64,000 nt of DNA, taken from Dehalococcoidia bacterium (GTDB lineage Bacteria > Chloroflexota > Dehalococcoidia > Dehalococcoidales > RBG-16-60-22). Under the pieces are notes generated by a model, which saw nothing but the letters and a program-made list of their open reading frames with translations, was not told the origin of the DNA and did not search any database. The stretch is from contig DUFF01000069.1 of NCBI GenBank assembly GCA_011174815.1, positions 5,603-69,602 of the forward strand, in the 5' to 3' direction. Positions 1 through 64,000 of the stretch are shown here, one piece after another. Every line of letters begins with the position of its first letter. The stretch's first letter is position 1. Both the position numbers and the translations under genes were made by a program.

Positions 1-198
1 CTCTATATCCTCGAAGATGAACAATTCCTCAACCGTGGTCTGCAGTGCCCGGGCCACATTGTGTGCCAGCCGCAGCGATGGATTGTACCGGCCCTGCTCC
101 AGAAAAATTATGGTCTCCCGCCGCACACCGACCATCTCGGCCAGTTTCTCCTGGGTCAGATTAAGTCTCGTCCGATATTCCCTGATCCTGGTTTTCAT
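1..198 (-). CDS. XRE-family helix-turn-helix transcriptional regulator (3' end at or beyond left window edge)
   Basis: Absent from the ORF track because it is truncated. Reverse translation from the ATG at 198-196 gives [66 protein letters not shown], a typical Cro/C1-type HTH. It lies directly downstream of the membrane gene at 255-878. Confidence 0.8.
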
Positions 199-254
199 CG
201 TAAACCAACCAGTGGCATAATTAGCTTTATTACGGAAATGTATGTCTGTCCTTT

Positions 255-878
255 TCAAGAGGTTTTGCGGAACAGTCCCTGGAAAAATATCACCAGACTG
301 CCGATAATCCCCACAGCGAGACCCAGCGGGCATACGATGGTGGCAATGATAAAGAAGACCGGTTCCTCGAAATCGGCGCCCCAGAAGTGCATAATCAGAG
401 CATAAATGGCATTGTGCAGGAAGATGCTTATTATTGCCGCACCGAGCGATATACCCGCTACCAGCAGAAAGGTCTTGAATAATTTTAAACTCCCTTCACT
501 CAGCCGTGGACATACACGGTCGTAGTAAAGATAGGAGAACAGATACACGACTCCGGCGGCGATGAACAAAGCACCCAGAACCTGCACCGTATCCGGCCCC
601 TCAACCAGCCTGACGCTGAAGGGCAGCATCAGGAATGCTGTAGTCACCGCAAAAAAGATAAAACCATTGCGCACCGATTTGCCTGTATTTTCCCTCACCC
701 GTTCATCAATCGGTGGCATTTTCCGTCTTCTGAGCAATGACCACAGCTCACGGTGGCCCAGAAGCAAAAGCCCGACCACAAAGGCCACCACCACGTAGTA
801 AGCCTCCACTGCTATGAGAATAACCGCCACCACAAGGGCCATTATGGCGACCGACCAGAATATTTTCTTCGTCCTCAT
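255..878 (-). CDS. Multi-pass membrane protein (DUF2178-like partner of a small XRE regulator)
   Basis: 207 aa with several hydrophobic helices and a DER motif after the second helix. Pairing with a roughly 66-aa XRE regulator is the usual DUF2178 arrangement. The family assignment is from memory only. Confidence 0.55.
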
Positions 879-1102
879 CCAACCGCTCCGTAGTTAATTA
901 TTTCTAACGTTATATATTTCTAACACTTTCCCTGGCTTCTGTCAATACCTTTGGCCTTATCTTCAGGTCGATTATTGATAATTTTTACCCGAAAAGGCTC
1001 GGCAAAGCGGCCATTACGCCTGATGCCATTTCAAAAATATTACAAATTGACACGGCGGAAGCAAATCGCAGCTATATGCCAAAAGTCTAGAGCAGGCCAC
1101 TA

Positions 1103-1130
1103 GTTTACATCCGAATATAATATGGTATAA
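1103..1130 (+). promoter_or_regulatory. Sigma70-type promoter candidate (TTTACA, 16 nt, extended -10 TGgTATAAT)
   Basis: tttaca at 1103-1108 and tggtataat at 1122-1130, 23 nt upstream of the ATG at 1153, with aagagg as the SD. Confidence 0.5.
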
Positions 1131-1152
1131 TCTGTGAAAAAGAGGTTTATAT

Positions 1153-2043
1153 ATGCCAAAATGTCCTAATTGTGGTCGGGAGACACTGAGGACAGAAGAC
1201 TGGGCCTGCCAGTGGTGTGGGCATCCGCTTCTTTCCGGTGGTTTCAAGAAAATACCCAAGACTTTCCGGGAAATACAGGAGGAGAGAGCATATAAGGAGA
1301 GGCCGGATATAGAATATGAGCCGGAGCCAGCGCCCGTAACTGAAGCCGAACCGGAACCAGTACCGCCACCGACACCGAAACCAGAAACGCCACCGCCAAC
1401 ACCGGAACCTGAGCTGGAAATGGAGCCCGAGACCCCAACTCCACCTGAGACGGTAGCAGAAGCCAAAGAGGAAACGGAGGTAGAGAAAGAGCCTGCGCCA
1501 CCGCCCGAACCAGAATCCGAGGCCATTGAGGAGAAAGAACCGGAAGCTGAAGCAGAGAAGTTATCTGTACCGGAAGCAGAACCGGAACCAGAACCGGCAC
1601 CGGAGCCAGAGGCAGAAACAGTTGAAGAGCCGGTAGCGGAAATCGAGGCCGAAGAAGAGGCCGTACCAGAACCGGAGCCGGAACCGGTGGCTGTCCCAGC
1701 CTTGGAACCTGAATCAGCCACAGGAATCATTAGCGTGACCGTTGCCGAGTTGAATGCCGCCTTCAAATCGGATAAGGCAGGTTCAAATAACAAGCTATTG
1801 AATAAAACGCTTCAGGTAACCGGAACCGTGGATAAAGTATTCGCCAGAGATAATCTGGATATTTTCTACATTCTGCTGGGAGGTGCGGGTAAACCTCCGT
1901 CCTGGCAGGTACGCTGCACCTTCAGTCGCGAAGACAGTGCGCCTTTATCGCGCCTGACGGAAGGGCAAACGACAACAGTACAGGGCATGTATGTCGGCTA
2001 TGAAAGAAATATCATTCTGAAAGACTGCAGTCTGGTAACGTAA
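1153..2043 (+). CDS. Zinc-ribbon / Pro-Glu-rich linker / C-terminal OB-fold (tRNA_anti-like) protein
   Basis: The N-terminus has CPNCG...CQWCGHP (4-Cys zinc ribbon). About 160 aa of PEPE/EPEP low complexity follow. The C-terminus LNAAFKSDKAGSNNKLLNKTLQVTGTVDKV...VRCTF...LTEGQTTTVQGMYVG...ILKDCSLV matches the tRNA_anti-like OB-fold pattern. Confidence 0.7.
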   Translation: MPKCPNCGRETLRTEDWACQWCGHPLLSGGFKKIPKTFREIQEERAYKERPDIEYEPEPAPVTEAEPEPVPPPTPKPETPPPTPEPELEMEPETPTPPETVAEAKEETEVEKEPAPPPEPESEAIEEKEPEAEAEKLSVPEAEPEPEPAPEPEAETVEEPVAEIEAEEEAVPEPEPEPVAVPALEPESATGIISVTVAELNAAFKSDKAGSNNKLLNKTLQVTGTVDKVFARDNLDIFYILLGGAGKPPSWQVRCTFSREDSAPLSRLTEGQTTTVQGMYVGYERNIILKDCSLVT

Positions 2044-2090
2044 TATGATTAAGACTTCCTGATTTCCAGTTGAAAGGAGGGGAGTTATCA

Positions 2091-2171
2091 ATGTCAGTGT
2101 TGACTTGGGTTGGAATTGTCGTCATTGTTATCCTGATTGTCCTATTCTTCGTGGTAAGAGGCCGACGCTAG
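2091..2171 (+). CDS. Candidate 26-aa single-pass membrane peptide
   Basis: ATG at 2091 preceded by gaaaggagggga (strong SD, about 7-nt spacing). Encodes MSVLTWVGIVVIVILIVLFFVVRGRR, one TM helix with a basic tail. Too short for the ORF track. Confidence 0.35.
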   Translation: MSVLTWVGIVVIVILIVLFFVVRGRR

Positions 2172-2333
2172 AGCGGCATGACTTTTCTCCTTTAAACGCT
2201 AACTGACGGCTACAGAGTGAGGGCTGACATATCAAACCGGCACCAGATTATGTCAGGTCAAAACAAACGCCCAACCGACCTGCCGATTCACAGTGGACAG
2301 TCAACCAGGTTAGGTTTATAATCTCAACCAGAG

Positions 2334-2867
2334 ATGAATTCCAGAACAGAGCTCCGCGTTCTTCTCGACCGTAAAGAGATCGAGACCGCTGTCAGGCGCC
2401 TCGCTTCCGAAATCAGCCAAGATTACCGCAACAAAAATCCTCTTCTGCTGGGCATTCTCAGGGGTTCGTTTGTCTTCCTCGCCGATCTTATCCGCCACCT
2501 TGATTTTCCGCTTGAGATCGACTTCATCGGTCTGTCCAGCTATGGCAGCAGCACGCAGACCTCAGGCAAAATCAAAGTGATGAAGAAGCTGGAGACGCCG
2601 GTACGTGACCGGCATGTGCTGGTCGTGGAGGATATTGTGGATACCGGCCTTACCACCGCCTTCCTCCTTGCTTACCTGCACCGGCGCAAGCCAGCTTCGA
2701 TGAAGCTCTGCGCCCTCACTAACAAGCCCTCACGGCGAAAGGTCCCGGTGGACATTGACTACATCGGTTTTACCGTGCCCAATAAGTTCCTCGTCGGTTA
2801 CGGGCTGGACGCGAACCAGAAATTTCGCAACCTGCCCGATATCTGCTACCTGGAGGACAAAGCATAA
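2334..2867 (+). CDS. hpt: Hypoxanthine phosphoribosyltransferase
   Basis: 177 aa with LLGILRGSFVFLADLIRHL and the PRPP motif VLVVEDIVDTGLT. Its stop overlaps the start of ade. Confidence 0.9.
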   Translation: MNSRTELRVLLDRKEIETAVRRLASEISQDYRNKNPLLLGILRGSFVFLADLIRHLDFPLEIDFIGLSSYGSSTQTSGKIKVMKKLETPVRDRHVLVVEDIVDTGLTTAFLLAYLHRRKPASMKLCALTNKPSRRKVPVDIDYIGFTVPNKFLVGYGLDANQKFRNLPDICYLEDKA

Positions 2868-4573
2868 TGACCGCCAGGCAAGCTAAGCTGATCGCAGCAG
2901 CCAGAGGAGACCGGCCGGCCGACCTTATTCTCGCCAATGGCAAAGTGGTAAACACCTTCACCGGAGAGGTCACCTCGGGAAATGTCGCTATCTGCGGCGA
3001 CCGCATCGCCGGTGTCGGAGACTACCGCGAGGCAAGGCAAACCATAGACGTCTCCGGCAGATACCTTGCCCCAGGCTTCATCGATGGCCACGTTCACCTG
3101 GAAAGCTCAATGCTTGACGTTGGCCAGTACGTGCAGGCGGTGGTACCACGGGGCACCTCGGCCATCGTTACTGACCTGCATGAAATCGCCAATGTCTGCG
3201 GTCTGGATGGGATGCGTTACGTGCTTGACTGCGTCCGCAAGCTGCCCCTTGACCTGTTCCTGATGGCACCGTCCTGTGTACCCGCGACCCACCTTGAGAC
3301 GTCAGGTGCCGCTATCAGCCCCGAGGAGGTTCGCCAGATATTGCGCTGGCGGGAGACCATCGGGCTGGGGGAGGTAATGAACTTCCCCGGCGTCATCCAC
3401 GGCGAGGACACGGTGCTACGCAAAATTGCTTTAAGCCGGGGAAAGATTATTGATGGACACGCCCCCGGCGTCAGGGGAAAAGACCTCAATGCCTACATTG
3501 CCGCCGGCATAGGGTCAGACCACGAATCGGTAACCCTGGAAGAGGCCAAGGAGAAGCTGGAAAAAGGCATGCATGTCATGATACGGGAAGGCTCTGCGGA
3601 AAAGAACCTAGAGGCCCTGCTGCCGCTGGTCACCGATAAGACCTATAAAAGATGCCTTTTCGTGGTTGACGACCGCAGCGCCTATGACCTGCTGCACGAT
3701 GGAGATATCGATGCCGTGGTACGCAAGGCGATCAGGCTCGGCCTTGAGCCGGTGCGGGCCATCCAGCTAGCTACCATAAACGCCGCCGGGTATTTTTGCC
3801 TTGATAGCCTGGGTGCCATCGCCCCCGGCTACTTCGCCAATATCCTGCTGCTTGATGATTTGGATAACCTGTCGGTGCACACGGTCTTCTATCGCGGCCG
3901 CCCGGTCGCCAGAGAGGGAAAGCCTTTGTTTTCACTGCCGCAGGTGGACAATCGCGCCGTAACCGGAACGATAAACATCAAACCATTTGATGCCGGAAAA
4001 TTGAGATTGATGGCTACATCAGAAGAACTGCCCGTTATCGAAGTGGTGCCGGGTCAGATCGTAACCCGGAAACGCTACCTAAAGGTCAAAACGGTAAACG
4101 GCCAGGTTATCCCCGACACTGAACGGGACATCCTGAAGCTGGCGGTGGCGGAAAGGCACCGGGCGACCGGCCACATCGGGCTGGGAATGGTGGTCGGCTT
4201 CGGGCTGAAGAAGGGGGCTCTGGCTTCCTCCGTGGCCCATGATTCGCACAACATCGTCGCCGTTGGGACGAGCGACGAAGATATACTGATGGCGATTCGG
4301 GAGATCGAGCGCCTTCAGGGCGGGCTGGCGGCGGTGGCAGAGGGCAAGGTGCTGGCCAGTCTGGGGCTGTCCATTGCCGGACTGCTCTCCGCTGAACCAT
4401 TGGAAAACGTAGTTGCCCAGCTGGGCAAGCTGGACCAGGCCGCCAGAGAACTCGGCGCCAGGATCCCCTCGCCCTTCGCCACCCTCTCTTTCCTCGCTCT
4501 GCCCGTCATTCCCGAACTCAAGCTCACCGACCGGGGACTGGTGGATGTGAACGAGTTCAGGCTAATCAGTTGA
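2867..4573 (+). CDS. ade: Adenine deaminase
   Basis: 568 aa with GFIDGHVHLESSM, DGHAPG and GSDHES amidohydrolase metal-ligand motifs. The length is typical. Confidence 0.9.
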   Translation: MTARQAKLIAAARGDRPADLILANGKVVNTFTGEVTSGNVAICGDRIAGVGDYREARQTIDVSGRYLAPGFIDGHVHLESSMLDVGQYVQAVVPRGTSAIVTDLHEIANVCGLDGMRYVLDCVRKLPLDLFLMAPSCVPATHLETSGAAISPEEVRQILRWRETIGLGEVMNFPGVIHGEDTVLRKIALSRGKIIDGHAPGVRGKDLNAYIAAGIGSDHESVTLEEAKEKLEKGMHVMIREGSAEKNLEALLPLVTDKTYKRCLFVVDDRSAYDLLHDGDIDAVVRKAIRLGLEPVRAIQLATINAAGYFCLDSLGAIAPGYFANILLLDDLDNLSVHTVFYRGRPVAREGKPLFSLPQVDNRAVTGTINIKPFDAGKLRLMATSEELPVIEVVPGQIVTRKRYLKVKTVNGQVIPDTERDILKLAVAERHRATGHIGLGMVVGFGLKKGALASSVAHDSHNIVAVGTSDEDILMAIREIERLQGGLAAVAEGKVLASLGLSIAGLLSAEPLENVVAQLGKLDQAARELGARIPSPFATLSFLALPVIPELKLTDRGLVDVNEFRLIS

Positions 4574-4591
4574 GAACCGAGGCTTAAAAAG

Positions 4592-5308
4592 ATGAGCGTG
4601 CGTCTTACCAGGCAGCAGCCGATTTTTGAGAACCGTTATGATGCCGGGCGGCAACTGGCTCTCAGGCTGGCCGAGTACCGGAACCGTTCCGCCGTGGTGC
4701 TGGCAATCCCCAATGGCGGGGTACTGGTCGGGCTGGGGGTAGCGCTGGCACTCAATGCAGACTTCAACATCATCATTTCCCGCAAAATCCCCCTGCCCCT
4801 CAGCCCCGAGGGCGGTTTTGGCGCCGTGACCGACGATGGTACCACCATACTCAATGAGGATATGGTGAAACGATTCAACTTGAGCCAGCAGCAGATAAAC
4901 TATCAGGTGAGCCGGGTGAGAACTGACATCCGCCAGCGCAGCCTGCTCTACCACGGCAAAAGACCACCCTCGGTGGTCAAGGGCAAAACGGTGCTCATCG
5001 TTGACGACGGGCTCGCTTCCGGATATACCATGATGGCCGCCGTGGAATCGATACGCTACCGCCAGCCCAACGAGATAATCGTCGCCGTGCCGGTGGCATC
5101 GGCTACAGCACTGCCCAAGGTGGAGAAGGTGGCCAACCGGGTGGTCGCCTGCGTTTCCGGGTTCGGGCCCCAGTTCTACGTCTCCGACTTCTACCGCTAC
5201 TGGCACGAGCCCAGCGACGAGGAAGTACTGCAGTGTTTCAAAGAGTGGGGCCTCCGGCACCGCCCGGATATAAGCTCGCTGGGCAAGAAAAAAGATAATC
5301 AGCCTTAA
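4592..5308 (+). CDS. Phosphoribosyltransferase-family protein
   Basis: 238 aa with IPNGGVLVG and the PRPP-binding loop VLIVDDGLASGYTM. Confidence 0.75.
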   Translation: MSVRLTRQQPIFENRYDAGRQLALRLAEYRNRSAVVLAIPNGGVLVGLGVALALNADFNIIISRKIPLPLSPEGGFGAVTDDGTTILNEDMVKRFNLSQQQINYQVSRVRTDIRQRSLLYHGKRPPSVVKGKTVLIVDDGLASGYTMMAAVESIRYRQPNEIIVAVPVASATALPKVEKVANRVVACVSGFGPQFYVSDFYRYWHEPSDEEVLQCFKEWGLRHRPDISSLGKKKDNQP

Positions 5309-5329
5309 TCCGGCAGCAAACTTATAGTC

Positions 5330-6067
5330 CTAAAGCCCGCCCAGTCCGCCATCCACGCCCAGAACCTGCCCGGTGATATATCTCGCTTCTTCCGATGCCA
5401 GAAACGCCACCGCCTCGGCCACGTCACGGGGCGTGCCCAGAAAGCCGAGCGGTATCCGCTTCAGCATCTCCCCTTTCTGCTCCTCGCTCAACTGCTCCGT
5501 CATTTTGGATACGATGAAGCCAGGGGCAATGGCGTTGACGGTAATGCCGCGCGAGCCGACTTCGCGGGCAAGCGTTTTGGTAAAGCCGATGATACCGGCC
5601 TTGGATGAGGCGTAATTGGCCTGCCCGGGGTTGCCCACTATGCCCACGATGCTGGATATGCTGACAATGCGGCCCCACCGCTGCCTGACCATATGACGCA
5701 GTACGGCGCGGGTACACAGGAAGACGCTCTTCAAATTCACATTGAGCACCGCCTCCCAGTCCTCGTCCGACATCCGCATTAAAAGCTGGTCGCGAGCGAT
5801 GCCCGCATTGTTTACCAGAATATCTACCCGCCTGTATTCACCGGTCGCTTTTTCCACCAGGCCGGCAACATCAGATGTGGAAGTGACATCGGCCGCCACC
5901 GCCAGGCTCTGCCTTCCCATTTCCCTTATCTCCCCAGCTACCGGCTCCGCATCGGCAACGTCGCTGACCACAACGGTGGCACCCGCCTCGGCCAGCCTGA
6001 GTGCAATCTCCCTTCCGATGCCACGGGCACTGCCGGTTACAATGGCTACTTTGCCGGATAGGTCCAT
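5330..6067 (-). CDS. fabG: 3-oxoacyl-ACP reductase
   Basis: 245 aa SDR with VAIVTGSARGIGREIA, NNAG and YASSKAG. Adjacent to fabD. Confidence 0.9.
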   Translation of the reverse strand: MDLSGKVAIVTGSARGIGREIALRLAEAGATVVVSDVADAEPVAGEIREMGRQSLAVAADVTSTSDVAGLVEKATGEYRRVDILVNNAGIARDQLLMRMSDEDWEAVLNVNLKSVFLCTRAVLRHMVRQRWGRIVSISSIVGIVGNPGQANYASSKAGIIGFTKTLAREVGSRGITVNAIAPGFIVSKMTEQLSEEQKGEMLKRIPLGFLGTPRDVAEAVAFLASEEARYITGQVLGVDGGLGGL

Positions 6068-6082
6068 GGTTACCTCCTTGGG

Positions 6083-7027
6083 TTATGCCAGACTGCTGCT
6101 TACCGCCTGCGCATCCCCGATGTTTATGGTCCGGACATCGCGGTTTATCCGCTTTATCAGGCCGGCAAGCACCTTTCCCGGTCCTATTTCAAGAAACGTG
6201 GTCACTCCTTGATCGATCATGTATTCGACGGAACGCTGCCACTGGACACAGTGGCTTAACTGCTGGACAAGCTCTTCCTTTACTGACTGCGCCGTGGTCA
6301 GGGGCTGGGCGGTGGTATTGGCAATGACAGGGATAGCCGGATCGGCAAAGGCGAGCCGGGAAATGATATCCGCCATGCTTTCAATGACGGGCTGCATCAG
6401 CGGAGTGTGGAAGGCAGCGCTCACCGCCAGCGGTATCACCCGGACGGCTCCCCTTTCTTGAGCCAGCGCCATGGCTTCGGTCACACCATCTGTATCGCCG
6501 CCTATAACCAGCTGGCCCGGCGAATTTATGTTCGCAATGCAGGTTCCTGTCTGCTGGCAGACCTCAAGCAGCACCGGTTCCTCAAGGCCGATAACCGCGG
6601 CCATGCTCCCGGGGCGCACGGTGTCTGCTTCATGCATCATACGGCCCCGCTCCCTAGCCAGATAGACCGCGGTCCTGAAATCGAACACCCCGGATACGGC
6701 CAGAGCGGTATATTCGCCGAGGCTGTGGCCGGCCATGAACTGAGCCTCCGGCAGACCGGAGTTAGCCTCGTGGGCGGCCTCCAGACAGGCGTAGCTGGCT
6801 GTCAGAATCGCCGGCTGGGCATTTATCGTAAGCCGCAATTCCTCCTCAGGCCCTTCGAAGCACAGTTGTGAGATGGGAAACTCCAGCACTTCATCTGCCT
6901 GGCGAAAAACAGCCCTAGATGAAGCGAAGTTCTCATACAGGTCACTCCCCATACCCACCAACTGCGAACCCTGACCGGGAAAGACGTAAGCTACCTTAGT
7001 TGCTTCTACCATGGGTTCCCACTGCAT
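6083..7027 (-). CDS. fabD: Malonyl-CoA:ACP transacylase
   Basis: 314 aa with FPGQGSQ, the GHSLGEY active-site serine motif and AFHT. Confidence 0.9.
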   Translation of the reverse strand: MQWEPMVEATKVAYVFPGQGSQLVGMGSDLYENFASSRAVFRQADEVLEFPISQLCFEGPEEELRLTINAQPAILTASYACLEAAHEANSGLPEAQFMAGHSLGEYTALAVSGVFDFRTAVYLARERGRMMHEADTVRPGSMAAVIGLEEPVLLEVCQQTGTCIANINSPGQLVIGGDTDGVTEAMALAQERGAVRVIPLAVSAAFHTPLMQPVIESMADIISRLAFADPAIPVIANTTAQPLTTAQSVKEELVQQLSHCVQWQRSVEYMIDQGVTTFLEIGPGKVLAGLIKRINRDVRTINIGDAQAVSSSLA

Positions 7028-7048
7028 ACCAAATCGGAGGCAAATGTT

Positions 7049-7249
7049 TTATTCTGACCTTGTTGATGGGCCTGATACTTCAATAATCTCTCTGCCGGCA
7101 TAGGTTCCACAGCTGGGGCAGGCGTGATGTGGCAGCTTCGGGCTATGGCACTGGGGGCAGTAATCCAGTCGTGGCGGTGTTAACGCCATATGGCTGCGCC
7201 GCTTGCCGCGGCGCGCTTTGGATATCTTTCTTTTCGGCAATGCTCCCAT
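7049..7249 (-). CDS. rpmF: 50S ribosomal protein L32
   Basis: 66 aa with ALPKRKISKARRGKRRSH followed by CPQC...CPSCG zinc-ribbon cysteines. Confidence 0.9.
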   Translation of the reverse strand: MGALPKRKISKARRGKRRSHMALTPPRLDYCPQCHSPKLPHHACPSCGTYAGREIIEVSGPSTRSE

Positions 7250-7281
7250 AACTTACACTTCCTCTTGCTTTCTGTGATGTA

Positions 7282-7800
7282 CTACTGCAGACCCATCAGC
7301 TTCGACCAGCGCGGGTCAACCGTCTCTACCAGGCAGCTGCAGTCTCCAAGGTTCAAATTACGTCCGCACGTCGGGCAAAGCCCGGCGCAGTCCTCGTGAC
7401 ACAGCGGTTTCATCGGAACCGCCAGCAGCGTGTACTGACGTATTGCTTCGCTCAAATTAATCACGTGATGCTCATCAATGGTGAATAAACCGGGCTCCTC
7501 TGAAGACTGGAGCGGCAGTCCACTGTTTACGTCAATGGTCTGAATGTATTCCTCCTCAAAGCTGATGTTCAGCGGGTAATCAAACGAACTCAGGCAGCGA
7601 CTGCAGGTGAGTTCAAGCTCGGCCTGCAGTTTTCCCCTGACCAGAACGCCGCGCTGCGTCCTGAGCAGACCGACGTCACCGCTTACCGGGCTCTCGCGTC
7701 CGTCTCCGGTAATATCAATCGTTTCGTCTATTGTATATTTACGGGATGACCCGATGGGTTCCTTGAGCAACTGGGAAACATTTATCTCCATAACAGCCAC
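7282..7800 (-). CDS. yceD: YceD/DUF177 family protein (23S rRNA accumulation protein)
   Basis: 172 aa with CSRCL ... CHEDCAGLCPTCGRNLN. It sits in the classic position upstream of rpmF. Confidence 0.85.
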   Translation of the reverse strand: MAVMEINVSQLLKEPIGSSRKYTIDETIDITGDGRESPVSGDVGLLRTQRGVLVRGKLQAELELTCSRCLSSFDYPLNISFEEEYIQTIDVNSGLPLQSSEEPGLFTIDEHHVINLSEAIRQYTLLAVPMKPLCHEDCAGLCPTCGRNLNLGDCSCLVETVDPRWSKLMGLQ

Positions 7801-7871
7801 CTCCTCGCCAGCCAGTTCTTTTTATTATAGTCCAAGCTGCGGCTTGCCCGCAAGCTCAGTGAAACTTTGTG

Positions 7872-8480
7872 CTACGAATTCATCGCCTTGATTATGGTGA
7901 TGAGGCCGTCATTCAGATAGCCTCTTTTGACCTCGGCAAGATGGTTTCTGGCCAGCAAGACGTCCAGCCCGCCCTGCGCCAAGTAATCTTTGAAACAACG
8001 ATGGTGCTTCCCGCCGGCGAAAAACTCAATCAATTTGACCAACCAGGGTAACAGGTTATCAGGCAGTGGAACCTGAAAATCAAGGAAAAGCAAAATACCG
8101 CCTTTTTTGACCACCCTCTTCATCTCCGCAATTATATTGTCCCGCGCCGTCCTCTCTTTTTCGTGCAGGGCGAATGAGATGGAAGCACAGTCAAAGCTAT
8201 TGTCCCTGAACGGCAGGTGCTGCGCATCGGCTCTATAAAAGGACACATTTTTCGAGTTTTTGTTTCTTCTATCTTTTATGGCCAGTTTGAGCATATTCGG
8301 GTCCAGCTCTATGCCCGCAGTCATCATACCCGCCCGGGCATAGTGAAAGGCCTGGTCCCCGGTACCACAGCAAACATCCAGCACCCTATCGCCAGCCTTC
8401 ATTCTGGAAAAATATATGGCATAAAGCCTGACGCCTCGTAAGAGAGGGTCTATTACGGTGGCGTAGTTCAAGAAAAACAT
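7872..8480 (-). CDS. Class I SAM-dependent methyltransferase
   Basis: 202 aa with motif I VLDVCCGTGD and the post-I region GIELD. Substrate unknown. Confidence 0.75.
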   Translation of the reverse strand: MFFLNYATVIDPLLRGVRLYAIYFSRMKAGDRVLDVCCGTGDQAFHYARAGMMTAGIELDPNMLKLAIKDRRNKNSKNVSFYRADAQHLPFRDNSFDCASISFALHEKERTARDNIIAEMKRVVKKGGILLFLDFQVPLPDNLLPWLVKLIEFFAGGKHHRCFKDYLAQGGLDVLLARNHLAEVKRGYLNDGLITIIKAMNS

Positions 8481-8485
8481 TGGGA

Positions 8486-9481
8486 CTACCGTTTCTTAAG
8501 CTTTTCGATAAGCAGCGGCACCACCTGGAAAAGGTCGCCCACGATGCCGTAGGTAGCCACCTCGAAGATAGGGGCGTGGGGGTCATCGTTGATGGCGACG
8601 ATGCACTCCGACGTCTGCATTCCCACCACGTGCTGCAGGGCGCCTGAAATGCCCACGGCGATGTAAAGACGGGGGCAGACTGTTTTGCCTGTCTGGCCTA
8701 TCTGGTGCGGGTAAGCGAGCCACCCCTCGTCCACCGCCACCCGCGTGGCACCCACCGCACCACCCATGACCGAGGCCAGCTCCTGTATCATCTCAAAATT
8801 TTCCGCCTTTTCCAGACCGCGCCCGCCGGCGACGATGACATCTGCCTCCTCAATTTTGACCGTTTCCGCAACCTCGGCGACAAATTCCACCAGCTTCGTC
8901 CGCGAGGTGTAACGCTCCCGCTTGAAGTCCACCTTTATTATCTCCCCTTTGCGGCTTCCGTCCGTCTCATGCAGGGAAAAGACGTGGGGGCGCACCGTCG
9001 CCATCTGTGGTCGCGCCTCAGGACAGGTGATGACGGCCAGGATATTGCCGCCGAAAGTGGGCTTGGTCTGTAAAAGCAGCCTTTTATCGGCGTCTATATC
9101 CAGGTCAGTACAGTCGGCGGAGAGGCCGGTGGGCAATGCCGCTGCCACGCGGGGAATGAAGGCACGACCCAGAGCAGTGGCGCCGGCCAAGAGGATCTCC
9201 GGTCGGTGCTGCTGAACCAGCTCGACGAGCTGCTGTGTCAGGAGGTCTTCCTGATTATCGCCCAGCTCGGCGCTATCAACAAGGTATATTTTATCCACGC
9301 CGTGGGCAATCAGGCCATTGACGTCATCGACTTCGTGGCCGAAACAGACGGCGCTCAGTTCCACCCCCAGGGCATCAGCCAGTTCTCTCGCCCTGCCTAA
9401 AAGCTCGTAGGCAACGTTCTTGATTTGACCGTTCCTCTGCTCGGCGAATACCCAGATGCCGCTATAATCCTCGTTACCCAT
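8486..9481 (-). CDS. etfA: Electron transfer flavoprotein alpha subunit
   Basis: Has PRLYIAVGISGALQHVVGM (FAD-binding signature). I prefer the start at MGNEDYSGIWVFAEQ (9481) over the ORF-track start at 9508, because it avoids overlap with etfB. Confidence 0.88.
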   Translation of the reverse strand: MGNEDYSGIWVFAEQRNGQIKNVAYELLGRARELADALGVELSAVCFGHEVDDVNGLIAHGVDKIYLVDSAELGDNQEDLLTQQLVELVQQHRPEILLAGATALGRAFIPRVAAALPTGLSADCTDLDIDADKRLLLQTKPTFGGNILAVITCPEARPQMATVRPHVFSLHETDGSRKGEIIKVDFKRERYTSRTKLVEFVAEVAETVKIEEADVIVAGGRGLEKAENFEMIQELASVMGGAVGATRVAVDEGWLAYPHQIGQTGKTVCPRLYIAVGISGALQHVVGMQTSECIVAINDDPHAPIFEVATYGIVGDLFQVVPLLIEKLKKR

Positions 9482-9491
9482 ACCCTTGCCT

Positions 9492-10277
9492 TTATAGGAA
9501 CCCATCATCCTTCAGCCGACTGATAAGACAATCAACCTGGTCTTCCACGTCTCCCTGAAATATCTCGCCCCGGCAGACCCGCTGCGGCGAGAATATCCTG
9601 ACGACCCGGGTAAAAGAGCCGGACAGGCCGACCTTGTCCGGGTCCGCATTTAACTCTTCAACTCCCCAGACCGGAATGGAGGCGCTTTTCGACCGCGCTA
9701 TGCCGCGCAGCGAGGGCAGGCGCGGCGTGTTTATCTCCTTGACCACGGTAAGCACGGTAGGAAGAGAACTTTCCATAATTTCGTACCCGTCTTCCACCAT
9801 GCGCCGGACGCGCATTTCGCCATCGGCTACCTCCTCTATCTGGCTGACATAGGCGATAAACGGCAAAGCCAGCATCTCGGCGAGCTGGGGGCCAACCTGC
9901 CCGGTGTCACCATCCAGCGTCTGCCGACCGCAGATGATAAGGTCATACTTCTCCAGTTTACGAAGCGCCATAAAGAGGGTGCAGGAGGTCGCCCAAGTAT
10001 CGGCGCCGGCAAATGCCGGGTCGCTCAACAGAATACCCTCGTCGGCACCCAGGGAGATGGCTTCCTTCAGGGCGGTTTCCGCCTGCGGCGGCCCCATGCT
10101 GATAGCGGTTACTTTGCCGCCAAATCTCTCCCTCAGTCGGACGCCTTCCTCAATGGCATAGGTGTCAAAAGGGTTGATGATGTTCTCAATGCCCTGACGT
10201 ATCAGAGTGTTGGTCTCGGGGTCAATTTTTACCTGCGTGGTGCCGGGAACCTGTTTCAGACAGACGACGACGTTCAT
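9492..10277 (-). CDS. etfB: Electron transfer flavoprotein beta subunit
   Basis: 261 aa starting MNVVVCLKQVP, with an ETF beta fold pattern. Overlaps the stop of the acyl-CoA dehydrogenase by 4 nt. Confidence 0.88.
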   Translation of the reverse strand: MNVVVCLKQVPGTTQVKIDPETNTLIRQGIENIINPFDTYAIEEGVRLRERFGGKVTAISMGPPQAETALKEAISLGADEGILLSDPAFAGADTWATSCTLFMALRKLEKYDLIICGRQTLDGDTGQVGPQLAEMLALPFIAYVSQIEEVADGEMRVRRMVEDGYEIMESSLPTVLTVVKEINTPRLPSLRGIARSKSASIPVWGVEELNADPDKVGLSGSFTRVVRIFSPQRVCRGEIFQGDVEDQVDCLISRLKDDGFL

Positions 10278-11431
10278 TCCGTCCTTGCCTTCCGCTTCCT
10301 CAGTTCCACGGCAATGGCGTTGCGCAAAATTTGATTGGCGCCTTCATATATCTGGGTGATTTTGGCATCCCGCATCATTTTCTCGACGGGGTAGTCCTTC
10401 ATATAGCCGGTGCCGCCGCAGACCTGCACCGCGTCCGTGGTCACTTTCATCGCCACGTCCGAGGCAAAGACTTTGGCCATGGCTGATTCTTCGGTGATTT
10501 TCCGGGCGCCGCTGTCCACCGTCCGCGCCGCGGCATATACCAGCGCCCGGGCCGCTTCCACCTGAATGGCCATCTCTGCCAGCATGTCCTGCACCACCGG
10601 CAGGGAGATAATCGGCTGGCCGAACTGGATACGCTGCTGGGCATAGTCCACCGCCGCCTCCAGCGCCCCCTGTGCGATGCCCACCGCCTGCGCCCCAATG
10701 CCCGGCCGTGAGCGGTCGAAGAGGCGCATCGCCTGGATAAACCCCATGCCCTCCCTGCCGATGAGGTTCTCCTCCGGCACGAGACAGTTGCGGAAGATGA
10801 GCTCCCTCGTGACCGAGGCCCGGATACCCATTTTTTTCTCCTCCTTGCCGAAGGTGAAGCCCGATGTGCCTTTCTCGACGAGGATAGCACTGGCACCGCG
10901 GGCACCCCTGGACGGGTCGGTCAGAACAATAACCGTGTAAAGCTCGGCCTCACCGGCGTTGGTGATGAACTGCTTGGTGCCGTTGAGCCGATAGCCGCCT
11001 TCAACTTTTTCCGCGGTCATCCTGATGGCGCTGGCATCGCTGCCCGCCGTGGCCTCGCTGATGGCGAAGGCGGTCAATTTTTTACCGGCAGCAATATCGG
11101 GAAGATACCTTTTTTTCTGTTCCTCAGTGCCATACTCTATCAGGGTGTAGGAGCCAAGGGCATTCACCGCGTAGGTGGCCGCCACGCCGCCGCATACCCG
11201 GCTCAACTCCTCCACCACCAGGCACAGTTCCAGACAGCCGCCGCCCAGTCCTTCATATTCCTCCGGGACAAAAACGCGGAACATATCGGCATCCGCTAGG
11301 TCCCTGATGATTGCCCAGGGGAACTCTTCTTTCTCATCCAGCTCGGCGCGGACCGGCAGGACTCTCTCCTCGGCAATCTTCCGGGCCAGACTTTTGATTG
11401 TCTTTTGCTCTTCAGTCAGAAAATATTCCAA
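10274..11431 (-). CDS. Acyl-CoA dehydrogenase (butyryl-CoA dehydrogenase-like)
   Basis: 385 aa with ISEATAGSDA and QVCGGTGYMKDYPVEKMMRDAKITQIYEGANQI. Forms an operon with etfBA. Confidence 0.9.
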   Translation of the reverse strand: MEYFLTEEQKTIKSLARKIAEERVLPVRAELDEKEEFPWAIIRDLADADMFRVFVPEEYEGLGGGCLELCLVVEELSRVCGGVAATYAVNALGSYTLIEYGTEEQKKRYLPDIAAGKKLTAFAISEATAGSDASAIRMTAEKVEGGYRLNGTKQFITNAGEAELYTVIVLTDPSRGARGASAILVEKGTSGFTFGKEEKKMGIRASVTRELIFRNCLVPEENLIGREGMGFIQAMRLFDRSRPGIGAQAVGIAQGALEAAVDYAQQRIQFGQPIISLPVVQDMLAEMAIQVEAARALVYAAARTVDSGARKITEESAMAKVFASDVAMKVTTDAVQVCGGTGYMKDYPVEKMMRDAKITQIYEGANQILRNAIAVELRKRKARTE

Positions 11432-11626
11432 GGAAAGGCTCCTTTCTCATCCAAGCGGCACCATAAGCTGATAAAAATCAAGTAAAATTATAGGTAAAGC
11501 CCTGGCTGGCGTCAAGGCAGGAGCCTGACATCCATCTTGACAAGGGCCGTTGTGACGGCTATACTACCGATTGCCGATTATATAAGGGCCATTAGTCTAT
11601 TATCTATTATAAAGGGGGTGAATCCG

Positions 11627-11857
11627 GTGGCGGCCAAGGCATTTGTATTGATTGAGACAGAGGTGGGTAAAACCAAAGATGTGGTTACTGCCCTTAAGAA
11701 ACTGAACGGGGTTTTGTCGGTGGATACCGTAACCGGTCCTTATGACATCATTGCTATATTGCAGGGTGAAAGCCTGAATGATATTGGCGACCTGGTTACC
11801 GGCAAGATTCACCCCATTCCCGGCATATCCCGCACGGTGACCTGCCTGGCAATCTAA
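11627..11857 (+). CDS. Stand-alone Lrp/AsnC ligand-binding (RAM) domain protein
   Basis: AKAFVLIETEVGKTKDVVTALKKLNGVLSVDTVTGPYDIIAILQGE. The probable start is the GTG at 11627 (or 11618) after aaaggggg. The ORF-track start at 11537 looks too far upstream. Confidence 0.7.
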   Translation: MAAKAFVLIETEVGKTKDVVTALKKLNGVLSVDTVTGPYDIIAILQGESLNDIGDLVTGKIHPIPGISRTVTCLAI

Positions 11858-11858
11858 G

Positions 11859-12722
11859 CTACGCTTTCAATACCCTCAATACCTCATTAACTATCTGCTC
11901 ATCAGTGGAAGCGCCCGCCGTTACTCCAATGTGACGTTTGTTTTCCAGCCAGGAAGGCTGGATTTCAGCCGCGGTTTCCACCAGATGAGTCTCCGTTACC
12001 TGAGAGCATAATTCCGCCAGACGATTGGTATTGGCGCTGTGATGCCCGCCCACCACCAGCATCAGGTCCACCTGGCCGGCCAGTTCAATGGCGGCTGCCT
12101 GGCGTCCCCTGATATCATGGCAGATGGTGTCAATAATCCGCATTTCCGAATCCCGGACAAAAACAGTGTCAATCAGTTTCTTGACGAACTCGGTGAATTG
12201 GGTTGGCACCTGCGTGGTCTGGGATAAAATTCCGATGCGGCGCGGTATCTGGTCCAGCTTGGCCAGAAATTTCTCGTCAAACGCAGCAATGCCCTTTCCC
12301 TTGGTCCAACCGAGGATACCCTTGACCTCCGGATGTTCAGCATCACCGAAGATAACCACGAAAAAGCCGGCTTCCGCCAGCCTCCGGGCCGCGGCCTGCG
12401 CTCGAAGTACGAATGGACAGGTGGTGCTGATGATCTCAATGTTGCGGGCCTTTATCGCCTCCTCAAGCTGCGGGCTTATCCCGTGAGAGCTGGTTACCAC
12501 CACATCGCCGCTTATATCTTCAACGTTTTTCGCTACCTTCACGCCGATCTCCGCCAGCTTCTGCAGCACCTGCCGGTTATGCACCACCGCCCCCAGTGTT
12601 TCCACGCCGCCACGCTCTCGGGCCACCTTCTCCAGTATATCGAGAGCGCGCTTAACACCAAAGCAGAAACCTACCTTGTCCGCCTTTTCAATTGCCATCA
12701 GGCTAGCTTTTTTCGCCACCAT
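11859..12722 (-). CDS. ispH: 4-hydroxy-3-methylbut-2-enyl diphosphate reductase
   Basis: Has GFCFGVKRA, VVHNRQV, TTCPFV and SANTNRL. I prefer the start at 12722 (GGGGG SD). The ORF-track start is 12758. Confidence 0.88.
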   Translation of the reverse strand: MVAKKASLMAIEKADKVGFCFGVKRALDILEKVARERGGVETLGAVVHNRQVLQKLAEIGVKVAKNVEDISGDVVVTSSHGISPQLEEAIKARNIEIISTTCPFVLRAQAAARRLAEAGFFVVIFGDAEHPEVKGILGWTKGKGIAAFDEKFLAKLDQIPRRIGILSQTTQVPTQFTEFVKKLIDTVFVRDSEMRIIDTICHDIRGRQAAAIELAGQVDLMLVVGGHHSANTNRLAELCSQVTETHLVETAAEIQPSWLENKRHIGVTAGASTDEQIVNEVLRVLKA

Positions 12723-13344
12723 ATTGCCCCCGGTATTTTTCGGGCAACAGCTCGGCAATCTGAGCCATTATGGAACCTGTGAACTCCGCAAGCTGTTCTT
12801 TGGTCACCTTGCCGTTTACCGACGGAAGATGGAACGGACGGCCAATATTCACTGTGATCCGGGGCCGGCGCAGCCACCAGGTGGAACCGGTTATCTTTTC
12901 CGTGCCTGATATTCCCACCGGCAATATCGGGACACCGTTACGCACCGCGATAAGTGCTGGCCCGGAAAAGGCGTCTACCATCTGCGCCTCCATGCTGCGT
13001 CGCCCCTCCGGAAACACTATCAGCGCTCTGCCCCGGCCGAACCACTGCTCGGCGAAGCGCAGGGCATCACGGTTCATGCCGCCGCGCCGTATCGGAAAGG
13101 AGCCGTAGTTCTGGACGAAGTATCTCGAGACCCGGGACCGGAATAACTCCTCTTTGGCCAGGAACATCGCCTGCCGGTTGATGCTGAGACCCATTATCGG
13201 CGGGTCTGCCAGGCTGAGGTGGTTGGCCGCAACCAGCAGCGGGCCTTCCTTCGGGATATGCTCCCGGCCCAGCACCCGCCAGCGGGCAAAGAGAAAAAGA
13301 ACCACCCGGGTAAAATAACGGCCTCCGTAATATATCCAGTGCAT
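12703..13344 (-). CDS. plsC: 1-acyl-sn-glycerol-3-phosphate acyltransferase
   Basis: 213 aa with NHLSLADPP (HX4D) and FPEGRRS. Confidence 0.85.
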   Translation of the reverse strand: MHWIYYGGRYFTRVVLFLFARWRVLGREHIPKEGPLLVAANHLSLADPPIMGLSINRQAMFLAKEELFRSRVSRYFVQNYGSFPIRRGGMNRDALRFAEQWFGRGRALIVFPEGRRSMEAQMVDAFSGPALIAVRNGVPILPVGISGTEKITGSTWWLRRPRITVNIGRPFHLPSVNGKVTKEQLAEFTGSIMAQIAELLPEKYRGQYGGEKS

Positions 13345-13432
13345 TTTTGTACTTCAATAAGAAGGCAGTAGTATCTTTCAATTATAACGGTGAGACAGGT
13401 TAAAAACAATCACCATGGGAATATGTTGATTT

Positions 13433-15199
13433 TTACAGAATCAGGTTCAGCAGCCCGCCCACGGAGAGGGCCACGACAATCATGATGGCGGCGGCCTTGA
13501 GCATTCCTGTTGTGCCCAGCTCCCTGAGGAGCACCACAAAGGTGGCGATGCAGGGGAAGAACATGGCCAGCACCACGCTGCCCACCACCAGCTGTCCCGA
13601 GGTCAATGCCAGAGGCGCCAGCATACCGATAGCCACATCCTTGCGCAGGAAGCCTATCGCCAGCGCCACCACCGCTTCCTTGGGTAAACCCAGCAGGCCG
13701 GTTACCACCGGTGCCGTGAAATCGGCGATGACATCGAAGAAGCCGACGGCATACAGTATGTTCATCACCAGCACAGCGCCCAAAATGATAGGTATGGCTT
13801 CATGCAGGAAACCGTGAACCCGGAGCCACAGCTTCTGCAGCACGGTCCGCCAGGGCGGTATACGATAGGGCGGTATCTCAATTAACAGCTCGGGGCTGAA
13901 CCCCTTCACCACACGGTTGAGAACGAAGCCGAGAACCACCCAGACCACAAACAGGGTCCCGTAGACCATGGCAACGTATTGAATCCCGCGCTGTCCCACC
14001 AGACCGAAGACCATTGCCTGCAGCGCCGCACAGGGCACTGCGATGGAGATGAGTGTGGCCGCGATGAACCTCTCCCGTTTGCTTTCCAGTATCCTGGTCG
14101 CCAGAATCGCCGGCACATTGCAGCCCAGCCCCAGCAGCGTGGGGATAATGGCGTAGCCGTGCAGTCCCAGGCGGTGCATAATGGTATCCATAAGAACGGC
14201 CAGCCGCGGCAGGTAACCGATGTCCTCAAGCAGGCCAAGCACAAGATAGAAAGAAACGATATAGGGTAGTACCATGGCAAAAGGAACGTAGAGGCCGGTG
14301 GTCAGCAGTCCGAATGACTCGATGTAGTTGACCTCGCCGGCCGCAATATTGCCGAGCAATATGTCATGGAGGATGCCGGAGCCGCCCAGAAGGTTGCTCA
14401 AAAACAGGACTACCGGCGTCCAGAGATATTCAAATATAGGGTCCAGAACATAGGTAATCAGGCTCTCGCCGATGAAGCGTATGCCGAGGAACGTGCCCAC
14501 CAGAACCACCGCTGCGATAATTATGCCGGTAAAAGGCCGGACGCTGGCGTCCTCCAGGCGTTCCAGCCAGGTATGGTGACGGTGGGTGACCTGCTGTACC
14601 TGTTCGGTAATGCTGCCGATGGCGGCCCACCGCTCGTCGTGGCTAATTGGCGGCCGCCTGGGCGCTCTGGCTGCAGGAATGCTTTCCACCAGCTCCTTGA
14701 TTCCCTGGCCGCTCACCGCCACCGTGGGAATAACGGGAACGCCGAGCAACTCCTCAAGTCGCTTTAAATCAATGTGGATGCCACGGTGGCCGACATCGTC
14801 CCACATGTTAAGGGCGACAACCATCGGGATGTCCTTCTCCAGTAACTGGAGGGTCAAGTTGAGGTTTCTCTCCAGGTTGGTGGCATCGATAACATTGATG
14901 ACCACGTCGCCTGTTGCCAGCATCTGCAGGGCGATTTCCTCCGCCTCACAGCTTGGCTCCAAGCCATAGGTGCCGGGGACATCGATCACCTCCGCCATCT
15001 CCTCCCCGACTTTCATCAATCCATGTGTGTAGCCCACCGTGGTTCCCGGATAGTTAGAGGCGATAACCCGCACGCCGGTCAGCCGTGAGAAAACCACGCT
15101 CTTGCCCACATTGGGGTTTCCCATGAGGAGGATTTTCCTTAAGTCTCTCTTTCCGCCCCGGCGCTTTCTAACGTTGGTTTTCACACCATGACACGCCAT
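13433..15199 (-). CDS. feoB: Ferrous iron transporter FeoB
   Basis: G-domain GNPNVGKSVVFSRLTG followed by a polytopic membrane domain. The start at 15199 (MACHGVK, SD ggaggaggggg) avoids overlap with feoA. The ORF-track start is 15253. Confidence 0.9.
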   Translation of the reverse strand: MACHGVKTNVRKRRGGKRDLRKILLMGNPNVGKSVVFSRLTGVRVIASNYPGTTVGYTHGLMKVGEEMAEVIDVPGTYGLEPSCEAEEIALQMLATGDVVINVIDATNLERNLNLTLQLLEKDIPMVVALNMWDDVGHRGIHIDLKRLEELLGVPVIPTVAVSGQGIKELVESIPAARAPRRPPISHDERWAAIGSITEQVQQVTHRHHTWLERLEDASVRPFTGIIIAAVVLVGTFLGIRFIGESLITYVLDPIFEYLWTPVVLFLSNLLGGSGILHDILLGNIAAGEVNYIESFGLLTTGLYVPFAMVLPYIVSFYLVLGLLEDIGYLPRLAVLMDTIMHRLGLHGYAIIPTLLGLGCNVPAILATRILESKRERFIAATLISIAVPCAALQAMVFGLVGQRGIQYVAMVYGTLFVVWVVLGFVLNRVVKGFSPELLIEIPPYRIPPWRTVLQKLWLRVHGFLHEAIPIILGAVLVMNILYAVGFFDVIADFTAPVVTGLLGLPKEAVVALAIGFLRKDVAIGMLAPLALTSGQLVVGSVVLAMFFPCIATFVVLLRELGTTGMLKAAAIMIVVALSVGGLLNLIL

Positions 15200-15212
15200 T
15201 CCCCCTCCTCCA

Positions 15213-15458
15213 TCACTGCTCAAGCTCAACCAGAATCCTGCTTGCCATGCCAAATCCGACGGCCAGCCGTGTACCGCCCACCTGCACCGTTACCGGTCCC
15301 CGCATCAGCATCGAGCTTAACTTGGTAATTTTTCTGCCCGGCCTGATGCCCAGAGCGCTGAGGCGGCCCACCAGTCCCACCCCTCCATCTACCCCCACCA
15401 CCCGGCCACTCTGGCCGGGATACATCTGACTTAAATTCAACCGCTTCGTTACCGTCAT
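15213..15458 (-). CDS. feoA: FeoA family protein
   Basis: 81 aa SH3-like FeoA pattern: LSQMYPGQSGRVVGV...RLSALGIRPG. Confidence 0.85.
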   Translation of the reverse strand: MTVTKRLNLSQMYPGQSGRVVGVDGGVGLVGRLSALGIRPGRKITKLSSMLMRGPVTVQVGGTRLAVGFGMASRILVELEQ

Positions 15459-15486
15459 ATTTCACCTTTTCTATGGAACAATGATG

Positions 15487-15933
15487 TCACCGCCGGCGTG
15501 CTCGACGACACCGGTCACAGTAGCCGGCGACACTTATTTCCACTTCATTAATATCAAAGCCTTTCATTTCCGGCACTGCCTTTTTCAGGTAGCGGGATAA
15601 TGGATAGCTGAATTCAATCACCCGGCCACAGCCAAGGCACACCAGATGATGATGCTCCCGGGCCGGTTTCGCCTCATAGTGGTGATGGTTTTCCCCAAAA
15701 TGCAGCTCGTCTACCATATCCAGCTCTTTCAGCATATGCAGGGTGCGATAAACCGTGGAAAGGCTGAGGCGTGACTCCCTCTCGCGGGCACGACGGAATA
15801 TCTCATCGGCATCAAGATGCCCCCGCCCCTGACGGATGATGTCCATGACCAAGGCGCGCTGAGGGGTAAATCTCTTCCCGGCATCATTCAGTTTTCTGCG
15901 GCTAGAGTTCATCTTAATGCTACCCGAATACAT
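15487..15933 (-). CDS. fur: Fur-family metalloregulator
   Basis: 148 aa with RFTPQRALVMDII, HHHLVCLGCGRV and GYCDRC. Lies upstream of feoAB. An alternative start is M8 at 15912. Confidence 0.85.
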   Translation of the reverse strand: MYSGSIKMNSSRRKLNDAGKRFTPQRALVMDIIRQGRGHLDADEIFRRARERESRLSLSTVYRTLHMLKELDMVDELHFGENHHHYEAKPAREHHHLVCLGCGRVIEFSYPLSRYLKKAVPEMKGFDINEVEISVAGYCDRCRRARRR

Positions 15934-15941
15934 TAATGCAA

Positions 15942-15958
15942 TTGCAAATCATTTGCAA
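15942..15958. promoter_or_regulatory. Perfect 8-1-8 palindrome TTGCAAATcATTTGCAA; candidate Fur-family operator
   Basis: Read directly at 15942-15958 in the AT-rich fur-feoAB upstream region, 9-30 nt from the candidate fur starts. Confidence 0.5.
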
Positions 15959-16011
15959 TAATAATTATATATTATATTCTTTTTCCTGTCAACAAGAACA
16001 TTTAACGGCGG

Positions 16012-17253
16012 TCATCGCCTTCTGAGCAATACCGAGGCCCAGCCGATAATGATGATGGCGATGATTATGGCCGCCGCCGAATTTACCAGCAGCATGGCTG
16101 GTGCTCCCCAGAAGCTGGCACCGGCGCCGGTGAGCAGGTTGCCCAGTGGCAGCGTGCCTACGGCAAAGGCACGGGCGCCGGAAATCCGTCCCCGCATTTC
16201 CTCCACTGACCACATCATCAGCAGCGACTGGATAAGCGCCATGCTCATTCCCTGATTCAATCCAGTCATAACCAGAAGAAACAGCGACAGGGAAAAGAGA
16301 CGTGAGAAGGCAAAAATCATCAAGATGGCCGGCCAGGCAATGGTTACTATAACCAGCAGCCGGCCCCGGTTAATTGAATCCGGCAGTATGGCGACCAGCA
16401 AAGGGCCAAGGGTATTGCCGAGCCCGATTGCCGCCATAAGCTGTCCATAGCCAGTTACCTCGGTGTGCAGCACATCGCGGGCAAATACCGGGATTAAGGT
16501 AAACCAGTACGGGAAAACAAAGAGATTTACCAGAGCGGCGATAAGTATCAGTGCCGAAAGAGAGCGGTCTTTTCTTATATAGTGGAAGCCCGCCATCAGG
16601 TTCCGCCATATTGATTCCCGGGCCACTGGCCCCGGCAGAGATTCGATTTTCATTGGCAAGAGGGCTAGAAATGACAGGCAGAAACTACCGGCAATCAAGG
16701 CGAAGCAGCCGCTGGCCCCGATAACCTCGAGCAGGCTCCCTCCGAGGAGCGGCCCCAGTATGGTGGTGCTGCCCTGTGACACAAATAAAAGGGAAATCGC
16801 CGCGACCACATGCTGCCTCTTGACGATATCGGCCGCCGCAGCATGCCGGGTGGAGTAATCAAAGGTATATGACACGCCACCGACCAGAGTAAACAGAAAG
16901 AGATGCCAGACCTCCAAGCTTGAGGTAAGAAACAGGGCCATGATAGTCAGAGCGCCAAGAGCATAAACCGCCTGCACTGTAATCAGAATCTGGCGTCTGC
17001 TGAACCGGTCAGCAATAGCGCCGCAGAAAGGTCCCAGCAGCATGGAAACAAAGCGGCAGGTGCCCAGCAATCCGACCATAAAAGGGGAATCGGTCAGCTC
17101 CAGAACCAGCCAGGCACCGACCACGGTCTCCATCCAGCGGCCGATATAGGTGCCCAGCGAAGAGAGGAAAAGAAGGCGGTATTGCGGATAGTGCCAGGCG
17201 GATAGGAAAAGGTGGTGTTCCGTGGTAGAGGCTTCTGATTCAGGCAATATCAC
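16012..17253 (-). CDS. MFS transporter
   Basis: 413 aa with about 12 predicted TM helices and MFS-like loop motifs (DRFSRRQ). Confidence 0.8.
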   Translation of the reverse strand: MILPESEASTTEHHLFLSAWHYPQYRLLFLSSLGTYIGRWMETVVGAWLVLELTDSPFMVGLLGTCRFVSMLLGPFCGAIADRFSRRQILITVQAVYALGALTIMALFLTSSLEVWHLFLFTLVGGVSYTFDYSTRHAAAADIVKRQHVVAAISLLFVSQGSTTILGPLLGGSLLEVIGASGCFALIAGSFCLSFLALLPMKIESLPGPVARESIWRNLMAGFHYIRKDRSLSALILIAALVNLFVFPYWFTLIPVFARDVLHTEVTGYGQLMAAIGLGNTLGPLLVAILPDSINRGRLLVIVTIAWPAILMIFAFSRLFSLSLFLLVMTGLNQGMSMALIQSLLMMWSVEEMRGRISGARAFAVGTLPLGNLLTGAGASFWGAPAMLLVNSAAAIIIAIIIIGWASVLLRRR

Positions 17254-17265
17254 CCTCCACAGGCT

Positions 17266-18081
17266 TCAGCCCCCTATCCTGCTTTTGATTTCAGGCATGG
17301 CAGCCTGTGCCGCCACCTCCCCTAGCTTTATGCACTCACGGGCTCGGTGAAACTCCGCCGCCCCGATATGTACCACGTCAGGCTCAATCACAACGTCAGC
17401 TTTCTCCAGGCTTGACCTCACCAACGAATAGGCGCCGATGTGTATGGATTGAACCAAAACGTGGATGATATTCGGCTCCCGGGTGCTTTTTGGGCTTTTC
17501 TTAACTGGCGGGTGAAAACGGTCAAGCACGCCGGGGATGACATTGACAGCAATGATAAAATCGGCGCCCATTTCCTGAACCAGGTTCACCGGCACCGGGT
17601 TGGTCAGGCGGCCATCCACCAGGTATCTGCCTCCCCGTTTTACCAAGGTAAATACGCCGGGGATGGACATGCTGGCCCTGACTGCCTCTATCACGGAACC
17701 TCGGCCGAGCACGACCGCCTCCCCGGTATCGATATCAGTCGCGGTGCAGGCGAAGGGAATCCGCAGGTCACTGAATTTCACATTGCCACCAAGAAACTGG
17801 ACCAGCTGGTCGCTGATTTTTCTCCCCTTGATGAGGCCGGTCCTGGGCAGGGCGGGATCGATGAAGCGGGTTAACCGGCCCTTTGACAGCGCCGTAACCT
17901 GCTCCTTTATCTGCGCCGCGTTTTTATGACGGGCGTAGAGGGCACCGACAATGGCGCCAGCACTCGTGCCCGCAATCAGGTCAACTGGAATGCCCTCTCT
18001 CTCCAGGACATTGAGGACGCCGATGTGCGCCAGTCCCCGTGCCGCACCGCCACCCAGCGCCAGGCCAATCTTCTTCCCCAT
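17266..18081 (-). CDS. Patatin-like phospholipase
   Basis: 271 aa with GGGAARGLAHIGVL (oxyanion hole), GTSAGA (GxSxG) and VDGRL (catalytic Asp). Confidence 0.88.
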   Translation of the reverse strand: MGKKIGLALGGGAARGLAHIGVLNVLEREGIPVDLIAGTSAGAIVGALYARHKNAAQIKEQVTALSKGRLTRFIDPALPRTGLIKGRKISDQLVQFLGGNVKFSDLRIPFACTATDIDTGEAVVLGRGSVIEAVRASMSIPGVFTLVKRGGRYLVDGRLTNPVPVNLVQEMGADFIIAVNVIPGVLDRFHPPVKKSPKSTREPNIIHVLVQSIHIGAYSLVRSSLEKADVVIEPDVVHIGAAEFHRARECIKLGEVAAQAAMPEIKSRIGG

Positions 18082-18085
18082 CAGC

Positions 18086-18553
18086 TCAAGCTCTCCTCAA
18101 AAACCAAGGATGGAAATGGATAAATTTGCCCTGGTAAAAGAGCAGGACCATAACGCCCAGGACAAGCATCATGACATCGATATATAGCGCGCCAGCAACG
18201 GACAAGCTGTACTCTGCCCAGCTCTCCGCAGCGCCAAAACAACCGCAGGGCTTATCCCCCAGCCCCTGAGCAAGCAGTATGCCGTTATTGACAATCAAGC
18301 CCACGATAAGCGCCAGTCCCAGGGAAGCTACCAGCCTGGCGGCAATTCCAGCGATGAGGAGCACGCCAATTACTATCTCGATGTAAGACAGCCAGCGGAA
18401 GATAAACTTATCCACCACCGTGGGCAGAAATTCCGGGAAAACGAAAATAACAAAAGATTCCGTCTGGTTGAGCGTTTTCCCCAGACCAGCGGCCAGAAAA
18501 ATGAGGCCCAGGATGATGCCAGCGCCTACGACTAACCAGTTAAGACGTGTCAT
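18086..18553 (-). CDS. MauE/DoxX-family membrane protein
   Basis: The start at MTRLNWLVVGAG (18553) avoids overlap with the HerA gene. Four TM helices and the CGCFG motif typical of MauE. Confidence 0.65.
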   Translation of the reverse strand: MTRLNWLVVGAGIILGLIFLAAGLGKTLNQTESFVIFVFPEFLPTVVDKFIFRWLSYIEIVIGVLLIAGIAARLVASLGLALIVGLIVNNGILLAQGLGDKPCGCFGAAESWAEYSLSVAGALYIDVMMLVLGVMVLLFYQGKFIHFHPWFLRRA

Positions 18554-18602
18554 GATACAATTCAGTCCAATCGTTTGTACTCCCTGCGGCAGGCCAACCC
18601 CC

Positions 18603-20213
18603 TCACCCCCACAGCTCTTCGATGTCCTTCTCCGCCTGTTTCCCGCCCTCTCCCTTTCCAGCGGCGAGAAATTCCTGATAGGACTGCGGCGAGCCGTACT
18701 CCCGCGTTCTGATGACCACCGGCATGGGTACAGCATGTCCGAAAATGAGCGCCTGCTGCTTTGACTCCAGCCGGGACAGCACCGATTTCAAAGCGCCTTT
18801 GCCGGAGACGCCGGCGAGGACGCTGTCAATGTCTCTCTCGTTATCGAGCAGGCAGGTGACTTTGGTGCCCATTTGGGACATCACCTCGGTGTCAATGCCG
18901 CTGGGACGCTGATCAATGACCAGCAGGGTCACATTGTATTTCCTCATCTCGCGGGCGATGGTGCCGAAAATGGTGCGGCCGGCAACCTCCGGATTGAGGA
19001 AGCGGTGTGCTTCCTCAATGGTGATGACCAGCGGCGTGGGCTTGACCGTAGCCTCACCCATCGCCTTCTCCATCCGCTCGCGGTACTGGGCATGGATGCG
19101 CCGCGTCAGCAGGTTGGCCACCAGAATGTAGGCAGTGATGTCCGTGTAGCGGCCGAACTCAAGGACCACGTTTATCCCCCGGTCAAGGTATTCCAGAATG
19201 CGTGTTACAGCATTGTCCGGCGCCTGTGGCTCGATAAAGGGGAGGCGGCCCACCGTGGCCAGACCCCTTTTCAAATTCTGGAAGGTGCTCTCGTGGATGG
19301 ATAGCTCTTTCAGTAGCTCGTTTGTCTCCTCGGAATCGGGCAGGTCAGCAGCCTGCCGCAGCCAGTCCCGGCCAAAACGGCGCCGCAGCTGGTAGATGGC
19401 CTCCACCGCCGGCTCGGTCAGGTTCAGGGTCTGGCGCAAAAGTGCCATGTCCTCCGGCTCAATCTCATCATAGCCTATCTTCACGACGAAGTCGGTGCTC
19501 ACCTTTCTCCGCCGCGAGCTTTCCTCATCAAGGGTGAACACGGCCACTTTTGACGGGAAAAGCTGTTTCAGCGCCTTGACTGACTTTCCCCCCTCGCTCG
19601 TCCCCGCCCAGCCGTACTCGTTGTGCATGTCGAAAATCAGATTCACCGCCGCGCTCTTCTGCAGCATGCCGATGAGCAGGATGCGGGTGAGAAACGTTTT
19701 GCCGGTGCCGCTCTTGCCGAAGATGCCGTTGGAGCGCTTGACCAGCTCCGGCAGGTCGAGGCATATCTTGGTCTCCATATCCAGCGGCGTGCCGACGTAA
19801 AATCTCTTTTCGTCCTCGCCGCCGAAGACGAGCTCCACATCCTGTTGCGAGGCCAGATTGACCGCCGAGAAGTGGCTGGGCACCGTCTTCACCGGCTGCG
19901 GCCCCTCAATCAGGGTGTCGACGTCGCCGCCGATGGTGAGCATGGGCAGAACGTGCAGGGTGCCGTAGGTGCCCGTTCCGGAGAGCACCTCGGCGATAAA
20001 GGGGTCGGAGATATCGGGCGGGGTCAGGGTGAAGCGCGGGTCGATGACGCCCAGGCCGATATCGGTAATCATGCCGAAGAACCTCTGCCTCTGCCCCTCG
20101 ATGGTGACGTATCTGCCCACCGCCATGTCCTCCACCGATACGCCGCCGTCCAGCTTAACCTCAACGCCGCTCTCCAGCGAGCCGGAGACCACAAGGCCCA
20201 GCCTGTCCGTCAT
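18603..20213 (-). CDS. herA: HerA/FtsK-class ATPase (HerA-like helicase; N-terminal HAS barrel plus P-loop)
   Basis: 536 aa. N-terminal barrel-like VGRYVTIEGQRQRFFGMITDI, Walker A GIFGKSGTGKTF, Walker B LVITIEEAHRF, and a QRPSGID arginine-finger region. The start overlaps the upstream gene's stop (ATGA). Confidence 0.8.
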   Translation of the reverse strand: MTDRLGLVVSGSLESGVEVKLDGGVSVEDMAVGRYVTIEGQRQRFFGMITDIGLGVIDPRFTLTPPDISDPFIAEVLSGTGTYGTLHVLPMLTIGGDVDTLIEGPQPVKTVPSHFSAVNLASQQDVELVFGGEDEKRFYVGTPLDMETKICLDLPELVKRSNGIFGKSGTGKTFLTRILLIGMLQKSAAVNLIFDMHNEYGWAGTSEGGKSVKALKQLFPSKVAVFTLDEESSRRRKVSTDFVVKIGYDEIEPEDMALLRQTLNLTEPAVEAIYQLRRRFGRDWLRQAADLPDSEETNELLKELSIHESTFQNLKRGLATVGRLPFIEPQAPDNAVTRILEYLDRGINVVLEFGRYTDITAYILVANLLTRRIHAQYRERMEKAMGEATVKPTPLVITIEEAHRFLNPEVAGRTIFGTIAREMRKYNVTLLVIDQRPSGIDTEVMSQMGTKVTCLLDNERDIDSVLAGVSGKGALKSVLSRLESKQQALIFGHAVPMPVVIRTREYGSPQSYQEFLAAGKGEGGKQAEKDIEELWG

Positions 20214-20803
20214 TTCAGCCTCCCCAGAATTGCCCGGAACTGGTTATATTGCCCGCCGAGCATAATAGATAGTTCCTTGCCCGCCGCCACCAGAAAAGCG
20301 TGGGGGTCTTCCTGCGCTCCACTCATCAGGCGCAGCGCGGCGGGCACAATCTCCTCCCTGGCCACGGGCAGACTGGCGTTCACCAGCAAGGTTAGAAAGG
20401 CCAGCGACCGCCCGAACTCCCGCACTTCATCGGGCGGGCAGGCATGGACAAAGCTGTGGATGCGTGCCGGGTTGGGCGGCAGATATTGATAGATGTTTTC
20501 TCCCGCCTTATGCCCCACCACCAGCACGCTGAACTCGCTGCGGAGCAATTTGGAGAGCTGGGGGCTGGACTGGTAGATGGCCTCCTCGCTGGCTTCATCT
20601 CTGCCGCGAGCGATGGGCCGCCGCCCCGGCTCCAAGCTGCCGGTGGTGGCATGATAGACGATGCCGTAGATGTCCAGCTCGCCGTTTTTGGTCTTCACCA
20701 GGCTGCCCAGAGGCGGCAGCTCATAAAGCTCGTAACACTGCGCTACAAAGCCCGCGGTGCTGGCCTCAATAATTTCCCCGACTCTTTCAGATGTTTCAGC
20801 CAT
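20210..20803 (-). CDS. Stand-alone HAS-barrel-like protein, HerA partner
   Basis: 197 aa. The N-terminus VGEIIEASTAGFVAQCYE...LGSLVKT...IYGIVY resembles the HerA N-terminal barrel, and there are no NTPase motifs. Translationally coupled to the HerA-like gene. Confidence 0.5.
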   Translation of the reverse strand: MAETSERVGEIIEASTAGFVAQCYELYELPPLGSLVKTKNGELDIYGIVYHATTGSLEPGRRPIARGRDEASEEAIYQSSPQLSKLLRSEFSVLVVGHKAGENIYQYLPPNPARIHSFVHACPPDEVREFGRSLAFLTLLVNASLPVAREEIVPAALRLMSGAQEDPHAFLVAAGKELSIMLGGQYNQFRAILGRLK

Positions 20804-20836
20804 AAATGATGAACCTCACCCCCTTAATCCCCCTCT

Positions 20837-21257
20837 CTATGGATTAAACACCATGTCATATGCGCTAGCTGTGTTACGTTCTATCTCCAGCGGAATATTA
20901 GCCGTTATATCGAAACTATAACCTTCCGAAGACTTCTTTGGAAGAATCGTCGCATAAAGGTCGAGGAGCTCGGCAAAATTCGCTCTCAGTTCGTCAGAAG
21001 CAATGTCTAACTCACCGACTATGGCTCCTCTCCAGTATGCCGTCAGCTTTTCAAAGGTAGCCCTGTCCGGTGGTGACGGCTCGCCACTAAACTCCTCCAG
21101 CCTCTTTAGCTGTCCATTCAATATACCCTCTTCGGACCTGAGTTGTCTATGTGCAGCCAACAATTCTTCATCGGTTATTATGCCCTCAGCTTGCTGCTAG
21201 GAGTGCGGATATTAATTTTGACAGCTCAAATCTCTCCCGTACTGGTTTCTTCGTCAT
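20837..21257 (-). pseudogene. C-terminal remnant of a large serine recombinase (N-terminal catalytic domain missing, one frameshift)
   Basis: The 108-aa ORF plus upstream codons read QQAEGIITDEELLAAHRQLRSEEGILNGQLKRLEE...ANFAELLDLYATILP, a coiled-coil/C-terminal pattern of large serine recombinases. A second frame (from 21257) adds KPVRERFELSKLISALL. No resolvase catalytic domain is present. Confidence 0.4.
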
Positions 21258-21471
21258 AGAAGAACTATATTGGAACGACTATCTTTATTAAACACCTTTC
21301 AGGCAATTAGTCAAGGGAAAAACGAGGCTGTTTCGGCACTGAAAAAACTCAAATACCTTTTGGGTATACCGAAAGATAAGTCCTATTATCTTTTAGGGTG
21401 ATAACTAAAAACGGAAATATGAGGACGACTTGTGATATCATAGTAAGTTTGAAAGGTTAGTTGGGGGCAAA

Positions 21472-22119
21472 ATGAACGCGGTTTTGTTTGATCTTGATGG
21501 GCTTCTGCTGGATACTGAGAGAATCGCCCTATCCACATTTGTTGACTCATGCAGAGAATTTGGCTTCGATCCTGACCTGAGAGTCTACTACAAATGTATT
21601 GGCACAACGTCTTCTAGGACCAAAGAAATACTCACGGATGGGTATGGCAAGACCTTACCCTTAGATTCTATTTATGAACTTTGGAGTGAGAAGTATCAGG
21701 AAGAGACATCAGATAAGCCTATCCCTTTGAAAGCAGGAGCCCTAAGTTTGCTGCGGTACTTAGAGAAAGAAGGGGTGAAAAAAGCCATTGTTACCTCGAC
21801 AGGCCAAGAGAGTGCGCGAAGATGGCTCGCCAATACTGAGATCCTGCATTTTTTCGATTTTGTTCTGGGAGGCGATCAAATATCAAATGGTAAACCGAAT
21901 CCCGAAATATACCTAACGGCGTGTCACAAATTGGATGAAAAGCCTCCCAATTGCCTGGCACTGGAGGATTCTGACAATGGTGTCCTAGCAGCCTTGAACG
22001 CAGGTCTAGTGGTTATTCAGGTTCCGGATCTCATCCAACCTTCCGCCGATGTGAGAGCTCTAGGACATAGAATCGCGAAGTCATTGGTTGAGGTTGAAAA
22101 AATCTTAAGAACGATGTGA
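21472..22119 (+). CDS. HAD-superfamily hydrolase (beta-phosphoglucomutase/phosphatase-like)
   Basis: 215 aa with motif I FDLDGLLLDTE, motif II VTST, GKPNPEIYL and EDSDNGVLAALNAG. Confidence 0.85.
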   Translation: MNAVLFDLDGLLLDTERIALSTFVDSCREFGFDPDLRVYYKCIGTTSSRTKEILTDGYGKTLPLDSIYELWSEKYQEETSDKPIPLKAGALSLLRYLEKEGVKKAIVTSTGQESARRWLANTEILHFFDFVLGGDQISNGKPNPEIYLTACHKLDEKPPNCLALEDSDNGVLAALNAGLVVIQVPDLIQPSADVRALGHRIAKSLVEVEKILRTM

Positions 22120-22273
22120 CCGGCCAAGCGAGTCGCGATTGAGCAGAATAGCATCTATCTTCCGCGACGCCTTTCTTGTGGCGATTCCTCCTTGACGGTC
22201 AGCTTTACTAAGCGTTAAGATAACCACACGGTTATTGATATAGCTACTGCGGAATACAATCTCCAGTCAGATA

Positions 22274-23074
22274 ATGCCTATCGTTCATGGTAAACTTGAA
22301 AAAGGAGGAAAATTGGAATACTTTAATCTTTCAGGAAAGGTTGCCATAGTAACTGGCGGCAACCGAGGAATTGGCTTTAGTATCGCAAAGGGCATGGCAG
22401 GTGCTGGAGCGGACGTCATCATTGCTAACCGGAAAGCTGCCGAAGGCCAGAAAGCCGCGGACGCCATTAAAAAGGAGAGCTTAAAGGCAGCCGCCGTTCC
22501 CGTTGATGTAACCAGCATCCCCTCGATTTATGAAATGGTCTCAAAAGTAATCAGAGATTTTGGGAAAATAGATATTTTGGTCAATAACGCTGCCGTTATC
22601 ACCAGGAAACCGGCTGAAGAGTATCCAGAGGAAGAATGGGACCGTTTAATGAACACCAATTTGAAGGGAGTTTTCTACTGTTGTCAGGCCGTAGGAAGAG
22701 AAATGATTAAAAACAAAAAAGGGAAAATAATCAACGTCTCTTCCAATATCTCAGCCAGAGTACAAGTGATTCGGGCAGCTTATGCAGCCTCCAAAGCCGG
22801 GTTGAATCATTTAACCCGTTCCCTTGCTTATGAGTGGGGAAAGTACAATATTAATGTTAATGCCCTGGCGCCAACAGTTACCATTACTGATATAAATCGA
22901 AAGTATTTTACAGAAGAACACCCCGAGGAATTACAAAAGTATATTGAGCAGACTCCTATGGGCAGAATTGCCGAACCCGATGATTACGTAGGCACTGCCA
23001 TATATCTGGCTTCTGACGCGTCAAACTTCGTAACCGGTCAGGTTATATTCGTCGGTGGGGGCATAACTCTTTAG
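22274..23074 (+). CDS. SDR-family oxidoreductase
   Basis: Has TGGNRGIG, NNAA and YAASKAG. An alternative TTG start at 22313 has a much better SD (aaaaggagga). Confidence 0.85.
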   Translation: MPIVHGKLEKGGKLEYFNLSGKVAIVTGGNRGIGFSIAKGMAGAGADVIIANRKAAEGQKAADAIKKESLKAAAVPVDVTSIPSIYEMVSKVIRDFGKIDILVNNAAVITRKPAEEYPEEEWDRLMNTNLKGVFYCCQAVGREMIKNKKGKIINVSSNISARVQVIRAAYAASKAGLNHLTRSLAYEWGKYNINVNALAPTVTITDINRKYFTEEHPEELQKYIEQTPMGRIAEPDDYVGTAIYLASDASNFVTGQVIFVGGGITL

Positions 23075-23124
23075 GGTAATAGGCAGCATGCCTGTCACTA
23101 TTGATAAAGAGGAGATAACGGCCA

Positions 23125-23793
23125 ATGGGAAGAGTTATTGATCTCTCGTTCACTATCAAAGAACACTGGCGCTGGCTGGCCAAATTATCCGCTATTCATA
23201 CCCACAAGGACTATCATTTCTTGACACAAACCCTCAATATGAACCTGCATGGGTTCACGCATGTAGACGCTCCTCTGCACTTTCTGCCGGAAGGAATCTC
23301 CATGGAAAAAGTGCCGCTGGAGAAGTTCATGGGAGAAGCAGTGGTGGTGGATTTGTCTTATTTAGGGGAAAACGATGGCGTCACCGCACAGGATCTGGAG
23401 GAAAAAGGTGACGATGTAAAGCCCGACGACATCGTGTTACTGCGCACTGACTGGCCTCTTAAATGCGATTACATGAGTCGCGATTTCTGGGGCATAGCTC
23501 CTTACACTGCACGCGATGCCTGCGAGTGGTTAGTCCAGCGTAAGGTCAAAGCAGTTGGCTATGACTATCCACCCGATTATGTATTGAGAAAAAAACTACT
23601 AGACCCACAATACAAGGATAAGCCCGAGGAGAATACTACCCATGACGTTTTCTTCAAAGAAGGCATATTTGTCATAGAGTACTTGTGCAATCTCCATCTC
23701 ATTACCAAAGAGCGGGTCAAATTAATAGCGCTGCCCCTTTTGATAGAAGGAGCAGGAGGTTCACCGGTAAGGGCGATTGCTATTGAAGAGTGA
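23125..23793 (+). CDS. Cyclase-family protein (kynurenine formamidase-like)
   Basis: 222 aa with the metal motif HGFTHVDAPLH. Confidence 0.75.
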   Translation: MGRVIDLSFTIKEHWRWLAKLSAIHTHKDYHFLTQTLNMNLHGFTHVDAPLHFLPEGISMEKVPLEKFMGEAVVVDLSYLGENDGVTAQDLEEKGDDVKPDDIVLLRTDWPLKCDYMSRDFWGIAPYTARDACEWLVQRKVKAVGYDYPPDYVLRKKLLDPQYKDKPEENTTHDVFFKEGIFVIEYLCNLHLITKERVKLIALPLLIEGAGGSPVRAIAIEE

Positions 23794-24007
23794 GTCCACC
23801 CGATAAACGCTGCCTACCGTGCTTTATGTTCGTTACACCATAAGGTGAACCAGGTATTTGATACAGCGATATAACCACCTTATACTATTCGCCCCGTCAT
23901 GATTACAAAGCGCATCTTTGATATGTCTTCTTTTTTTATACAATTAAAAGATGCGCAACTCACTCCGGTTCAATGAACCCGTTATCTGGAAACAGGTCAA
24001 TTATTTG

Positions 24008-24928
24008 TTATACCTTGGCCAAGATTTCGTTAATCTCTTCATCGGTGAGCTTCACGTGCTCACCTTCCGCCAGTGATGCTTCAAAATCGCTGTGAAGGTT
24101 GAAGTCAAAAGTAATATCTCCGTCAGCGGGCATCCTTTGCCCAACGAAGGACTTAGTGGCAGGCCTGATGACCACATCCGGGTTATAGTCCCAGGCTATG
24201 TCATGTTGCCACTCCGGGTGTGCGCACAGGAAAATCAGTTTACCCCGATAGCCTGATGGTACACGAAACACGTTGGGTATAACCCAGTCAATTTTCAGGC
24301 CTACTTCTTCAAGAGCTGCCACAGCGTACATTTTCAGAATCCCGGGGTCGAAGTTTATCTCTACATTACAATGGACATGGTCAGCTGGAGACTCTTCAAT
24401 CAACCTGAGCCATTTTTTAAAATGGTCAGACTTGAAGTAGGCGCGTATTTCAGCTTCTTCGTGTGGTCCCACACATTTAAAATCAAACTGCTTGTAGTAT
24501 TCGTCCATGAACTTTTTGCTCCAGCCCCACACGTTATCTTCCTGGACGTCTTTGTACAGCGGAGTTTTATTCAGGTCTGCGTCTGGTCGAACTTCTGCCG
24601 GTGCTATAAGCACATCGGGATTGTAGAACCAAAATAATTCATAATTGGCCAGAAACCGGTGGGTCTTGGAATCTACGGGCTGAACATTGATGAACATGCC
24701 CACGCCGGGAAGACCAGAGAATTTAATACCTCGGTCTAGGACAACGCCCTTCAGCTCATGATATTTCGTAAAAAGCTTGGATAAAGACTCGGGATGGATA
24801 CTGTTTTCCACATATATGTGCATATGATACATCGGGTCATCAGTCTGGGTGAGCATATGCATAAACCTGTGCCACTGGTCTGATTTGAAATAGCCGGCGA
24901 TGCTCTCCACAATATTGTTTCTTACCAT
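24008..24928 (-). CDS. Hypothetical protein built from two homologous halves of about 150 aa
   Basis: The start at 24928 has the SD aaaggagatagaaca. The internal repeat is visible by eye: IAGYFKSDQWHRFMHML...HMHIYVE...FWFYNPDVLIAPAE versus IRAYFKSDHFKKWLRLI...HVHCNVE...AWDYNPDVVIRPAT. I do not recognise the family. Confidence 0.6.
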   Translation of the reverse strand: MVRNNIVESIAGYFKSDQWHRFMHMLTQTDDPMYHMHIYVENSIHPESLSKLFTKYHELKGVVLDRGIKFSGLPGVGMFINVQPVDSKTHRFLANYELFWFYNPDVLIAPAEVRPDADLNKTPLYKDVQEDNVWGWSKKFMDEYYKQFDFKCVGPHEEAEIRAYFKSDHFKKWLRLIEESPADHVHCNVEINFDPGILKMYAVAALEEVGLKIDWVIPNVFRVPSGYRGKLIFLCAHPEWQHDIAWDYNPDVVIRPATKSFVGQRMPADGDITFDFNLHSDFEASLAEGEHVKLTDEEINEILAKV

Positions 24929-25061
24929 TGTTCTATCTCCTTTTATCAATAAATAGTTGTGGTTTATTCACTTACTGGCACCTCTGGTCACCCCGCAACA
25001 TCAAAACACGGCCTAGCGATAGACACTTTAGCCAGTTGTATTACCTCCTGTCAAGTCCACT

Positions 25062-25069
25062 CAATTGTA
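25062..25069. repeat. Target-site duplication CAATTGTA (left copy)
   Basis: The identical 8-mer occurs at 27066-27073, immediately outside the inverted repeats. Confidence 0.8.
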
Positions 25070-25086
25070 GGCAAAGTACACTCTTT
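25070..25086. repeat. Left terminal inverted repeat of the IS
   Basis: ggcaaagtacactcttt. An adjacent 8-bp hairpin, cactcttt/aaagagtg, lies at 25080-25099. Confidence 0.8.
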
Positions 25087-25147
25087 CTTGTAAAGAGTGC
25101 CTAATAGGTATATACTGCCTATCAAATATATTGATAGGAGTTATCGT

Positions 25148-25708
25148 ATGCCTATTGAAGTCACAAGGATTATCTACGCAATACTGGTATTATTGTCACT
25201 CACCACGATATATATATTGGCGTTACGCATTGTCATTAAGATATTCTCCGTATTATTCCGATTGTTGTATAAAACTGCGTGGTTTAGAAGATTACTTTTT
25301 ATACTGCAAACTAAATTACAACAGGCAATTGATTATACTTCTCCATTTATTAGGCGATTGTGGAATCTTATCGAAGTACTTATTGACCCAGTATTTTACG
25401 GATATTCGATTGTTGCTGTTTACGATAGAGTGCAAGTTATCAATCAGTACGTACAAAACAATCCTCAGTACAAATTCTGGGACTTACTTGAGGCTAATAT
25501 GAATTATGATTTAAGTTTTTGGCTTGCATTTACTATTATTTTTACGCTCTGGTTTTTTGTGAGAGCCAATACACATATGAGTGATAAGATATTTCAGAAG
25601 AGAGTTCTAAAGAGTCTGAATAAATTGTCAGGTGAATCTGATGAGTTAGATATAGGGAAAATCAATAAAGAAATACGGGAACACTTAAGAAAGAGGAAAG
25701 AGAAATAA
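25148..25708 (+). CDS. IS passenger ORF: AT-rich membrane protein, unknown function
   Basis: ATG at 25148 with the SD taggag 7 nt upstream (the ORF track starts at 25097). It has TM helices and a basic C-terminus. The stop is 1 nt before the transposase start. Confidence 0.5.
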   Translation: MPIEVTRIIYAILVLLSLTTIYILALRIVIKIFSVLFRLLYKTAWFRRLLFILQTKLQQAIDYTSPFIRRLWNLIEVLIDPVFYGYSIVAVYDRVQVINQYVQNNPQYKFWDLLEANMNYDLSFWLAFTIIFTLWFFVRANTHMSDKIFQKRVLKSLNKLSGESDELDIGKINKEIREHLRKRKEK

Positions 25709-25709
25709 T

Positions 25710-26759
25710 ATGAGCTTCATACGAGCAAAAGAAATTCCGCCTGGTTCGGGTAACTGGTATGACTACGAAGTAATGACTATCCACAAAGGTAAAAAGGTCA
25801 TACAGAAGGTCATCCGTTATATTGGCAAATCCAGTTTGCGTTCTTCGCGTTCTATGCGTTCTGGTGGCAGTGTAGGTTCTTATCCGGCAGCCGTTTCGTC
25901 AGCATCAATAAGCCCTGTAGATGATGCTAAAATCCACAAAATGAAAACACCCGCCCGACAGATAGCTTCTGCTTTGGGTATGTACTATGGCGGTATGTCC
26001 CTAGATGCTATTCAACAGCAATTCAGGCAAGACTATGATACCGATATGAGTGAAAGCAATTACTGGAATTGGGTAAAGCGATTTACCAAGGAAGCTATAA
26101 AACAGACAAAGCATTTTAAGCCTGAAAATATAGGTGATACTTGGGTTGCCGATGAAACCTATATGAAGCTAGGGGATAAGACTGTTTACTTCTGGGATTT
26201 AATAGACTCAAAAACTAACTACCTTCTGGCTTCTCACGTCTCATTCAGCAGGGGAAGCAGGGAAGCAAAAGTCTTAATGAAGCTGGCAGAGCAGAGAGCG
26301 GGCAAAACGCCTAAAGTGGTAATAACCGATAAACTCAGGTCTTATGAAGTGGCGATAGAGGATGCCTTTGGTGCGGATACAAAGCATAAGCAAGGCGAGC
26401 CATTCAAGTTCAAGGTAAGTGGTACTTCCACAGCAGAGATAGAGCGGTTTCATAAGACACTGGAACAAAGAACAGACGTATTCCAGAAGTACAATGATAT
26501 TGAGACTATCAGGCTTTTAACTGATGGCTGGCTAATAAACTATAACTTCTTTAAGCAGAATGAAGGATGCGGGAATATCCCGCCAGCTCAGGCAGCAAGC
26601 AGCGTAGTACCCTTCAAAGACTGGAATGATGTAGTCATACCTGAAGGCGTTCACGATATTGACTACAAAGTAAGCCTGTATCGCAGGAAATCGGTTAAAA
26701 AGGGTAAGCCTGTTTTTGATGCTACACTAACGCCTATAGAAATTGACAAGGAGAAATAA
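25710..26759 (+). CDS. DDE transposase, IS6-family-like, with extended N-terminus
   Basis: 349 aa with WVADETYMKLGDKTVYFWDLID (D), VVITDKLRSYEVAI (D) and TAEIERFHKTLEQR (E). Confidence 0.75.
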   Translation: MSFIRAKEIPPGSGNWYDYEVMTIHKGKKVIQKVIRYIGKSSLRSSRSMRSGGSVGSYPAAVSSASISPVDDAKIHKMKTPARQIASALGMYYGGMSLDAIQQQFRQDYDTDMSESNYWNWVKRFTKEAIKQTKHFKPENIGDTWVADETYMKLGDKTVYFWDLIDSKTNYLLASHVSFSRGSREAKVLMKLAEQRAGKTPKVVITDKLRSYEVAIEDAFGADTKHKQGEPFKFKVSGTSTAEIERFHKTLEQRTDVFQKYNDIETIRLLTDGWLINYNFFKQNEGCGNIPPAQAASSVVPFKDWNDVVIPEGVHDIDYKVSLYRRKSVKKGKPVFDATLTPIEIDKEK

Positions 26760-26764
26760 TAGTT

Positions 26765-27046
26765 ATGGATAAAAAATTGAAATCAGAGGTAGATAGAGCT
26801 ATCCCAGAAGCAAACGAAATTTATGAATATATAAAGAGCAATTACGGTGACCAGCCGTGGATGGGTGATACAGAGAGGTTTATGGCTCTCACATTCCTAT
26901 CTACTCGTGATTTAGTAAAACATTCCATAGTTTTAACTGGTCTTACTAGATGGCTTAGAGGGCTTACGATAGTATTAGGTGTCTTGGCTTTAGCTCAGTT
27001 GGGTGTTCTGATATATCAGATTATCTATAGAGTGCCTAATGGCTAA
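26765..27046 (+). CDS. IS passenger ORF: small membrane-anchored protein, unknown function
   Basis: 93 aa with a C-terminal TM helix LTIVLGVLALAQLGVLIYQII. Ends 2 nt before IRR. Confidence 0.45.
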   Translation: MDKKLKSEVDRAIPEANEIYEYIKSNYGDQPWMGDTERFMALTFLSTRDLVKHSIVLTGLTRWLRGLTIVLGVLALAQLGVLIYQIIYRVPNG

Positions 27047-27048
27047 TC

Positions 27049-27065
27049 AAAGATTGTACTTTGCC
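27049..27065. repeat. Right terminal inverted repeat of the IS
   Basis: aaagattgtactttgcc, the reverse complement of IRL with one mismatch. Confidence 0.8.
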
Positions 27066-27073
27066 CAATTGTA
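27066..27073. repeat. Target-site duplication CAATTGTA (right copy)
   Basis: Direct repeat of 25062-25069. Confidence 0.8.
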
Positions 27074-27303
27074 AGTGCAGGGGACATGAATCGGAGCCGT
27101 TTCTGGCTAATAAGGTGAAAAAATGGCTGACGCGGCTTGGTGTGAAGACTTTGTTCATAGAACCGGGCAGTCCCTGGGAGAAGGTTATATTGAGTCATTT
27201 AATGGAAAGCTTCGGGATGAACTCTTGGGCCGGGAAATCTTTACGACTCTTGAGGAAGCCAAGGCCTTTGATGCCATCACTTGCTTTCTGTGTTGAAGCG
27301 TAA
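27074..27303 (+). pseudogene. Remnant of an rve (integrase-core) transposase, frameshifted and truncated
   Basis: FLANKVKKWLTRLGVKTLFIEPGSPWE, then after a 1-nt frame change GYIESFNGKLRDELLGREIFTTLEEAKA. This is the conserved C-terminal block of IS3-type integrase-core transposases. The N-terminal catalytic part is absent. Confidence 0.65.
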
Positions 27304-27360
27304 AAGGTGTGTTACCTCTGTTTTCTAGACTCATAAGAGCCGATATGTTTGGTAGCAGCA

Positions 27361-27741
27361 CTAGCGTACATGACATGTTGCAAACATAGCAGGAGGGCAT
27401 TGCCAGTTTCCAATCTTCTTGACATCCATCTTGAGTCTAGTACCATCTAAAGTCAACTGACCTTCAATGATGACTGAACGACATGGGCTAGCTCTCTCGG
27501 GTTTTTCATGCTGAGACTCATATATAACGTAACACGCATTGGCATTGTTCTCGATGCAATTGATCTTCCGGCCCTTTCTTGGACTTATAATGAAATACAG
27601 AGTCTTGCCGTCAAAGTGATGTTCAAGGGGCACAGCATAGGGCTTATCTCGGTCCACCAATGCAAGAACGCCTACCGGGCTGTCCTTTATAAATTTCATT
27701 ACTTCTAATTCGTCCATCGCTCCAACGCCTGTTGCAGTCAT
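27361..27741 (-). CDS. Pyridoxamine 5'-phosphate oxidase-family (FMN-binding split barrel) protein
   Basis: 126 aa with SPVGVLALVDRDKPYAVPLEHHFDGKTLYF. Strong SD (aaggaggt) before the ATG at 27741. Confidence 0.65.
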   Translation of the reverse strand: MTATGVGAMDELEVMKFIKDSPVGVLALVDRDKPYAVPLEHHFDGKTLYFIISPRKGRKINCIENNANACYVIYESQHEKPERASPCRSVIIEGQLTLDGTRLKMDVKKIGNWQCPPAMFATCHVR

Positions 27742-28148
27742 AGAGTACCTCCTTCATGTGGTCAACTACTATTTGGATTTTAACACATCACAGGCAAGCG
27801 GGAACCATAATGGAATTGACGCGGAGTAGCACGTCTAAGTGCCCATCAAAATCTTGAAGCAAATTTCGCGACTATTGCTAACTGCGTACAGTGTATTTCG
27901 TCAGCGTAAATTGGGTATTACATGGCTTTTCTATGGCACATTTTATCTTTTCGTTACTCGCGATAAATCGAAAAATAAGATATGTTATATTTCATATTAA
28001 GCTTTTCGTTACCTCACTTGGTTTCTACTTTCGGTTTCCTCTTATAGTCTCCAATTATTATTCCCTTTTGGATACTCATTACTACCTATTGCACAATTGT
28101 CTATTTTGTGCGACATGCATTTTAATATTATTAAAAGTCAGGTCGTCT

Positions 28149-28179
28149 GCTGTCGAGTTAGGTAGTGCCACTCGACAGC
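28149..28179. repeat. 9-bp-stem hairpin (gctgtcgag / ctcgacagc, 13-nt loop) in an AT-rich non-coding stretch
   Basis: Read directly from the sequence. Lies in the roughly 650-bp gene-poor right end of the AT-rich stretch. Confidence 0.4.
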
Positions 28180-28402
28180 GTTACGCAGTGTCACAGATTG
28201 AGACTTCCAAATAGGCTTGAGTTCCTTCGGGTTCCCGTAGGATAATCAATACGGGTGATCCTAAATAACCAATGCGGTTTTACGCTCCAATCCTAGTCTA
28301 TTTGCTTCTGTACTAATCAATAAATTCAGCTTCGCATAGTGTTTACGCCTCTTCCTTAGGAAGAAGAGAGGGAGAAGAGGTTTTAGAAGGGCGGTGCCCT
28401 TC

Positions 28403-28465
28403 TTACTTCCCCTTTTTCTTCGGCTGCTTGGGTTTCTTGACGTTCTTTCTGCCTTTAGTGCCCAT
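28403..28465 (-). CDS. Candidate 20-aa lysine-rich peptide
   Basis: ATG at 28465 preceded by ggatggaggg (SD, 7-nt spacing). Encodes MGTKGRKNVKKPKQPKKKGK. Lies 25 nt downstream of the NurA stop and is followed by the hairpin gaagggc-acc-gcccttc. Confidence 0.25.
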   Translation of the reverse strand: MGTKGRKNVKKPKQPKKKGK

Positions 28466-28490
28466 GTCTATTCCCTCCATCCTGATAATC

Positions 28491-29690
28491 TTACACCCAC
28501 CTCGTCCTTTTGCTGAAGCTCTTGGCGGAGGTGAGGGTGGGGATTTTTTCCTCAATGCAGAGCGATTCCACCAGCTGCCAGAACTCGGCTTTATCGGCGG
28601 CGGTGACCACCGCCTGCTCGTGGGCCTCACTCAAGGCCACCGGGTAGCCCTGCCCTCGCCGGCACTGGTCCAGGGTTAAAGAATGCACCAAACCCAGCAA
28701 TTCATCATTTTCCGCTGCCCAGCGCGGCATCTCCACCCGCGCCACCTCTTCCTCCAGCCTTAGGTAAAAGAAATAGATACGGTGTTCCCCATAACGCTCT
28801 TTGGTTATTTTCGACGGGCTGATAAAAAGCGCCGACCTCTCACACGGTGTCAGCACGTCCATGAACAGCTCTCGGTCGGTGACCCCGGCCACGCCCTCGC
28901 AGTCGCGGTCTTTAGGCGGCGGGCAGAAGCGGTCGCAGTCTGACACCTCATGCGGGCATATCGCCACCCGCAGCACGTTGACCACGTCGGTGCTGCGCGG
29001 GAAGCTGATGTAACTAGCCAGCGCCACTTTTTTCTCACGGTTTTGTTTTCTGATTTCTTCAAAGCAGGGCAGATACCCGTTTCCCAGCAGCGCCTCGGTG
29101 ACGAAGTCAGGGTAAGCCTCCAGCCCCCAGAGAATCAAAGAGCCATCGAGCAGCGCCAGCGTAGCGCTTCCCGGCGGCTGTTCCGCCACCAGCCGGGACA
29201 GATGGCAGCATTCCTCAACAGCGCGCTTGATGCCAAGCAATGTTCCCTCTACCATCTGCTCGCGGCCGGTCGCTGCCGCCGGCTTCAGCACCAGGTCCTC
29301 ATCCTCGGCGTAGAGGTGCGGTGCGCTATCCAGAAAGGCGTCCGGCTGGTCACCATACCTGAGGGCAACGGAGCCGATGTTTATCAGATAGCACCGCGTG
29401 GAGCGGTGCCGGTCGACGTCAATGTGAGAGCCATCGGTGGCGAGCACGCTGAAATCGGTGGGGGCGGGGGGTGCCGAATATCGTTTTGACAGCCCGTCCG
29501 TAAGTTCTGCCACCAGCCAGGTGGTGCGGCTGGCGGCGATTTTCCTTTTTAGCTTCTCCAGGTCAATGGCCTCGTCGCCGAGAACCTGCCGCGCATAATG
29601 AAACCGCTGCTGTCTTTCGGTGCGCCCTTCCTTCAGCCGAGCCACCATAAGGCTCGCCTGCGAGGCTATCTTGGTTAAATCCAGTGACAC
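28491..29690 (-). CDS. nurA: NurA-domain nuclease
   Basis: 399 aa with a GTG start after ggagaaggag. Has the two DGS motifs characteristic of NurA: VLATDGSHIDV and LALLDGSLILWG. Confidence 0.65.
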   Translation of the reverse strand: MSLDLTKIASQASLMVARLKEGRTERQQRFHYARQVLGDEAIDLEKLKRKIAASRTTWLVAELTDGLSKRYSAPPAPTDFSVLATDGSHIDVDRHRSTRCYLINIGSVALRYGDQPDAFLDSAPHLYAEDEDLVLKPAAATGREQMVEGTLLGIKRAVEECCHLSRLVAEQPPGSATLALLDGSLILWGLEAYPDFVTEALLGNGYLPCFEEIRKQNREKKVALASYISFPRSTDVVNVLRVAICPHEVSDCDRFCPPPKDRDCEGVAGVTDRELFMDVLTPCERSALFISPSKITKERYGEHRIYFFYLRLEEEVARVEMPRWAAENDELLGLVHSLTLDQCRRGQGYPVALSEAHEQAVVTAADKAEFWQLVESLCIEEKIPTLTSAKSFSKRTRWV

Positions 29691-29788
29691 TCCTTCTCCT
29701 CTAGCGCCAAGTATAATCCATCGCAGGTGCTAACTCAAGCCAATGGGACACCGTCAAACGGGTGTGATATGATAATAAAGAGGTTGGC

Positions 29789-30400
29789 ATGCTTCCGATT
29801 CTGCTGAGCGTTGTCGTCATCTCCTCCTCCGGGGTTATGATGCCCGGCCCTATGCTCGCCGTTACGCTGGCGAAAAGCTATAAGTCGCCATGGACAGGAG
29901 CCTGGCTGTCTCTCGGCCACGCCGTGATTGAAGTCCCTCTAATCCTGCTCATCTACTTTGGCTTTGCTCACTTCTTTCAGGTCAATGTCGTACGCCTGGC
30001 GCTGAGCGTGGCCGGCAGCGGCATGATAATATGGATGGGCGTGAGCATGTTCCGCGCCCGCGGCGAGGTTGCCCAAAAAGGAAAGGATCTGCCCTACAAC
30101 GCCTTCACCGCCGGCATCCTGACCAGCGTCTTCAACCCCTTCTTCGTGGTCTGGTGGGCGACTCTCGGCAGCATGCTTATCATGCGCATCCTTGATTTCG
30201 GCACGGTTGGCATCATCCTCTTCACCATTGTGCACTGGCTGTGCGACCTCGTCTGGCTGACACTGATATCCAACGTAATCTACCGGACGCATGCCTTCTG
30301 GAACCGTCGCGTGCAGGAGTGGCTTTTCATCACCGGCAGCCTGCTGCTTATTGGCTTCGGCATCTGGTTCCTGGTATCGGGCATTCAGCTAGTAATATAA
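29789..30400 (+). CDS. LysE/RhtB-family amino-acid exporter
   Basis: 203 aa with about 6 TM helices. The N-terminal PGPMLAVTL motif is typical of LysE translocators. Confidence 0.75.
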   Translation: MLPILLSVVVISSSGVMMPGPMLAVTLAKSYKSPWTGAWLSLGHAVIEVPLILLIYFGFAHFFQVNVVRLALSVAGSGMIIWMGVSMFRARGEVAQKGKDLPYNAFTAGILTSVFNPFFVVWWATLGSMLIMRILDFGTVGIILFTIVHWLCDLVWLTLISNVIYRTHAFWNRRVQEWLFITGSLLLIGFGIWFLVSGIQLVI

Positions 30401-30412
30401 AGAGGAGCGGCA

Positions 30413-31447
30413 ATGAACGTCGGTTACGTTTACGATGAAGTCTACCTGAAGCATGAAACCGGCTACCACCCGGAAAATGCCCAGCGCCTTGAAGCCATTA
30501 TGGCTCACCTTGAGGAAACGAGATGCATAGAGCATTTGATACCGGTCAAGCCCCGCCCGGCCACCGTCAGGGAGCTGACCTATGTCCACCAGGCATCATA
30601 TGTCTCCCGTATTCAGGAGGCGGCGCTGAAAGGCGGCGGCTGGCTTGATGCCGACACGGTCATGTCACCGGACTCTTACGATGCCGCGCTGTACGCTGCC
30701 GGCGGCGCTATTGAAGCCACCGATGCCGTTATCAGCGGCCGGGTGAACAGCGCCTTCGCCCTAGTCAGACCCCCCGGGCACCACGCCACCGCACTGGCAG
30801 CCATGGGTTTCTGCCTTTTCAACAATATTGCCATCGCCGCCTGGCATGCCCTGAAGGAATACAAGCTGGGAAAGGTCGCCATCATTGATTTTGATGTGCA
30901 TCACGGCAACGGCACTCAGGAAGCCTTTTACAGCCACCCGCAGGTTCTCTACGTTTCCACCCACCAGTACCCTCACTATCCGGGCACCGGGACCATCGGC
31001 GAGACCGGGAGCGGTCCTGCCGAGGGCAGCAAAGTCAATATACCCCTGCCCAGCGGCTCGGGCGATGACGAATACCGGCAGGCTTTTGAGCAAATCATCG
31101 TGCCGGCCACCCGGCGCTTCCGCCCCGAGCTTATTCTGGTGTCCGCCGGCTATGACCCGCACTGGAAAGACCGCCTGGCCATGATGGAGGTCAGCACGGC
31201 CGGCTTCGCGGAGATGGTGAGGTATATTAAAAGCCTGGCTGACGAGCTTTGCGATGGCAAAATTGTGATGACCCTTGAGGGTGGCTATAACCTGAAAGCT
31301 TTGGCGACATCAGTAAAGGCCACCTTCGATGTGCTGCTCGGCAATGCCGATATCGAAGACCCCCTGGGACAACCGGAGCGCCGCTGGGCATCACCGGACA
31401 TCACCGACCTGCTCAGGACAATAAAAGAAAGACACAAAATCGCCTGA
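30413..31447 (+). CDS. Histone deacetylase-family (Zn-dependent) deacetylase
   Basis: 344 aa with RPPGHHA, DFDVHHGNGTQ and EGGY. Confidence 0.88.
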   Translation: MNVGYVYDEVYLKHETGYHPENAQRLEAIMAHLEETRCIEHLIPVKPRPATVRELTYVHQASYVSRIQEAALKGGGWLDADTVMSPDSYDAALYAAGGAIEATDAVISGRVNSAFALVRPPGHHATALAAMGFCLFNNIAIAAWHALKEYKLGKVAIIDFDVHHGNGTQEAFYSHPQVLYVSTHQYPHYPGTGTIGETGSGPAEGSKVNIPLPSGSGDDEYRQAFEQIIVPATRRFRPELILVSAGYDPHWKDRLAMMEVSTAGFAEMVRYIKSLADELCDGKIVMTLEGGYNLKALATSVKATFDVLLGNADIEDPLGQPERRWASPDITDLLRTIKERHKIA

Positions 31448-31511
31448 ATTCATTCATTTTATAGTTTTACACTGCCATATGAAAAGCAATCCGGCAGAGG
31501 AGAGGACAGCC

Positions 31512-31820
31512 ATGAAAAAGATAGTGCTGATTGTTCTAGTCTGTTTACTGGTGAGCAGCCTGCTGGCCTTTCTGGCCAATTACCTGATATATACGCCCAT
31601 GATGGAAAGCAATGCGACACTGATAAACAATCAGTATGACGAGATAACCAGGCTGACGCAATTCAATAACGACCTGAAACAGACTCTGGCCACTCAGGAA
31701 TACACGATATCCTCACAACAAGCCCAGATTGCGAGCCTGCAGGATGAACTGGAGAAAGCTGAAGCTTCGATAAGCTACCTGGAGGATGAATTGCTTAAAT
31801 GCGAAACGAAAAACAAATAA
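31512..31820 (+). CDS. Membrane-anchored coiled-coil protein
   Basis: Start at MKKIVLIVLVCLL (SD ggagagg). One TM helix followed by a heptad-like region: QIASLQDELEKAEASISYLEDEL. Confidence 0.55.
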   Translation: MKKIVLIVLVCLLVSSLLAFLANYLIYTPMMESNATLINNQYDEITRLTQFNNDLKQTLATQEYTISSQQAQIASLQDELEKAEASISYLEDELLKCETKNK

Positions 31821-31883
31821 TATGTTTTTAACCAGCCAACGGTATAATGAGCTGTGTCTAAAAAGAAAGGAGTGATAAGAGCT

Positions 31884-32393
31884 ATGTCCAGATATAACCG
31901 GGATATAAGGGAAGACATCACCTCCAGGGTATTGAATGAGGGCGCGGAGTATCGCAGCTGAAGCCGCCGGGTTCTGCACGGCGTGCAGAAATATCTACCA
32001 TTCATTACCGATGATATCGTCCAGGCCGGAGTGGCCCTTGCCGGCGGCGGTGCCAACTCCGTCATCGGTTCCTGCGGGGCTTTTTCCGGGGGGCTTATGG
32101 TGTTGAGCGCCAGGTTTAGCCCTCGCTCGGACACTCTGTCAGACAAGGAGCGGGAGCAACTGGCCTATGCCCGCGGCAAGTTCGCCCAGTTTCGTGATTG
32201 GTTCATTGCCGAGTTCGGCAGTGTCGCCTGCCGCGATGTCCAGCTCAAAGTGCTGGGCCGGGTCTTTAACATCACGGACGACCAGGAATTTCAGGAGTTT
32301 ATGGAATACCAGAAGCAATCGGGCAGGTACTGCCGCGAGGTCTACCTGAAAGCGGCCCTCAAGGTGTCCGAAATAATCTCGGCCGAGAAATAG
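31884..32393 (+). CDS. C_GCAxxG_C_C-family redox protein; candidate selenoprotein (in-frame TGA at 31959-31961 read as Sec)
   Basis: The ORF track only has 31983-32393. ATG at 31884 (SD aaaggag) opens the same frame for 25 codons and is interrupted only by TGA. The product ...EGAEYRS-U-SRRVLHGV...AGGGANSVIGSCGAFSGG...VACRDV...YCREV places TGA exactly at the first conserved Cys (C-x3-VL) of the family. Confidence 0.6.
31972..31990 (+). promoter_or_regulatory. SECIS-like hairpin downstream of TGA
   Basis: ttctgcac-ggc-gtgcagaa forms a perfect 8-bp stem starting 11 nt after the TGA, with a G-rich apical loop. Confidence 0.45.
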
Positions 32394-32453
32394 CCAGGGG
32401 AAGGTGATTAACTAACCGCAGCCACATTCCACACGCATTATACGCCACCCGCC

Positions 32454-33365
32454 TCAAGGCCTGTCTTTGCGCAGACCGGGCGGGATGGGACATTGCTCAC
32501 ATCTTTCGTCGCAGGGCTCAACGTGAATGGTCACGCTGGCCTGATTTAGCTTGTTCTTGATGTCCTGCTCCAGGTGGTCGCACATTCTGTGTGCATCTTC
32601 CAGACTGATATTTTTGGGCATTACCAGGTGCAGGTCAACGTAACGCTGGCTCCCTGCCTTTCGGGTGCGTAGTTTGTGATAATCAACCAACTCGCCAACG
32701 TGCTCTATGATGGCGTCCCTTATAACATTCTCCTCGGTTTCCGGCAACTTGGTGTCCATCAGACCGCCAAATGACTTCCGCAGCACTTCATAAGCGGATT
32801 TGAAAATAATCAGGGAGACCAGCAACGCAATTATCGGGTCAAGGATGACCAGACCGGTGAAGCGGATGATAATCAGGCCCACCAGCACCCCCGCCGCCGA
32901 ATAAACATCAGCGGCAATGTTATGGGCATTGGCTTCCAATGCCAGCGAATCGGCCGTCCTTGCCACCTTCAGCAGATATCTCGACAGGAAAACGCTGACG
33001 ATAACGGAAACCAACATCACCGCGATGCCAGCCTCCGTCATTTCCAGAGTTGTGCCGTTAATAATCCGGCGTATCGCGGAAAATATAATCAGGCCACCAG
33101 CAACAAAAATCAGCACCGCCTGCACCACGGCGGCGATGTTCTCCACCTTGCCATGGCCAAACGGGTGCTTTTCATCGGCGGGCCTGGCGGCGACAACAAT
33201 GGCCAGAAAGGTAATGGTAATGGCGAATAAATCGAGAAAGCTGTCCGCCGCCTGGGCCAGAACACTGATGCTCCCGGTGATGACCCCCACGGCCACCTTG
33301 AAGGCTATCAGCCCGATGACGGCACCAAGAGCAATCTTGGCGGCACTGCTTCTGGTGGCAAACAT
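32454..33365 (-). CDS. Cation diffusion facilitator (CDF) metal efflux transporter
   Basis: 303 aa with six TM helices, AQAADSFLDLFA (HxxxD-type site) and a C-terminal cytoplasmic domain. Confidence 0.85.
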   Translation of the reverse strand: MFATRSSAAKIALGAVIGLIAFKVAVGVITGSISVLAQAADSFLDLFAITITFLAIVVAARPADEKHPFGHGKVENIAAVVQAVLIFVAGGLIIFSAIRRIINGTTLEMTEAGIAVMLVSVIVSVFLSRYLLKVARTADSLALEANAHNIAADVYSAAGVLVGLIIIRFTGLVILDPIIALLVSLIIFKSAYEVLRKSFGGLMDTKLPETEENVIRDAIIEHVGELVDYHKLRTRKAGSQRYVDLHLVMPKNISLEDAHRMCDHLEQDIKNKLNQASVTIHVEPCDERCEQCPIPPGLRKDRP

Positions 33366-33375
33366 CTCTCCTCAC

Positions 33376-34299
33376 CTATTTGCTGGCTCTTGCCCACGCA
33401 AAAGGCAGCCAGCTGATGAACCGTCGCCACTCCTTCTTGTCCCAGACCACCAGCAGCGTGGGGGCGATGCAAATGGAACTGAATGTTCCGGCAATGATGC
33501 CGATGATAAGGACGATGACCAGGTTCTGAATCGTGGCGCCGACAAAGAACAGAAGCGCCAGGACTACAATCAGCGTGGTGAGGCTGGTATTGACCGAACG
33601 GCCGAGGGTTTCCACTAGGCTATTGTTGACCACTGTTTCAAAATCGGCACTTATATCCAGGCGCAGGTTTTCCCGTATCCGGTCGAAGATGACCACCGTA
33701 TTGTTCACGCTGTAGCCTATCACTGCCAGGATACCGGTGATGAACATCATATTTACCTGCCAGTTTAGTATACCGCCGAGGATGGAAAAAACTCCCAGTG
33801 CCACCAGCGCATCGTGAACCAAGGCGATGATGGCACAGGTGCCGTAGTGGAAAGGTCTGGGCATGCGGCGGAACGCCCAGGTAACGTAAAGCAGGATGCC
33901 CACCGCCGCTACCGCCACGGCGATAACTGCCGTCCGTACCGTCTCGGTAGCAATCATCGGCGATACCGAGGAGAACTCGGGTTCGGTAAGCTCTCCAAAC
34001 CTAGCCTCCAATCCGGTTTCGAGGGCTGCTTTGCCCTCCGGGGTTAATTCCGCAGTACGTATCAGGTAGTCGCCGGCACCGGTACGCTGTATGATCACGT
34101 TATCGTGACCCAAGTCAGCCAGCGCCACCTTCAGTTCATCCTGCGCCACGTCCTGTTCGAAATCAACGGTAAGCAGTGAACCACTGCTGAACTCAATCCC
34201 CGTTTTCAGGCCAAAGGTCAGCAGTGAGATTATCCCGATGATGATGACCACTCCCGAGATTAAAAAGAACTGAAACCTTCTGCCGACGATATCAAACAT
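33376..34299 (-). CDS. secF: Protein translocase subunit SecF
   Basis: 307 aa with GIEFSSGS and a C-terminal SecD/F TM bundle. Overlaps the secD stop. Confidence 0.9.
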   Translation of the reverse strand: MFDIVGRRFQFFLISGVVIIIGIISLLTFGLKTGIEFSSGSLLTVDFEQDVAQDELKVALADLGHDNVIIQRTGAGDYLIRTAELTPEGKAALETGLEARFGELTEPEFSSVSPMIATETVRTAVIAVAVAAVGILLYVTWAFRRMPRPFHYGTCAIIALVHDALVALGVFSILGGILNWQVNMMFITGILAVIGYSVNNTVVIFDRIRENLRLDISADFETVVNNSLVETLGRSVNTSLTTLIVVLALLFFVGATIQNLVIVLIIGIIAGTFSSICIAPTLLVVWDKKEWRRFISWLPFAWARASK

Positions 34300-35611
34300 T
34301 TCTTTTACTCACCCATACGCTGAAAAGATGCGTCCTTTTCGACAGCGGACCGCCGACAAACAGGCGCAGCAGGGTGCGGGTTACCACGATGGCGGAAAAC
34401 ATGCTCACCACGACACCGATGAACAGGGTTACCGCGAAGCCGGCTACCGGTGCGCCACCGACGATGCTGTTGCCCACCCAGATGAGAATAATGCAGACAA
34501 TGATGGTGGTAATATTGCTATCCCGGATGGCGGTCCAGGCGCGGTTGAAGCCAGCTTCGATAGCCGCCCCGAGCGTACGCCCGGTGCGTATTTCCTCCTT
34601 CATCCGCTCAAAGATGAGCACGTTGGCATCCACCGCCATGCCGATGGAGAGAATAAAGCCGCCCAGGCCGGCCAGGGTCAGGGTTATCGGCCAGAGCTTG
34701 AATACGGCCAGCACGATAACACCGTAAAAAGCCAAGGCCAGGCAGGCCAGTAATCCGGAAACGCGGTAGTACGCAATCATGAAGAGCATCACCAGAATAA
34801 TGCCGATGATGCCCGCCTTCACGCTCATATCAATAAAATCGGCGCCCAGAATGGGGGAGACGGTCTGGTCGTAAATCGGGGTCAGCGGCAGCGGAATGCG
34901 CCCGGCATTGAGCAACTGGGACAGTTCCTGCGCCTCATTCAGGCTCAGGCCCTCGATCTGCCCACTTTCCGAAATCTTGGAGCGGACGATCGGGGCAATC
35001 GGTTCGCCGTCATCACCAAGCAGAGGTTCCCCACTCAGGTAAATGCCGAGCGGCTCTCCGATAAGGCGCCCGGTAACCTCCTCGGAAATTTTCCTCCCCT
35101 CGCTGTTCCACTCAAAGATAAGCAGTACTTCACCAAATTGACCGGTGGTAACATAGGTATTCTCCCTGAAATAAGAGCTATTGAGTTCCTTTTCCTGTCC
35201 GTCGATGACGGCGGTTGCCGGCACCCATTTCTCTTCCCCGTCTTCAATCTTCAGCTCGCGGAACTCGATGAGTGCCGTCTGGCCAATCAAGTTCTTGGCC
35301 TTATCGGCCTCGCTGATGCCCGGCAGCTCCACTAGGATGCGGTCGGCACCCTGCTTCTGTATCACCGGCTCGGTTACGCCGAGGATATTGATGCGCCGCT
35401 CAATGACGGCAACGGCACCGTCAATAGCCTCGCCCTCGCTCCCTGGCTCAATATCCGAGAAATCGGCCAAGTAGACCATGTGGATGCCGCCCCGCAGGTC
35501 GAGGCCCAGGCGCATTGCCTCCCTACCCCACAGCGGATAGATGAGGGCGATAATGGCAAAGGCGAAAAGGGCCATGACTATGGACAAAGTAATCAGGTTT
35601 CTCGTTGTCAT
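34292..35611 (-). CDS. secD: Protein translocase subunit SecD
   Basis: 439 aa with LGLDLRGGIHMV and LAGLGGFILSIGMAVDANVLIFERMKEE. Confidence 0.9.
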   Translation of the reverse strand: MTTRNLITLSIVMALFAFAIIALIYPLWGREAMRLGLDLRGGIHMVYLADFSDIEPGSEGEAIDGAVAVIERRINILGVTEPVIQKQGADRILVELPGISEADKAKNLIGQTALIEFRELKIEDGEEKWVPATAVIDGQEKELNSSYFRENTYVTTGQFGEVLLIFEWNSEGRKISEEVTGRLIGEPLGIYLSGEPLLGDDGEPIAPIVRSKISESGQIEGLSLNEAQELSQLLNAGRIPLPLTPIYDQTVSPILGADFIDMSVKAGIIGIILVMLFMIAYYRVSGLLACLALAFYGVIVLAVFKLWPITLTLAGLGGFILSIGMAVDANVLIFERMKEEIRTGRTLGAAIEAGFNRAWTAIRDSNITTIIVCIILIWVGNSIVGGAPVAGFAVTLFIGVVVSMFSAIVVTRTLLRLFVGGPLSKRTHLFSVWVSKRNV

Positions 35612-35623
35612 TGCTCTATAAAG

Positions 35624-37174
35624 TCACTTCTTTTCTGACAAACGGATATTTAGAGTGTTCTCAATATAATTTAAAGCTTCTTCTCTCGTGCTTATTTCTC
35701 CCGCCGCCTGTGCTTCGCGCACTGCCTCAAGTATCTCCGCGAAGCGCGGCCCCGGACTTAAGCCGAATATATCAATTAAATCGTGACCATCAACCAGCTT
35801 CGGCGGCGGTGCCAGCTTCTCTTCCTCCGCATGCTTGGCCAGCACGTAAGACATAACTTCCGCGTGCTCCCGCCAGTGAGCCAGGTCCAGATTCTTTCCC
35901 CTCGCCGCCAGGTGGTCAGCCAGACTGAAGAAAAGGGTGTCAATGCCGACTTCTCCGGTATCGCGGAAGTAACGGTAGATGGCCCGGGGGGTCGGCAGCC
36001 CCTCCTGGCTCATCTGTGTCGGCCGGAGGTGATGCCTCACCATCAGTTCCACAAGTTTTGTTTCCCTCTTGCTGAACCTCAGCCTCTCCATAATATCGGT
36101 TACGGCGAGGGCGCCTTCCCTAGCATGACCCAGAAAGCGCGTCCGTCCGCTCTCTTCAACCGTTCTGGTCTTTGGTTTGGCAATATCGTGTAGCAGTGCC
36201 ACCAGCCGCAGCAGTGACTTCCGGGTGCTGCCGTGGCCGACTTCTCGCGAGAAGTGCTGCGCCAGCTCTTCCGACCAAGGAGCAGCTTCCATGACTTCCG
36301 GGCCAGCGTAATCCCAGTCTCCCTCCCGGAGCAGAAAATCGACCGCCTTCACCGTGCGCAACGAGTGCTCGAAGACGTCCCAGTAATGCTCCTTGGGTTG
36401 CGTAACCCCTTTTGTCTGCGCCAGCTCGGGGAATATTTCGCCCAGCAGGCCCAGCTCTTCAAGGTGCTCAAGGTGCTGACCACCATGTGGTAAGACCAGC
36501 AGCCGGAGCAACTCTTCCCTCACCCTCTCCCCGGCCACACTGCCGATAAGATGATCATACTTCCGGATGAGCGCCTCCGTCTCGCCATGTATGGTAAAAG
36601 AAAGTTCCGCCGCCAGACGCACCGCTCGAAGCAGGCGTACCGGGTCCGCAGGAAAGGCCGACGCGCTTATCGCTCTGATAATGCTATCATTGAGGTCCTG
36701 CTCCCCGTGTAATGGGTCGATGAGCATCGGAGATTCTGGACGACGGAGCAGCTCTGCCAGTTCAATGGCCATGGCATCTATGGTGAAGTCCCGCCGCGCC
36801 ATATCCTGCTCAATGCCGTCCTCAATGGTGGAAAAATCGAGTTCCCATTTTCTATCGGCAACACTGAGCACCACCCGGCCCACCTCGTTTTCTTCGTCAA
36901 GGGGAAAGTATCTGCCGCCCAGGCCGGCAGCTATTTCGGAGGTCACTGCCAGCGCATTTCCGGCAACGGCGATGTCAATGTCTTCCACATCGCGGCCAAG
37001 CAGAATATCGCGCACCATCCCCCCGGCGAGGTAAGCGGTTATCCCCCGGTCTGCAAGATGCTGGTGAATTCTGGTCAGCAGGGAAAGAACGTCCGGTGCA
37101 ATGGATATTTTCACTTCCCGTGTCACTGAAGAGCACATCCGTTTCACTATACTTGAAGCAGCGCATTTTATCAA
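35624..37174 (-). CDS. cca: CCA-adding tRNA nucleotidyltransferase with HD domain
   Basis: Has AYLAGGMVRDILLGR..DIDI (pol-beta NTase) and LLHDIAKP (HD). The true start may be a few codons inside the ORF (for example 37138). Confidence 0.85.
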   Translation of the reverse strand: MIKCAASSIVKRMCSSVTREVKISIAPDVLSLLTRIHQHLADRGITAYLAGGMVRDILLGRDVEDIDIAVAGNALAVTSEIAAGLGGRYFPLDEENEVGRVVLSVADRKWELDFSTIEDGIEQDMARRDFTIDAMAIELAELLRRPESPMLIDPLHGEQDLNDSIIRAISASAFPADPVRLLRAVRLAAELSFTIHGETEALIRKYDHLIGSVAGERVREELLRLLVLPHGGQHLEHLEELGLLGEIFPELAQTKGVTQPKEHYWDVFEHSLRTVKAVDFLLREGDWDYAGPEVMEAAPWSEELAQHFSREVGHGSTRKSLLRLVALLHDIAKPKTRTVEESGRTRFLGHAREGALAVTDIMERLRFSKRETKLVELMVRHHLRPTQMSQEGLPTPRAIYRYFRDTGEVGIDTLFFSLADHLAARGKNLDLAHWREHAEVMSYVLAKHAEEEKLAPPPKLVDGHDLIDIFGLSPGPRFAEILEAVREAQAAGEISTREEALNYIENTLNIRLSEKK

Positions 37175-37221
37175 GTCTGGCTGGCTTGACGCTGGCCTTT
37201 GAAGTTGGTTAAGATGGGCCG

Positions 37222-38526
37222 ATGGTAGGCAGGCGCTCTGGGCTTTCTTATGCTTGGATAATAGTCGGTATCGTCATCATCAGCATGACGCTCATCTATG
37301 GCATCCGGCATTCCTTCGCGGTCTTTTTCCCTCCCATTCTGGAGGAATTCGGCTGGAGTCGAGGCGATACCGCCTTTATACTTTCCTTGAACCTGATTGT
37401 CTACGGCTCCCTGGCACCCATCACCGGCAGTCTCGGAGACCGCTGGAAACCGCGCCGTGTCATGCCCATCGGCCTCATCATTCTAGGCCTAGCAACGACG
37501 GGATGTGCCTTTGCCCGTGAGCTCTGGCATTTCTACCTGCTTCTCGGCGTTGCCGCCGCCATCGGAATGGCCTGCTCCGGCTGGCCTCTGCTGGCCCCGG
37601 CACTGGCAAACTGGTTTAGCCGAAAGCGCGGACTAGCCATGGGACTGGCACAGATGGGAGCCGGGCTCAGTTTCACCTACGGTATGTACGCCGAGTTCGT
37701 CATAGAGCAGCTGGGCTGGCGCCACGCCTACTTTGTGCTGGCAGGCACGCTAGGTGCCGTGCTGCTGCCGCTCTATCTCCTCTTCTTCCACTTCCGGCCG
37801 GAAAGCAAAGGGCTGAAACCCTACGGAGCCGATGAACTGGTGATGGCCGGGGATGAAGTACCTGAGGTGCCCGAGGTCAACCATGCCGTATCACACGACT
37901 GGACACTCCAGCAGGCAATGGGCACCTATCAGCTCTGGTTGCTTATGCTCACCTATTTCCTCTTCTGGGGCATCGGCACCTATATGGTAATCACGCATCA
38001 GGTTAAATTCGCCATAGATGTGGGTTACAGCAGCACCTTTGCCGCCTCCATCTTCGCCATCTACGGCATTGCCCAGATAGGAGGAAACCTGTCCGCCGGC
38101 ATATCGGACCGGATTGGCCGGGAGATGACAGTTACGCTCGCCAGCACACTGATGCTCTGCGCCCTGATAGCTCTGGTTTCCGTCAACGATACTTCCCGGC
38201 CGTGGCTTCTCTATATCTACGCCATCTGCTTTGGCTACGGAGGTGGCTTTTTCACCCCCACCATGACCGCTGGTGCCGCTGATATCTTCCACGGCAAGCA
38301 CTTTGGCGCCATCGCCGGCATACTGCTGACCGGTATGGGCATCGGGGGGGTTATCGGCCCTTGGCTGGGCGGTTACATACACGATATCACCGGAAGCTAC
38401 ACCAGCGCCTTTTTCCTCTGCATGGGTGCCTTCGTCCTCGCCTGCACCTCTTTCTGGATTGCCGCGCCGAGAAACGCGGACAGGCTGAATGTTAAAATAA
38501 GAAAAACGCGTACACCGTTCGATTAA
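37222..38526 (+). CDS. MFS transporter (oxalate/formate antiporter-like)
   Basis: 434 aa with 12 TM helices and GSLGDRWKPRR. Confidence 0.8.
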   Translation: MVGRRSGLSYAWIIVGIVIISMTLIYGIRHSFAVFFPPILEEFGWSRGDTAFILSLNLIVYGSLAPITGSLGDRWKPRRVMPIGLIILGLATTGCAFARELWHFYLLLGVAAAIGMACSGWPLLAPALANWFSRKRGLAMGLAQMGAGLSFTYGMYAEFVIEQLGWRHAYFVLAGTLGAVLLPLYLLFFHFRPESKGLKPYGADELVMAGDEVPEVPEVNHAVSHDWTLQQAMGTYQLWLLMLTYFLFWGIGTYMVITHQVKFAIDVGYSSTFAASIFAIYGIAQIGGNLSAGISDRIGREMTVTLASTLMLCALIALVSVNDTSRPWLLYIYAICFGYGGGFFTPTMTAGAADIFHGKHFGAIAGILLTGMGIGGVIGPWLGGYIHDITGSYTSAFFLCMGAFVLACTSFWIAAPRNADRLNVKIRKTRTPFD

Positions 38527-38536
38527 TGTCGCTGCC

Positions 38537-39346
38537 ATGTTATTCAAAAGGGATAAGCCCATGGACGAACGGACTCTAGACCATCTGGCCGAAAGTGCCG
38601 CTGACCTGATTTTCAGGTCGAAGAAAATAGTGGCCTTCACCGGCGCCGGTGTCAGCACCGAATCAGGCATACCCGATTTCCGCAGCCCGGGCGGTATCTG
38701 GGACCGTTTTGACCCCGACGATTTCACTTATCAGAAGTTCGTCGGTAGTGCCGATGCCAGGCGAAAACAGTGGCAGTTGCTCTGGAAGGATCGCCTGACG
38801 GAGACGGTGCAGCCAAACCCCGCCCACTACGCCATTGCCGAACTGGACAGACGGGGCAAGCTCGACTGCGTCATTACCCAGAATGTGGACAGTCTGCACC
38901 AAACCGCCGGCGTCCCCGATGATAAGGTTCTGGAACTGCATGGCAGTATGAGAAGGGTGCTCTGCCTGCAATGCGGTCGGAGATACCCCATGGCGGAGAT
39001 AAAAAAGAGGCTGTATGACGGCGAGGAAGTCCCCGGCTGCGAAGCATGTCACGGCATACTGAAACCGGATGTCGTTCTTTTCGGCGAGGCATTGCCGGAT
39101 GCGGTATTTTCTGAAGCGGCTTTCCGCGCCGAGCACTGTGACCTTTTTATCGTCGTCGGCTCTAGCCTGGTGGTCTATCCGGCGGCACAGCTCCCAGCCT
39201 ATGCTGCCGATTCCGGTGCTACGCTAATTATCATAAACCTGAGTGAAACGCCCATGGACAGGCAGGCAAGCATACTCATCAGGGCCAAAGCCGGGGAGGC
39301 TATGACACGAATCATGCAGAAGCTGGCCAAAAAGATGAACGGTTGA
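38537..39346 (+). CDS. cobB: NAD-dependent protein deacylase (Sir2 family)
   Basis: Has GAGVSTESGIPDFRSPGG, QNVDSLH and Zn cysteines CLQCGR...CEAC. Confidence 0.9.
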   Translation: MLFKRDKPMDERTLDHLAESAADLIFRSKKIVAFTGAGVSTESGIPDFRSPGGIWDRFDPDDFTYQKFVGSADARRKQWQLLWKDRLTETVQPNPAHYAIAELDRRGKLDCVITQNVDSLHQTAGVPDDKVLELHGSMRRVLCLQCGRRYPMAEIKKRLYDGEEVPGCEACHGILKPDVVLFGEALPDAVFSEAAFRAEHCDLFIVVGSSLVVYPAAQLPAYAADSGATLIIINLSETPMDRQASILIRAKAGEAMTRIMQKLAKKMNG

Positions 39347-39411
39347 ATTGATATCGCTCTTCAACTATAATTTAGTGGCTCGTAAATGCAACGAGGTTTA
39401 ATGCTCTGGCA

Positions 39412-40404
39412 ATGAAATTCGAACTTGCCCGCAAGGTATTATCCGGGGATACTATCGCCGCCGCCAAGCTTATCAGCGGCATTGCCGACGAAGTGCCCGG
39501 CGCCTTAGCCGAAATGAACCAAATCTATCCCCATACCGGAAAGGCGTATATCATCGGCGTTACTGGGGCACCGGGTGCCGGCAAGAGCACGCTGACGGGC
39601 AACCTTATCAGTCACTTTCGCCAGGAGGGCAAGTCCGTAGGCGTTATCGCCATTGACCCGACGAGCGCCTTTACCGGTGGGGCGTTGCTGGGCGACCGAA
39701 TCCGGATGCAGCAGCACGGCGAGGATAAGGACGTCTTCATCCGGAGTCTGGCAACGCGCGGTTTGCAGGGCGGTCTGGCCAAGGCCACCATCGGGACAAC
39801 CCATATTATGGACGCGATGGGCAAGGATATCATTCTGGTGGAGACCGTAGGCTCGGGGCAGATAGAAATAGATATCACCAAGGTGGCCGATACCACGCTG
39901 TTCGTCATGACGCCAGGGGCAGGAGACGCCATTCAGATGATGAAGGCGGGCATCCTGGAAGCCACCGATATCTTTGTCATCAACAAGGCGGACAAGAGCG
40001 GTGCTGACATTATAAAAAGCGACCTCCAGTCCATGCTCTCGATGAGGAACCAGCTTCCCGATGAATGGCAGCCCGGCATCATCCTAACCGAAGCCATATA
40101 TGACAAAGGCACTGCGGAACTGGCCGCCGAGATAGCCAGGCACCGGGAATACCTGAATAAAACCGGCGAACTGAAGAAACGGAAGCAGGGCAGGCTGAAA
40201 CTGGAACTGATGGAAACGGTGGAAAGGTTCGTCAGGGACTGCATCAACGGTATTGACCACGGCGACTATCTGGCCAAGCTTGTTAATGACCTGGACAAGG
40301 GGAAAACAAATCCCCAGGCGGCCGCGCAGCAGCTGGTCAGCCGACTGGCCAGCGACCTTGGCCGGATAAAAAAGGTCCGCCAATCTGGCCGCAAAATGGC
40401 ATAA
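39412..40404 (+). CDS. meaB: Methylmalonyl-CoA mutase-associated GTPase MeaB/ArgK
   Basis: 330 aa with GVTGAPGAGKSTL, VETVGSGQ and INKADK. Confidence 0.88.
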   Translation: MKFELARKVLSGDTIAAAKLISGIADEVPGALAEMNQIYPHTGKAYIIGVTGAPGAGKSTLTGNLISHFRQEGKSVGVIAIDPTSAFTGGALLGDRIRMQQHGEDKDVFIRSLATRGLQGGLAKATIGTTHIMDAMGKDIILVETVGSGQIEIDITKVADTTLFVMTPGAGDAIQMMKAGILEATDIFVINKADKSGADIIKSDLQSMLSMRNQLPDEWQPGIILTEAIYDKGTAELAAEIARHREYLNKTGELKKRKQGRLKLELMETVERFVRDCINGIDHGDYLAKLVNDLDKGKTNPQAAAQQLVSRLASDLGRIKKVRQSGRKMA

Positions 40405-40450
40405 CACGATAGCTGGGTTCACCAGCTATCGGCGTCATTAGGAGGTAGAG

Positions 40451-41596
40451 ATGGATTTTTCCCTCACTGAAGAGCAAAAGATGCTCAAGGCAATGGTCAC
40501 CGATTTTGCCAGTAAAGAGCTGGAACCAATCGCCGCCCAGATAGATGAGGAGTCCAGGTTTCCTGCGGAAAGTATTCCCAAGATGGCCGGTCTCGGGCTC
40601 CTCGGCGTCGGGTTTCCCGAGGAGTACGGAGGCAGCGGCGGCGGTGCCACCGAGTTCTGCCTGGCTATCGAAGAGGTGAGCCGCGTTTGTGCCGCCACCG
40701 GCGCCATTCTCCTGGCCAGCTCCGGGCTGGTTGGCATACCAATCTATATGCACGGCAATGAAGAGCAGAAAAAACGTTTTGTACCTCCCATCGCCAGTGG
40801 CGAAATGCTCGGCGCTTTCGCACTGACGGAGGCGGGCGCGGGCAGCGATCCCGCCTCGCTGGAGACCACCGCCGCCCGCAAGGATAACGGCTATGTCCTC
40901 AACGGCACTAAAATATTTATCACCAACGGGGCTGAAGCCGGCATTGTCCTTGTCTTCGCCACCGTTGACAAATCCCTGCGTCACAAGGGCATCGCTGCCT
41001 TCATTGTGGAAAAGGACACCCCCGGCCTTTCTGTGGGCAAGCATGAGCACAAGATGGGCATACGGGGCTCGTCAACTGTGGAACTGGTATTCGAGGACTG
41101 TTTTGTGCCCGAGGAAAATCGCCTCGGCGACGAGGGCGACGGATTCAAAATCGCCATCAACACCATAGACGCCAGCCGGGTCGTGGTCGCCGCTCAGGCG
41201 CTGGGCATCGCCCAGGGAGCCTTTGACCGTGCTCTGGCCTATGCCAAAGAGCGGCAGCAGTTCGGCCAGCCGATTATCAATTTTCAGGCGATTCAGTGGA
41301 TGCTGGCTGATATGGCCACACAGATTGACGCCGCCCGGCTGCTTATCTACCGCGCCGCCTACCTGCAGGACCAGGGGCAGCCTTTCATCAAAGAAGCTTC
41401 AATGGCCAAGGTCTATGCTGCGGAAACGGCGTCGTTTGTGGCCAATAAAGCCGTCCAGATATTCGGCGGCTACGGCTACATCAAGGAATACCCCCTGGAA
41501 CGCTTCCTGAGAGATGCCAAAATCACCGAAATCTACGAGGGTACATCGGAAATGCAGCGCATGACCATAGCCCGGCAGCTGATGAAGGAGGGGTAA
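40451..41596 (+). CDS. Acyl-CoA dehydrogenase
   Basis: 381 aa with [10 protein letters not shown] and [34 protein letters not shown]. Confidence 0.9.
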
Positions 41597-41607
41597 AAGA
41601 GGGGATA

Positions 41608-41766
41608 TTATTTCTTATCCAGCCCTTTTTCCTTTACCATCGCCTTGGTGTGCTTGCTGATCTCATCGGCTTTGGCGAGCAGCCATATCATGATTCCCAG
41701 GCAAAGCAGAAAAAATCCGATGCCGATGGGCCCTGACCAGAAAAAGAGCAGCCATAAGTTGTCCAT
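41608..41766 (-). CDS. Candidate 52-aa membrane protein
   Basis: ATG at 41766 after gggaggagaaga. Encodes MDNLWLLFFWSGPIGIGFFLLCLGIMIWLLAKADEISKHTKAMVKEKGLDKK. It is the last gene of the thiolase/DUF35 operon and too short for the ORF track. Confidence 0.45.
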   Translation of the reverse strand: MDNLWLLFFWSGPIGIGFFLLCLGIMIWLLAKADEISKHTKAMVKEKGLDKK

Positions 41767-41792
41767 TCTTCTCCTCCCTAATTTATTTCAGC

Positions 41793-42221
41793 CTAAGCCT
41801 CCAAGACAAAGGTCGGGCTGGCGCCCTCGCCAGCGGAGTACTTATCGCCGGGGAAAATTCTGGTCTCGGTCATTTTGACCCGCTTGCCTATCAGCGTTTC
41901 CATGGTGGCTTTCTCCGGATCCACGCCAGTTAAATTGCCCATTAGCCAGGGGCCCTCGTCCAGCTCAACCAGCAGAATGGTATAGGGCACTTCACTCTCG
42001 CGTCCTTCAGAGGCAACGTTGCAGGTGGTAAAGGTCTGTATCTTTCCGGCGCCTTTCAGTTCCAGAACTTCCAGATCCATACTGGCACAGCTGCGGCACA
42101 CCAGCTTGGGAGGTACGGTTACGCTACCGCAATTCTGACACTTCAATCCCAGCAATTTATTCTGTTTCAGCGCCTCGCGATATTCTTTATAGGTGAGTTT
42201 ATATTCCATCTTGGCCTCCAA
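41793..42221 (-). CDS. DUF35 zinc-ribbon/OB-fold protein (thiolase partner)
   Basis: 142 aa with CQNCGSVTVPPKLVCRSC followed by an OB-fold. Confidence 0.85.
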   Translation of the reverse strand: MEAKMEYKLTYKEYREALKQNKLLGLKCQNCGSVTVPPKLVCRSCASMDLEVLELKGAGKIQTFTTCNVASEGRESEVPYTILLVELDEGPWLMGNLTGVDPEKATMETLIGKRVKMTETRIFPGDKYSAGEGASPTFVLEA

Positions 42222-42238
42222 GCATAAAGCGACTTCTA

Positions 42239-43417
42239 TTACCAGCCCCGCTGCAGAATCAGATTGACCAGCGTGCAGCCGTCCCCACCCAGGGTGTCGG
42301 TCATGCCGATTCTGCCTCCCTCTACCTGCCGTTCCGGCTCCACCTCTTCTCTCAGCTGCTTGGCTATCTCATAGACCTGGCCGGCACCGGTGGCACCGAT
42401 GGGATGCCCTTTCGCCTTGAGACCGCCGGAAGTATTGATGGCGACTTTGCCGCCGATATCGGCTTCTCCCTTGGCCCAGGCCTCGCCAGACGTACCGTAA
42501 TCGAAAAAGCCGAGGCTTTCTGCGGCAATGAGGCTGGCGATGCTGAAGCAGTCGTGCAGCTCGCAGATATCGATATCTTCCGGTTTGAGGCCGGCCATTT
42601 CATAGGCCTGCTTGGCCGATAGCTCCCTGGCTCTAAGCCTAGGGAGGTACTCCTGCTGATTGGCCAGAGGACCATTGGAGGCCTGCCCGGCGCCAACCAC
42701 AAATACCGGCTTGCTGGTAAGCTTTTTGGCCGTCTCTTCCGAAGCCAGCACCAGGGCAGCGGCGCCGTCGGAAAACGGGCAGCAGTCATGCAACTGCAGC
42801 GGCGTGCTCACCATGAAAGAGCTCAGCACTGCCTCCATGGTTACTTCCTTGCGCAGATGAGCCTGAGGATTGAACATGCCATATTTATAGGACTGCACGG
42901 ACACGGCAGCCAGTTGCTCTTTCAGCTTGGGCAGCGGTACGCCATACTTGGCCGCATAGAGGTGTGCCAGCATGGCAAAGACCGCCGGAAAGGTGATGCC
43001 CGAGGGAAACTCATAGCGTGAATCGCTGAACATGGCGAAGGTGCGCGTGGCCAGAGGTGTTCCCATGGTGGCCGCCCTTTCTACACCACCGGCCAGGACT
43101 ACATCATAGAAACCGGAGGCGACCCACATCCAGGCATCCCGTACCGCCATGCTCGCCGAAGCACAGGCACCTTCATAGCGATTGGCCGGCACGTTGAAAC
43201 AGCCGATGTTTTCCGCAGCAAAGGCCTGCATTGAGCCCTGCCCTTCGGAAAAATCCCCTAGCACATTGCCCAGGTAAAGGGCCTGAATGTCCTTCGGCTT
43301 CAGGTTTGATTCCGTCAGCGCTTCCGCAGCCGCTTCGGCAAAGAGCTCGACGCTCGTCCTTTCCTGCGGACCGCTGAATTTGGTTTCCCCCACGCCAACT
43401 ACGGCAACTTTACGCAT
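42239..43417 (-). CDS. Thiolase-domain protein (SCP-x/archaeal-type acetyl-CoA acyltransferase)
   Basis: 392 aa with the active-site region EGACASASMAV, C-terminal GHPIGATG and a thiolase fold. Paired with DUF35. Confidence 0.85.
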   Translation of the reverse strand: MRKVAVVGVGETKFSGPQERTSVELFAEAAAEALTESNLKPKDIQALYLGNVLGDFSEGQGSMQAFAAENIGCFNVPANRYEGACASASMAVRDAWMWVASGFYDVVLAGGVERAATMGTPLATRTFAMFSDSRYEFPSGITFPAVFAMLAHLYAAKYGVPLPKLKEQLAAVSVQSYKYGMFNPQAHLRKEVTMEAVLSSFMVSTPLQLHDCCPFSDGAAALVLASEETAKKLTSKPVFVVGAGQASNGPLANQQEYLPRLRARELSAKQAYEMAGLKPEDIDICELHDCFSIASLIAAESLGFFDYGTSGEAWAKGEADIGGKVAINTSGGLKAKGHPIGATGAGQVYEIAKQLREEVEPERQVEGGRIGMTDTLGGDGCTLVNLILQRGW

Positions 43418-43477
43418 GTCTTCCCTCCCGTTCCGAATCTCCGTCTAATATTAACTTACAATATTCCCGATATACCG

Positions 43478-45532
43478 TCAAACGTCAGGCATTGCCTTCA
43501 GGACCAGTTCCGCGATGTCCATTGCTTTCACTGATTCCCCTGCCCCCTTGGTCTGTATCCCATCCTCAAACATCTGCAAACAGTAGGGGCAGGCCGTGGC
43601 AATGACCCCGGCCTCTGTTGACAGTGCCTGCTCGGTGCGCATTTCATTGATTCGCTGACCGACCCTCTGCTCTTCCAGCCAGAGGTGCCCGCCGCCAGCG
43701 CCACAGCAGAACCCGTACTCCATATTCCTCTTCATCTCCACCAGCTTCACGCCATTGAGGCCATGCAGAATCTGCCGTGGTGCATCGAAGATACCGTTGT
43801 ACCGTCCCAGATAACACGAGTCATGGTAGGTAATTACGCCAGTCATTTCCCTGCTGCCCGGCAGTTTGCCTTCCGCCATAAGAGCAGCCATCAGTTCGGT
43901 GTGGTGGACGACCTCGAAATCGCCGCCGAACTGCGGGTACTCATGTTTCAGCGTGTTGTAGCAGTGGGGGCAGCCGGTAACTATCCTCTTGATTCCGTAT
44001 TTGTTTAACAGTTCGATGTTCTGCTGCGCCTGCATCTGAAACAGGTATTCGTTGCCCAGCCGGCGTGCTGGGTCGCCGCAGCACACCTCTTCTGTGCCCA
44101 GAATAGCAAATTGCACTCCAGCCCGCTTCAGTACCCTGGCGATAGCCTGAGCTACCTGAGTACTTCTTTCCTCCAGGGCCTCGGTACAGCCAACCCAGAA
44201 CAGCAGGTCAATATCACTATCGTCGGCCAGCGTTTTGACCTCAAGCCCCTCTGCCCAGTCGGTGCGGCTCAGCGTTGTCCCCCGCCACGGGTGTCCCCTG
44301 GCCTCAAGGCATTTCAGAGCGCCTTCGCCGGTCTCCGGAATGGATGCCCGCTCCATCACCAAGTTTCTCCGCATCTCAATGAGCTTGACCATCGGCTCAA
44401 TATATACCGGGCAGGCTTCCTGACAGGCGTAACAGGTGGTGCAATTCCAGATTTCATCCTCACCTATCACCTCGCCAATCATCTGCCCGTTATTTTCCGG
44501 ATTTTTTTCCTCGGCCTTCCTTTTAAGTAAGGCCGGCGCCCGCGCCAGCAGGTGGCCTTTCAAATCTTGGATGACCTTCTTCGGGCTGAGGGGCTTGCCG
44601 CTGAGGTAGGCGGGGCAGTTGTCCTGGCAGCGCCCGCAGCGCGTGCAGGCATCAAGGTCCAGCAGGTGTTTCCAAGTGAAATTTTGAATCCGGTCAACGC
44701 CGAAGGTTTCCGTTGCCTCCAGATCAATCGGCGCCAGAGCACCGCGCGGCTCCAGGTTCCGGAAAAAGACGTTGATCGGGGACACAATGATGTGCCACAG
44801 ACGGTTCCAGGCAAGCGCAACATAGATTATAGCGCCGATGGTCAGCAGGGAATGCAACCACCAGGCAATCTTATGCCACAGGAGTAGTGTCGACTGGCCC
44901 AGCCCGCTGAAGCCCAACGCCAGCAGGTAGCCGCCGGGCGACCACGCCGCCCAATCAGGGTTGGTCTTCAGCTCGGTAGCAGCAATGCGGAATCCCTCTA
45001 TGACGAAGCCGCTGACCGCTATAACCAGAAGGAGCAGCAGGGCAATCAGGTCTTCCATTCGGTTGTCCAGCCGGTCCGGCTTCTGAACGTAACGGCGGTA
45101 CAGGGCCAGAATGACGCCGATGATGAGCAGCAGCCCGAAGATATCGAGGGCCAGTGAGAGGCCGAGATAGACACCGCCCTGCAGAAACTCATAAAGATAA
45201 TGGCTGGCGGCGACCAGCACCGTCCCGATGAACAGGACGACAAAACCGGCAAAAATCAGAAAATGAATGATTCCCGGATATAGCTCTCTGAAATGCCGTC
45301 CCCGGCTCACACCGAAGAATTTGCCATGCAACAGGAGGTGCAATATCTTATATTTGAAAAGTGCCCATATTCTTCTTCCCAGAGGGTGAAGACGGTCATC
45401 CGGCTGGCCTATTCGCCAGAGCCTCACCCGGCGATAGAAGGCGTATATAAAAATGCCGACCGCTACCGCTGCCAGCACATCGATGATAACGCCAAGTTGA
45501 ATATTCCAGAATACTTCTCGAGCTGGCTCCAT
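43478..45532 (-). CDS. Membrane-bound Fe-S oxidoreductase (NarI-like TM domain, 2x[4Fe-4S], CCG domains; HdrD/DsrK-like)
   Basis: 684 aa. The N-terminus has about 5-6 TM helices, followed by CTRCGRCQDNCP and CTTCYACQEACP, then two cysteine-rich CCG-type regions (EEVCCGDP, GFCCGAGGG). Confidence 0.8.
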   Translation of the reverse strand: MEPAREVFWNIQLGVIIDVLAAVAVGIFIYAFYRRVRLWRIGQPDDRLHPLGRRIWALFKYKILHLLLHGKFFGVSRGRHFRELYPGIIHFLIFAGFVVLFIGTVLVAASHYLYEFLQGGVYLGLSLALDIFGLLLIIGVILALYRRYVQKPDRLDNRMEDLIALLLLLVIAVSGFVIEGFRIAATELKTNPDWAAWSPGGYLLALGFSGLGQSTLLLWHKIAWWLHSLLTIGAIIYVALAWNRLWHIIVSPINVFFRNLEPRGALAPIDLEATETFGVDRIQNFTWKHLLDLDACTRCGRCQDNCPAYLSGKPLSPKKVIQDLKGHLLARAPALLKRKAEEKNPENNGQMIGEVIGEDEIWNCTTCYACQEACPVYIEPMVKLIEMRRNLVMERASIPETGEGALKCLEARGHPWRGTTLSRTDWAEGLEVKTLADDSDIDLLFWVGCTEALEERSTQVAQAIARVLKRAGVQFAILGTEEVCCGDPARRLGNEYLFQMQAQQNIELLNKYGIKRIVTGCPHCYNTLKHEYPQFGGDFEVVHHTELMAALMAEGKLPGSREMTGVITYHDSCYLGRYNGIFDAPRQILHGLNGVKLVEMKRNMEYGFCCGAGGGHLWLEEQRVGQRINEMRTEQALSTEAGVIATACPYCLQMFEDGIQTKGAGESVKAMDIAELVLKAMPDV

Positions 45533-45560
45533 ATCACCCCTTTCTAAGGTCGCCTATTCA

Positions 45561-46070
45561 TCATCGCAGGCGGGTAACAGCGATAAAAATACCGAGTGCT
45601 ACTGATGCCAGAGCAAGGAGTATAGGGAACAGACCAAAAGGAAGGCTGAAGAACCGACCGATTGGCAAGATTAGCGGAAAGAACAAGGCTATCAAGTAGC
45701 TTACGGCCACGCCGGCACCGGCTACTGCTGCCAGTCCCCGACCACGTTTGCGGTTGACGGCACGGCTGACCACCTCACCTATTACATAGCCGACCCCGGC
45801 GCCGAGCAGCAGGTTTAAGAAGAAGAACGGCAAAAATTGGCTAATCACTCCCCAGAGCACACCGGTGACCAGCGCCATACCCAGAGCCGTGCCGATAGCG
45901 CGCAGGTAGTATATAGTGGAGACGCGGTACGTGGGCAATTTATATAACCGGGCACATTCCGGGCACCTGGCACCCACCGGCGTCTGTACCATGCACTTGG
46001 GACATATCGGCTTGCCGCACTTGCCGCATCTAAGATTCGTTTCCACTCCGGGATGAGCTGCACACTTCAT
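45561..46070 (-). CDS. Zinc-ribbon (B-box-like) membrane protein
   Basis: The start at MKCAAHPGV (46070) overlaps the plsY stop (TGATG). Has CAAHPG...CGKCGKPICPKC...CPEC followed by 4 TM helices. Confidence 0.6.
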   Translation of the reverse strand: MKCAAHPGVETNLRCGKCGKPICPKCMVQTPVGARCPECARLYKLPTYRVSTIYYLRAIGTALGMALVTGVLWGVISQFLPFFFLNLLLGAGVGYVIGEVVSRAVNRKRGRGLAAVAGAGVAVSYLIALFFPLILPIGRFFSLPFGLFPILLALASVALGIFIAVTRLR

Positions 46071-46780
46071 CAGTCGATCTCGCTGTCTAATTCCCCTATA
46101 TCCTTTGCCTTGAAAGGCAATCGGGACATCCAAGCTTTCCGGTCCATTATATCCCGGTCAAAAAGCAAACGGTTCCAAAGCACCCTTTTTTTACTGACCG
46201 ATGTAGCCTCAGTCGCCCTTGGCGCCACCAGGCGTTTTATCACCACTACCAGAAATAAAGTCAGGAAACCCAGCGTTGTCGCCACCGGTTCGTAAAAGGC
46301 GCCAACGATGGGCAACGAAGTTATACTTACCAGCACCGGCAGCGGTGAGCTGCGCAATATAATGGTGCCAACGGCAAGACAGGCGAAACAGGTGATTATC
46401 GGCCAGGGTGACATCCTGTTGATTAATGGGAGAATAAGGACAACTCCCATGGTGGTAGCGATGCCCCGTCCACCGCTGAAACGCAGAAAAACGGACCAGT
46501 TGTGCCCGGCGACTGCCGCCGCACCCACAATCAGCTGCTGGGTCACGCTCAGCCCTAGGAGATGTGCTACCCAGACCATGGCCATTCCCTTGCCTAGGTC
46601 AAAGGCACCAATCGGTATACCGAGCCTCCAGGAAGTCATCCGCCATAGGTTGCCACCACCTACCTGACCTGTGCCGTGCCGCCTGATGTCTATGCCAAGG
46701 GTGAGTTTGGCCGCAAGGTATGCAGCAGGAATAGAACCGATAAGATAGGCCGCTAGCATCAAGGCAAACCAGATAGCCAT
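46070..46780 (-). CDS. plsY: Glycerol-3-phosphate acyltransferase PlsY-like
   Basis: 236 aa starting YLIGSIPAAYLAAKL, with a GTGQVGGGNLWR region, SGGRGIAT, and a polytopic topology. Confidence 0.7.
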   Translation of the reverse strand: MAIWFALMLAAYLIGSIPAAYLAAKLTLGIDIRRHGTGQVGGGNLWRMTSWRLGIPIGAFDLGKGMAMVWVAHLLGLSVTQQLIVGAAAVAGHNWSVFLRFSGGRGIATTMGVVLILPLINRMSPWPIITCFACLAVGTIILRSSPLPVLVSITSLPIVGAFYEPVATTLGFLTLFLVVVIKRLVAPRATEATSVSKKRVLWNRLLFDRDIMDRKAWMSRLPFKAKDIGELDSEID

Positions 46781-46800
46781 AGGCTCTCCGCAAGAATGAC

Positions 46801-47655
46801 TTACTTTAAATAGGCTAACTTTAACATTTTTGGCTCGGCCCGTGCAATCAGCCCATCTACCGCCGCCATGGGTACTTCCACTCCGCCGATCAGGGTCTCA
46901 TTGCTCTCATCCAGGCCGTGATAATCAGTGCCACCGGTAACCATCAGCCCGTGGTTTTTCGCCAGGGCAAGGAGGGCGCCAATCTCTTCGTTGGCATAAC
47001 CATTGTAATAGGCTTCAATACCTGCCATCCCGGCAGCTTTCAGTTCCACAATTAAAGCTTCCGGTTCCGGGACAGTGAACGGGTGCGCCATCACGGCTAC
47101 GCCACGGTTGCGCAATATCAACTGCACGGCCTCCACCGGGGTCAATTTTTCCCGCTCCACGTAGGCCGGGCCGTCACGCGCGATGTATTTGTCAAACGCT
47201 TCCTTGATGGTACCGATATATCCCTTCTCCAGCATCGCCCGCGCGATATGGGGTCGGCCAACGGCACCGCTGCCGGCGATTTCCCGAACACGTTCCCAGC
47301 TTATGTTGACTCCGAGTCCGGCGAGCTTGGCCACCATCCCCTGCGCCCGGCTTTCCCGGGAATGACGAAACCGCTCCAGCGCTGCCGCGAGCTCCTTGCT
47401 GGTGTAATCAATGAAGTAGCCCAGGATATGAACCTCGCCTCTGGGAACGTCCGTGCTCACTTCCACGCCGGGGATAAGTTGAGGCTGTTTTAGCTTCCGC
47501 GCTTCCTCAATGGCCGGTGCAATTCCGTCAATCGAGTCGTGATCGGCCAGGGCAATGACTTCCAGGCCGAGCTCCACCGCCTTGCGGACGATTTCCTGCG
47601 GTCGATGTCTTCCATCCGAGGCGGTGGAATGAATGTGCAGGTCAACCTTGCTCAC
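46801..47655 (-). CDS. PHP-domain phosphoesterase (TrpH/YciV-like)
   Basis: 284 aa with VDLHIHSTASDGR, ALADHD and GGTDYHG. Confidence 0.85.
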   Translation of the reverse strand: MSKVDLHIHSTASDGRHRPQEIVRKAVELGLEVIALADHDSIDGIAPAIEEARKLKQPQLIPGVEVSTDVPRGEVHILGYFIDYTSKELAAALERFRHSRESRAQGMVAKLAGLGVNISWERVREIAGSGAVGRPHIARAMLEKGYIGTIKEAFDKYIARDGPAYVEREKLTPVEAVQLILRNRGVAVMAHPFTVPEPEALIVELKAAGMAGIEAYYNGYANEEIGALLALAKNHGLMVTGGTDYHGLDESNETLIGGVEVPMAAVDGLIARAEPKMLKLAYLK

Positions 47656-48425
47656 GGCCTCTCCAGCTGCCGGCAGATGCGTTCTATCTTTATCGCCCGG
47701 CCACTATCCCCATCCACATCAACTAGGACGGCATTTAAAACCGGCTTCCCTTTTCCCACGGAAAGATGATGGGGCATTCCGGTGAGAAAACGCCGGATGA
47801 CCGCATCCGCATCATCGCCGATGATGGAATCGGTCGGGCCGGTCATGCCGATGTCAGTTACGTAAGCGGTGCCGCCGGGCAGTATCTGCGCATCAATGGT
47901 ACCAACATGGGTGTGGGTACCCAAGACGGCGCTTACCCTGCCGTCCAGATACCTTCCCATGGCCATTTTCTCCGAGGTTGCTTCGGCGTGAAAATCAACG
48001 ATGACCGCCGGTGGCCTGCCTTTGGTCTCTTCCAGAAGCCTGTCCATCGCCCGGAAGGGGCAGTCGATATCATTCATGAAGGTCCGGCCCATCAGATTGA
48101 CCACCATCGTCTGACCGGTGATGAGGTAGCCCCTCCCCGGCACCCCCTCGGGATAATTCAGCGGACGCAGAATCGGCATTTCGCCGTCAAGATTGGGGAT
48201 GATATCTTTCTGCGCCCAGATATGGTTCCCCGAGGTCAGTACGTGAACGCCGGCCTCGATAAGCTCCCGGGCGATGGCTGCAGTCAGCCCGAAACCGCCG
48301 GCGGCATTTTCGGCGTTGGCAATCACCATATCCAGCCGGCGCTCGCGCCACAGTCGCGGCAGGACCTCAAACACGGCCTTCCGGCCGGGCTGGCCGACGA
48401 TGTCACCGATTACCAGTACCAGCAT
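47652..48425 (-). CDS. ymdB: YmdB-family metallophosphoesterase (TIGR00282-like)
   Basis: 257 aa with MLVLVIGDIVGQPGR, NAENAAGGFG and DFHAEATSEK. Lies downstream of rny, as in Firmicutes. Confidence 0.88.
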   Translation of the reverse strand: MLVLVIGDIVGQPGRKAVFEVLPRLWRERRLDMVIANAENAAGGFGLTAAIARELIEAGVHVLTSGNHIWAQKDIIPNLDGEMPILRPLNYPEGVPGRGYLITGQTMVVNLMGRTFMNDIDCPFRAMDRLLEETKGRPPAVIVDFHAEATSEKMAMGRYLDGRVSAVLGTHTHVGTIDAQILPGGTAYVTDIGMTGPTDSIIGDDADAVIRRFLTGMPHHLSVGKGKPVLNAVLVDVDGDSGRAIKIERICRQLERP

Positions 48426-48434
48426 CTGTGTCCC

Positions 48435-49979
48435 TTACTTCGCAAAGTCAACAGCCCTGGTCTCCCTAAGCACGGTTACTTTTATCTGTCCCGGGTACTC
48501 AAGGCCCTCTTCTATCTTCTTCACAATGTCCCGAGCGAGCCGCATCGAGCCCAAGTCATCGATTTCCTCCGGCTTGACCAGGATACGGATTTCCCGTCCG
48601 GCCTGAATGGCGTAGGACTTCTCCACGCCCTTGAAGTCATTGGCGATATCTTCCAGAGCTTTCATTCGCTTCAGGTAATTCTCCAGCGATTCACGCCGGG
48701 CGCCCGGTCTGGCACTGCTTATGGCATCCGCCGCCGAGATGATGAACCCCCACATGCTGACGCTCTCCGTCTCCAGATGGTGCTCAGCAATGCCCTGCAC
48801 CACCTCTGGCGACTTGTCCCACTGCTTCACCAGATCAGCGCCAATCTGAGCGTGGGTACCCTCTACCTCGCGGTCAACCGCCTTGCCCAAGTCATGGAGA
48901 AGCCCCGCCCTTTTGGCGATGCCCACGTTAGCCCCCAGCTCGGAGGCGATCATACCGGCGATGTAGGCGGTCTCAATGCTGTGCTGCAAGCTGTTCTGCC
49001 CGTAGCTGGTGCGGTATTTCAGCCGGCCCAGCAGCCGGATAATCTCCGGCCTCAGTCCGTGCACGCCAACCTGATAGGCTGCCTGCTCACCAGCAGCGTT
49101 GATATCCGCCTCCACGTCTTCTTTTGCCTTGGCAACCACTTCCTCAATACGCGCCGGATGGATGCGACCGTCAAGGATTAGCTTATTTAAAGCGTTACGG
49201 GCGATCTCCCGCCGTATCGGGTCAAAACTGGAAAGCGTAACTGCCTCAGGGGTATCGTCAATAATCAGGTCAACGCCAGTCGCCTGCTCCAATGCCCTGA
49301 TATTGCGTCCTTCACGGCCGATGAGCCTCCCTTTCATTTCGTCACTGGGCAGCGGCACCACGGCCACCGTGGACTCGGTAACGATCTCGGAGGCGCTGCG
49401 CTGAATCGCCTGAGAGAGGATTTCCTGAGCTTTCTCATCAGCTTCTTCTTTCAGCTTGATTTCCCACTCGCGAAGTCGCCGTGAGGTCTCCTGCTCCATC
49501 TCCACCTGCATGGCATCGATGAGCTGCTGACGCGCCTCGGCACTGGACATCCCCGAAATCAACTCAAGCTGCTTTAACTGCCTGTCTCTGAGCTCGCCAA
49601 GCTGGCCGCGGATGGACTCGATTTCCTTTTCCCTGCCGGCCAGACCGCGTTCGCGCTGCTCAACGCTTTCCAGTTTCCTGTCCAGGTTTTCTATTTTCTG
49701 GCTCAAACGGTTTTCCTGGCGCTGCAGCTCAGAACGCCGCTCGCGATATTCGGCATCAACCGATGATTTAGTCTTTCTCGCCTCTTCCTGAGCCTCATTC
49801 AACACCACTCTGGCCTCATCTCTGGCTTCGCCCAGCATTTTGGCCGCTTTGCGTTCGGCAATGCGGATCTGCCGGTTGAACATCACCCGGCGAAAGATAA
49901 AAGCCGCCATACCGCCAAAGACAACGCCAATGACAAAGGCAAAGAATATTGCCAGAATTACAATAACATCCAATCCCAT
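48435..49979 (-). CDS. rny: Ribonuclease Y
   Basis: 514 aa with an N-terminal TM helix, a coiled coil, a KH domain ([12 protein letters not shown]) and an HD domain (LLHDLGKA). Confidence 0.92.
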
Positions 49980-50059
49980 TGTATCACCCCCTTCTTTTTA
50001 CTTTTATTTATCGGGGGCAGCTTAAGACAGCCATGTCATTGAGTTTCACAAGGCATAAA

Positions 50060-50695
50060 CTATCCCGAGCTATTCCCTCGTTCCTGCCATATCCTGTCCA
50101 CAGTATGGCCAATGACTTCATAGTTAAAGCCCCGACGCCGTAGATAGTCACCTAGCCGGCGCCGGAAGCTCTGATAGTCAGCCGGTGTGCCCCGGCGCGT
50201 CTTCCGCAGTGCCGCCCGGTAGGCATTTTCACCATCATCTATACCAGCTACCGCTTGCTCGATGGTGCCTTCCAGTACTCCCATCCGCTTTAATTCCCGT
50301 TCGGTGAGCCACCGGCTTCTCGGGCTGAACGAGTCCCGGTTCTCCTTCCAGAACCGGGCAAAGGCCTCGTCATCTACAAGCGCCTGCTCCCTCAGCCGGG
50401 CAATGGCCGCGTCTACGGTTTCCATGGCAAAGCCGCGGCGCTGCATACGCTCCCTGATTTCAGATTCGCTGCGTGGACGGTAACTGAGGTAGCGGTAAGC
50501 CGCCCCCAGACAGCGCTGCAACTGGTCACTGCCAGTCAGTGCCTCGACTTGGTCGCTAGTCAGTTCCTGGCCTACCTGCAGGTTTTCTTTCGCCACCACT
50601 TCAGCTCCCAGGCTGAAGGCGAACCTGCCGTCCAGATATATATTTATTCTCTTCTGTTTTCTCTTCCCTTCGCGGAGGTCGGTAATCCTGCTCAC
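50060..50695 (-). CDS. recX: RecX recombination regulator
   Basis: Has INIYLDGRFAFSL...LSYRPRSESEIRERM repeats. The ORF-track start (50734) lies inside the recA terminator hairpin, so I use the GTG at 50695. The start is uncertain. Confidence 0.8.
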   Translation of the reverse strand: MSRITDLREGKRKQKRINIYLDGRFAFSLGAEVVAKENLQVGQELTSDQVEALTGSDQLQRCLGAAYRYLSYRPRSESEIRERMQRRGFAMETVDAAIARLREQALVDDEAFARFWKENRDSFSPRSRWLTERELKRMGVLEGTIEQAVAGIDDGENAYRAALRKTRRGTPADYQSFRRRLGDYLRRRGFNYEVIGHTVDRIWQERGNSSG

Positions 50696-50708
50696 CTTAT
50701 TTAACCCC

Positions 50709-50746
50709 ACAAAAAACACAGGGCTGAAGCCCATGCCTCAGCCCTG
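50709..50746 (-). terminator. Rho-independent terminator between recA and recX
   Basis: The minus strand reads cagggctgaggcatgggcttcagccctg (a 9-bp perfect stem plus 2 further pairs) followed by tgttttttgt. Confidence 0.7.
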
Positions 50747-50788
50747 CACTTTCTACGCTATTCAGTTTTTTAATATTCCAAAATGCCC

Positions 50789-51802
50789 CTATTCATCGGG
50801 CATAGCAATATGAGTGGTATTGGCTGAGGCCCTTATTTTCTGTTCCATTTCCTGGGCAAGTTCTGCATTCCGCGCCAAGAATTGCTTGGCCGCTTCCCGG
50901 CCTTGCCCGAGGCGGACATCACCGTAGGAGAGAAAAGCACCAGCCTTGCTTACCAATTCCATTTCCAGACCGAGGTCGATAAGATTGCCTTCCCAGCTTA
51001 TGCCGTGGTCAAACATGATATCGAATTCGGCATTGCGGAAAGGAGGGGCAACTTTATTTTTCACGACCTTGGCCCTGACGTGGCTTCCGATGGCTTCGTT
51101 TCCCTGCTTGATGGTTTCCACGCGCCTGAGCTCGATGCGTACCGAGCTGTAGAACTTGAGCGCCCTGCCGCCCGGCGTTACCTCGGGATTGCCGAAGATA
51201 ATGCCGACCTTTTCCCGGAGCTGGTTGATGAAGATGACCGCCGTTCCGGAGCGGCCAATGGCCGCTGCCAGCTTGCGCAGAGCCTGTGACATCAGACGCG
51301 CCTGCAGACCCACCTGCGGCTCCCCCATATCCCCCTCTATTTCGGCCCGGGGGACCAGCGCCGCCACGCTGTCAATGACGATGGCATCAATGGCGCTGCT
51401 CCTCACCAGCGCCTCGCAGATTTCCAGCGCCTGCTCCCCGGTATCCGGCTGGGAGATGAGCAGTTCCTCAACATTAACACCGCAATTCGCCGCATAGGAT
51501 GGGTCTAAGGCATGTTCAGCATCAATATAGGCAGCCATACCGCCGCGTTTCTGTGATTCCGCAATGATGTGCTGGGCAAGGGTGGTCTTCCCGGATGCCT
51601 CCGGACCGAATATCTCCGTGATCCGACCCCTGGGAATGCCGCCCACGCCCAAGGCCAAATCTAGAGCCAGCGAGCCACTGGAAATAGCTTCCACGGGCGG
51701 TATCCCCGCAGACTTCCCCAGCTTCATAATGGAGCCTTTGCCGAACCTTTTCTCGATCTGGCCAATCGTTAGCTCTAGGGCCTTCTCTCTTTCGGTAATC
51801 AT
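50789..51802 (-). CDS. recA: Recombinase RecA
   Basis: 337 aa with [10 protein letters not shown], the [18 protein letters not shown] region and [10 protein letters not shown]. Confidence 0.95.
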
Positions 51803-51962
51803 CTGCCTCTTTTACATAATAGCAGACAATGTTAAGCAAAACAAGAGAAAAAGCTATCATAGATATATGCGAAATAAAAAAGATTCAGATAATATGGACA
51901 AATAATTATGAGGAGCTATAATGAATGACAATTGTACCTTGATATGAGTCAAGGAGGAAGAA

Positions 51963-52808
51963 ATGTGTGAATTCTGTCATAAGCATGGAGAAGGCAAGAA
52001 GTGGTATCTGCAGGCCAAGAACTACTCAGAGGACCTGTTGAGTGACCTGAGACGGCGCAACTTCATTGCCGATTTTTTCTCAAAGCCGGAAGACCTTACG
52101 GAAAATGTGGGGAAGCTGGAAAAACTGAGCCGGGCACCGTCTTTCGTGAGAAACGTGCTAACGCCGTATATATCAGGCAGGCAGAAGAAAATACACTTTG
52201 GCCAGGTCCTGCCCATGGAGGACGTTGAACGCATTTTCGGTTTCGTCAGCTCCATTGTCCGGGTGGCATGTATCTGCCGTCAGGCCAATCTGGGCACGGA
52301 GCAGCGTTACTGCTATGGAATCAGCATGGCGCCGCAGGGGGGAGAGATGCGGAAAATAATAGAGGAAATTGACGCCAGTTACCTGACGGGGCCGGATTCG
52401 GTCGGCCTGGAAACACTTACCAAAAAAGAAGCTCTGGATAGCTTCCGCCAGCATGAGAAGGAAGGCCTCTGCCATAGCGTATGGACCTTCATCACCCCAT
52501 TCATCGGGGGTATCTGCAACTGTGACCGCTCAGACTGCGACGCGATGCGCGCCACAGTGACGTACGGCGTGCCGCTCATGTTCCGCGCCGAGTACGTGGC
52601 GGAGGTGAACCCGGAACTGTACAACGGGTGCCGCCAGTGTATGCGTGTCTGCCAGTTCGGCGCCATAGGCTACAGCGCGGCGTATAAAAAAGTGGTAATT
52701 GACCCGCGGCGCTGTTACGGCTGTGGCGTTTGCCGCGCCAGCTGCACCAAGGATGCCATCACGCTTCACGACCGCGCCAGCGTACCCGTAGCAGCCAATA
52801 TATGGTAA
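51963..52808 (+). CDS. Cysteine-rich Fe-S protein with C-terminal 2x[4Fe-4S] ferredoxin motifs
   Basis: 281 aa with an N-terminal MCEFCHKHGEGKKWYL and C-terminal CRQCMRVCQFGAI and CYGCGVCRASCTKDAI. Function unknown. Confidence 0.6.
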   Translation: MCEFCHKHGEGKKWYLQAKNYSEDLLSDLRRRNFIADFFSKPEDLTENVGKLEKLSRAPSFVRNVLTPYISGRQKKIHFGQVLPMEDVERIFGFVSSIVRVACICRQANLGTEQRYCYGISMAPQGGEMRKIIEEIDASYLTGPDSVGLETLTKKEALDSFRQHEKEGLCHSVWTFITPFIGGICNCDRSDCDAMRATVTYGVPLMFRAEYVAEVNPELYNGCRQCMRVCQFGAIGYSAAYKKVVIDPRRCYGCGVCRASCTKDAITLHDRASVPVAANIW

Positions 52809-52830
52809 CTCTGATAAGAGAGCGCCCTTC

Positions 52831-53559
52831 TTAAAACTCCGGTACCGGGGGCAGGGAGCGCTTGTGAGTGCTATTTGCCATCATTGACTCGATCTTTCTC
52901 CGTACTTCATCAGGGACTGTGCCGGAAAGAATAAAACCATCAAGTGCCTCGTAGCTTACGCCCATCTCGGCCTCATCGGTCTGCCCCTCCCACAGCCCCG
53001 CCGAGGGGGGCTTGTCAATAATCTCCCCGGGAATGTCCAGATACCGGGCCAGCTCTCTTACCTGTCCCTTGACCATATTGCCCAGGGGCATGATGTCCAC
53101 ACCGCCATCTCCGTATTTGGTGAAGTAGCCGATGGCGACCTCGCTGCGGTTGCTCGAGCCGGCGACAATGTATCTGAGCTGATTGGCAATGTAGTAAAGC
53201 GTGACCATCCGCAACCTTGGCTTCAGGTTGGCCTGTGCCAGGTGCCGGAGAGAAGTATCAGATTTGAAAGCGGGCAACGCTTTAAGCAAAGCTGAATAAA
53301 TGTCATCAAGAACCACCTCGACCGTGGGAAGAGCGAATTTCTCAGCCACCGCCTGGGCATGCGCCTTATCGTCAGGGTGGCTGTGGCAGGGCATCATCAC
53401 GCCCAGTGTGCTCTCCGGAAATGCCCGCTGGCACAACGCCGCCACCACCGCAGAGTCAATGCCGCCGCTCATCCCCACCACCACTCCCAGGCATCCTCTG
53501 GCCGTTACCTCTTCCCTTATCCACGAAACCAGCTTATCGGCTAAAGCCTCGATATCCAT
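52831..53559 (-). CDS. nadE: NH3-dependent NAD+ synthetase
   Basis: 242 aa with the PP-loop VVGMSGGIDSAV. Confidence 0.88.
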   Translation of the reverse strand: MDIEALADKLVSWIREEVTARGCLGVVVGMSGGIDSAVVAALCQRAFPESTLGVMMPCHSHPDDKAHAQAVAEKFALPTVEVVLDDIYSALLKALPAFKSDTSLRHLAQANLKPRLRMVTLYYIANQLRYIVAGSSNRSEVAIGYFTKYGDGGVDIMPLGNMVKGQVRELARYLDIPGEIIDKPPSAGLWEGQTDEAEMGVSYEALDGFILSGTVPDEVRRKIESMMANSTHKRSLPPVPEF

Positions 53560-53676
53560 GAATACCTCCGTGGTGGTTCTGCGTTATCGCCAGTATACTA
53601 CGGCACGGTGGAGTGGTCAAAGCAGCGGTATACTTTTTACTCCCGTTATTATATACTCGACACGGGAGGTGATGGT

Positions 53677-54825
53677 ATGTCTCTAAGCCACCGTGAAAGG
53701 GTGCTCAAAGCGTTGCGCCACCAAGAACCGGACCGGGTTCCCATTGACCTGGGCAGCACCAACAACAGCAGCATTCACATCAAAGGCTATCAGCAGCTTA
53801 AAGCACACTTTGGTGTGAAGGACGAGGACGTAATCATCCACCGGATGATGCAGACGGCGGCCGTGCATGAAAAAATCCTGCAGGCCCTGGATATTGACCT
53901 CCGCTACGTGGCCTTCGGCGCCTCTGACAGCAAACCGGATAAGCCGTTCGGTGAGGACGGATATGAGGACGAATGGGGTGTCCTCCGCCGCATGCCGTCA
54001 ACCTCTCTGTACTATGACCTGGTCAAGTCGCCTCTTGCCGGGGCCATAACAGTTCAGGATATTGTTAATTACCCGGTGCCTGACCCCACCGACCCCGGCT
54101 ATACCCGGGGAGTCAGGGATAAGCTTAAGCACTATAAAGAGAACACCGATTACGCCGTGGTGCTGCGTCTGCCATCGGTATTCGTGCATACCACGCAGTA
54201 CCTGCGCGGTTTTGAGGACTGGTTCACCGACCTCGCCGCCGATAAGAAGCTGGCCGGCGCTCTGTTTGACCTCGTCTCTGACCAGACCACTGCCCTGGCT
54301 GCGGAACTTCTGAAAATCGGCGGTGACCTTGTTGACATCGTGGTGACCAGCGACGATATGGGATTCCAGAACGGGCCCATCGTCTCCCCGGAGCTTTACC
54401 GGGAGCTGTTAAAGCCGCGCCACAAGAAATTCTTTGACACCATCAAAAAGCATACCTCGGCCTTTGTTCACTTCCACTGCTGTGGCTCCATCCACAAGCT
54501 GCTGCCTGACCTGATCGACATCGGCGTTGACGTGATTCATCCGGTGCAGGTTGCGGCCAGAGACATGGACTCCAGCAAGCTGGTCGCTGACTTCGGCGAC
54601 CGCCTGAGCTTCTGGGGCGGCATAGACACCCAGTTCGTGCTGCCCAAGGGAAGCCCCGACGACGTCAAAGCGGAAGTAAAACGGCGTATCAGGGACCTTG
54701 CTCCCGACGGCGGCTATATACTGGGAGCGGTACATAACATCCAGCCGGACGTGCCGGTGGAGAACATCCTCGCCATGTATGAGGCCGCCAAAGATTACGG
54801 CCGGTACCCGATTTCTCCGGACTGA
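53677..54825 (+). CDS. Uroporphyrinogen decarboxylase (URO-D) family protein, MtaA/CmuA-like
   Basis: Start at MSLSHRERVLKALRHQEPDRVPIDLG (SD gggaggtg). The ORF-track start is 53608. It has a URO-D fold pattern, and ERV..AL......DRVP is typical of the family. Confidence 0.75.
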   Translation: MSLSHRERVLKALRHQEPDRVPIDLGSTNNSSIHIKGYQQLKAHFGVKDEDVIIHRMMQTAAVHEKILQALDIDLRYVAFGASDSKPDKPFGEDGYEDEWGVLRRMPSTSLYYDLVKSPLAGAITVQDIVNYPVPDPTDPGYTRGVRDKLKHYKENTDYAVVLRLPSVFVHTTQYLRGFEDWFTDLAADKKLAGALFDLVSDQTTALAAELLKIGGDLVDIVVTSDDMGFQNGPIVSPELYRELLKPRHKKFFDTIKKHTSAFVHFHCCGSIHKLLPDLIDIGVDVIHPVQVAARDMDSSKLVADFGDRLSFWGGIDTQFVLPKGSPDDVKAEVKRRIRDLAPDGGYILGAVHNIQPDVPVENILAMYEAAKDYGRYPISPD

Positions 54826-54873
54826 ATTGACCGGAAGGCCAGGAAGCGGTAAACTTTATACGGGAGTAGCAAA

Positions 54874-55110
54874 ATGCCCATTTACGAATACACCTGCTCC
54901 GATTGCGAGCTTACCTTCGAGTTGATGCGCCCAATCAGCGAGGCGGACAAAGAGGCTCCCTGCCCGCACTGCCACAATCAGGCCCGCCGCATCATGTCCG
55001 CCTGCGTTGCCCTTTCCCGGAACAGCAGCGGGGAAACGTCCCGAGTCTCCGGCACCGGCACCTCATGCGCTACCTGCGGCGCCAGCAGCTGCGCTACCTG
55101 CGGTCATTAA
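54874..55110 (+). CDS. FmdB-family zinc-ribbon protein
   Basis: MPIYEYTCSDCELTFE...CPHC, the CxxC_CxxC_SSSS N-terminus. Confidence 0.85.
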   Translation: MPIYEYTCSDCELTFELMRPISEADKEAPCPHCHNQARRIMSACVALSRNSSGETSRVSGTGTSCATCGASSCATCGH

Positions 55111-55128
55111 CGAGGAGGCAGACGCATA

Positions 55129-56220
55129 ATGACCGTCCCCACCCGGACCGGCATTGCCCACCTCCCCCTCCACCCGGGCAAGGCACCACCCTGGCTATTC
55201 CAGCGCATGGTGAAACTGGCGCGGGAAATCACGCTGGCCATTATTACGGATTTCGGTCCGGAAGAGATGCTGCACCGGCTCTCCCACCCCTACTGGTTCC
55301 AGTCGCTGGGCTGCGTGCTGGGCTTTGACTGGCACAGCAGCGGGGTTACCACCACTCTCTGCGGCGCGGTCAAGGAAGCGGTGCGGGGCTTGGAGCGGGA
55401 CATCGGATTTTACGTGGCCGGAGGCAAGGGAAAGACCTCCCGCCAGACCCCGAACGAACTGGAAAGGTGGGGGGACCGGCTTTCCCTGAACCCTCAGCCA
55501 CTGGTCTATGCCAGCCGTATGTCGGCCAAGGTGGACAGTGCCGCCGTGCAGGATGGCTATCAGCTCTACCACCATACGTTCTTCTTCACCAGCAACGGCC
55601 ACTGGGCGGTGGTGCAGCAGGGCATGAATGAAGCCAACCGTTACGCCCGGCGCTATCACTGGCTGGGGGAAGTGGTCCAGAGCTTCGTCAACGAGCCGCA
55701 TTCAGCGGTGCTCTCCGAAGCCAGGGCACAGGCGCTCAACCTGGTGGCCGGCGAAAGCGACCCGGCACGTACCACCATCACCGGCATCGCCACGGAAGAG
55801 AAGCCGGAGAAAACGTTAGCGGAACTGAAAACCCTGAAAACGCTATCCCTCCCCACCCGCCACCAGATATTAGTTGATGACCTCCACCCCGACAGCCTGA
55901 GCCGGATTCTGCTGAGCACCTACGAGCGCCAGCCGGAAGATTTCGAGCGGCTGCTGGGGCTTTCCGGCGTCGGCGCCAAGACCCTGCGGGCGCTGAGCCT
56001 CATCTCCGAGCTGGTATACGGGGTTGCCCCCAGCTACCGTGACCCCGCCCGCTACACTTTCGCTCACGGCGGCAAGGACGGCATCCCCTACCCTGTGGAT
56101 AGAAAGACCTATGACCAGAGTATTGAGCTGCTCTCCAGCGCTATAAGAAAAGCCAGATTAGGGCTGAGCGAGAAAAATGCGGCATTAAATCGGCTGCAGC
56201 GCATAACTATAAAATATTAG
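55129..56220 (+). CDS. DUF763-domain protein
   Basis: 363 aa. TGIAHLPLHPGKAPPWLFQRMVKLAREI matches my recollection of the DUF763 N-terminus. No known function. Confidence 0.6.
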   Translation: MTVPTRTGIAHLPLHPGKAPPWLFQRMVKLAREITLAIITDFGPEEMLHRLSHPYWFQSLGCVLGFDWHSSGVTTTLCGAVKEAVRGLERDIGFYVAGGKGKTSRQTPNELERWGDRLSLNPQPLVYASRMSAKVDSAAVQDGYQLYHHTFFFTSNGHWAVVQQGMNEANRYARRYHWLGEVVQSFVNEPHSAVLSEARAQALNLVAGESDPARTTITGIATEEKPEKTLAELKTLKTLSLPTRHQILVDDLHPDSLSRILLSTYERQPEDFERLLGLSGVGAKTLRALSLISELVYGVAPSYRDPARYTFAHGGKDGIPYPVDRKTYDQSIELLSSAIRKARLGLSEKNAALNRLQRITIKY

Positions 56221-56233
56221 GGAGGACTAAAAA

Positions 56234-56635
56234 ATGGAGAAAAAAGAACCCCAGGCTACCCAGGAGGAATACGGCAAGTACATTGTTCGCTATGCCGATG
56301 TCCCCACCATAGAACTGGCGCCCGGTATCAAGGCGCAAATCGTATCTGCGGAAAGGATTACCCTCAGTTTTGCCAGCGCCGAGCCGAACGCCCAGCTTTC
56401 TCCACACCGCCACGAACATGAACAGATGCTGCTGGTCCTGGAAGGCTCCGTCGATTTTGTAATCGAGGGCAAACAATACCACATTGAGAAAGGCGATGTC
56501 GTCATTTTGCCATCGAACACGGAACACGGGGCGTATTTTACTGGCCAAGGTGCCCGTGTTATCGATGTCTTTTCCCCGCCCAGGCAGGACTTTGTAGCGA
56601 GACTGGAAGAGGCCAGGAAGAGCCAGCAGGCCTGA
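56234..56635 (+). CDS. Cupin-domain protein
   Basis: 133 aa with PHRHEHEQMLLVLEGS and GDVVILPSNTEHG (cupin motifs 1 and 2). Confidence 0.8.
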   Translation: MEKKEPQATQEEYGKYIVRYADVPTIELAPGIKAQIVSAERITLSFASAEPNAQLSPHRHEHEQMLLVLEGSVDFVIEGKQYHIEKGDVVILPSNTEHGAYFTGQGARVIDVFSPPRQDFVARLEEARKSQQA

Positions 56636-56699
56636 TTCCAGTCAACCGCATTCCGCACGCCAGAGCTTGAAGCTATTGACATTTATAGTATTATATAAG

Positions 56700-56708
56700 T
56701 GCTATAAT
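56700..56708 (+). promoter_or_regulatory. Extended -10 element TGcTATAAT upstream of the peroxiredoxin gene
   Basis: Read at 56700-56708, 54 nt upstream of the ATG at 56762. TTGACA at 56676-56681 is spaced too far (21 nt) to be the -35. Confidence 0.4.
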
Positions 56709-56761
56709 TAATTTCGGCAAATGGCAGGTAATTACATACCTGAGTCAAGGAGGTGAGCATC

Positions 56762-57373
56762 ATGAGCGTACAGGTTGGGAAACCAGCTCCGGACTTCACC
56801 GCCAAGGCGTACCACAAGGGCGCCGCCAGGGAAGTCAAACTCTCCGATTATCGCGGCCGATGGGTTATGCTCTGCTTCTACCCAGCTGACTTCACTTGCG
56901 TCTGACCGACGGAACTGGCGGCAGTTGCCGTTAAGTATGCGGAATTTCAGGAACTGGGGGTTGATGTCCTCTCCATCAGCGTTGACAGCAATTTTTCGCA
57001 CAAGGTCTGGCAGGAAGTTGAGCTCTCCAAGATGGTCAAAGGCGGCATCCCCTATCCCATGCTCTCCGACCCGGGAGGCAAGATTGGCACGCTCTACGGC
57101 GTGTACGACGAGGAGAAGGGAGTGGACGTGCGCGGCCGTTTCCTTATTGACCCGGATGGCGCGGTCCAGGCTATGGAGGTTCTAACGCCCCCCGTAGGCC
57201 GCAACGTTGCCGAGGTGCTGCGCCAGCTGAGAGCCTTCCAGCATCATCAGAAGACCGGTGAACTCATGCCCTCCGGATGGCAGCCAGGCAAGCCAACGCT
57301 CCCGCCCGAGAGCGAGACATTAACGCGGGCCGGCCATGTCTGGGAGGTCTGGAAAACGGATTACGCATTTTAA
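56762..57373 (+). CDS. prxU: Peroxiredoxin with selenocysteine at the peroxidatic position (in-frame TGA at 56903-56905)
   Basis: The ORF track only has the C-terminal 57032-57373. ATG at 56762 (SD aaggaggtg) in the same frame gives [17 protein letters not shown]...[24 protein letters not shown]..., which is the universal Prx motif FYPxDFTFVCPTE with TGA in place of Cys. Confidence 0.85.
56909..56931 (+). promoter_or_regulatory. SECIS-like hairpin downstream of TGA
   Basis: acggaactg-gcgg-cagttgccgt forms 9 bp with one bulged G. The apical loop GCGG begins 16 nt from the U of UGA. Confidence 0.45.
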
Positions 57374-57402
57374 AAATCAGAATATCTTATGCGCCAAGGA
57401 GG

Positions 57403-58068
57403 TTAATACGCCGGGATTGACTGCAGCCCTCTGACCACGTCATTCAGGTCATTGAAGGGCATGTATTTGAGGCTTTTCTCCCGGCAGTGCCTGAGCAGGT
57501 CATCGCGGGCAAAAACATAGTTGGCCAGACTGGCAGGCAAGATATCTGAATACCCATCGCCAATGTAAGCCACGCGGTAGCCCTGACCGAGATGCCGCTC
57601 AACATAGGCCCTCTTGAAGTTCTCGACCATCGGCTGCCCATCGGGGCCAACATAGATAATATTGAGCCCATCAGGATTAAATTCAGTATGCGCGGCGAAT
57701 ACGTCGATATCCCTGACGCCGATATGTTTCAGAATAGCATCGATATAAAATTTCAGTCCGTTGCTGACGATAACGAATTCAAAACCCCTTGCCGAACAGT
57801 GCGCCAGCAGTTCATGAAAACCGGGACGAATGCTCACCCTGTTGCCGGTGAACAGATAATCGAGCATGGTCGCCTCATCCGCTTTTATCATGCTGAAAGC
57901 CCTCTGGCTGAAGACGCCTACCGGTATCCTGTGCTCCCGGTATTCCTGTAAAATCTGCCGCCAGTCGCCATCGGCAAAGGCATCGAGGAGCATAAAGCTG
58001 ACATCAAACTCGGCGATGGTGTTGTCAAAATCACATTGCACCAGCGTTTTGGCTACAGTGGAATTCAT
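57403..58068 (-). CDS. HAD-IB family phosphatase (MtnX-like)
   Basis: Start at MNSTVAKTLVQCDFDNTI (SD ggaga). Has DFDNT motif I, VSNG and GDGYSD. Confidence 0.75.
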   Translation of the reverse strand: MNSTVAKTLVQCDFDNTIAEFDVSFMLLDAFADGDWRQILQEYREHRIPVGVFSQRAFSMIKADEATMLDYLFTGNRVSIRPGFHELLAHCSARGFEFVIVSNGLKFYIDAILKHIGVRDIDVFAAHTEFNPDGLNIIYVGPDGQPMVENFKRAYVERHLGQGYRVAYIGDGYSDILPASLANYVFARDDLLRHCREKSLKYMPFNDLNDVVRGLQSIPAY

Positions 58069-58208
58069 GATTTCTCCTGCGTCATGGAAAATTTTGCGGG
58101 CTCGGCTGCACGGTAAATGGTCAGCAGCGTTCCCCATACAAGATACCATTAAAGCGACGTGGAAGTCTATGCACCGAGGTGCTAGAATGAAATCGAGCGT
58201 TAGACATC

Positions 58209-58940
58209 ATGGCAACCAACTACATTATTGGTACCTCCGGCTGGCACTACGAGCACTGGCGCGCTACTTTTTACCCGCCGAAGCTGGCTAAATCAAGCTG
58301 GCTGGAATTTTATGCCCGTCATTTCCACACCGTTGAGCTCAACGCCAGCTTTTATCGGCTGCCCTCGGAAGATGCCTTCAAAACCTGGCACCGGTCGACG
58401 CCTCCGGATTTTACCTTCGCCGTTAAGGTGAGCCGGTTCATCACCCATATCAAGCGCCTCAGGAACGCCGAGGAGCCGCTGCATAACTTCCTGGAAAGGG
58501 CGCAGATTCTGGGAGAAAAGCTTGGCCCCCTTCTCTACCAGCTTCCGCCCGGCCTGCACCGCGATGACGAAGTGCTGGAGTCGTTTCTCGCTCAACTGCC
58601 GCATGGCTGGCGCCACGCTTTCGAGTTCCGGCACGGGTCGTGGCTTGATGATGAAGTCTTCCAAATCCTGCGCCAGCACAACGTCGGTCTCTGCGTCTTT
58701 GACATGCCCAAGCTCACCTGCCCGCTGGTCGCCACCGCCGATTTCGCCTACATCAGGTTTCACGGAAGCGATGCGCTGTACTCCAGCAATTACTCCGATG
58801 AAGAACTCGCCGACTGGGCGAAGAAGATAACGCAAATGGCCGATACACTGAAGACGGTTTATATTTACTTCAACAATGACATCGAGGGATTTGCGCTGAA
58901 CAATGCCAGGACCATCCGTACCTATCTGCAAGCCAAATAA
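58209..58940 (+). CDS. DUF72 (YecE-like) protein
   Basis: 243 aa with IGTSGWHYEHWRATFYP...FHTVELNASFYRLP, the typical DUF72 N-terminus. Confidence 0.85.
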   Translation: MATNYIIGTSGWHYEHWRATFYPPKLAKSSWLEFYARHFHTVELNASFYRLPSEDAFKTWHRSTPPDFTFAVKVSRFITHIKRLRNAEEPLHNFLERAQILGEKLGPLLYQLPPGLHRDDEVLESFLAQLPHGWRHAFEFRHGSWLDDEVFQILRQHNVGLCVFDMPKLTCPLVATADFAYIRFHGSDALYSSNYSDEELADWAKKITQMADTLKTVYIYFNNDIEGFALNNARTIRTYLQAK

Positions 58941-58958
58941 TACCGTAAGGAGATAAGA

Positions 58959-59777
58959 TTGACCGATAATTCTTACCGGCTTTTGGTGGTTGATATTGAC
59001 GGCACACTGGTAAATCGACACGGCACAATTTCAGACGAAGACAGGGAAGCCATGTTCCGGGTGCGCCAAGCAGGCGTGCAGGTCGCCCTTTCCACCGGCC
59101 GTGGCCTCCAGGCCACCATGAATATTATCAATGAGCTCTCCCTGGATAGCTACCACATTTCGTTTGACGGCGCACTGGTCAGCCACCCGAGCAACAGAGA
59201 GGAAATTTACGTCAGTCCTATCGCCAAAGAACTGGTGAGGCAGATGATTGATGTGGCGCACCGGTGCCGGGTCGACCTTGAGCTTTTCACCGTGACGCAC
59301 TACTTTGTAGAGCGGGAGACGTGGTCAACCGAAGCCCACCGCGATTTCTTTGGCGTAAACTCGACTATGGTGGACTTACGTGAAATCTGGCAGCGGGAGA
59401 GAATCCTCAAGGGAGGTGTGGTACCCACCAGCCCCGAGGAAAAGGCCAGGGCCGCGGATTTCTGCAGTCAACTTGACCACCGTTTGCATCTTTCGCGGGC
59501 CAGAACACCCGCCTATCCCGGGGTCGATTTCTTCAATATCCTCGCCCCCGGCGTTTCCAAGGGAAAGGCGCTGGAAAAGCTGGCGGCCCACCTTAAAATA
59601 CCTCTCCGCGAGACTATTGCCGTGGGTGATGGCACCAATGATGTCTCGCTCCTGAAAACAGCCGGCCTCGCCATCGCCATGGGGAATGCTGCCGATGAGG
59701 TAAAAGCAATCGCCGATTACGTTACCCTTGACGTTGACCACAGCGGGCTGGCGGCCGCCATGAAAGTATTCCTCTAG
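58959..59777 (+). CDS. Cof-type HAD-IIB hydrolase
   Basis: 272 aa with a TTG start. Has VVDIDGTL and VGDGTNDVSLLKTAGLAIAMGNA. Confidence 0.85.
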   Translation: MTDNSYRLLVVDIDGTLVNRHGTISDEDREAMFRVRQAGVQVALSTGRGLQATMNIINELSLDSYHISFDGALVSHPSNREEIYVSPIAKELVRQMIDVAHRCRVDLELFTVTHYFVERETWSTEAHRDFFGVNSTMVDLREIWQRERILKGGVVPTSPEEKARAADFCSQLDHRLHLSRARTPAYPGVDFFNILAPGVSKGKALEKLAAHLKIPLRETIAVGDGTNDVSLLKTAGLAIAMGNAADEVKAIADYVTLDVDHSGLAAAMKVFL

Positions 59778-60610
59778 CCCAGAAATCGCACCAGCAGGTC
59801 GGAAAATTCACGAATTCTCTGCCGGTAGACACTGTGCCCAGAATTCTGAAAAACGCGCACCTGACAGTTGGGAATCCGCGCGGCAGCTAGGTAAGCCTGG
59901 TGAACCGGGACAATATTATCATTGGCGCCCCAGACAAGCAACGTCGGTATCAGCAATTCGGAAAGCCGGTTCACCAAGACAGTGGTCTGTCCCTTTACCG
60001 TCATCATGCTTTTCCCTATGCTCATCCTGAGGAGAGGGGGCGGGGTTATCTTTTCCAGCGGGCAATTCAATTTCCTGATCAGCCACCCTATCGCTTTGAA
60101 AATAGAGACCACGGTTTTCTTCGCAACTCGATAAAAAACGGGCAGGGACAGAATTCTGGACCAGAACGCAATCTCTCTTCCCAGGCAGAGGCTGCTGACC
60201 AGAACCAGACGTTTGATTTTATGCGGAAATCGCAGGGCATAGTTCAGGGCGATGCCACCGCCAAGGGAATGACCGATGAGGTGGAAGTGGCCCAGACCCA
60301 GACTGCGGGAGAAATCCTCCACGAAGGCGACGTATGAAGATAGCTCAAAGTCCTCAGCAATCGCTTTGCTGCGGCCAAAGCCGGGGAGGTCAGGCAGGTA
60401 GACCTGATAATACTTGGAGAGTTCAGCGGCATTTTTCAGCCAGGCAAGGCCGCTGCCACCACCGCCATGAATCACAATCAGAGGTTCGCCCTCCCCACCG
60501 GTGAGATAATGGATGTCAAGCTGCCCCACCTTAATACATTCTGGGCGCAGACCGGTCCCACTGAGATGGCTGGTAACTTCTTCAGAAAATGTATCCTGAC
60601 TCATTATCAC
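59774..60610 (-). CDS. Alpha/beta hydrolase
   Basis: 278 aa with VIHGGGGSG and the nucleophile elbow GHSLGG. Confidence 0.85.
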   Translation of the reverse strand: MIMSQDTFSEEVTSHLSGTGLRPECIKVGQLDIHYLTGGEGEPLIVIHGGGGSGLAWLKNAAELSKYYQVYLPDLPGFGRSKAIAEDFELSSYVAFVEDFSRSLGLGHFHLIGHSLGGGIALNYALRFPHKIKRLVLVSSLCLGREIAFWSRILSLPVFYRVAKKTVVSIFKAIGWLIRKLNCPLEKITPPPLLRMSIGKSMMTVKGQTTVLVNRLSELLIPTLLVWGANDNIVPVHQAYLAAARIPNCQVRVFQNSGHSVYRQRIREFSDLLVRFLG

Positions 60611-60790
60611 CTATTCTATTGCTGTGAAGACTATCGGCTATGCACTACCTCTTCCAATATAAAACACGGAAGTTAAAAAATTGTTAAAATCCGCCATAAA
60701 ACAGGGCGGATAAATTACAAAATTATTACAAACCTGCCATCAGCCAATGGCAACAAGCTCGCACCGCTGAAATGGTCCCAAGCAAACGTA

Positions 60791-60799
60791 TGGTATAAT
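60791..60799 (+). promoter_or_regulatory. Extended -10 element TGgTATAAT
   Basis: Read at 60791-60799. No convincing -35. Lies 30 nt upstream of a terminator-like hairpin. Confidence 0.35.
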
Positions 60800-60828
60800 G
60801 AAGATGCTTGCGGTTTCCACCCAAAAAG

Positions 60829-60864
60829 AAAGGCGGGCGTTTTCGCCGCCTTCTTTATATTATT
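60829..60864 (+). terminator. Intrinsic-terminator-like hairpin (10-bp stem, one bulge, TTTT loop) followed by a T-rich tract
   Basis: gaaaggcgggcg-tttt-cgccgccttc then tttatattatt. The opposite strand is also followed by a T-run (ttctttttggg). Confidence 0.5.
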
Positions 60865-60941
60865 CTAACCGAATACGGTCTCAAATTCAAATCGCGGCTC
60901 TTTATGGAAACATGCTGAATATCATTTAAGGGGGTACGTAT

Positions 60942-61529
60942 ATGGCTAAAGTTCAAATGGGTCCCGGAACGTTTATCTACCCCATGCCCACGCTCCTTGT
61001 TGGCGCCAATGTCGATGGCAAGCCAAACTTCATGACCGTAGCCTGGGGTAACATTGCCAATGCCGAACCGCCAATGGCCACCGTGGCCATACGGTCCAGC
61101 CGCCATACCCACATCGGCATTGAGCAAAACAGGACTTTCTCCATCAATATCCCTTCCGCTGACCTGCTGAAAGAAGCCGACTATTGCGGCATTGCCTCCG
61201 GCGCCGGGGTAAACAAAGTTCAGGCCTGTCACTTCACCGTATTCTATGGCAAGCTGGGGACGGCGCCGATGATTGAGCAATGCCCCATAAACCTAGAGTG
61301 CCGCGTTATGCATTCTCTGGAACTGGGGAGCCATACGCTATATGTCGGCAGGATTGACGAGGTCCACGCCTCCAGCGACTGCTTTACCGATGGCAGGCTT
61401 GACCTGGACAAAGTGAAGCCGCTGGTCTTTTTACAAGAGCCTTTGCGGCAGTATCACGCCGTGGGGCAATTTCAGGGTAAGGCATTCAGCATTGGGCTGG
61501 AAATCAAGGGGCAAGAGCCGTCTGGCTAG
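60942..61529 (+). CDS. Flavin reductase-like FMN-binding protein
   Basis: 195 aa with PTLLVGANVDGKPNFMTVAWG, a split-barrel flavin reductase pattern. Confidence 0.8.
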   Translation: MAKVQMGPGTFIYPMPTLLVGANVDGKPNFMTVAWGNIANAEPPMATVAIRSSRHTHIGIEQNRTFSINIPSADLLKEADYCGIASGAGVNKVQACHFTVFYGKLGTAPMIEQCPINLECRVMHSLELGSHTLYVGRIDEVHASSDCFTDGRLDLDKVKPLVFLQEPLRQYHAVGQFQGKAFSIGLEIKGQEPSG

Positions 61530-62227
61530 GCCTGTTCCGGCTGGTATTTCTTCACCAGTTCCGGGTCATAGGCTGCCCTTCGCCCAATGCACCGTTCCCG
61601 CGGACACAGCTGACAGCTTTCAAAGCTGACCTCGGTGGGGAAAAATATCCCGGACACCGACTTGATAGGAACCATCAGGAAGCTATCGGTGAGCCTGACG
61701 CCGATGAGCTCCTCAACCTTTTCCCTGCCCCCAAAGAGGGAGAACAGCTCTTTTTGCTGCATTATTGGCCAGTCAATTTCCGCCCCGGCACCTGGTGCCA
61801 TTCTGGATAATTGACCGAGAGCATATCTTTTCTTCAAGTAGTCCTCAACATATTGCCGGGCCAGGACTACCGTCGTCTCCTTGATCTGGTCAAGGTAGTA
61901 TCCCTTGATGAAATCCGTGGACGGGATGTCAATCTCTTCAAGTTCCCGGCCGCAGGTAACGACGTAGGGAAATACGCGCTCCACCTTGTCCAGATTTACC
62001 CTGAGCACGCGACTGGTAAATTTGATGCCGCCGATTTCCAGCGAGTCACCATTTTTGTTCTCAACGTAGGCAACCTCATAGACCGCCTTGGGCCTGGCAA
62101 TAGGACGGGCGATGTCCAGCATTTCCCGAATGTTACCCACGATATTATCGCTTCGGTTGCGGAGGCGCATCCGTTTCAAAACGGCTTCAAGATCCAGTTC
62201 GATCGGAATACTGTTCAGTACTTCCAT
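61526..62227 (-). CDS. Methionine synthase activation-domain-like (Met_synt_B12 family) protein
   Basis: Start at MEVLNSIPIE (SD ggaaggag). Has SRMAPGAG...DWPIMQQKELFSLF...LTDSFLMVPIKSVSGIFF, as in B12-dependent methionine synthase activation domains. Confidence 0.55.
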   Translation of the reverse strand: MEVLNSIPIELDLEAVLKRMRLRNRSDNIVGNIREMLDIARPIARPKAVYEVAYVENKNGDSLEIGGIKFTSRVLRVNLDKVERVFPYVVTCGRELEEIDIPSTDFIKGYYLDQIKETTVVLARQYVEDYLKKRYALGQLSRMAPGAGAEIDWPIMQQKELFSLFGGREKVEELIGVRLTDSFLMVPIKSVSGIFFPTEVSFESCQLCPRERCIGRRAAYDPELVKKYQPEQA

Positions 62228-62305
62228 GATGCTCCTTCCAAAAACACTGGATATATTTGATAAAGAGGATTTGCCCGGATGAAACAATGTCAGCTGTTTA
62301 CGGAT

Positions 62306-62734
62306 TTATCGCTGGCGTGCGCGGATGGCTTTGCGCACCGCTTCTTCTATCGTTTCCTCAACCTGCCGGGTGCGCTCGTATTCCAGCCTGGACAGTTCTT
62401 CCTCACAGAAACGCTCGAACAACTGTTTTCCCTGTCTCCAGCCACAGAGCCAGACCATGGCCAGCCCGAAAAGGGCCACCGGCGCTACAATTTCAACGGG
62501 GACTTGCTGAAAAAGAAGGATGATGACGATGATAAGCACAGCAAAGAGAAAGATGGCGATATTCAGGTCCCATCTGGCCGTGCGCGCTCTATCCTTTGCC
62601 CTCTGGATGGCAAGACGTTCATTCTCTTTATTCTCGCGCTCGGAAGACTTATCTGCCTGCACTTTATCACCTCTTCTACCCACCAAGCCCGACGATTCGG
62701 TATTCCTCTGTGAGGCCACTCTACCGACTCCCAT
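62306..62734 (-). CDS. Hypothetical membrane protein
   Basis: 142 aa with a charged N-terminus, two TM helices and a charged C-terminal helix. No family recognised. Confidence 0.45.
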   Translation of the reverse strand: MGVGRVASQRNTESSGLVGRRGDKVQADKSSERENKENERLAIQRAKDRARTARWDLNIAIFLFAVLIIVIILLFQQVPVEIVAPVALFGLAMVWLCGWRQGKQLFERFCEEELSRLEYERTRQVEETIEEAVRKAIRARQR

Positions 62735-62826
62735 TATAGCTTATTTTCCACCAATGTTCCCCCTCTGTCAAGCAAGAACATATTATATTATTGTTACAAA
62801 ACAACAGGTTTCAGAGGTGAGGGGGG

Positions 62827-63051
62827 TTACCTTTTCCAGAAGTTGAGCAGGCGTTTCCACCAGGGTTCCCTGTCCCCTAATCCCTTGATGACAAATATAT
62901 GTTCGCATTTGCCACACCGCCAGGTCTTGAACTGGGCGTTGTAATATGTCTTCGAGCTGCCGCAGCGGGGACACGTGGTGCGAATCCTGGACTCGGTTTC
63001 CTTATCCAGATTGCGCCAGTATCGGTCATACCAGCCCGGACGTGTCGGCAT
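62827..63051 (-). CDS. Small zinc-ribbon protein
   Basis: Start at MPTRPGWYD with a strong SD (aaaggagatagat). Has CPRCGS...CGKCEH. The ORF-track start at 63120 overlaps the GTPase gene. Confidence 0.55.
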   Translation of the reverse strand: MPTRPGWYDRYWRNLDKETESRIRTTCPRCGSSKTYYNAQFKTWRCGKCEHIFVIKGLGDREPWWKRLLNFWKR

Positions 63052-63079
63052 ATCTATCTCCTTTAAATTATTTTCTTTG

Positions 63080-64000
63080 CTACACGTGCAACTCGATGAT
63101 ATCCCCATCCTGCAGAACATGGTCGCGCTTCACCATGATGCCATCGTGCTTGCCTGACCCCCACAGCCGGGCATATTTGAGCCGGGCACGAAAGTCCTTG
63201 TGCACTGCTTCCGCAGCGTCGGCCAGCGTGCTTCCCTTCGGCAAAATGATAGGGTCATTCATATCCGGCTTCTGGCCTGGAGTTTTGGTATACACGCGGA
63301 TAATCCCAAGCACCTGGAAGACCTTCCGCTTCATCTCTTCCAGCCCGAACCTATCCCTGGCCGAGACATAAGCAACGGGAAGTTTCTCGCCATACCCGGT
63401 CTGTATGGCGGCAAAACCGGCATCAGCACCGGGAATGTCCGCTTTGTTGGCGGCAACCAGGACCCTCTGCTGCCTCAGGATTTCCTCGCCAGTATCCTCT
63501 GGGCTGAGGCTGATTCTCATCTGCCGCAACTGCTCGATTATCGATGCCATCTGCTCCAGGGGCGCGTTATCCAAATCAACCACAATCAGCAGGGCATCGG
63601 CCCGCCGCAGCATGGGCGGCAGCCACCACTCAATCATCTGGGGCACCAGGGGTGGGGTATCAATCAGCTGTATCTGTATGTTTTCAAAGGGCATCATGGC
63701 CGGGCTGGCGGCGTAGGTGGTGAAGGGATAGTCGGCCACGACCGGCGCAGCGTTGGTCACGCTGGCCACGAGCTGTGATTTACCGGCATTGGGCAGCCCG
63801 ATGACAGCTACCTGGGCAGCCCCTTCCTTCTCAATCGCCATGGAGGTGCGCTGGGCACCGCTCTTCTTGCCCGCCTGTTGCGTCAGCTTGGCGATTCTAC
63901 TTCTCAGCTCGGCACGTAGGTGGTCGGTGCCCTTATGCTTGGGCATAATCGCCAGCATCTCTTCCAGCGCGTCGATTTTCTCCGCCGGGGTCTTTGCCGC
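63080..64000 (-). CDS. DRG/Rbg-type GTPase with C-terminal TGS domain (5' end beyond right window edge)
   Basis: Has G1 GLPNAGKSQLV, G3 LIDTPP, G4 ANKAD and a C-terminal TGS (VYTKTPGQKPD...VLQDGDIIELHV). The frame stays open upstream of M at 63958 through to position 64000. Confidence 0.8.
   Translation of the reverse strand, partial: AAKTPAEKIDALEEMLAIMPKHKGTDHLRAELRSRIAKLTQQAGKKSGAQRTSMAIEKEGAAQVAVIGLPNAGKSQLVASVTNAAPVVADYPFTTYAASPAMMPFENIQIQLIDTPPLVPQMIEWWLPPMLRRADALLIVVDLDNAPLEQMASIIEQLRQMRISLSPEDTGEEILRQQRVLVAANKADIPGADAGFAAIQTGYGEKLPVAYVSARDRFGLEEMKRKVFQVLGIIRVYTKTPGQKPDMNDPIILPKGSTLADAAEAVHKDFRARLKYARLWGSGKHDGIMVKRDHVLQDGDIIELHV

Follow-up and report, generated by a model that had tools for sequence, protein, structure and literature searches.

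A stand-alone HAS-barrel protein encoded between nurA and herA, a candidate third component of bacterial NurA-HerA machines

Introduction

Why should the gene of a HerA-class ATPase that already has its own HAS barrel be preceded, and overlapped, by a gene encoding nothing but a second barrel and a few helices? The question is raised by a 64,000-nt stretch of DNA from a Dehalococcoidia bacterium (assembly GCA_011174815.1, contig DUFF01000069.1, positions 5,603 to 69,602; hereafter the window, in whose numbering all coordinates are given), where a 197-aa open reading frame (ORF197) runs into herA. A further question is whether such a module would serve DNA repair or anti-phage defence, which the original prediction, made from the DNA letters alone, held to be undecidable from sequence.

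NurA-HerA is the model helicase-nuclease for archaeal DNA end resection. By definition the HAS barrel (PF09378) is the domain at the N-termini of HerA and the ATP synthase alpha and beta subunits, a usage that reportedly goes back to the FtsK-HerA study of Iyer et al. 2004. In characterised complexes, DNA leaves the HerA hexamer through a pore built by its six HAS barrels, on which the NurA dimer also docks (PMC9960219). Only for archaeal and Deinococcus proteins is it known that NurA2 and HerA6 form a complex in which nuclease and ATPase stimulate each other, and in archaea HerA6 and NurA2 assemble directly (PMC9960219). The nurA and herA genes form a two-gene operon in Deinococcus (PMC9960219), and the Thermus genes nurA and hepA overlap, stop on start (PMC5448004). 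What NurA-HerA does physiologically in bacteria is disputed (PMC9960219). A literature search, whose scope did not take in Iyer et al. 2004, returned no description of an ORF197-type protein, of its linkage, or of a third NurA-HerA gene.

Results

ORF197 is coupled to herA and lacks an ATPase core

ORF197 (20210..20803, minus strand) is assigned as a stand-alone HAS-barrel protein of 197 aa without an ATPase domain, on the basis of the ORF call, 3297 homologues of equal length, an AlphaFold2 (AF2) model and Foldseek. The expected position of its stop inside the HerA start codon was verified on the minus strand: the junction reads ...CTG AAA TGA overlapping ATG ACG GAC, with 4 nt shared (ATGA, 20210..20213), an arrangement indicative of translational coupling. 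The same ATGA overlap of 4 nt is found in 62 of 86 related loci, with start codons assigned by us. A purine-rich putative ribosome-binding site, AAGGGGGTGAGG (20814..20825, minus strand), was read from the sequence 10 nt 5' of the ORF197 ATG. The promoter scan 5' of ORF197 gave a signal no higher than shuffled expectation. As had been claimed, there is no P-loop: the GK[ST] motif is absent throughout ORF197, and Pfam gave no DUF87 or AAA match. ORF197 is not a HerA, in that the P-loop RecA-like core is absent and the C-terminus is purely helical. The NCBIfam search returned no model matching it.

The N-terminal half has a predicted HerA-type barrel fold

Residues 7-121 of ORF197 (20441..20785, minus strand) are predicted to form a beta-barrel of the HAS-barrel fold, interrupted by a short helical stretch at 73-86, as judged from Pfam, AF2, Foldseek and hhalign; the most strongly conserved barrel loops are EPGRRP (58-63), PQL (81-83) and LPPxPxRxH (108-116). 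The AF2 model built from a 106-sequence alignment reached a pLDDT of 96.7 and a pTM of 0.90. An alignment of little depth, with 20 sequences that are 68-100% identical, gave an AlphaFold model with a pLDDT of only 48, which was discarded. When the retained model was compared with the PDB using Foldseek, all 50 of the 50 best matches were HerA chains (probability 1.00), among them 4d2i (the best, E=1.2e-6), 9x1m, 8ziq, 8sub, 7wrw and 9c1m, with 127-170 aligned columns, mostly 127-147.

At the level of sequence the likeness to the HerA barrel is marginal by itself. The Pfam HAS-barrel profile (PF09378) matched residues 8-75 with E=0.005 and 17.3 bits, under the gathering score of 25.2 and alone not significant; among 106 diverse family members it matched 48 (E<=0.1), the best with an E-value of 2e-9. 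In an hhalign comparison with the adjoining HerA, residues 4-138 were colinear with its residues 1-137, a weak match (17% identity, E=0.023) that ends at residue 138. Searching PDB sequences with a profile built from the family alignment gave nothing meaningful (best E-value 1.3). The proposed resemblance of the N-terminus to the HerA barrel is nevertheless confirmed at the level of the predicted structure, in which this half of ORF197 superposes on the HerA N-terminal domain. Also in agreement with the original prediction, residues 124-196 (20216..20434, minus strand) are modelled as a C-terminal domain of five helices, for which AF2, the profile search and hhalign gave no detectable relative. 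The ORF197 barrel differs from the Pfam definition in forming a polypeptide of its own together with a helical domain.

The neighbouring ATPase is a divergent HerA with its own barrel

The downstream gene (18603..20213, minus strand) encodes a HerA-class ATPase of 536 aa, assigned by Pfam, with its own HAS barrel at residues 6-99 (3.1e-7) and a DUF87/RecA-like core (DUF87, E=1.9e-30). Walker A, GKSGTGKT (residues 166-173; 19695..19718, minus strand), is conserved in the HerA alignment. Two further motifs are invariant there: IEEAH (residues 399-403; 19005..19019, minus strand), comprising Walker B and the catalytic glutamates, and DQRP (residues 434-437; 18903..18914, minus strand), the FtsK/HerA-type conserved arginine motif, whose arginine would act as the arginine finger. 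All the regions that had been read in the ATPase were therefore found, and the protein has the full HerA domain set of HAS barrel, DUF87, Walker A/B and arginine motif. NCBIfam HerA models matched it partially, the best with 80.7 bits against equivalog cut-offs of 800-970 bits; since these cut-offs were not reached, it represents a divergent subfamily. The best PDB sequence match (75 bits) covered part of the ATPase core, and Deinococcus radiodurans HerA was not retrieved in this search at E<=1e-3.

ORF197 homologues are linked to nurA and herA across phyla

The ORF197 family comprises 892 clusters at 50% identity, in which the length and both domains are kept. Its named members belong to Chloroflexota, Actinomycetota, Bacillota, Tectimicrobiota, Latescibacterota and Thermodesulfobacteriota, and at least 303 Dehalococcoidia species carry the module genes. 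Gene-neighbourhood analysis was strongly positive. In Dehalococcoidia, herA lies 3' of ORF197 in 80 of 80 loci (within about 1 kb in 79), and nurA lies 5' of it in 47 of the 57 loci whose sequence reaches 1.3 kb or more on that side, always on the same strand at a spacing of 6-3091 bp in these 47 relatives. For a second subfamily from metagenomes, scanned with a tighter subfamily alignment (A6), nurA adjoins ORF197 in 51/61 loci and herA in 44/53. The three genes abut tightly or overlap in loci L081, L083, L084, L086 (Tectimicrobiota), L087 (with ORF197 homologue P0412, labelled Firmicutes/Bacillota at NCBI) and L089.

Exceptions also occur. ORF197 homologues stand alone beside housekeeping genes in L085, L113, L127, L129, L131, L132 and L140, and nurA-ORF197 pairs have no adjoining herA in L088, L123, L144 and L147. 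The linkage to nurA and herA is strong, yet not absolute. Across the order-level clade, identities are 62-87% for ORF197, 71-95% for HerA and 56-88% for NurA (protein identity 62-95% in the 80 Dehalococcoidia loci compared), which indicates purifying selection on all three. The original prediction that NurA, a barrel-only protein and HerA form a three-part module departing from the two-gene nurA-herA arrangement gains from the conserved gene order, and a conserved three-part set distinct from the characterised systems is supported by these comparisons.

Dehalococcoidia loci share wider synteny, with LysE/HDAC upstream and MauE/patatin/MFS downstream. The patatin and MauE genes were considered as effector partners and rejected as local synteny: they come after herA only in Dehalococcoidia (patatin in about 45 of 80 loci) and do not do so in other phyla.

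An insertion separates nurA from the coupled pair in the window

The NurA nuclease gene (28491..29690, minus strand; 399 aa, Pfam NurA 5.4e-28) is the first gene of the module. Its proposed membership holds as to family, strand and upstream position, but not as to adjacency: in the window it lies 7.7 kb 5' of ORF197-herA with inserted DNA between. A PDB sequence search with NurA gave no match. Between nurA and ORF197 there is also a conserved, very basic micro-ORF of 20 aa, MGTKGRKNVKKPKQPKKKGK (28403..28465, minus strand), with its own GGAGGG ribosome-binding site. Same-strand homologues were found in 51/80 Dehalococcoidia loci, and changes in the DNA alignment fall mainly at third positions.

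The insertion of about 7.5 kb (20836..28345, approximate boundaries, placed by composition, Pfam and homology breaks) lies between the micro-ORF and ORF197. Its GC content is 0.41-0.45 against about 0.56 in the flanks, and homology to relatives breaks off at about 20835 and about 28345-28400. It contains HAD hydrolase, SDR and cyclase genes, a PNPOx-like gene, transposase fragments and an IS element (25046..27089, plus strand) with 41-nt imperfect terminal inverted repeats and three ORFs, one of which encodes a DDE_Tnp_IS240 transposase (Pfam; 25710-26759). A target-site duplication and clean ends were sought for the whole insertion and not found, the inverted repeats belonging to the internal IS only. 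Three independent assemblies of this species carry the same insertion, and the ORF197-herA pair is intact despite it (four assemblies). A 108-aa ORF directly 5' of ORF197 (20837-21163) was rejected as a module member; it lies inside the insertion and has no family and no homologue in related loci. Scans for Rfam families and tRNAs found nothing in the window.

The genomic context favours DNA-end processing over defence

In several loci elsewhere the module is continued by recombination genes. The mre11-rad50 pair lies 3' of herA in L081, L086, L087, L096, L124, L148 and L158, and in L086 radA, recA and rusA also adjoin. Of the 34 metagenomic loci with herA adjoining and enough downstream sequence, 4 have an mre11 match after herA (L096, L124, L148 and L158); L153, whose contig ends within the mre11 match, is outside this count. 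In the window no mre11-rad50 lies directly 3' of herA, the next genes being MauE, patatin and MFS.

PADLOC gave no match for ORF197 and none for NurA, and its HerA models matched the 536-aa HerA partially, at residues ~375-510 only, which is part of the ATPase core. No relatives were found in collections of plasmids, phages and viral contigs. A SIR2 or DUF4297 (Cap4-like) effector was not found among the examined window genes, the neighbours of herA being ORF197, MauE/DoxX, patatin and MFS. The distribution of the module is vertical and chromosomal, not patchy or mobile, given at least 303 species, conserved synteny and housekeeping or recombination neighbours. Because plasmid, phage and viral-contig matches are missing, as are PADLOC matches of ORF197 and NurA, a defence role is unlikely. 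The choice between repair and defence, previously left undecided, now leans by comparative context, which favours DNA-end processing.

Discussion

Likenesses to and differences from known systems

The module resembles DR_0836/DR_0837 of D. radiodurans and nurA-hepA of Thermus in having a NurA gene 5' of, co-directional with and coupled to a HerA translocase gene (PMC9960219, PMC5448004), and in a HerA with a RecA-like core, Walker motifs and a HAS barrel, the NurA docking site in those systems. It differs in that no gene lies between nurA and herA there, whereas here a 197-aa barrel-only gene is coupled to herA; moreover, the HerA described here is distant in sequence from that of D. radiodurans. 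The seven ORF197 loci with mre11-rad50 bring together the same four enzyme families as the archaeal herA-mre11-rad50-nurA operon (Sulfolobus, Pyrococcus, Thermococcus), and archaeal HerA structures (4d2i, 9x1m) are among the best fold matches of ORF197. The archaeal operon has another gene order, however, and no stand-alone barrel subunit has been described there. In SIR2-HerA/Nezha and DUF4297-HerA the HerA hexamers bind their partners on the HAS-barrel face, and chains of these complexes match ORF197 structurally. Unlike these systems, the module in the window has no SIR2 or DUF4297 effector, no PADLOC match for ORF197 or NurA, and no plasmid or phage copies.

A probable third component of the machine

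We propose that ORF197 is probably the third component of a DNA-end-processing NurA-HerA machine of bacteria, in which it would serve as a dedicated subunit or adaptor without catalytic activity. This reading is drawn from its HerA-type fold, the known part of HAS barrels in ring formation and NurA binding (PMC9960219), the ATGA coupling, the linkage to nurA and herA, the repair neighbours, the conserved sequence and the survival of an intact pair after the insertion. ORF197 would be made in step with HerA, and its barrel would assemble on the HAS crown of HerA or as a second coaxial ring. The helical domain could then be the platform for the two-fold-symmetric NurA dimer, or a modulator of that platform, so that DNA pumped by HerA would pass through the ORF197 layer to the nuclease. 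The biological role would be end resection or recombination, which we assume because mre11-rad50 continues the module in other lineages. In the source genome, the 7.5 kb insertion has split nurA and the basic micro-ORF from the still-coupled ORF197-herA. Several points speak against a third component: the linkage has exceptions, the sequence likeness of ORF197 to the HerA barrel is marginal by itself, what NurA-HerA does in bacteria is disputed, HerA keeps its own barrel, so that there is no obvious need for a second layer of barrels, and the Deinococcus, Thermus and archaeal complexes work without an ORF197-like protein.

Alternative explanations

That a second barrel is not required structurally would also suit ORF197 as a negative regulator or decoy, a free barrel that caps the HerA crown or imitates the surface on which NurA docks, and so holds the nuclease away from the motor, or both inactive, before DNA damage occurs. 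ORF197 has the predicted fold of exactly the NurA-binding domain of HerA, and nurA-ORF197 pairs without adjoining herA would suit such a role. Gene order and conservation do not distinguish a regulator from an adaptor. We nonetheless consider regulation unlikely, as in most loci ORF197 is translationally coupled to herA in a stoichiometric manner, which suits a co-assembling subunit better, and the sequence gives no hint of a damage-responsive switch. It is still harder to see ORF197 as a relic of a herA duplication, or as a protein whose function has nothing to do with HerA and NurA and that is only held in place by synteny. Some homologues are indeed unlinked to both genes, and at 17% identity the resemblance to the adjoining HerA barrel is ancient; against this, length and both domains are kept in 892 clusters, co-variation in the alignment yields a fold prediction of very high confidence, gene order is kept across phyla in otherwise unrelated surroundings, and the 4-nt coupling to herA is retained. 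We regard this explanation as very improbable.

The reading to which we give the least credence is a HerA-class anti-phage system like SIR2-HerA or DUF4297-HerA, with NurA as effector and ORF197 as accessory sensor or adaptor. HerA ATPases do power a number of defence systems, and the effectors of these bind at the HAS face (8sub, 8ziq and 9c1m are among the fold matches), PADLOC HerA models partly match the ATPase, and the repair role of bacterial NurA-HerA is debated. The original prediction had taken up these defence precedents together with the mobile DNA adjoining the module. That hint loses its force here: the mobile DNA is an insertion that split the module at the variable nurA-ORF197 spacer, and the PADLOC matches are confined to part of the ATPase core, with none for ORF197 or NurA. 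Relatives are missing from plasmids, phages and viral contigs, inheritance is vertical with high identity and conserved synteny in at least 303 Dehalococcoidia species, and the neighbours elsewhere are mre11-rad50, recA, radA, rusA or housekeeping genes, not defence islands.

Implications

If ORF197 is a third component, a broader architecture can be put forward, albeit as a tentative conjecture that may well not hold. NurA-HerA machines could be three-tier in many bacteria of at least six phyla, with an obligatory ring of ORF197-family protein on the HerA crown adapting the six-fold motor to the two-fold NurA; such a tier would have been missed because all the characterised systems (Sulfolobus, Pyrococcus, Thermococcus, Deinococcus and Thermus) represent two-component lineages. 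The Dehalococcoidia module would also include a conserved lysine-rich micro-protein of 18-28 aa.

A widespread, conserved gene between nurA and herA suggests a different machine architecture in a large and mostly uncultured share of bacteria. Its predicted fold copies exactly the ring-forming, NurA-binding domain of HerA, and ORF197 may offer a handle on how a six-fold motor is coupled to a two-fold nuclease, and on how HAS-barrel crowns recruit partners, a surface also used in the SIR2-HerA and DUF4297-HerA complexes. About 900 clusters (50% identity) of 'hypothetical' proteins are now given a genomic context; some members of the family (P0415, P0459) are already named 'HAS-barrel domain-containing protein' at NCBI.

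ORF197 is predicted to be a free-standing HAS barrel coupled to herA

ORF197, the 197-aa barrel-only protein, was called at 20210-20803 on the minus strand, ahead of a 536-aa protein (18603-20213, minus strand; ORF call and Pfam). Its TGA falls within the herA ATG, giving a 4-nt ATGA overlap at 20210-20213, and 10 nt 5' of its own start is a purine-rich ribosome-binding site, AAGGGGGTGAGG. The 536-aa protein matched Pfam DUF87 (E=1.9e-30) and HAS-barrel (E=3.1e-7, residues 6-99). It carries a Walker A motif, GKSGTGKT, at residues 166-173, and its IEEAH (399-403) and DQRP (434-437) stretches showed no variation across aligned relatives. On these profiles and motifs it is assigned as a HerA-class ATPase, diverged from all solved HerA: the top match in a search of PDB sequences scored 75 bits and covered only part of the ATPase core, D. 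radiodurans HerA was not matched at E<=1e-3 in a search of the same sequences, and the scores fell far under the NCBIfam equivalog cut-offs.

With ORF197 alone, Pfam returned HAS-barrel (the N-terminal, NurA-docking domain of HerA) at 17.3 bits (E=0.005, residues 8-75), below the 25.2-bit cut-off. Profile support from the whole family is much stronger. The family numbers 3297 homologues at E<=1e-3 in a 90%-clustered collection, or 892 clusters at 50% identity, nearly all of 185-230 aa; in an alignment of 106 sequences (30-64% identity to the window ORF197), 48 members matched HAS-barrel individually, the best at E=2e-9 (Pfam). Database labels are 'hypothetical protein' or at best 'HAS-barrel domain-containing protein', a name NCBI already gives to two members.

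Using the 106-sequence alignment, AlphaFold2 modelled ORF197 with a pLDDT of 96.7 and a pTM of 0.90, a result that depends on alignment depth (a shallow alignment gave a pLDDT of only 48). Barrel strands in the model span residues 7-14, 18-23, 35-40, 43-56, 87-100, 103-105 and 118-121, with a short helical insert (73-86) within the barrel and five helices (124-196) after it. All of the first 50 Foldseek matches in the PDB were HerA chains, among them archaeal (4d2i, 9x1m), Deinococcus (7wrw) and defence-associated HerA (8ziq, 9c1m, 8sub, 8j4u, 8wld), with E down to 1.2e-6, probability 1.00 and 127-170 (mostly 127-147) columns aligned. By hhalign, residues 4-138 were colinear with residues 1-137 of the neighbouring HerA, the entire part ahead of its DUF87 core (17% identity, E=0.023). 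A motif search found no P-loop in ORF197, and a profile search of PDB sequences detected no relatives of its C-terminal domain. The barrel, the missing P-loop, the helical C-terminus, the ATGA coupling and the intact ATPase of the original prediction were thus all borne out by Pfam, AlphaFold2, Foldseek, hhalign and motifs.

Taken together, the fold, profile and family evidence points to ancient paralogy between ORF197 and the HerA N-terminal module; ORF197 is not a recent fragment. Within ORF197, conservation is strongest at barrel-loop positions (E10, P30, G33, R61 in EPGRRP, P81, and P109/P112 in LPPxPxRxH), which are candidate interface or pore residues. Some family members are well over 200 aa with the ORF197-like part C-terminal (P0229, 372 aa, at residues 184-370; P0159, 275 aa; P0122, 247 aa); these could be fusions or mis-called starts.

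ORF197 is linked to herA and nurA within and beyond Dehalococcoidia

We scanned Dehalococcoidia at one genome per species, found a relative in at least 303 species and took the 80 best loci for analysis. A HerA homologue followed ORF197 in all 80, within ~1 kb in 79 (6.5 kb in the exception, L036). With start codons as assigned here, the 4-nt overlap recurred in 62 of 86 loci, and the gap was <=30 nt in 70. Of the 57 loci with >=1.3 kb of upstream sequence, 47 had a co-oriented NurA upstream. Homologues in other genomes, which the original prediction had proposed to survey, are thus strongly tied to both genes in this class. Identities to the window proteins were 62-87% (ORF197), 71-95% (HerA) and 56-88% (NurA), and flanking genes are conserved (LysE and HDAC upstream; MauE, patatin and MFS downstream). 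This linkage, identity and synteny mark the genes of the module as core genes that are inherited vertically and held under strong purifying selection.

Downstream of herA, a MauE/DoxX-like membrane protein and a patatin-like phospholipase (window 17266-18736, minus strand) are treated here as local synteny, as judged from gene order, though the patatin may have a functional link to herA. The patatin follows herA in ~45 of the 80 loci, is not found there in other phyla, and gave weak PADLOC 'phospholipase effector' matches (E ~1e-6).

Family members by source name come from Tectimicrobiota/Entotheonellaceae, Bacillota/Clostridia, Actinomycetota/Aquicultorales, Latescibacterota, Thermodesulfobacteriota and other Chloroflexota. 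In distant loci nurA, the ORF197 homologue (X) and herA touch or overlap, in the order NurA-X-HerA (L082, L083, L084, L089) or NurA-X-HerA-Mre11-Rad50 (L081; L087, with homologue P0412, labelled 'Firmicutes bacterium' by NCBI). The Tectimicrobiota locus L086 reads radA-recA-mraZ-DUF87-rusA-NurA-X-HerA-Mre11-Rad50-like-helicase; its second, longer DUF87 protein (634 aa) and RusA-like resolvase (2390-4294) sit just upstream of NurA-X-HerA-Mre11-Rad50 and are preceded by radA and recA, a dense recombination gene cluster. A second subfamily, represented by 80 metagenomic loci, extends the linkage further: 51 of the 61 loci that had room for it carried an adjacent NurA, and 44 of 53 an adjacent HerA, with Mre11/Rad50 next in several.

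Exceptions were also found. Homologues in L085 (8001-8696, in a 4.86 Mb genome contig), L113, L127, L129, L131, L132 and L140 had no nurA or herA within the available sequence (up to ~7 kb each side; 141 bp upstream in L113). Their neighbours, where checked, were housekeeping genes: trpC and a HEAT-repeat protein (L085), tsaD (L127, L140) and an AcrB-type transporter (L131). NurA-X without adjacent HerA occurred in L088, L123, L144 and L147.

An insertion separates nurA from ORF197-herA in the window

In the window, nurA (399 aa, 28491-29690, minus strand as for ORF197; Pfam NurA E=5.4e-28) does not adjoin ORF197-herA but lies 7.7 kb upstream. Between them is a low-GC block of ~7.5 kb (~20836 to ~28345; GC 0.41-0.45 against ~0.56 around it). 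Homology to the closest relatives, whose nurA-ORF197 spacer is only 240-800 bp, ends at ~20835 on one side and ~28345-28400 on the other. The same insertion recurs in three independent same-species assemblies (L170, L171, L173; ORF197 99% identical) and is therefore real and fixed. The mobile DNA beside the module had been read as possible defence-island context; given the homology breaks, the short spacers in relatives and the recurrence across assemblies, it is instead an insertion into the module. The ORF197-herA pair remained unbroken.

The cargo comprises a HAD hydrolase, an SDR, a cyclase, a 313-aa uncharacterised ORF, an IS, transposase fragments and a PNPOx-like gene. The IS (25046-27089) is bounded by imperfect terminal inverted repeats of 41 nt (25046-25086 and 27049-27089) and contains three ORFs: 203 aa without assigned function, a 349-aa DDE_Tnp_IS240/rve transposase and 93 aa. 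A separate rve_3-type fragment follows it (~27061-27303). The ~7.5 kb block as a whole showed no target-site duplication. Directly upstream of ORF197, inside the insertion, a 108-aa ORF with a TTG start (20837-21163, minus strand) matched no family and has no equivalent in the related loci; it could be a gene fragment. Across Dehalococcoidia species (L002-L077), nurA and ORF197 lie between 6 and 3091 bp apart, whereas ORF197 and herA nearly always overlap; insertions appear to enter this nurA-ORF197 spacer repeatedly, making it a hot spot that takes up to 3 kb, and 7.5 kb in the window.

The insertion also divides nurA and a micro-ORF (28403-28465, minus strand) from ORF197-herA. This micro-ORF, between nurA and ORF197, encodes a very basic peptide, MGTKGRKNVKKPKQPKKKGK, has its own GGAGG-type ribosome-binding site and shows mostly synonymous DNA changes. 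Its consensus is MG[ST]KGRKN[VI]KK... (18-28 aa, the first 13 residues nearly invariant), with no Pfam matches. It lies on the same strand in 51 of the 80 Dehalococcoidia loci (e.g. L002 6775, L026 6924, L036 6919), is present twice, ~1 kb apart, in L048 and L059, and is not present in the other-phylum loci L081-L089, where nurA, ORF197 and herA abut.

Possible function of ORF197 in the NurA-HerA module

Characterised NurA-HerA systems are two-component, in contrast to the three-gene nurA/ORF197/herA module here: the nurA stop overlaps the hepA start in Thermus (PMC5448004), Deinococcus has a nurA-herA operon (PMC9960219) and the archaeal complex is HerA6-NurA2 (PMC9960219). Full-text searches of the literature turned up no account in which a barrel-only protein is tied to nurA-herA, although an early mention alongside the 2004 HAS-barrel definition is possible. 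ORF197 is of moderate-to-good interest for end resection and HerA partner recruitment, and not categorically new.

In HerA, the DNA exit pore is built from the six HAS barrels, which also provide the binding surface for the NurA dimer; the stoichiometry is 6:2, and every NurA protomer touches four HAS domains (PMC9960219). As modelled, ORF197 is a free copy of this barrel module with a private helical domain; the gene overlap shown here indicates translation in step with HerA, and the gene lies between nurA and herA in many phyla. The ORF197 barrel probably docks onto the HerA crown or sits above it, perhaps forming a second ring, and its helical domain would form or tune a NurA platform. ORF197 would then act as an adaptor that joins a motor of six-fold symmetry to a nuclease of two-fold symmetry. 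We consider it rather unlikely that ORF197 is instead a regulator or decoy, its free barrel competing for NurA or capping HerA, although sequence data give no way to tell this from an adaptor.

In SIR2-HerA and DUF4297-HerA the HerA crown is a platform that docks defence effectors, and the original prediction had hinted at such a role. The in vivo role of bacterial NurA-HerA itself is also disputed (PMC9960219). However, an anti-phage function for the ORF197 module is very improbable: no PADLOC model matched ORF197 or NurA and HerA gave only partial ATPase-core matches, while tblastn found no relatives in 72,556 plasmids or 50,697 phage records, nor did a scan of viral contigs. The module is not a defence discovery; its distribution is vertical, and its neighbours in other phyla are recombination genes.

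Follow-up and report, generated by a model that had tools for sequence, protein, structure and literature searches.

An intact IS6-type insertion sequence carrying two putative membrane-protein passenger genes in Dehalococcoidia, and a clade of relatives with two replaceable modules

The 64,000-nucleotide stretch of Dehalococcoidia DNA analyzed here (the window) contains an element of 1,996 bp, at 25070-27065, in which three same-strand ORFs are tightly packed between terminal inverted repeats (IRs). Its main parts are the following.

25062..25069, no strand: left copy of the 8-bp target site duplication, CAATTGTA, identical to 27066-27073
25070..25086, + strand: left inverted repeat (IR-L), 17 bp, GGCAAAGTACACTCTTT, with a 14-bp core GGCAAAGTACACTC that has G1, G2 and G7
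25148..25708, + strand: orfA, 186 aa (203 aa from an alternative GTG start at 25097), the putative upstream cargo module
25710..26759, + strand: tnp, a 349-aa DDE transposase
26765..27046, + strand: orfC, 93 aa, a predicted tail-anchored membrane protein and the putative downstream cargo module
27049..27065, - strand: right inverted repeat (IR-R), 17 bp, GGCAAAGTACAATCTTT read inward, a 16/17 match to IR-L
27066..27073, no strand: right copy of the target site duplication, 8 bp, CAATTGTA

An initial annotation had described an intact element with IRs matching at 16 of 17 positions, a perfect 8-bp duplication, a length of 1,996 bp, ORFs of 349, 186 and 93 aa and intergenic gaps of 1 and 5 nt. 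All of these values were reproduced, and every part of the element is complete, including the ORFs, the IRs, the duplication with CAATTGTA on both sides, and the DDE triad. Both ends read GGCAAAGTACA(C/A)TC, with the GG start and the G7 of IS6-type ends; the terminal repeats of the IS6 family have G at positions 1, 2 and 7 (PMC6807381). The one IR mismatch, at position 12, is a C in IR-L and an A in IR-R. It is not a sign of decay, because the left and right variants of this position are conserved across the relatives, with CACTC in 35 of 50 left ends and CAATC in 70 of 75 right ends. Shuffled sequences are expected to contain the IR pattern 0.15 times, and no further copy or fragment of the element was found in the 64-kb window. 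The GC content of the element is 39%, as opposed to 54% for the window, which makes its composition foreign; that of orfA is 33%.

The transposase can be divided into an N-terminal beta-domain (residues 1-40), a Ser-rich linker in place of a zinc finger (41-75), an H-HTH (~76-135), the DDE core (D148, D207 and E245, all invariant among 14 relatives) and a conserved C-terminal tail (~300-345). Residues 144-279 match Pfam DDE_Tnp_IS240 (PF13610) with 59.9 bits against a cut-off of 27 (4e-16). The best NCBIfam transposase model is IS6 (NF033587), over residues 77-282, with a score of 108 bits that is below the equivalog cut-off of 125, and the best annotated relatives in tblastn are IS6/ISCpe7-family transposases. 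A PDB sequence search with the transposase profile gave no match, and the AlphaFold model is poor (pLDDT 45). Together with G1/G2/G7 and the 8-bp duplication, these matches uphold the earlier IS6-like assignment, and they support an IS6-type transposase of a divergent, long-transposase branch.

It is worth pointing out that there is a dispute over whether this branch belongs to IS6/IS26 proper (PMC6807381). The strict family of Harmer & Hall 2019 is made up of transposases of ~210-255 aa with an H-HTH and a 14-bp repeat GGTTCTGTTGCAAA, and excludes the long bacterial transposases (PMC6807381). With 349 aa and both N- and C-terminal extensions, the window transposase lies outside that definition, and its IRs have in common with the strict consensus only G1, G2, G7 and a few other positions. 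The IS6 family is likewise described as having a single ORF in 0.7-0.9 kb, the longest listed members being 1.71-1.76 kb (PMC7986276), whereas the window element has three ORFs in 1,996 bp and its clade spans 1.7-3.0 kb. The initial annotation had measured the element against typical IS6 members of about 0.8 kb; it is better compared with long IS6-like elements (1.2-1.76 kb, transposases of 320-450 aa) than with the 0.8-kb IS26 type.

The two other genes resemble nothing in the family libraries. Neither orfA nor orfC matched a family in Pfam, NCBIfam, PADLOC or PHROGs, which agrees with the earlier description of passenger genes without recognizable function. From hydropathy, orfA is predicted to encode a helical membrane protein with 2-3 transmembrane (TM) segments and a charged C-terminal helix; its AlphaFold model is poor (pLDDT 53). 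The orfA family has seven members, all directly 5' of an IS6-like tnp and seen only in that slot. The product of orfC has one C-terminal TM segment by hydropathy, and its last codons (RVPNG-stop) come from the conserved right-end motif.

Several signals are packed into the left end and the leader, and one of them recurs at the right end.

25079..25099, + strand: left-end stem-loop, in which CACTCTTT pairs with AAAGAGTG, joining the inner IR-L to the subterminal motif
25088..25116, + strand: putative sigma-70-type promoter, with -35 TTGTAA, a 17-nt spacer and -10 TATACT
25094..25104, + strand: left subterminal motif AGAGTGCCTAA, in the spacer of the putative promoter, forming direct repeat D1 with 27029-27039
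25118..25138, + strand: 5'-leader hairpin, in which CCUAUCAA pairs with UUGAUAGG, the 3' arm overlapping the orfA Shine-Dalgarno sequence AGGAG (25136-25140)
27029..27039, + strand: right subterminal motif AGAGTGCCTAA, present in practically all right ends at 16-27 nt from the tip

The left-end stem-loop is part of a -26.6 kcal/mol fold with z = -3.8 (RNA/strand folding). In nearly all relatives, the subterminal motif recurs ~25 nt inward from either end, and we infer that its left copy may be a transposase-binding or autoregulatory site. The TTAGGCACTCT motif is a candidate target for the N-terminal region of the transposase (residues 1-75), and for an N+C mini-protein that occurs in L024 and L025. 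For annotation, the clade has a signature of GG(C/T)AAAGT(A/T)CA ends plus the TTAGGCAC motif. The putative promoter matches at 9 of 12 positions, which by itself has no significance; 36 of 50 relatives have a TATACT or TATAAT box equally far from IR-L, and the promoter of IS26 likewise lies in the left end (PMC7986276). The leader hairpin has a folding energy of -9.1 kcal/mol (z = -2.4), and in an RNA starting at 25120 the fold is gone (-2.9 kcal/mol, z = 0.1). Of 20 hand-picked relatives, 19 have an analogous hairpin that begins -1 to +3 nt past the -10 box, with 18 distinct arm sequences among them; z is below -2 in only 13 of 36 leaders. RNAalifold on 20 leaders gave no consensus structure because the loop lengths vary and MAFFT put the stems out of register, and the leader structure was judged by per-sequence folds with a permutation control, which is weaker evidence than a consensus. 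There was no Rfam match in 24800-27400.

Relatives of the element were collected from Dehalococcoidia MAGs and metagenomes; none were found in viral contigs. The transposase has more than 900 homologues, and all sources that name a taxon are Chloroflexota, Dehalococcoidia or Dehalococcoidales. Twenty-six distinct complete elements, including that of the window, range from 1,713 to 3,009 bp, share the same ends and have an 8/8 duplication each. Extra genes lie inside the IRs in the window element and in all relatives, the location that defines an IS with passenger genes, or "tIS" in the ISfinder terminology. In 48 of 50 left halves, tnp is directly preceded by an ORF of 100 aa or more, which usually has transmembrane segments, and in at least 35 of the 50 the gap between the two is -4 to +12 nt. 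In a few elements the upstream gap is 77-190 nt, or the ORF is small or degenerate, and four carry two upstream modules. The downstream slot is optional: it can be empty, or hold a small TM protein, a DNA methyltransferase or a LAPAL-family protein. Both the methyltransferases (one fused to Mrr_cat) and the LAPAL proteins have been found in either slot. When 59 cargo proteins were compared with Pfam, NCBIfam, PADLOC and PHROGs, the only ones named were the methyltransferases, one Mrr-like domain, two LAPAL proteins and a nested IS1182. In one case (L005), a mini-element and a full element stand in tandem, with one 8-bp sequence present three times; this is the sole hint of replicative copy-in transposition by way of cointegrates.

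The contents of the upstream slot are strikingly diverse. The upstream ORFs form about 23 clusters of unrelated sequence, which do not merge, since the profile of the largest one (17 of 49) recruits just one more ORF. Their similarity does not follow that of the transposases next to them. Between the window element and L041, the upstream ORFs are 64% identical and the transposases 43%, while the same comparison with L053 gives 40% and 77%; L021 and L007 share 44% and 38%, and L007 and L056 about none and 86%. Because the two similarities are discordant, the sequence comparison shows that modules have been exchanged between backbones. At the nucleotide level, identity is 80-90% over nt 1-45, at background up to the tnp ATG and high across tnp, with sharp breaks just past the -10 box and at the start codon of tnp; between the window element and L046, it is back at background 3' of tnp. 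The backbone of the clade is a ~45-bp left end (IR-L, subterminal motif and -10 box), tnp and a ~40-bp right end (subterminal motif and IR-R), with two replaceable modules. The initial annotation had reasoned that copies lacking the flanking ORFs would speak against cargo. The slots are in fact kept in the relatives, but they are filled with different genes rather than the same ones. A programmed frameshift fusing the upstream ORF to tnp was ruled out, as the gaps vary (-4, -1, 0, 1, 3, 10 and 12 nt). A single fast-evolving family for all upstream ORFs was also ruled out, by profile iteration without merging and by the sharp breakpoints, and is further contradicted by upstream ORFs that are more conserved than their transposases. 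We found no description of a clade with such exchangeable cargo in the literature searched.

Taken together, the window probably holds an intact, apparently single-copy IS6-type element with passengers, a tIS, that belongs to a Dehalococcoidia-specific, long-transposase clade and would work as follows. Transcription from the left-end promoter TTGTAA-17-TATACT would cover all three genes as a single operon, and the subterminal motif in the promoter spacer would allow the transposase to repress its own operon. The transcript is predicted to start within the 5' arm of the leader hairpin, at about 25122-25124; since the start lies inside this arm, the element's own mRNA would have a free ribosome-binding site. 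In read-through RNA from outside, on the other hand, the hairpin would fold and hide the ribosome-binding site, following the fold-back logic of IS10/IS50. Both tnp and orfC may be translated through termination-reinitiation coupling across the 1-nt and 5-nt gaps. The DDE transposase would bind the GG-ended repeats, and an IS6-style copy-in insertion would create the 8-bp duplication; cointegrate formation is assumed from family knowledge. As to orfA and orfC, they would be cargo with a membrane-associated role and not core transposition proteins. Dispensable cargo is favored because many unrelated gene families fill the slot, and some caution is called for because slot occupancy and coupling are near-universal. 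A universal upstream gene with coupling could mean a role in transposition or control rather than mere cargo.

One more feature lies next to the right end of the element.

27076..27296, + strand: flanking remnant that lies outside the element, the C-terminal part of an older rve_3 (IS3/IS481-like) transposase, with a frameshift

The empty-site reconstruction suggested along with the initial annotation was carried out, and the remnant begins just past the insertion point (Pfam rve_3, 2.4e-13). The reconstructed junction reads ...GTCCACTCAATTGTAAGTGCAGGGG... The same insertion is present in all of the at least nine assemblies that carry the locus, which come from different samples and differ by 1-2 SNPs. 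A search for an empty site by way of the neighboring PNPOx-like gene found none, only filled sites and one contig that ends, ambiguously, at the IS boundary. The recent insertion that had been proposed was therefore not demonstrated and, with the element fixed and single-copy at the locus, its current activity is unproven. These observations, with the one copy in the window, could be taken to mean that the element is an immobile relic that was acquired once and became fixed, its ORFs kept by chance or for a host function. We regard such a history as improbable. The near-identical genomes sampled amount to one population, and are not proof of an old insertion; the element has kept its three ORFs, DDE triad, IRs and duplication intact; the contrast of 39% and 54% GC speaks against long residence; and relatives are found as two copies per MAG that differ in their load. 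The idea that orfA and orfC are no genes at all but chance ORFs of an AT-rich spacer, which the lack of a database family might suggest, fares much worse and is effectively refuted. It gains little from the base composition, because a low GC content (33-38%) makes long ORFs less, not more, likely. Homologues of orfA have 31-74% identity with conserved motifs, six of them being in other elements at the same position, and its dN/dS is 0.31 against a 64%-identical homologue. The orfC family is small and comprises 16 homologue clusters with a conserved HS(I)xLTxLTRWL motif and a TM tail, and both genes have a Shine-Dalgarno sequence and tight spacing. The two extra ORFs noted earlier inside the IRs are thus real genes.

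A different question is whether orfA serves the transposase, as a membrane tether or a regulator whose translation gates transposase synthesis, instead of being cargo. The occupancy of the slot and its coupling to tnp in the numbers given above would fit such a partner, and so would the confinement of the orfA family to the upstream slot. The upstream gene is kept even in the non-autonomous deletion derivatives L023, L024 and L028, and no minimal element without it was seen among the relatives. Long IS6-like transposases that carry a membrane-targeting N-terminus also provide a precedent: in IS6 clade VIII (the ISTet2 group), an N-terminal extension bearing a signal peptide is fused to the transposase (PMC6807381). 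A partner role is nonetheless unlikely in our judgment. The slot is occupied by at least 20 unrelated clusters with differing folds (helical or beta-rich C-terminal domains) and no common motif, a LAPAL-family protein can sit in either slot, and a few elements have the wide gaps or the small or degenerate ORFs described above.

Returning to the tIS with passenger genes, we would like to offer a more speculative extension, and do so tentatively. The clade may be a one-cassette expression platform, in which the 45-bp promoter-bearing left end and tnp bracket an obligatorily filled slot; unrelated, fast-diverging membrane-protein genes would be swapped into it, each with a hairpin that hides its ribosome-binding site, and the transposase would be made only by coupling. 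If true, transposition would be tied to hypervariable membrane cargo, possibly with defense, exclusion or addiction functions; to our knowledge, such a linkage of transposition with cargo expression has not been described for any IS family.

IS6 and IS26 are textbook "simple" insertion sequences, and the Dehalococcoidia are of interest for organohalide respiration and subsurface carbon cycling. In this setting, the transposase homologues, numbering more than 900, and the dozens of elements with defined boundaries make up a large and diverse clade in subsurface and sediment Dehalococcoidia. It extends the IS6-family architecture to a fixed backbone with exchangeable modules, DNA methyltransferases among them, and points to a pool of rapidly diversifying, IS-borne putative membrane proteins. 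The ends and the subterminal motif provide annotators with a signature, and the clade may offer a natural system for studying how a transposase is held in check by translational coupling and by the structure of the leader.

Among the known systems, the closest architecture is that of ISDsp3 (ISfinder IS6; Dehalococcoides sp. BAV1, NC_009455), as compared by its published description. It is the only IS6 member recorded with a passenger, a hypothetical protein (PMC7986276, PMC6807381). It comes from the same bacterial class as the window element, likewise duplicates 8 bp of its target and encodes a long transposase that lacks an intact zinc finger. Its IRs, described as long and imperfect (28/36), are compatible with an IR plus subterminal motif (PMC7986276, PMC6807381). 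It differs in having 1,456 bp, a 319-aa transposase and one passenger, compared with 1,996 bp, 349 aa and two.

The closest annotated sequence relative is the long clostridial ISCpe7 group (clade VII of Harmer & Hall, clade h of Varani et al.), with ISCpe7 being 30.6% identical over residues 78-296, the H-HTH and DDE regions (E = 1e-15). The group shares transposases of 340-350 aa, the N-terminal extension and the 8-bp duplication, but has a single ORF in 1.2-1.35 kb, and its terminal repeats seldom start with GG (PMC6807381). The zinc finger, intact in ISCpe7, is degenerate in the window element and kept only in some clade members, e.g., P0048 and L041. Neither the N-terminal beta-domain (MSFIRAKEIPP..GNWYDYEV) nor the C-terminal tail of the window transposase aligns with ISCpe7. 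The IS26/IS6 core shares DDE_Tnp_IS240, the G1/G2/G7 repeats, the 8-bp duplication and the left-end promoter, and the ends of distant clade members, GGTTCTTGCAACTT, come close to the IS26-group consensus GGTTCTGTTGCAAA. However, the core elements have a single transposase of 210-255 aa in 0.7-0.9 kb, and they lack a subterminal motif, a coupled gene 5' of tnp and any cargo within the IRs; what they mobilize lies between two copies of the IS, in pseudo-compound transposons or translocatable units.

Two further systems are analogies. Fold-back inhibition of read-through transcripts in IS10 and IS50 was reportedly described by Davis, Simons & Kleckner in 1985 and by Krebs & Reznikoff in 1986. The leader hairpin would be its analogue, in that the ribosome-binding site would be masked only when an RNA begins 5' of the element's own transcription start. 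IS10 and IS50 belong to unrelated IS families, and here it would be the cargo gene that is protected, with the transposase depending on it through coupling. Integron cassettes offer the other analogy, that of a fixed, promoter-bearing platform with a slot for interchangeable, promoterless single-gene modules of very diverse functions. The present clade, by contrast, has no integrase and no attC/attI, and there is typically one upstream module per element; the modules were probably exchanged by homologous or illegitimate recombination between backbones.

The insertion found in this stretch of chromosomal DNA is real, and its initial annotation as an intact IS6-like element with two extra membrane-protein ORFs is essentially right. 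The terminal inverted repeats (IR-L and IR-R, identical at 16 of 17 positions), the 8-bp target duplication and the length of 1,996 bp are all present exactly as described there. The same is true of the three closely packed ORFs, which lie on one strand with a 1-nt gap between orfA and the transposase gene, tnp, and a 5-nt gap between tnp and orfC; hydropathy agrees with the membrane nature claimed for the two extra ORFs. The IR pattern has a chance expectation of 0.15 occurrences, and no further copy of the element was found within the 64-kb window.

Features of the window element (window sequence)
25062-25069 and 27066-27073: target duplication CAATTGTA, abutting both element ends
25070-25086: IR-L, GGCAAAGTACACTCTTT
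25148-25708: orfA, 186 aa, two to three transmembrane (TM) segments by hydropathy
25710-26759: tnp, 349 aa
26765-27046: orfC, 93 aa, one C-terminal TM segment by hydropathy
27049-27065: IR-R, GGCAAAGTACAATCTTT read inward

The two gene junctions (25697-25710 and 26748-26761) have in common a 14-nt repeat, AA(A/G)GAGAAATAATA, which takes in the final codons (..KEK, stop) in both orfA and tnp; we read its purine-rich part as a putative ribosome-binding site of the next gene.

The 349-aa protein is an IS6-type DDE transposase. It matches Pfam DDE_Tnp_IS240 above the cut-off (residues 144-279, 4e-16), and its top NCBIfam model is IS6 (residues 77-282), at 108 bits, under the curated cut-off of 125 bits. 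The best annotated plasmid relatives, at 30.6% identity over residues 78-296, are named “IS6-like element ISCpe7 family transposase”. A database search returned 907 homologues, the best 120 of which show 67-99% identity at lengths of about 340-376 aa; wherever the source name gives a taxon, that taxon is Chloroflexota, Dehalococcoidia or Dehalococcoidales. Aligning 14 relatives shows D148, D207 and E245 to be invariant; so are two parts that the IS6 model does not cover, an N-terminal segment (MSFIRAKEIPPxSGNWYDYEV...) and a C-terminal tail. Residues 41-75 form a Ser-rich linker, where some relatives (P0048, L041) have a CxxC...CxxC zinc finger. The AlphaFold model is poor (pLDDT 45) and gives no more than a hint of the fold: a sheet of three strands at the N-terminus, an H-HTH, a core like that of RNase H, and strands at the C-terminus. 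Three non-autonomous derivatives (L023 2014-3218, L024 3001-3221 and L025 3001-3230) retain the upstream membrane-protein gene. The transposase remnants of L024 and L025 run in frame from residues 1-41 straight into the conserved tail at the C-terminus, a fusion which suggests that the two extensions make up one small domain, perhaps a DNA-binding or inhibitor mini-protein.

Genome and metagenome contig scans gave 110 loci, which were then searched for IRs. Perfect 8-bp duplications flank 26 distinct complete elements, the window element counted, and three additional elements have a 7/8 duplication; sizes run from 1,713 to 3,009 bp. The single IR mismatch of the window element is a conserved left/right asymmetry: CACTC is found in 35 of 50 left ends and CAATC in 70 of 75 right ends. 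About 25 nt inward from either end the relatives share the motif TTAGGCAC(TCT). Its orientation at the left end varies (inverted as in the window in 35 elements, a true inverted repeat in 11), and at the right end it is the same in all elements examined. More distant clade members, with transposases 38-48% identical, end in GGTTCTTGCAACTT or GGCACTTGTAAC, which resemble the IS26-group consensus GGTTCTGTTGCAAA (PMC6807381); three of the four examined (L019, L021, L022) have perfect 8-bp duplications. One locus (L005, 1676-4074) holds, in tandem, a complete element of 1,929 bp and a 462-bp mini-element that has both IRs and one 105-aa two-TM ORF but no tnp; the 8-bp sequence CAATCACG stands before, between and after the two. 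The arrangement may reflect tandem or translocatable-unit chemistry of the IS26 kind.

What the relatives keep is the positions of the extra genes, which are slots and not accidents. Of 50 distinct left halves, 48 have an ORF of 100 aa or more placed between the left end and tnp, and TM segments are predicted for nearly all of these upstream ORFs. The distance from the end of the ORF to the start of tnp is -4 to +12 nt in at least 35 such left halves, frequently with an ATGA overlap. The content of the slot varies: the upstream ORFs fall into 23 BLAST clusters (the largest with 17 of 49), none of which were merged by profile iteration. In one relative (L113) an IS1182-family transposase gene is nested in the upstream region (845-2212). 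The region downstream of tnp is either about 40-50 nt long or contains an additional gene, which in the relatives encodes a small TM protein, an N6/N4 DNA methyltransferase (three cases) or a LAPAL-family protein (one case); NF053583, the model for the last, is described as a putative phage structural protein.

Methyltransferase and LAPAL-motif genes in relatives
L003 2888-4132: N6/N4 DNA methyltransferase, downstream slot
L010 4056-5504: N6/N4 DNA methyltransferase, downstream slot
L076 4066-5661: N6/N4 DNA methyltransferase fused to an Mrr-like nuclease domain, downstream slot
L062 2105-2989 and L006 4037-4930: LAPAL-motif protein (NCBIfam NF053583), upstream slot in one and downstream in the other

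The similarities of the upstream ORFs and of the transposases are discordant, which means that backbones have exchanged modules.

Identity between element pairs (WIN, window element)
WIN and L041: upstream ORF 64%, tnp 43%
WIN and L053: upstream ORF 40%, tnp 77%
L021 and L007: upstream ORF 44%, tnp 38%
L007 and L056: upstream ORF essentially none, tnp 86%

In L055 and L056, with transposases 89% identical, nt 1-45 are about 90% identical; identity is at background from just past the -10 box to the tnp ATG and ~90% thereafter. The window element and L046 show the same pattern, plus a second drop past tnp. Single MAGs hold two members with unlike cargo (L005 and L010 on the same 97-kb contig, L013/L014, L007/L011), which speaks for present or past activity and diversification of the clade within genomes.

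The cargo of the window element has no recognisable function, as first annotated: neither orfA nor orfC matches Pfam, NCBIfam, PADLOC or PHROGs. Only four orfA relatives were found among 5.8 billion clustered proteins, profile query included, and two further ones in the fetched loci bring the family to seven, all directly upstream of an IS6-like tnp. Their motifs include YEVLxDPxFYGYA and NPQYKFW, dN/dS between orfA and its L041 relative is 0.31, and the predicted model is all-helical at low confidence. For orfC there are 16 homologue clusters (1.84 billion representatives searched). These proteins measure 69-102 aa, mostly about 90-100, and conserve an HS(I)xLTxLTRWL motif; a C-terminal TM segment is found in all except one truncated-looking sequence. 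The final codons of orfC (RVPNG-stop) come from the conserved right-end motif (27029-27046). In relatives this motif, GAGAGTGCCTAA, supplies the terminal codons and stop (..ESA-stop) of the last ORF, be it transposase or cargo; the RVPNG-stop frame is also used by the transposases of L005, L080 and L095.

A promoter-like site, TTGTAA-17-TATACT (25088-25116), is by itself not better than chance; 36 of 50 relatives, however, have a TATACT or TATAAT box equally far from IR-L. The spacer contains the left subterminal motif. Directly past the -10 box is a hairpin (25118-25138; -9.1 kcal/mol, z = -2.4) whose anti-SD arm pairs with the orfA Shine-Dalgarno sequence. The entire leader, from the IR on, folds at -26.6 kcal/mol (z = -3.8); RNA starting at 25120 has no fold (z = 0.1). 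Comparable hairpins, with 18 different arm sequences, occur in 20 hand-picked elements, starting -1 to +3 nt past the -10 box in 19 of them. Averaged over 36 leaders, the folding energy is -8.9 kcal/mol when the arm is complete and -3.0 kcal/mol from a start 7 nt past the box; only 13 of them have z below -2. IS10 and IS50 are protected against read-through transcription, and by analogy we read the leader hairpin as a device that would protect the element in a similar way. No terminator-like site was found inside the window element, and an Rfam search of it gave no match.

The insertion was initially taken to be recent, which is not shown. All locus-bearing assemblies (at least nine samples, contigs up to 211 kb) share this very insertion, with 1-2 SNPs, and no empty site was found. 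GC content is 54% for the window, 39% for the element and 33% for orfA. That the duplication is intact and the composition foreign shows a clean acquisition by horizontal transfer; neither dates it as recent. Joining the flanks after deletion of the element restores no gene. The right flank starts, a few bases past the duplication, with a frameshifted C-terminal rve_3 (IS3/IS481-like) transposase remnant (27076-27296): the insertion point is at the margin of a decayed, older IS. The neighbouring genes are ordinary (HAD hydrolase, SDR, cyclase, PNPOx-like protein, NurA, HerA-like protein, LysE, deacetylase). HerA and NurA genes are usually neighbours; here the HerA-like gene (DUF87 and HAS barrel, 18603-20213) and the NurA gene (28491-29690) lie ~8 kb apart on the same strand, with metabolic genes and the IS between them. 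Of the promoter-like matches in this region, the best (TTGACA-18-TAAAGT, 10/12, 25054-25025, minus strand) faces a divergent 313-aa gene (24008-24949); it lies 16 nt outside IR-L and was therefore spared by the insertion.

IS6-family elements are described as simple: they measure about 0.8 kb, have a single ORF and a promoter in the left end, and make an 8-bp duplication. Lengths of 1.23-1.76 kb are known from a few long members, and the sole member with a passenger gene is ISDsp3, from Dehalococcoides (PMC7986276). The architecture of the window transposase fits that published for “long” IS6-like transposases of bacteria. Harmer and Hall argue that the long bacterial members fall outside IS6/IS26 proper (PMC6807381). 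The window element accordingly belongs to the IS6 superfamily in the ISfinder sense and not to the strict IS26 group. Full-text literature on IS6 with Dehalococcoides or Dehalococcoidia yielded nothing beyond the IS6-family review (PMC7986276). The window element is best described, with ISDsp3 compared by description, as an ISDsp3-like tIS (an IS with passenger genes) with exchangeable cargo modules, the upstream one of which may help to control transposition. Within the scope of the searches this clade architecture is new: a backbone combined with a coupled upstream slot that is always filled, a downstream slot that is optional, and an exchange of modules.
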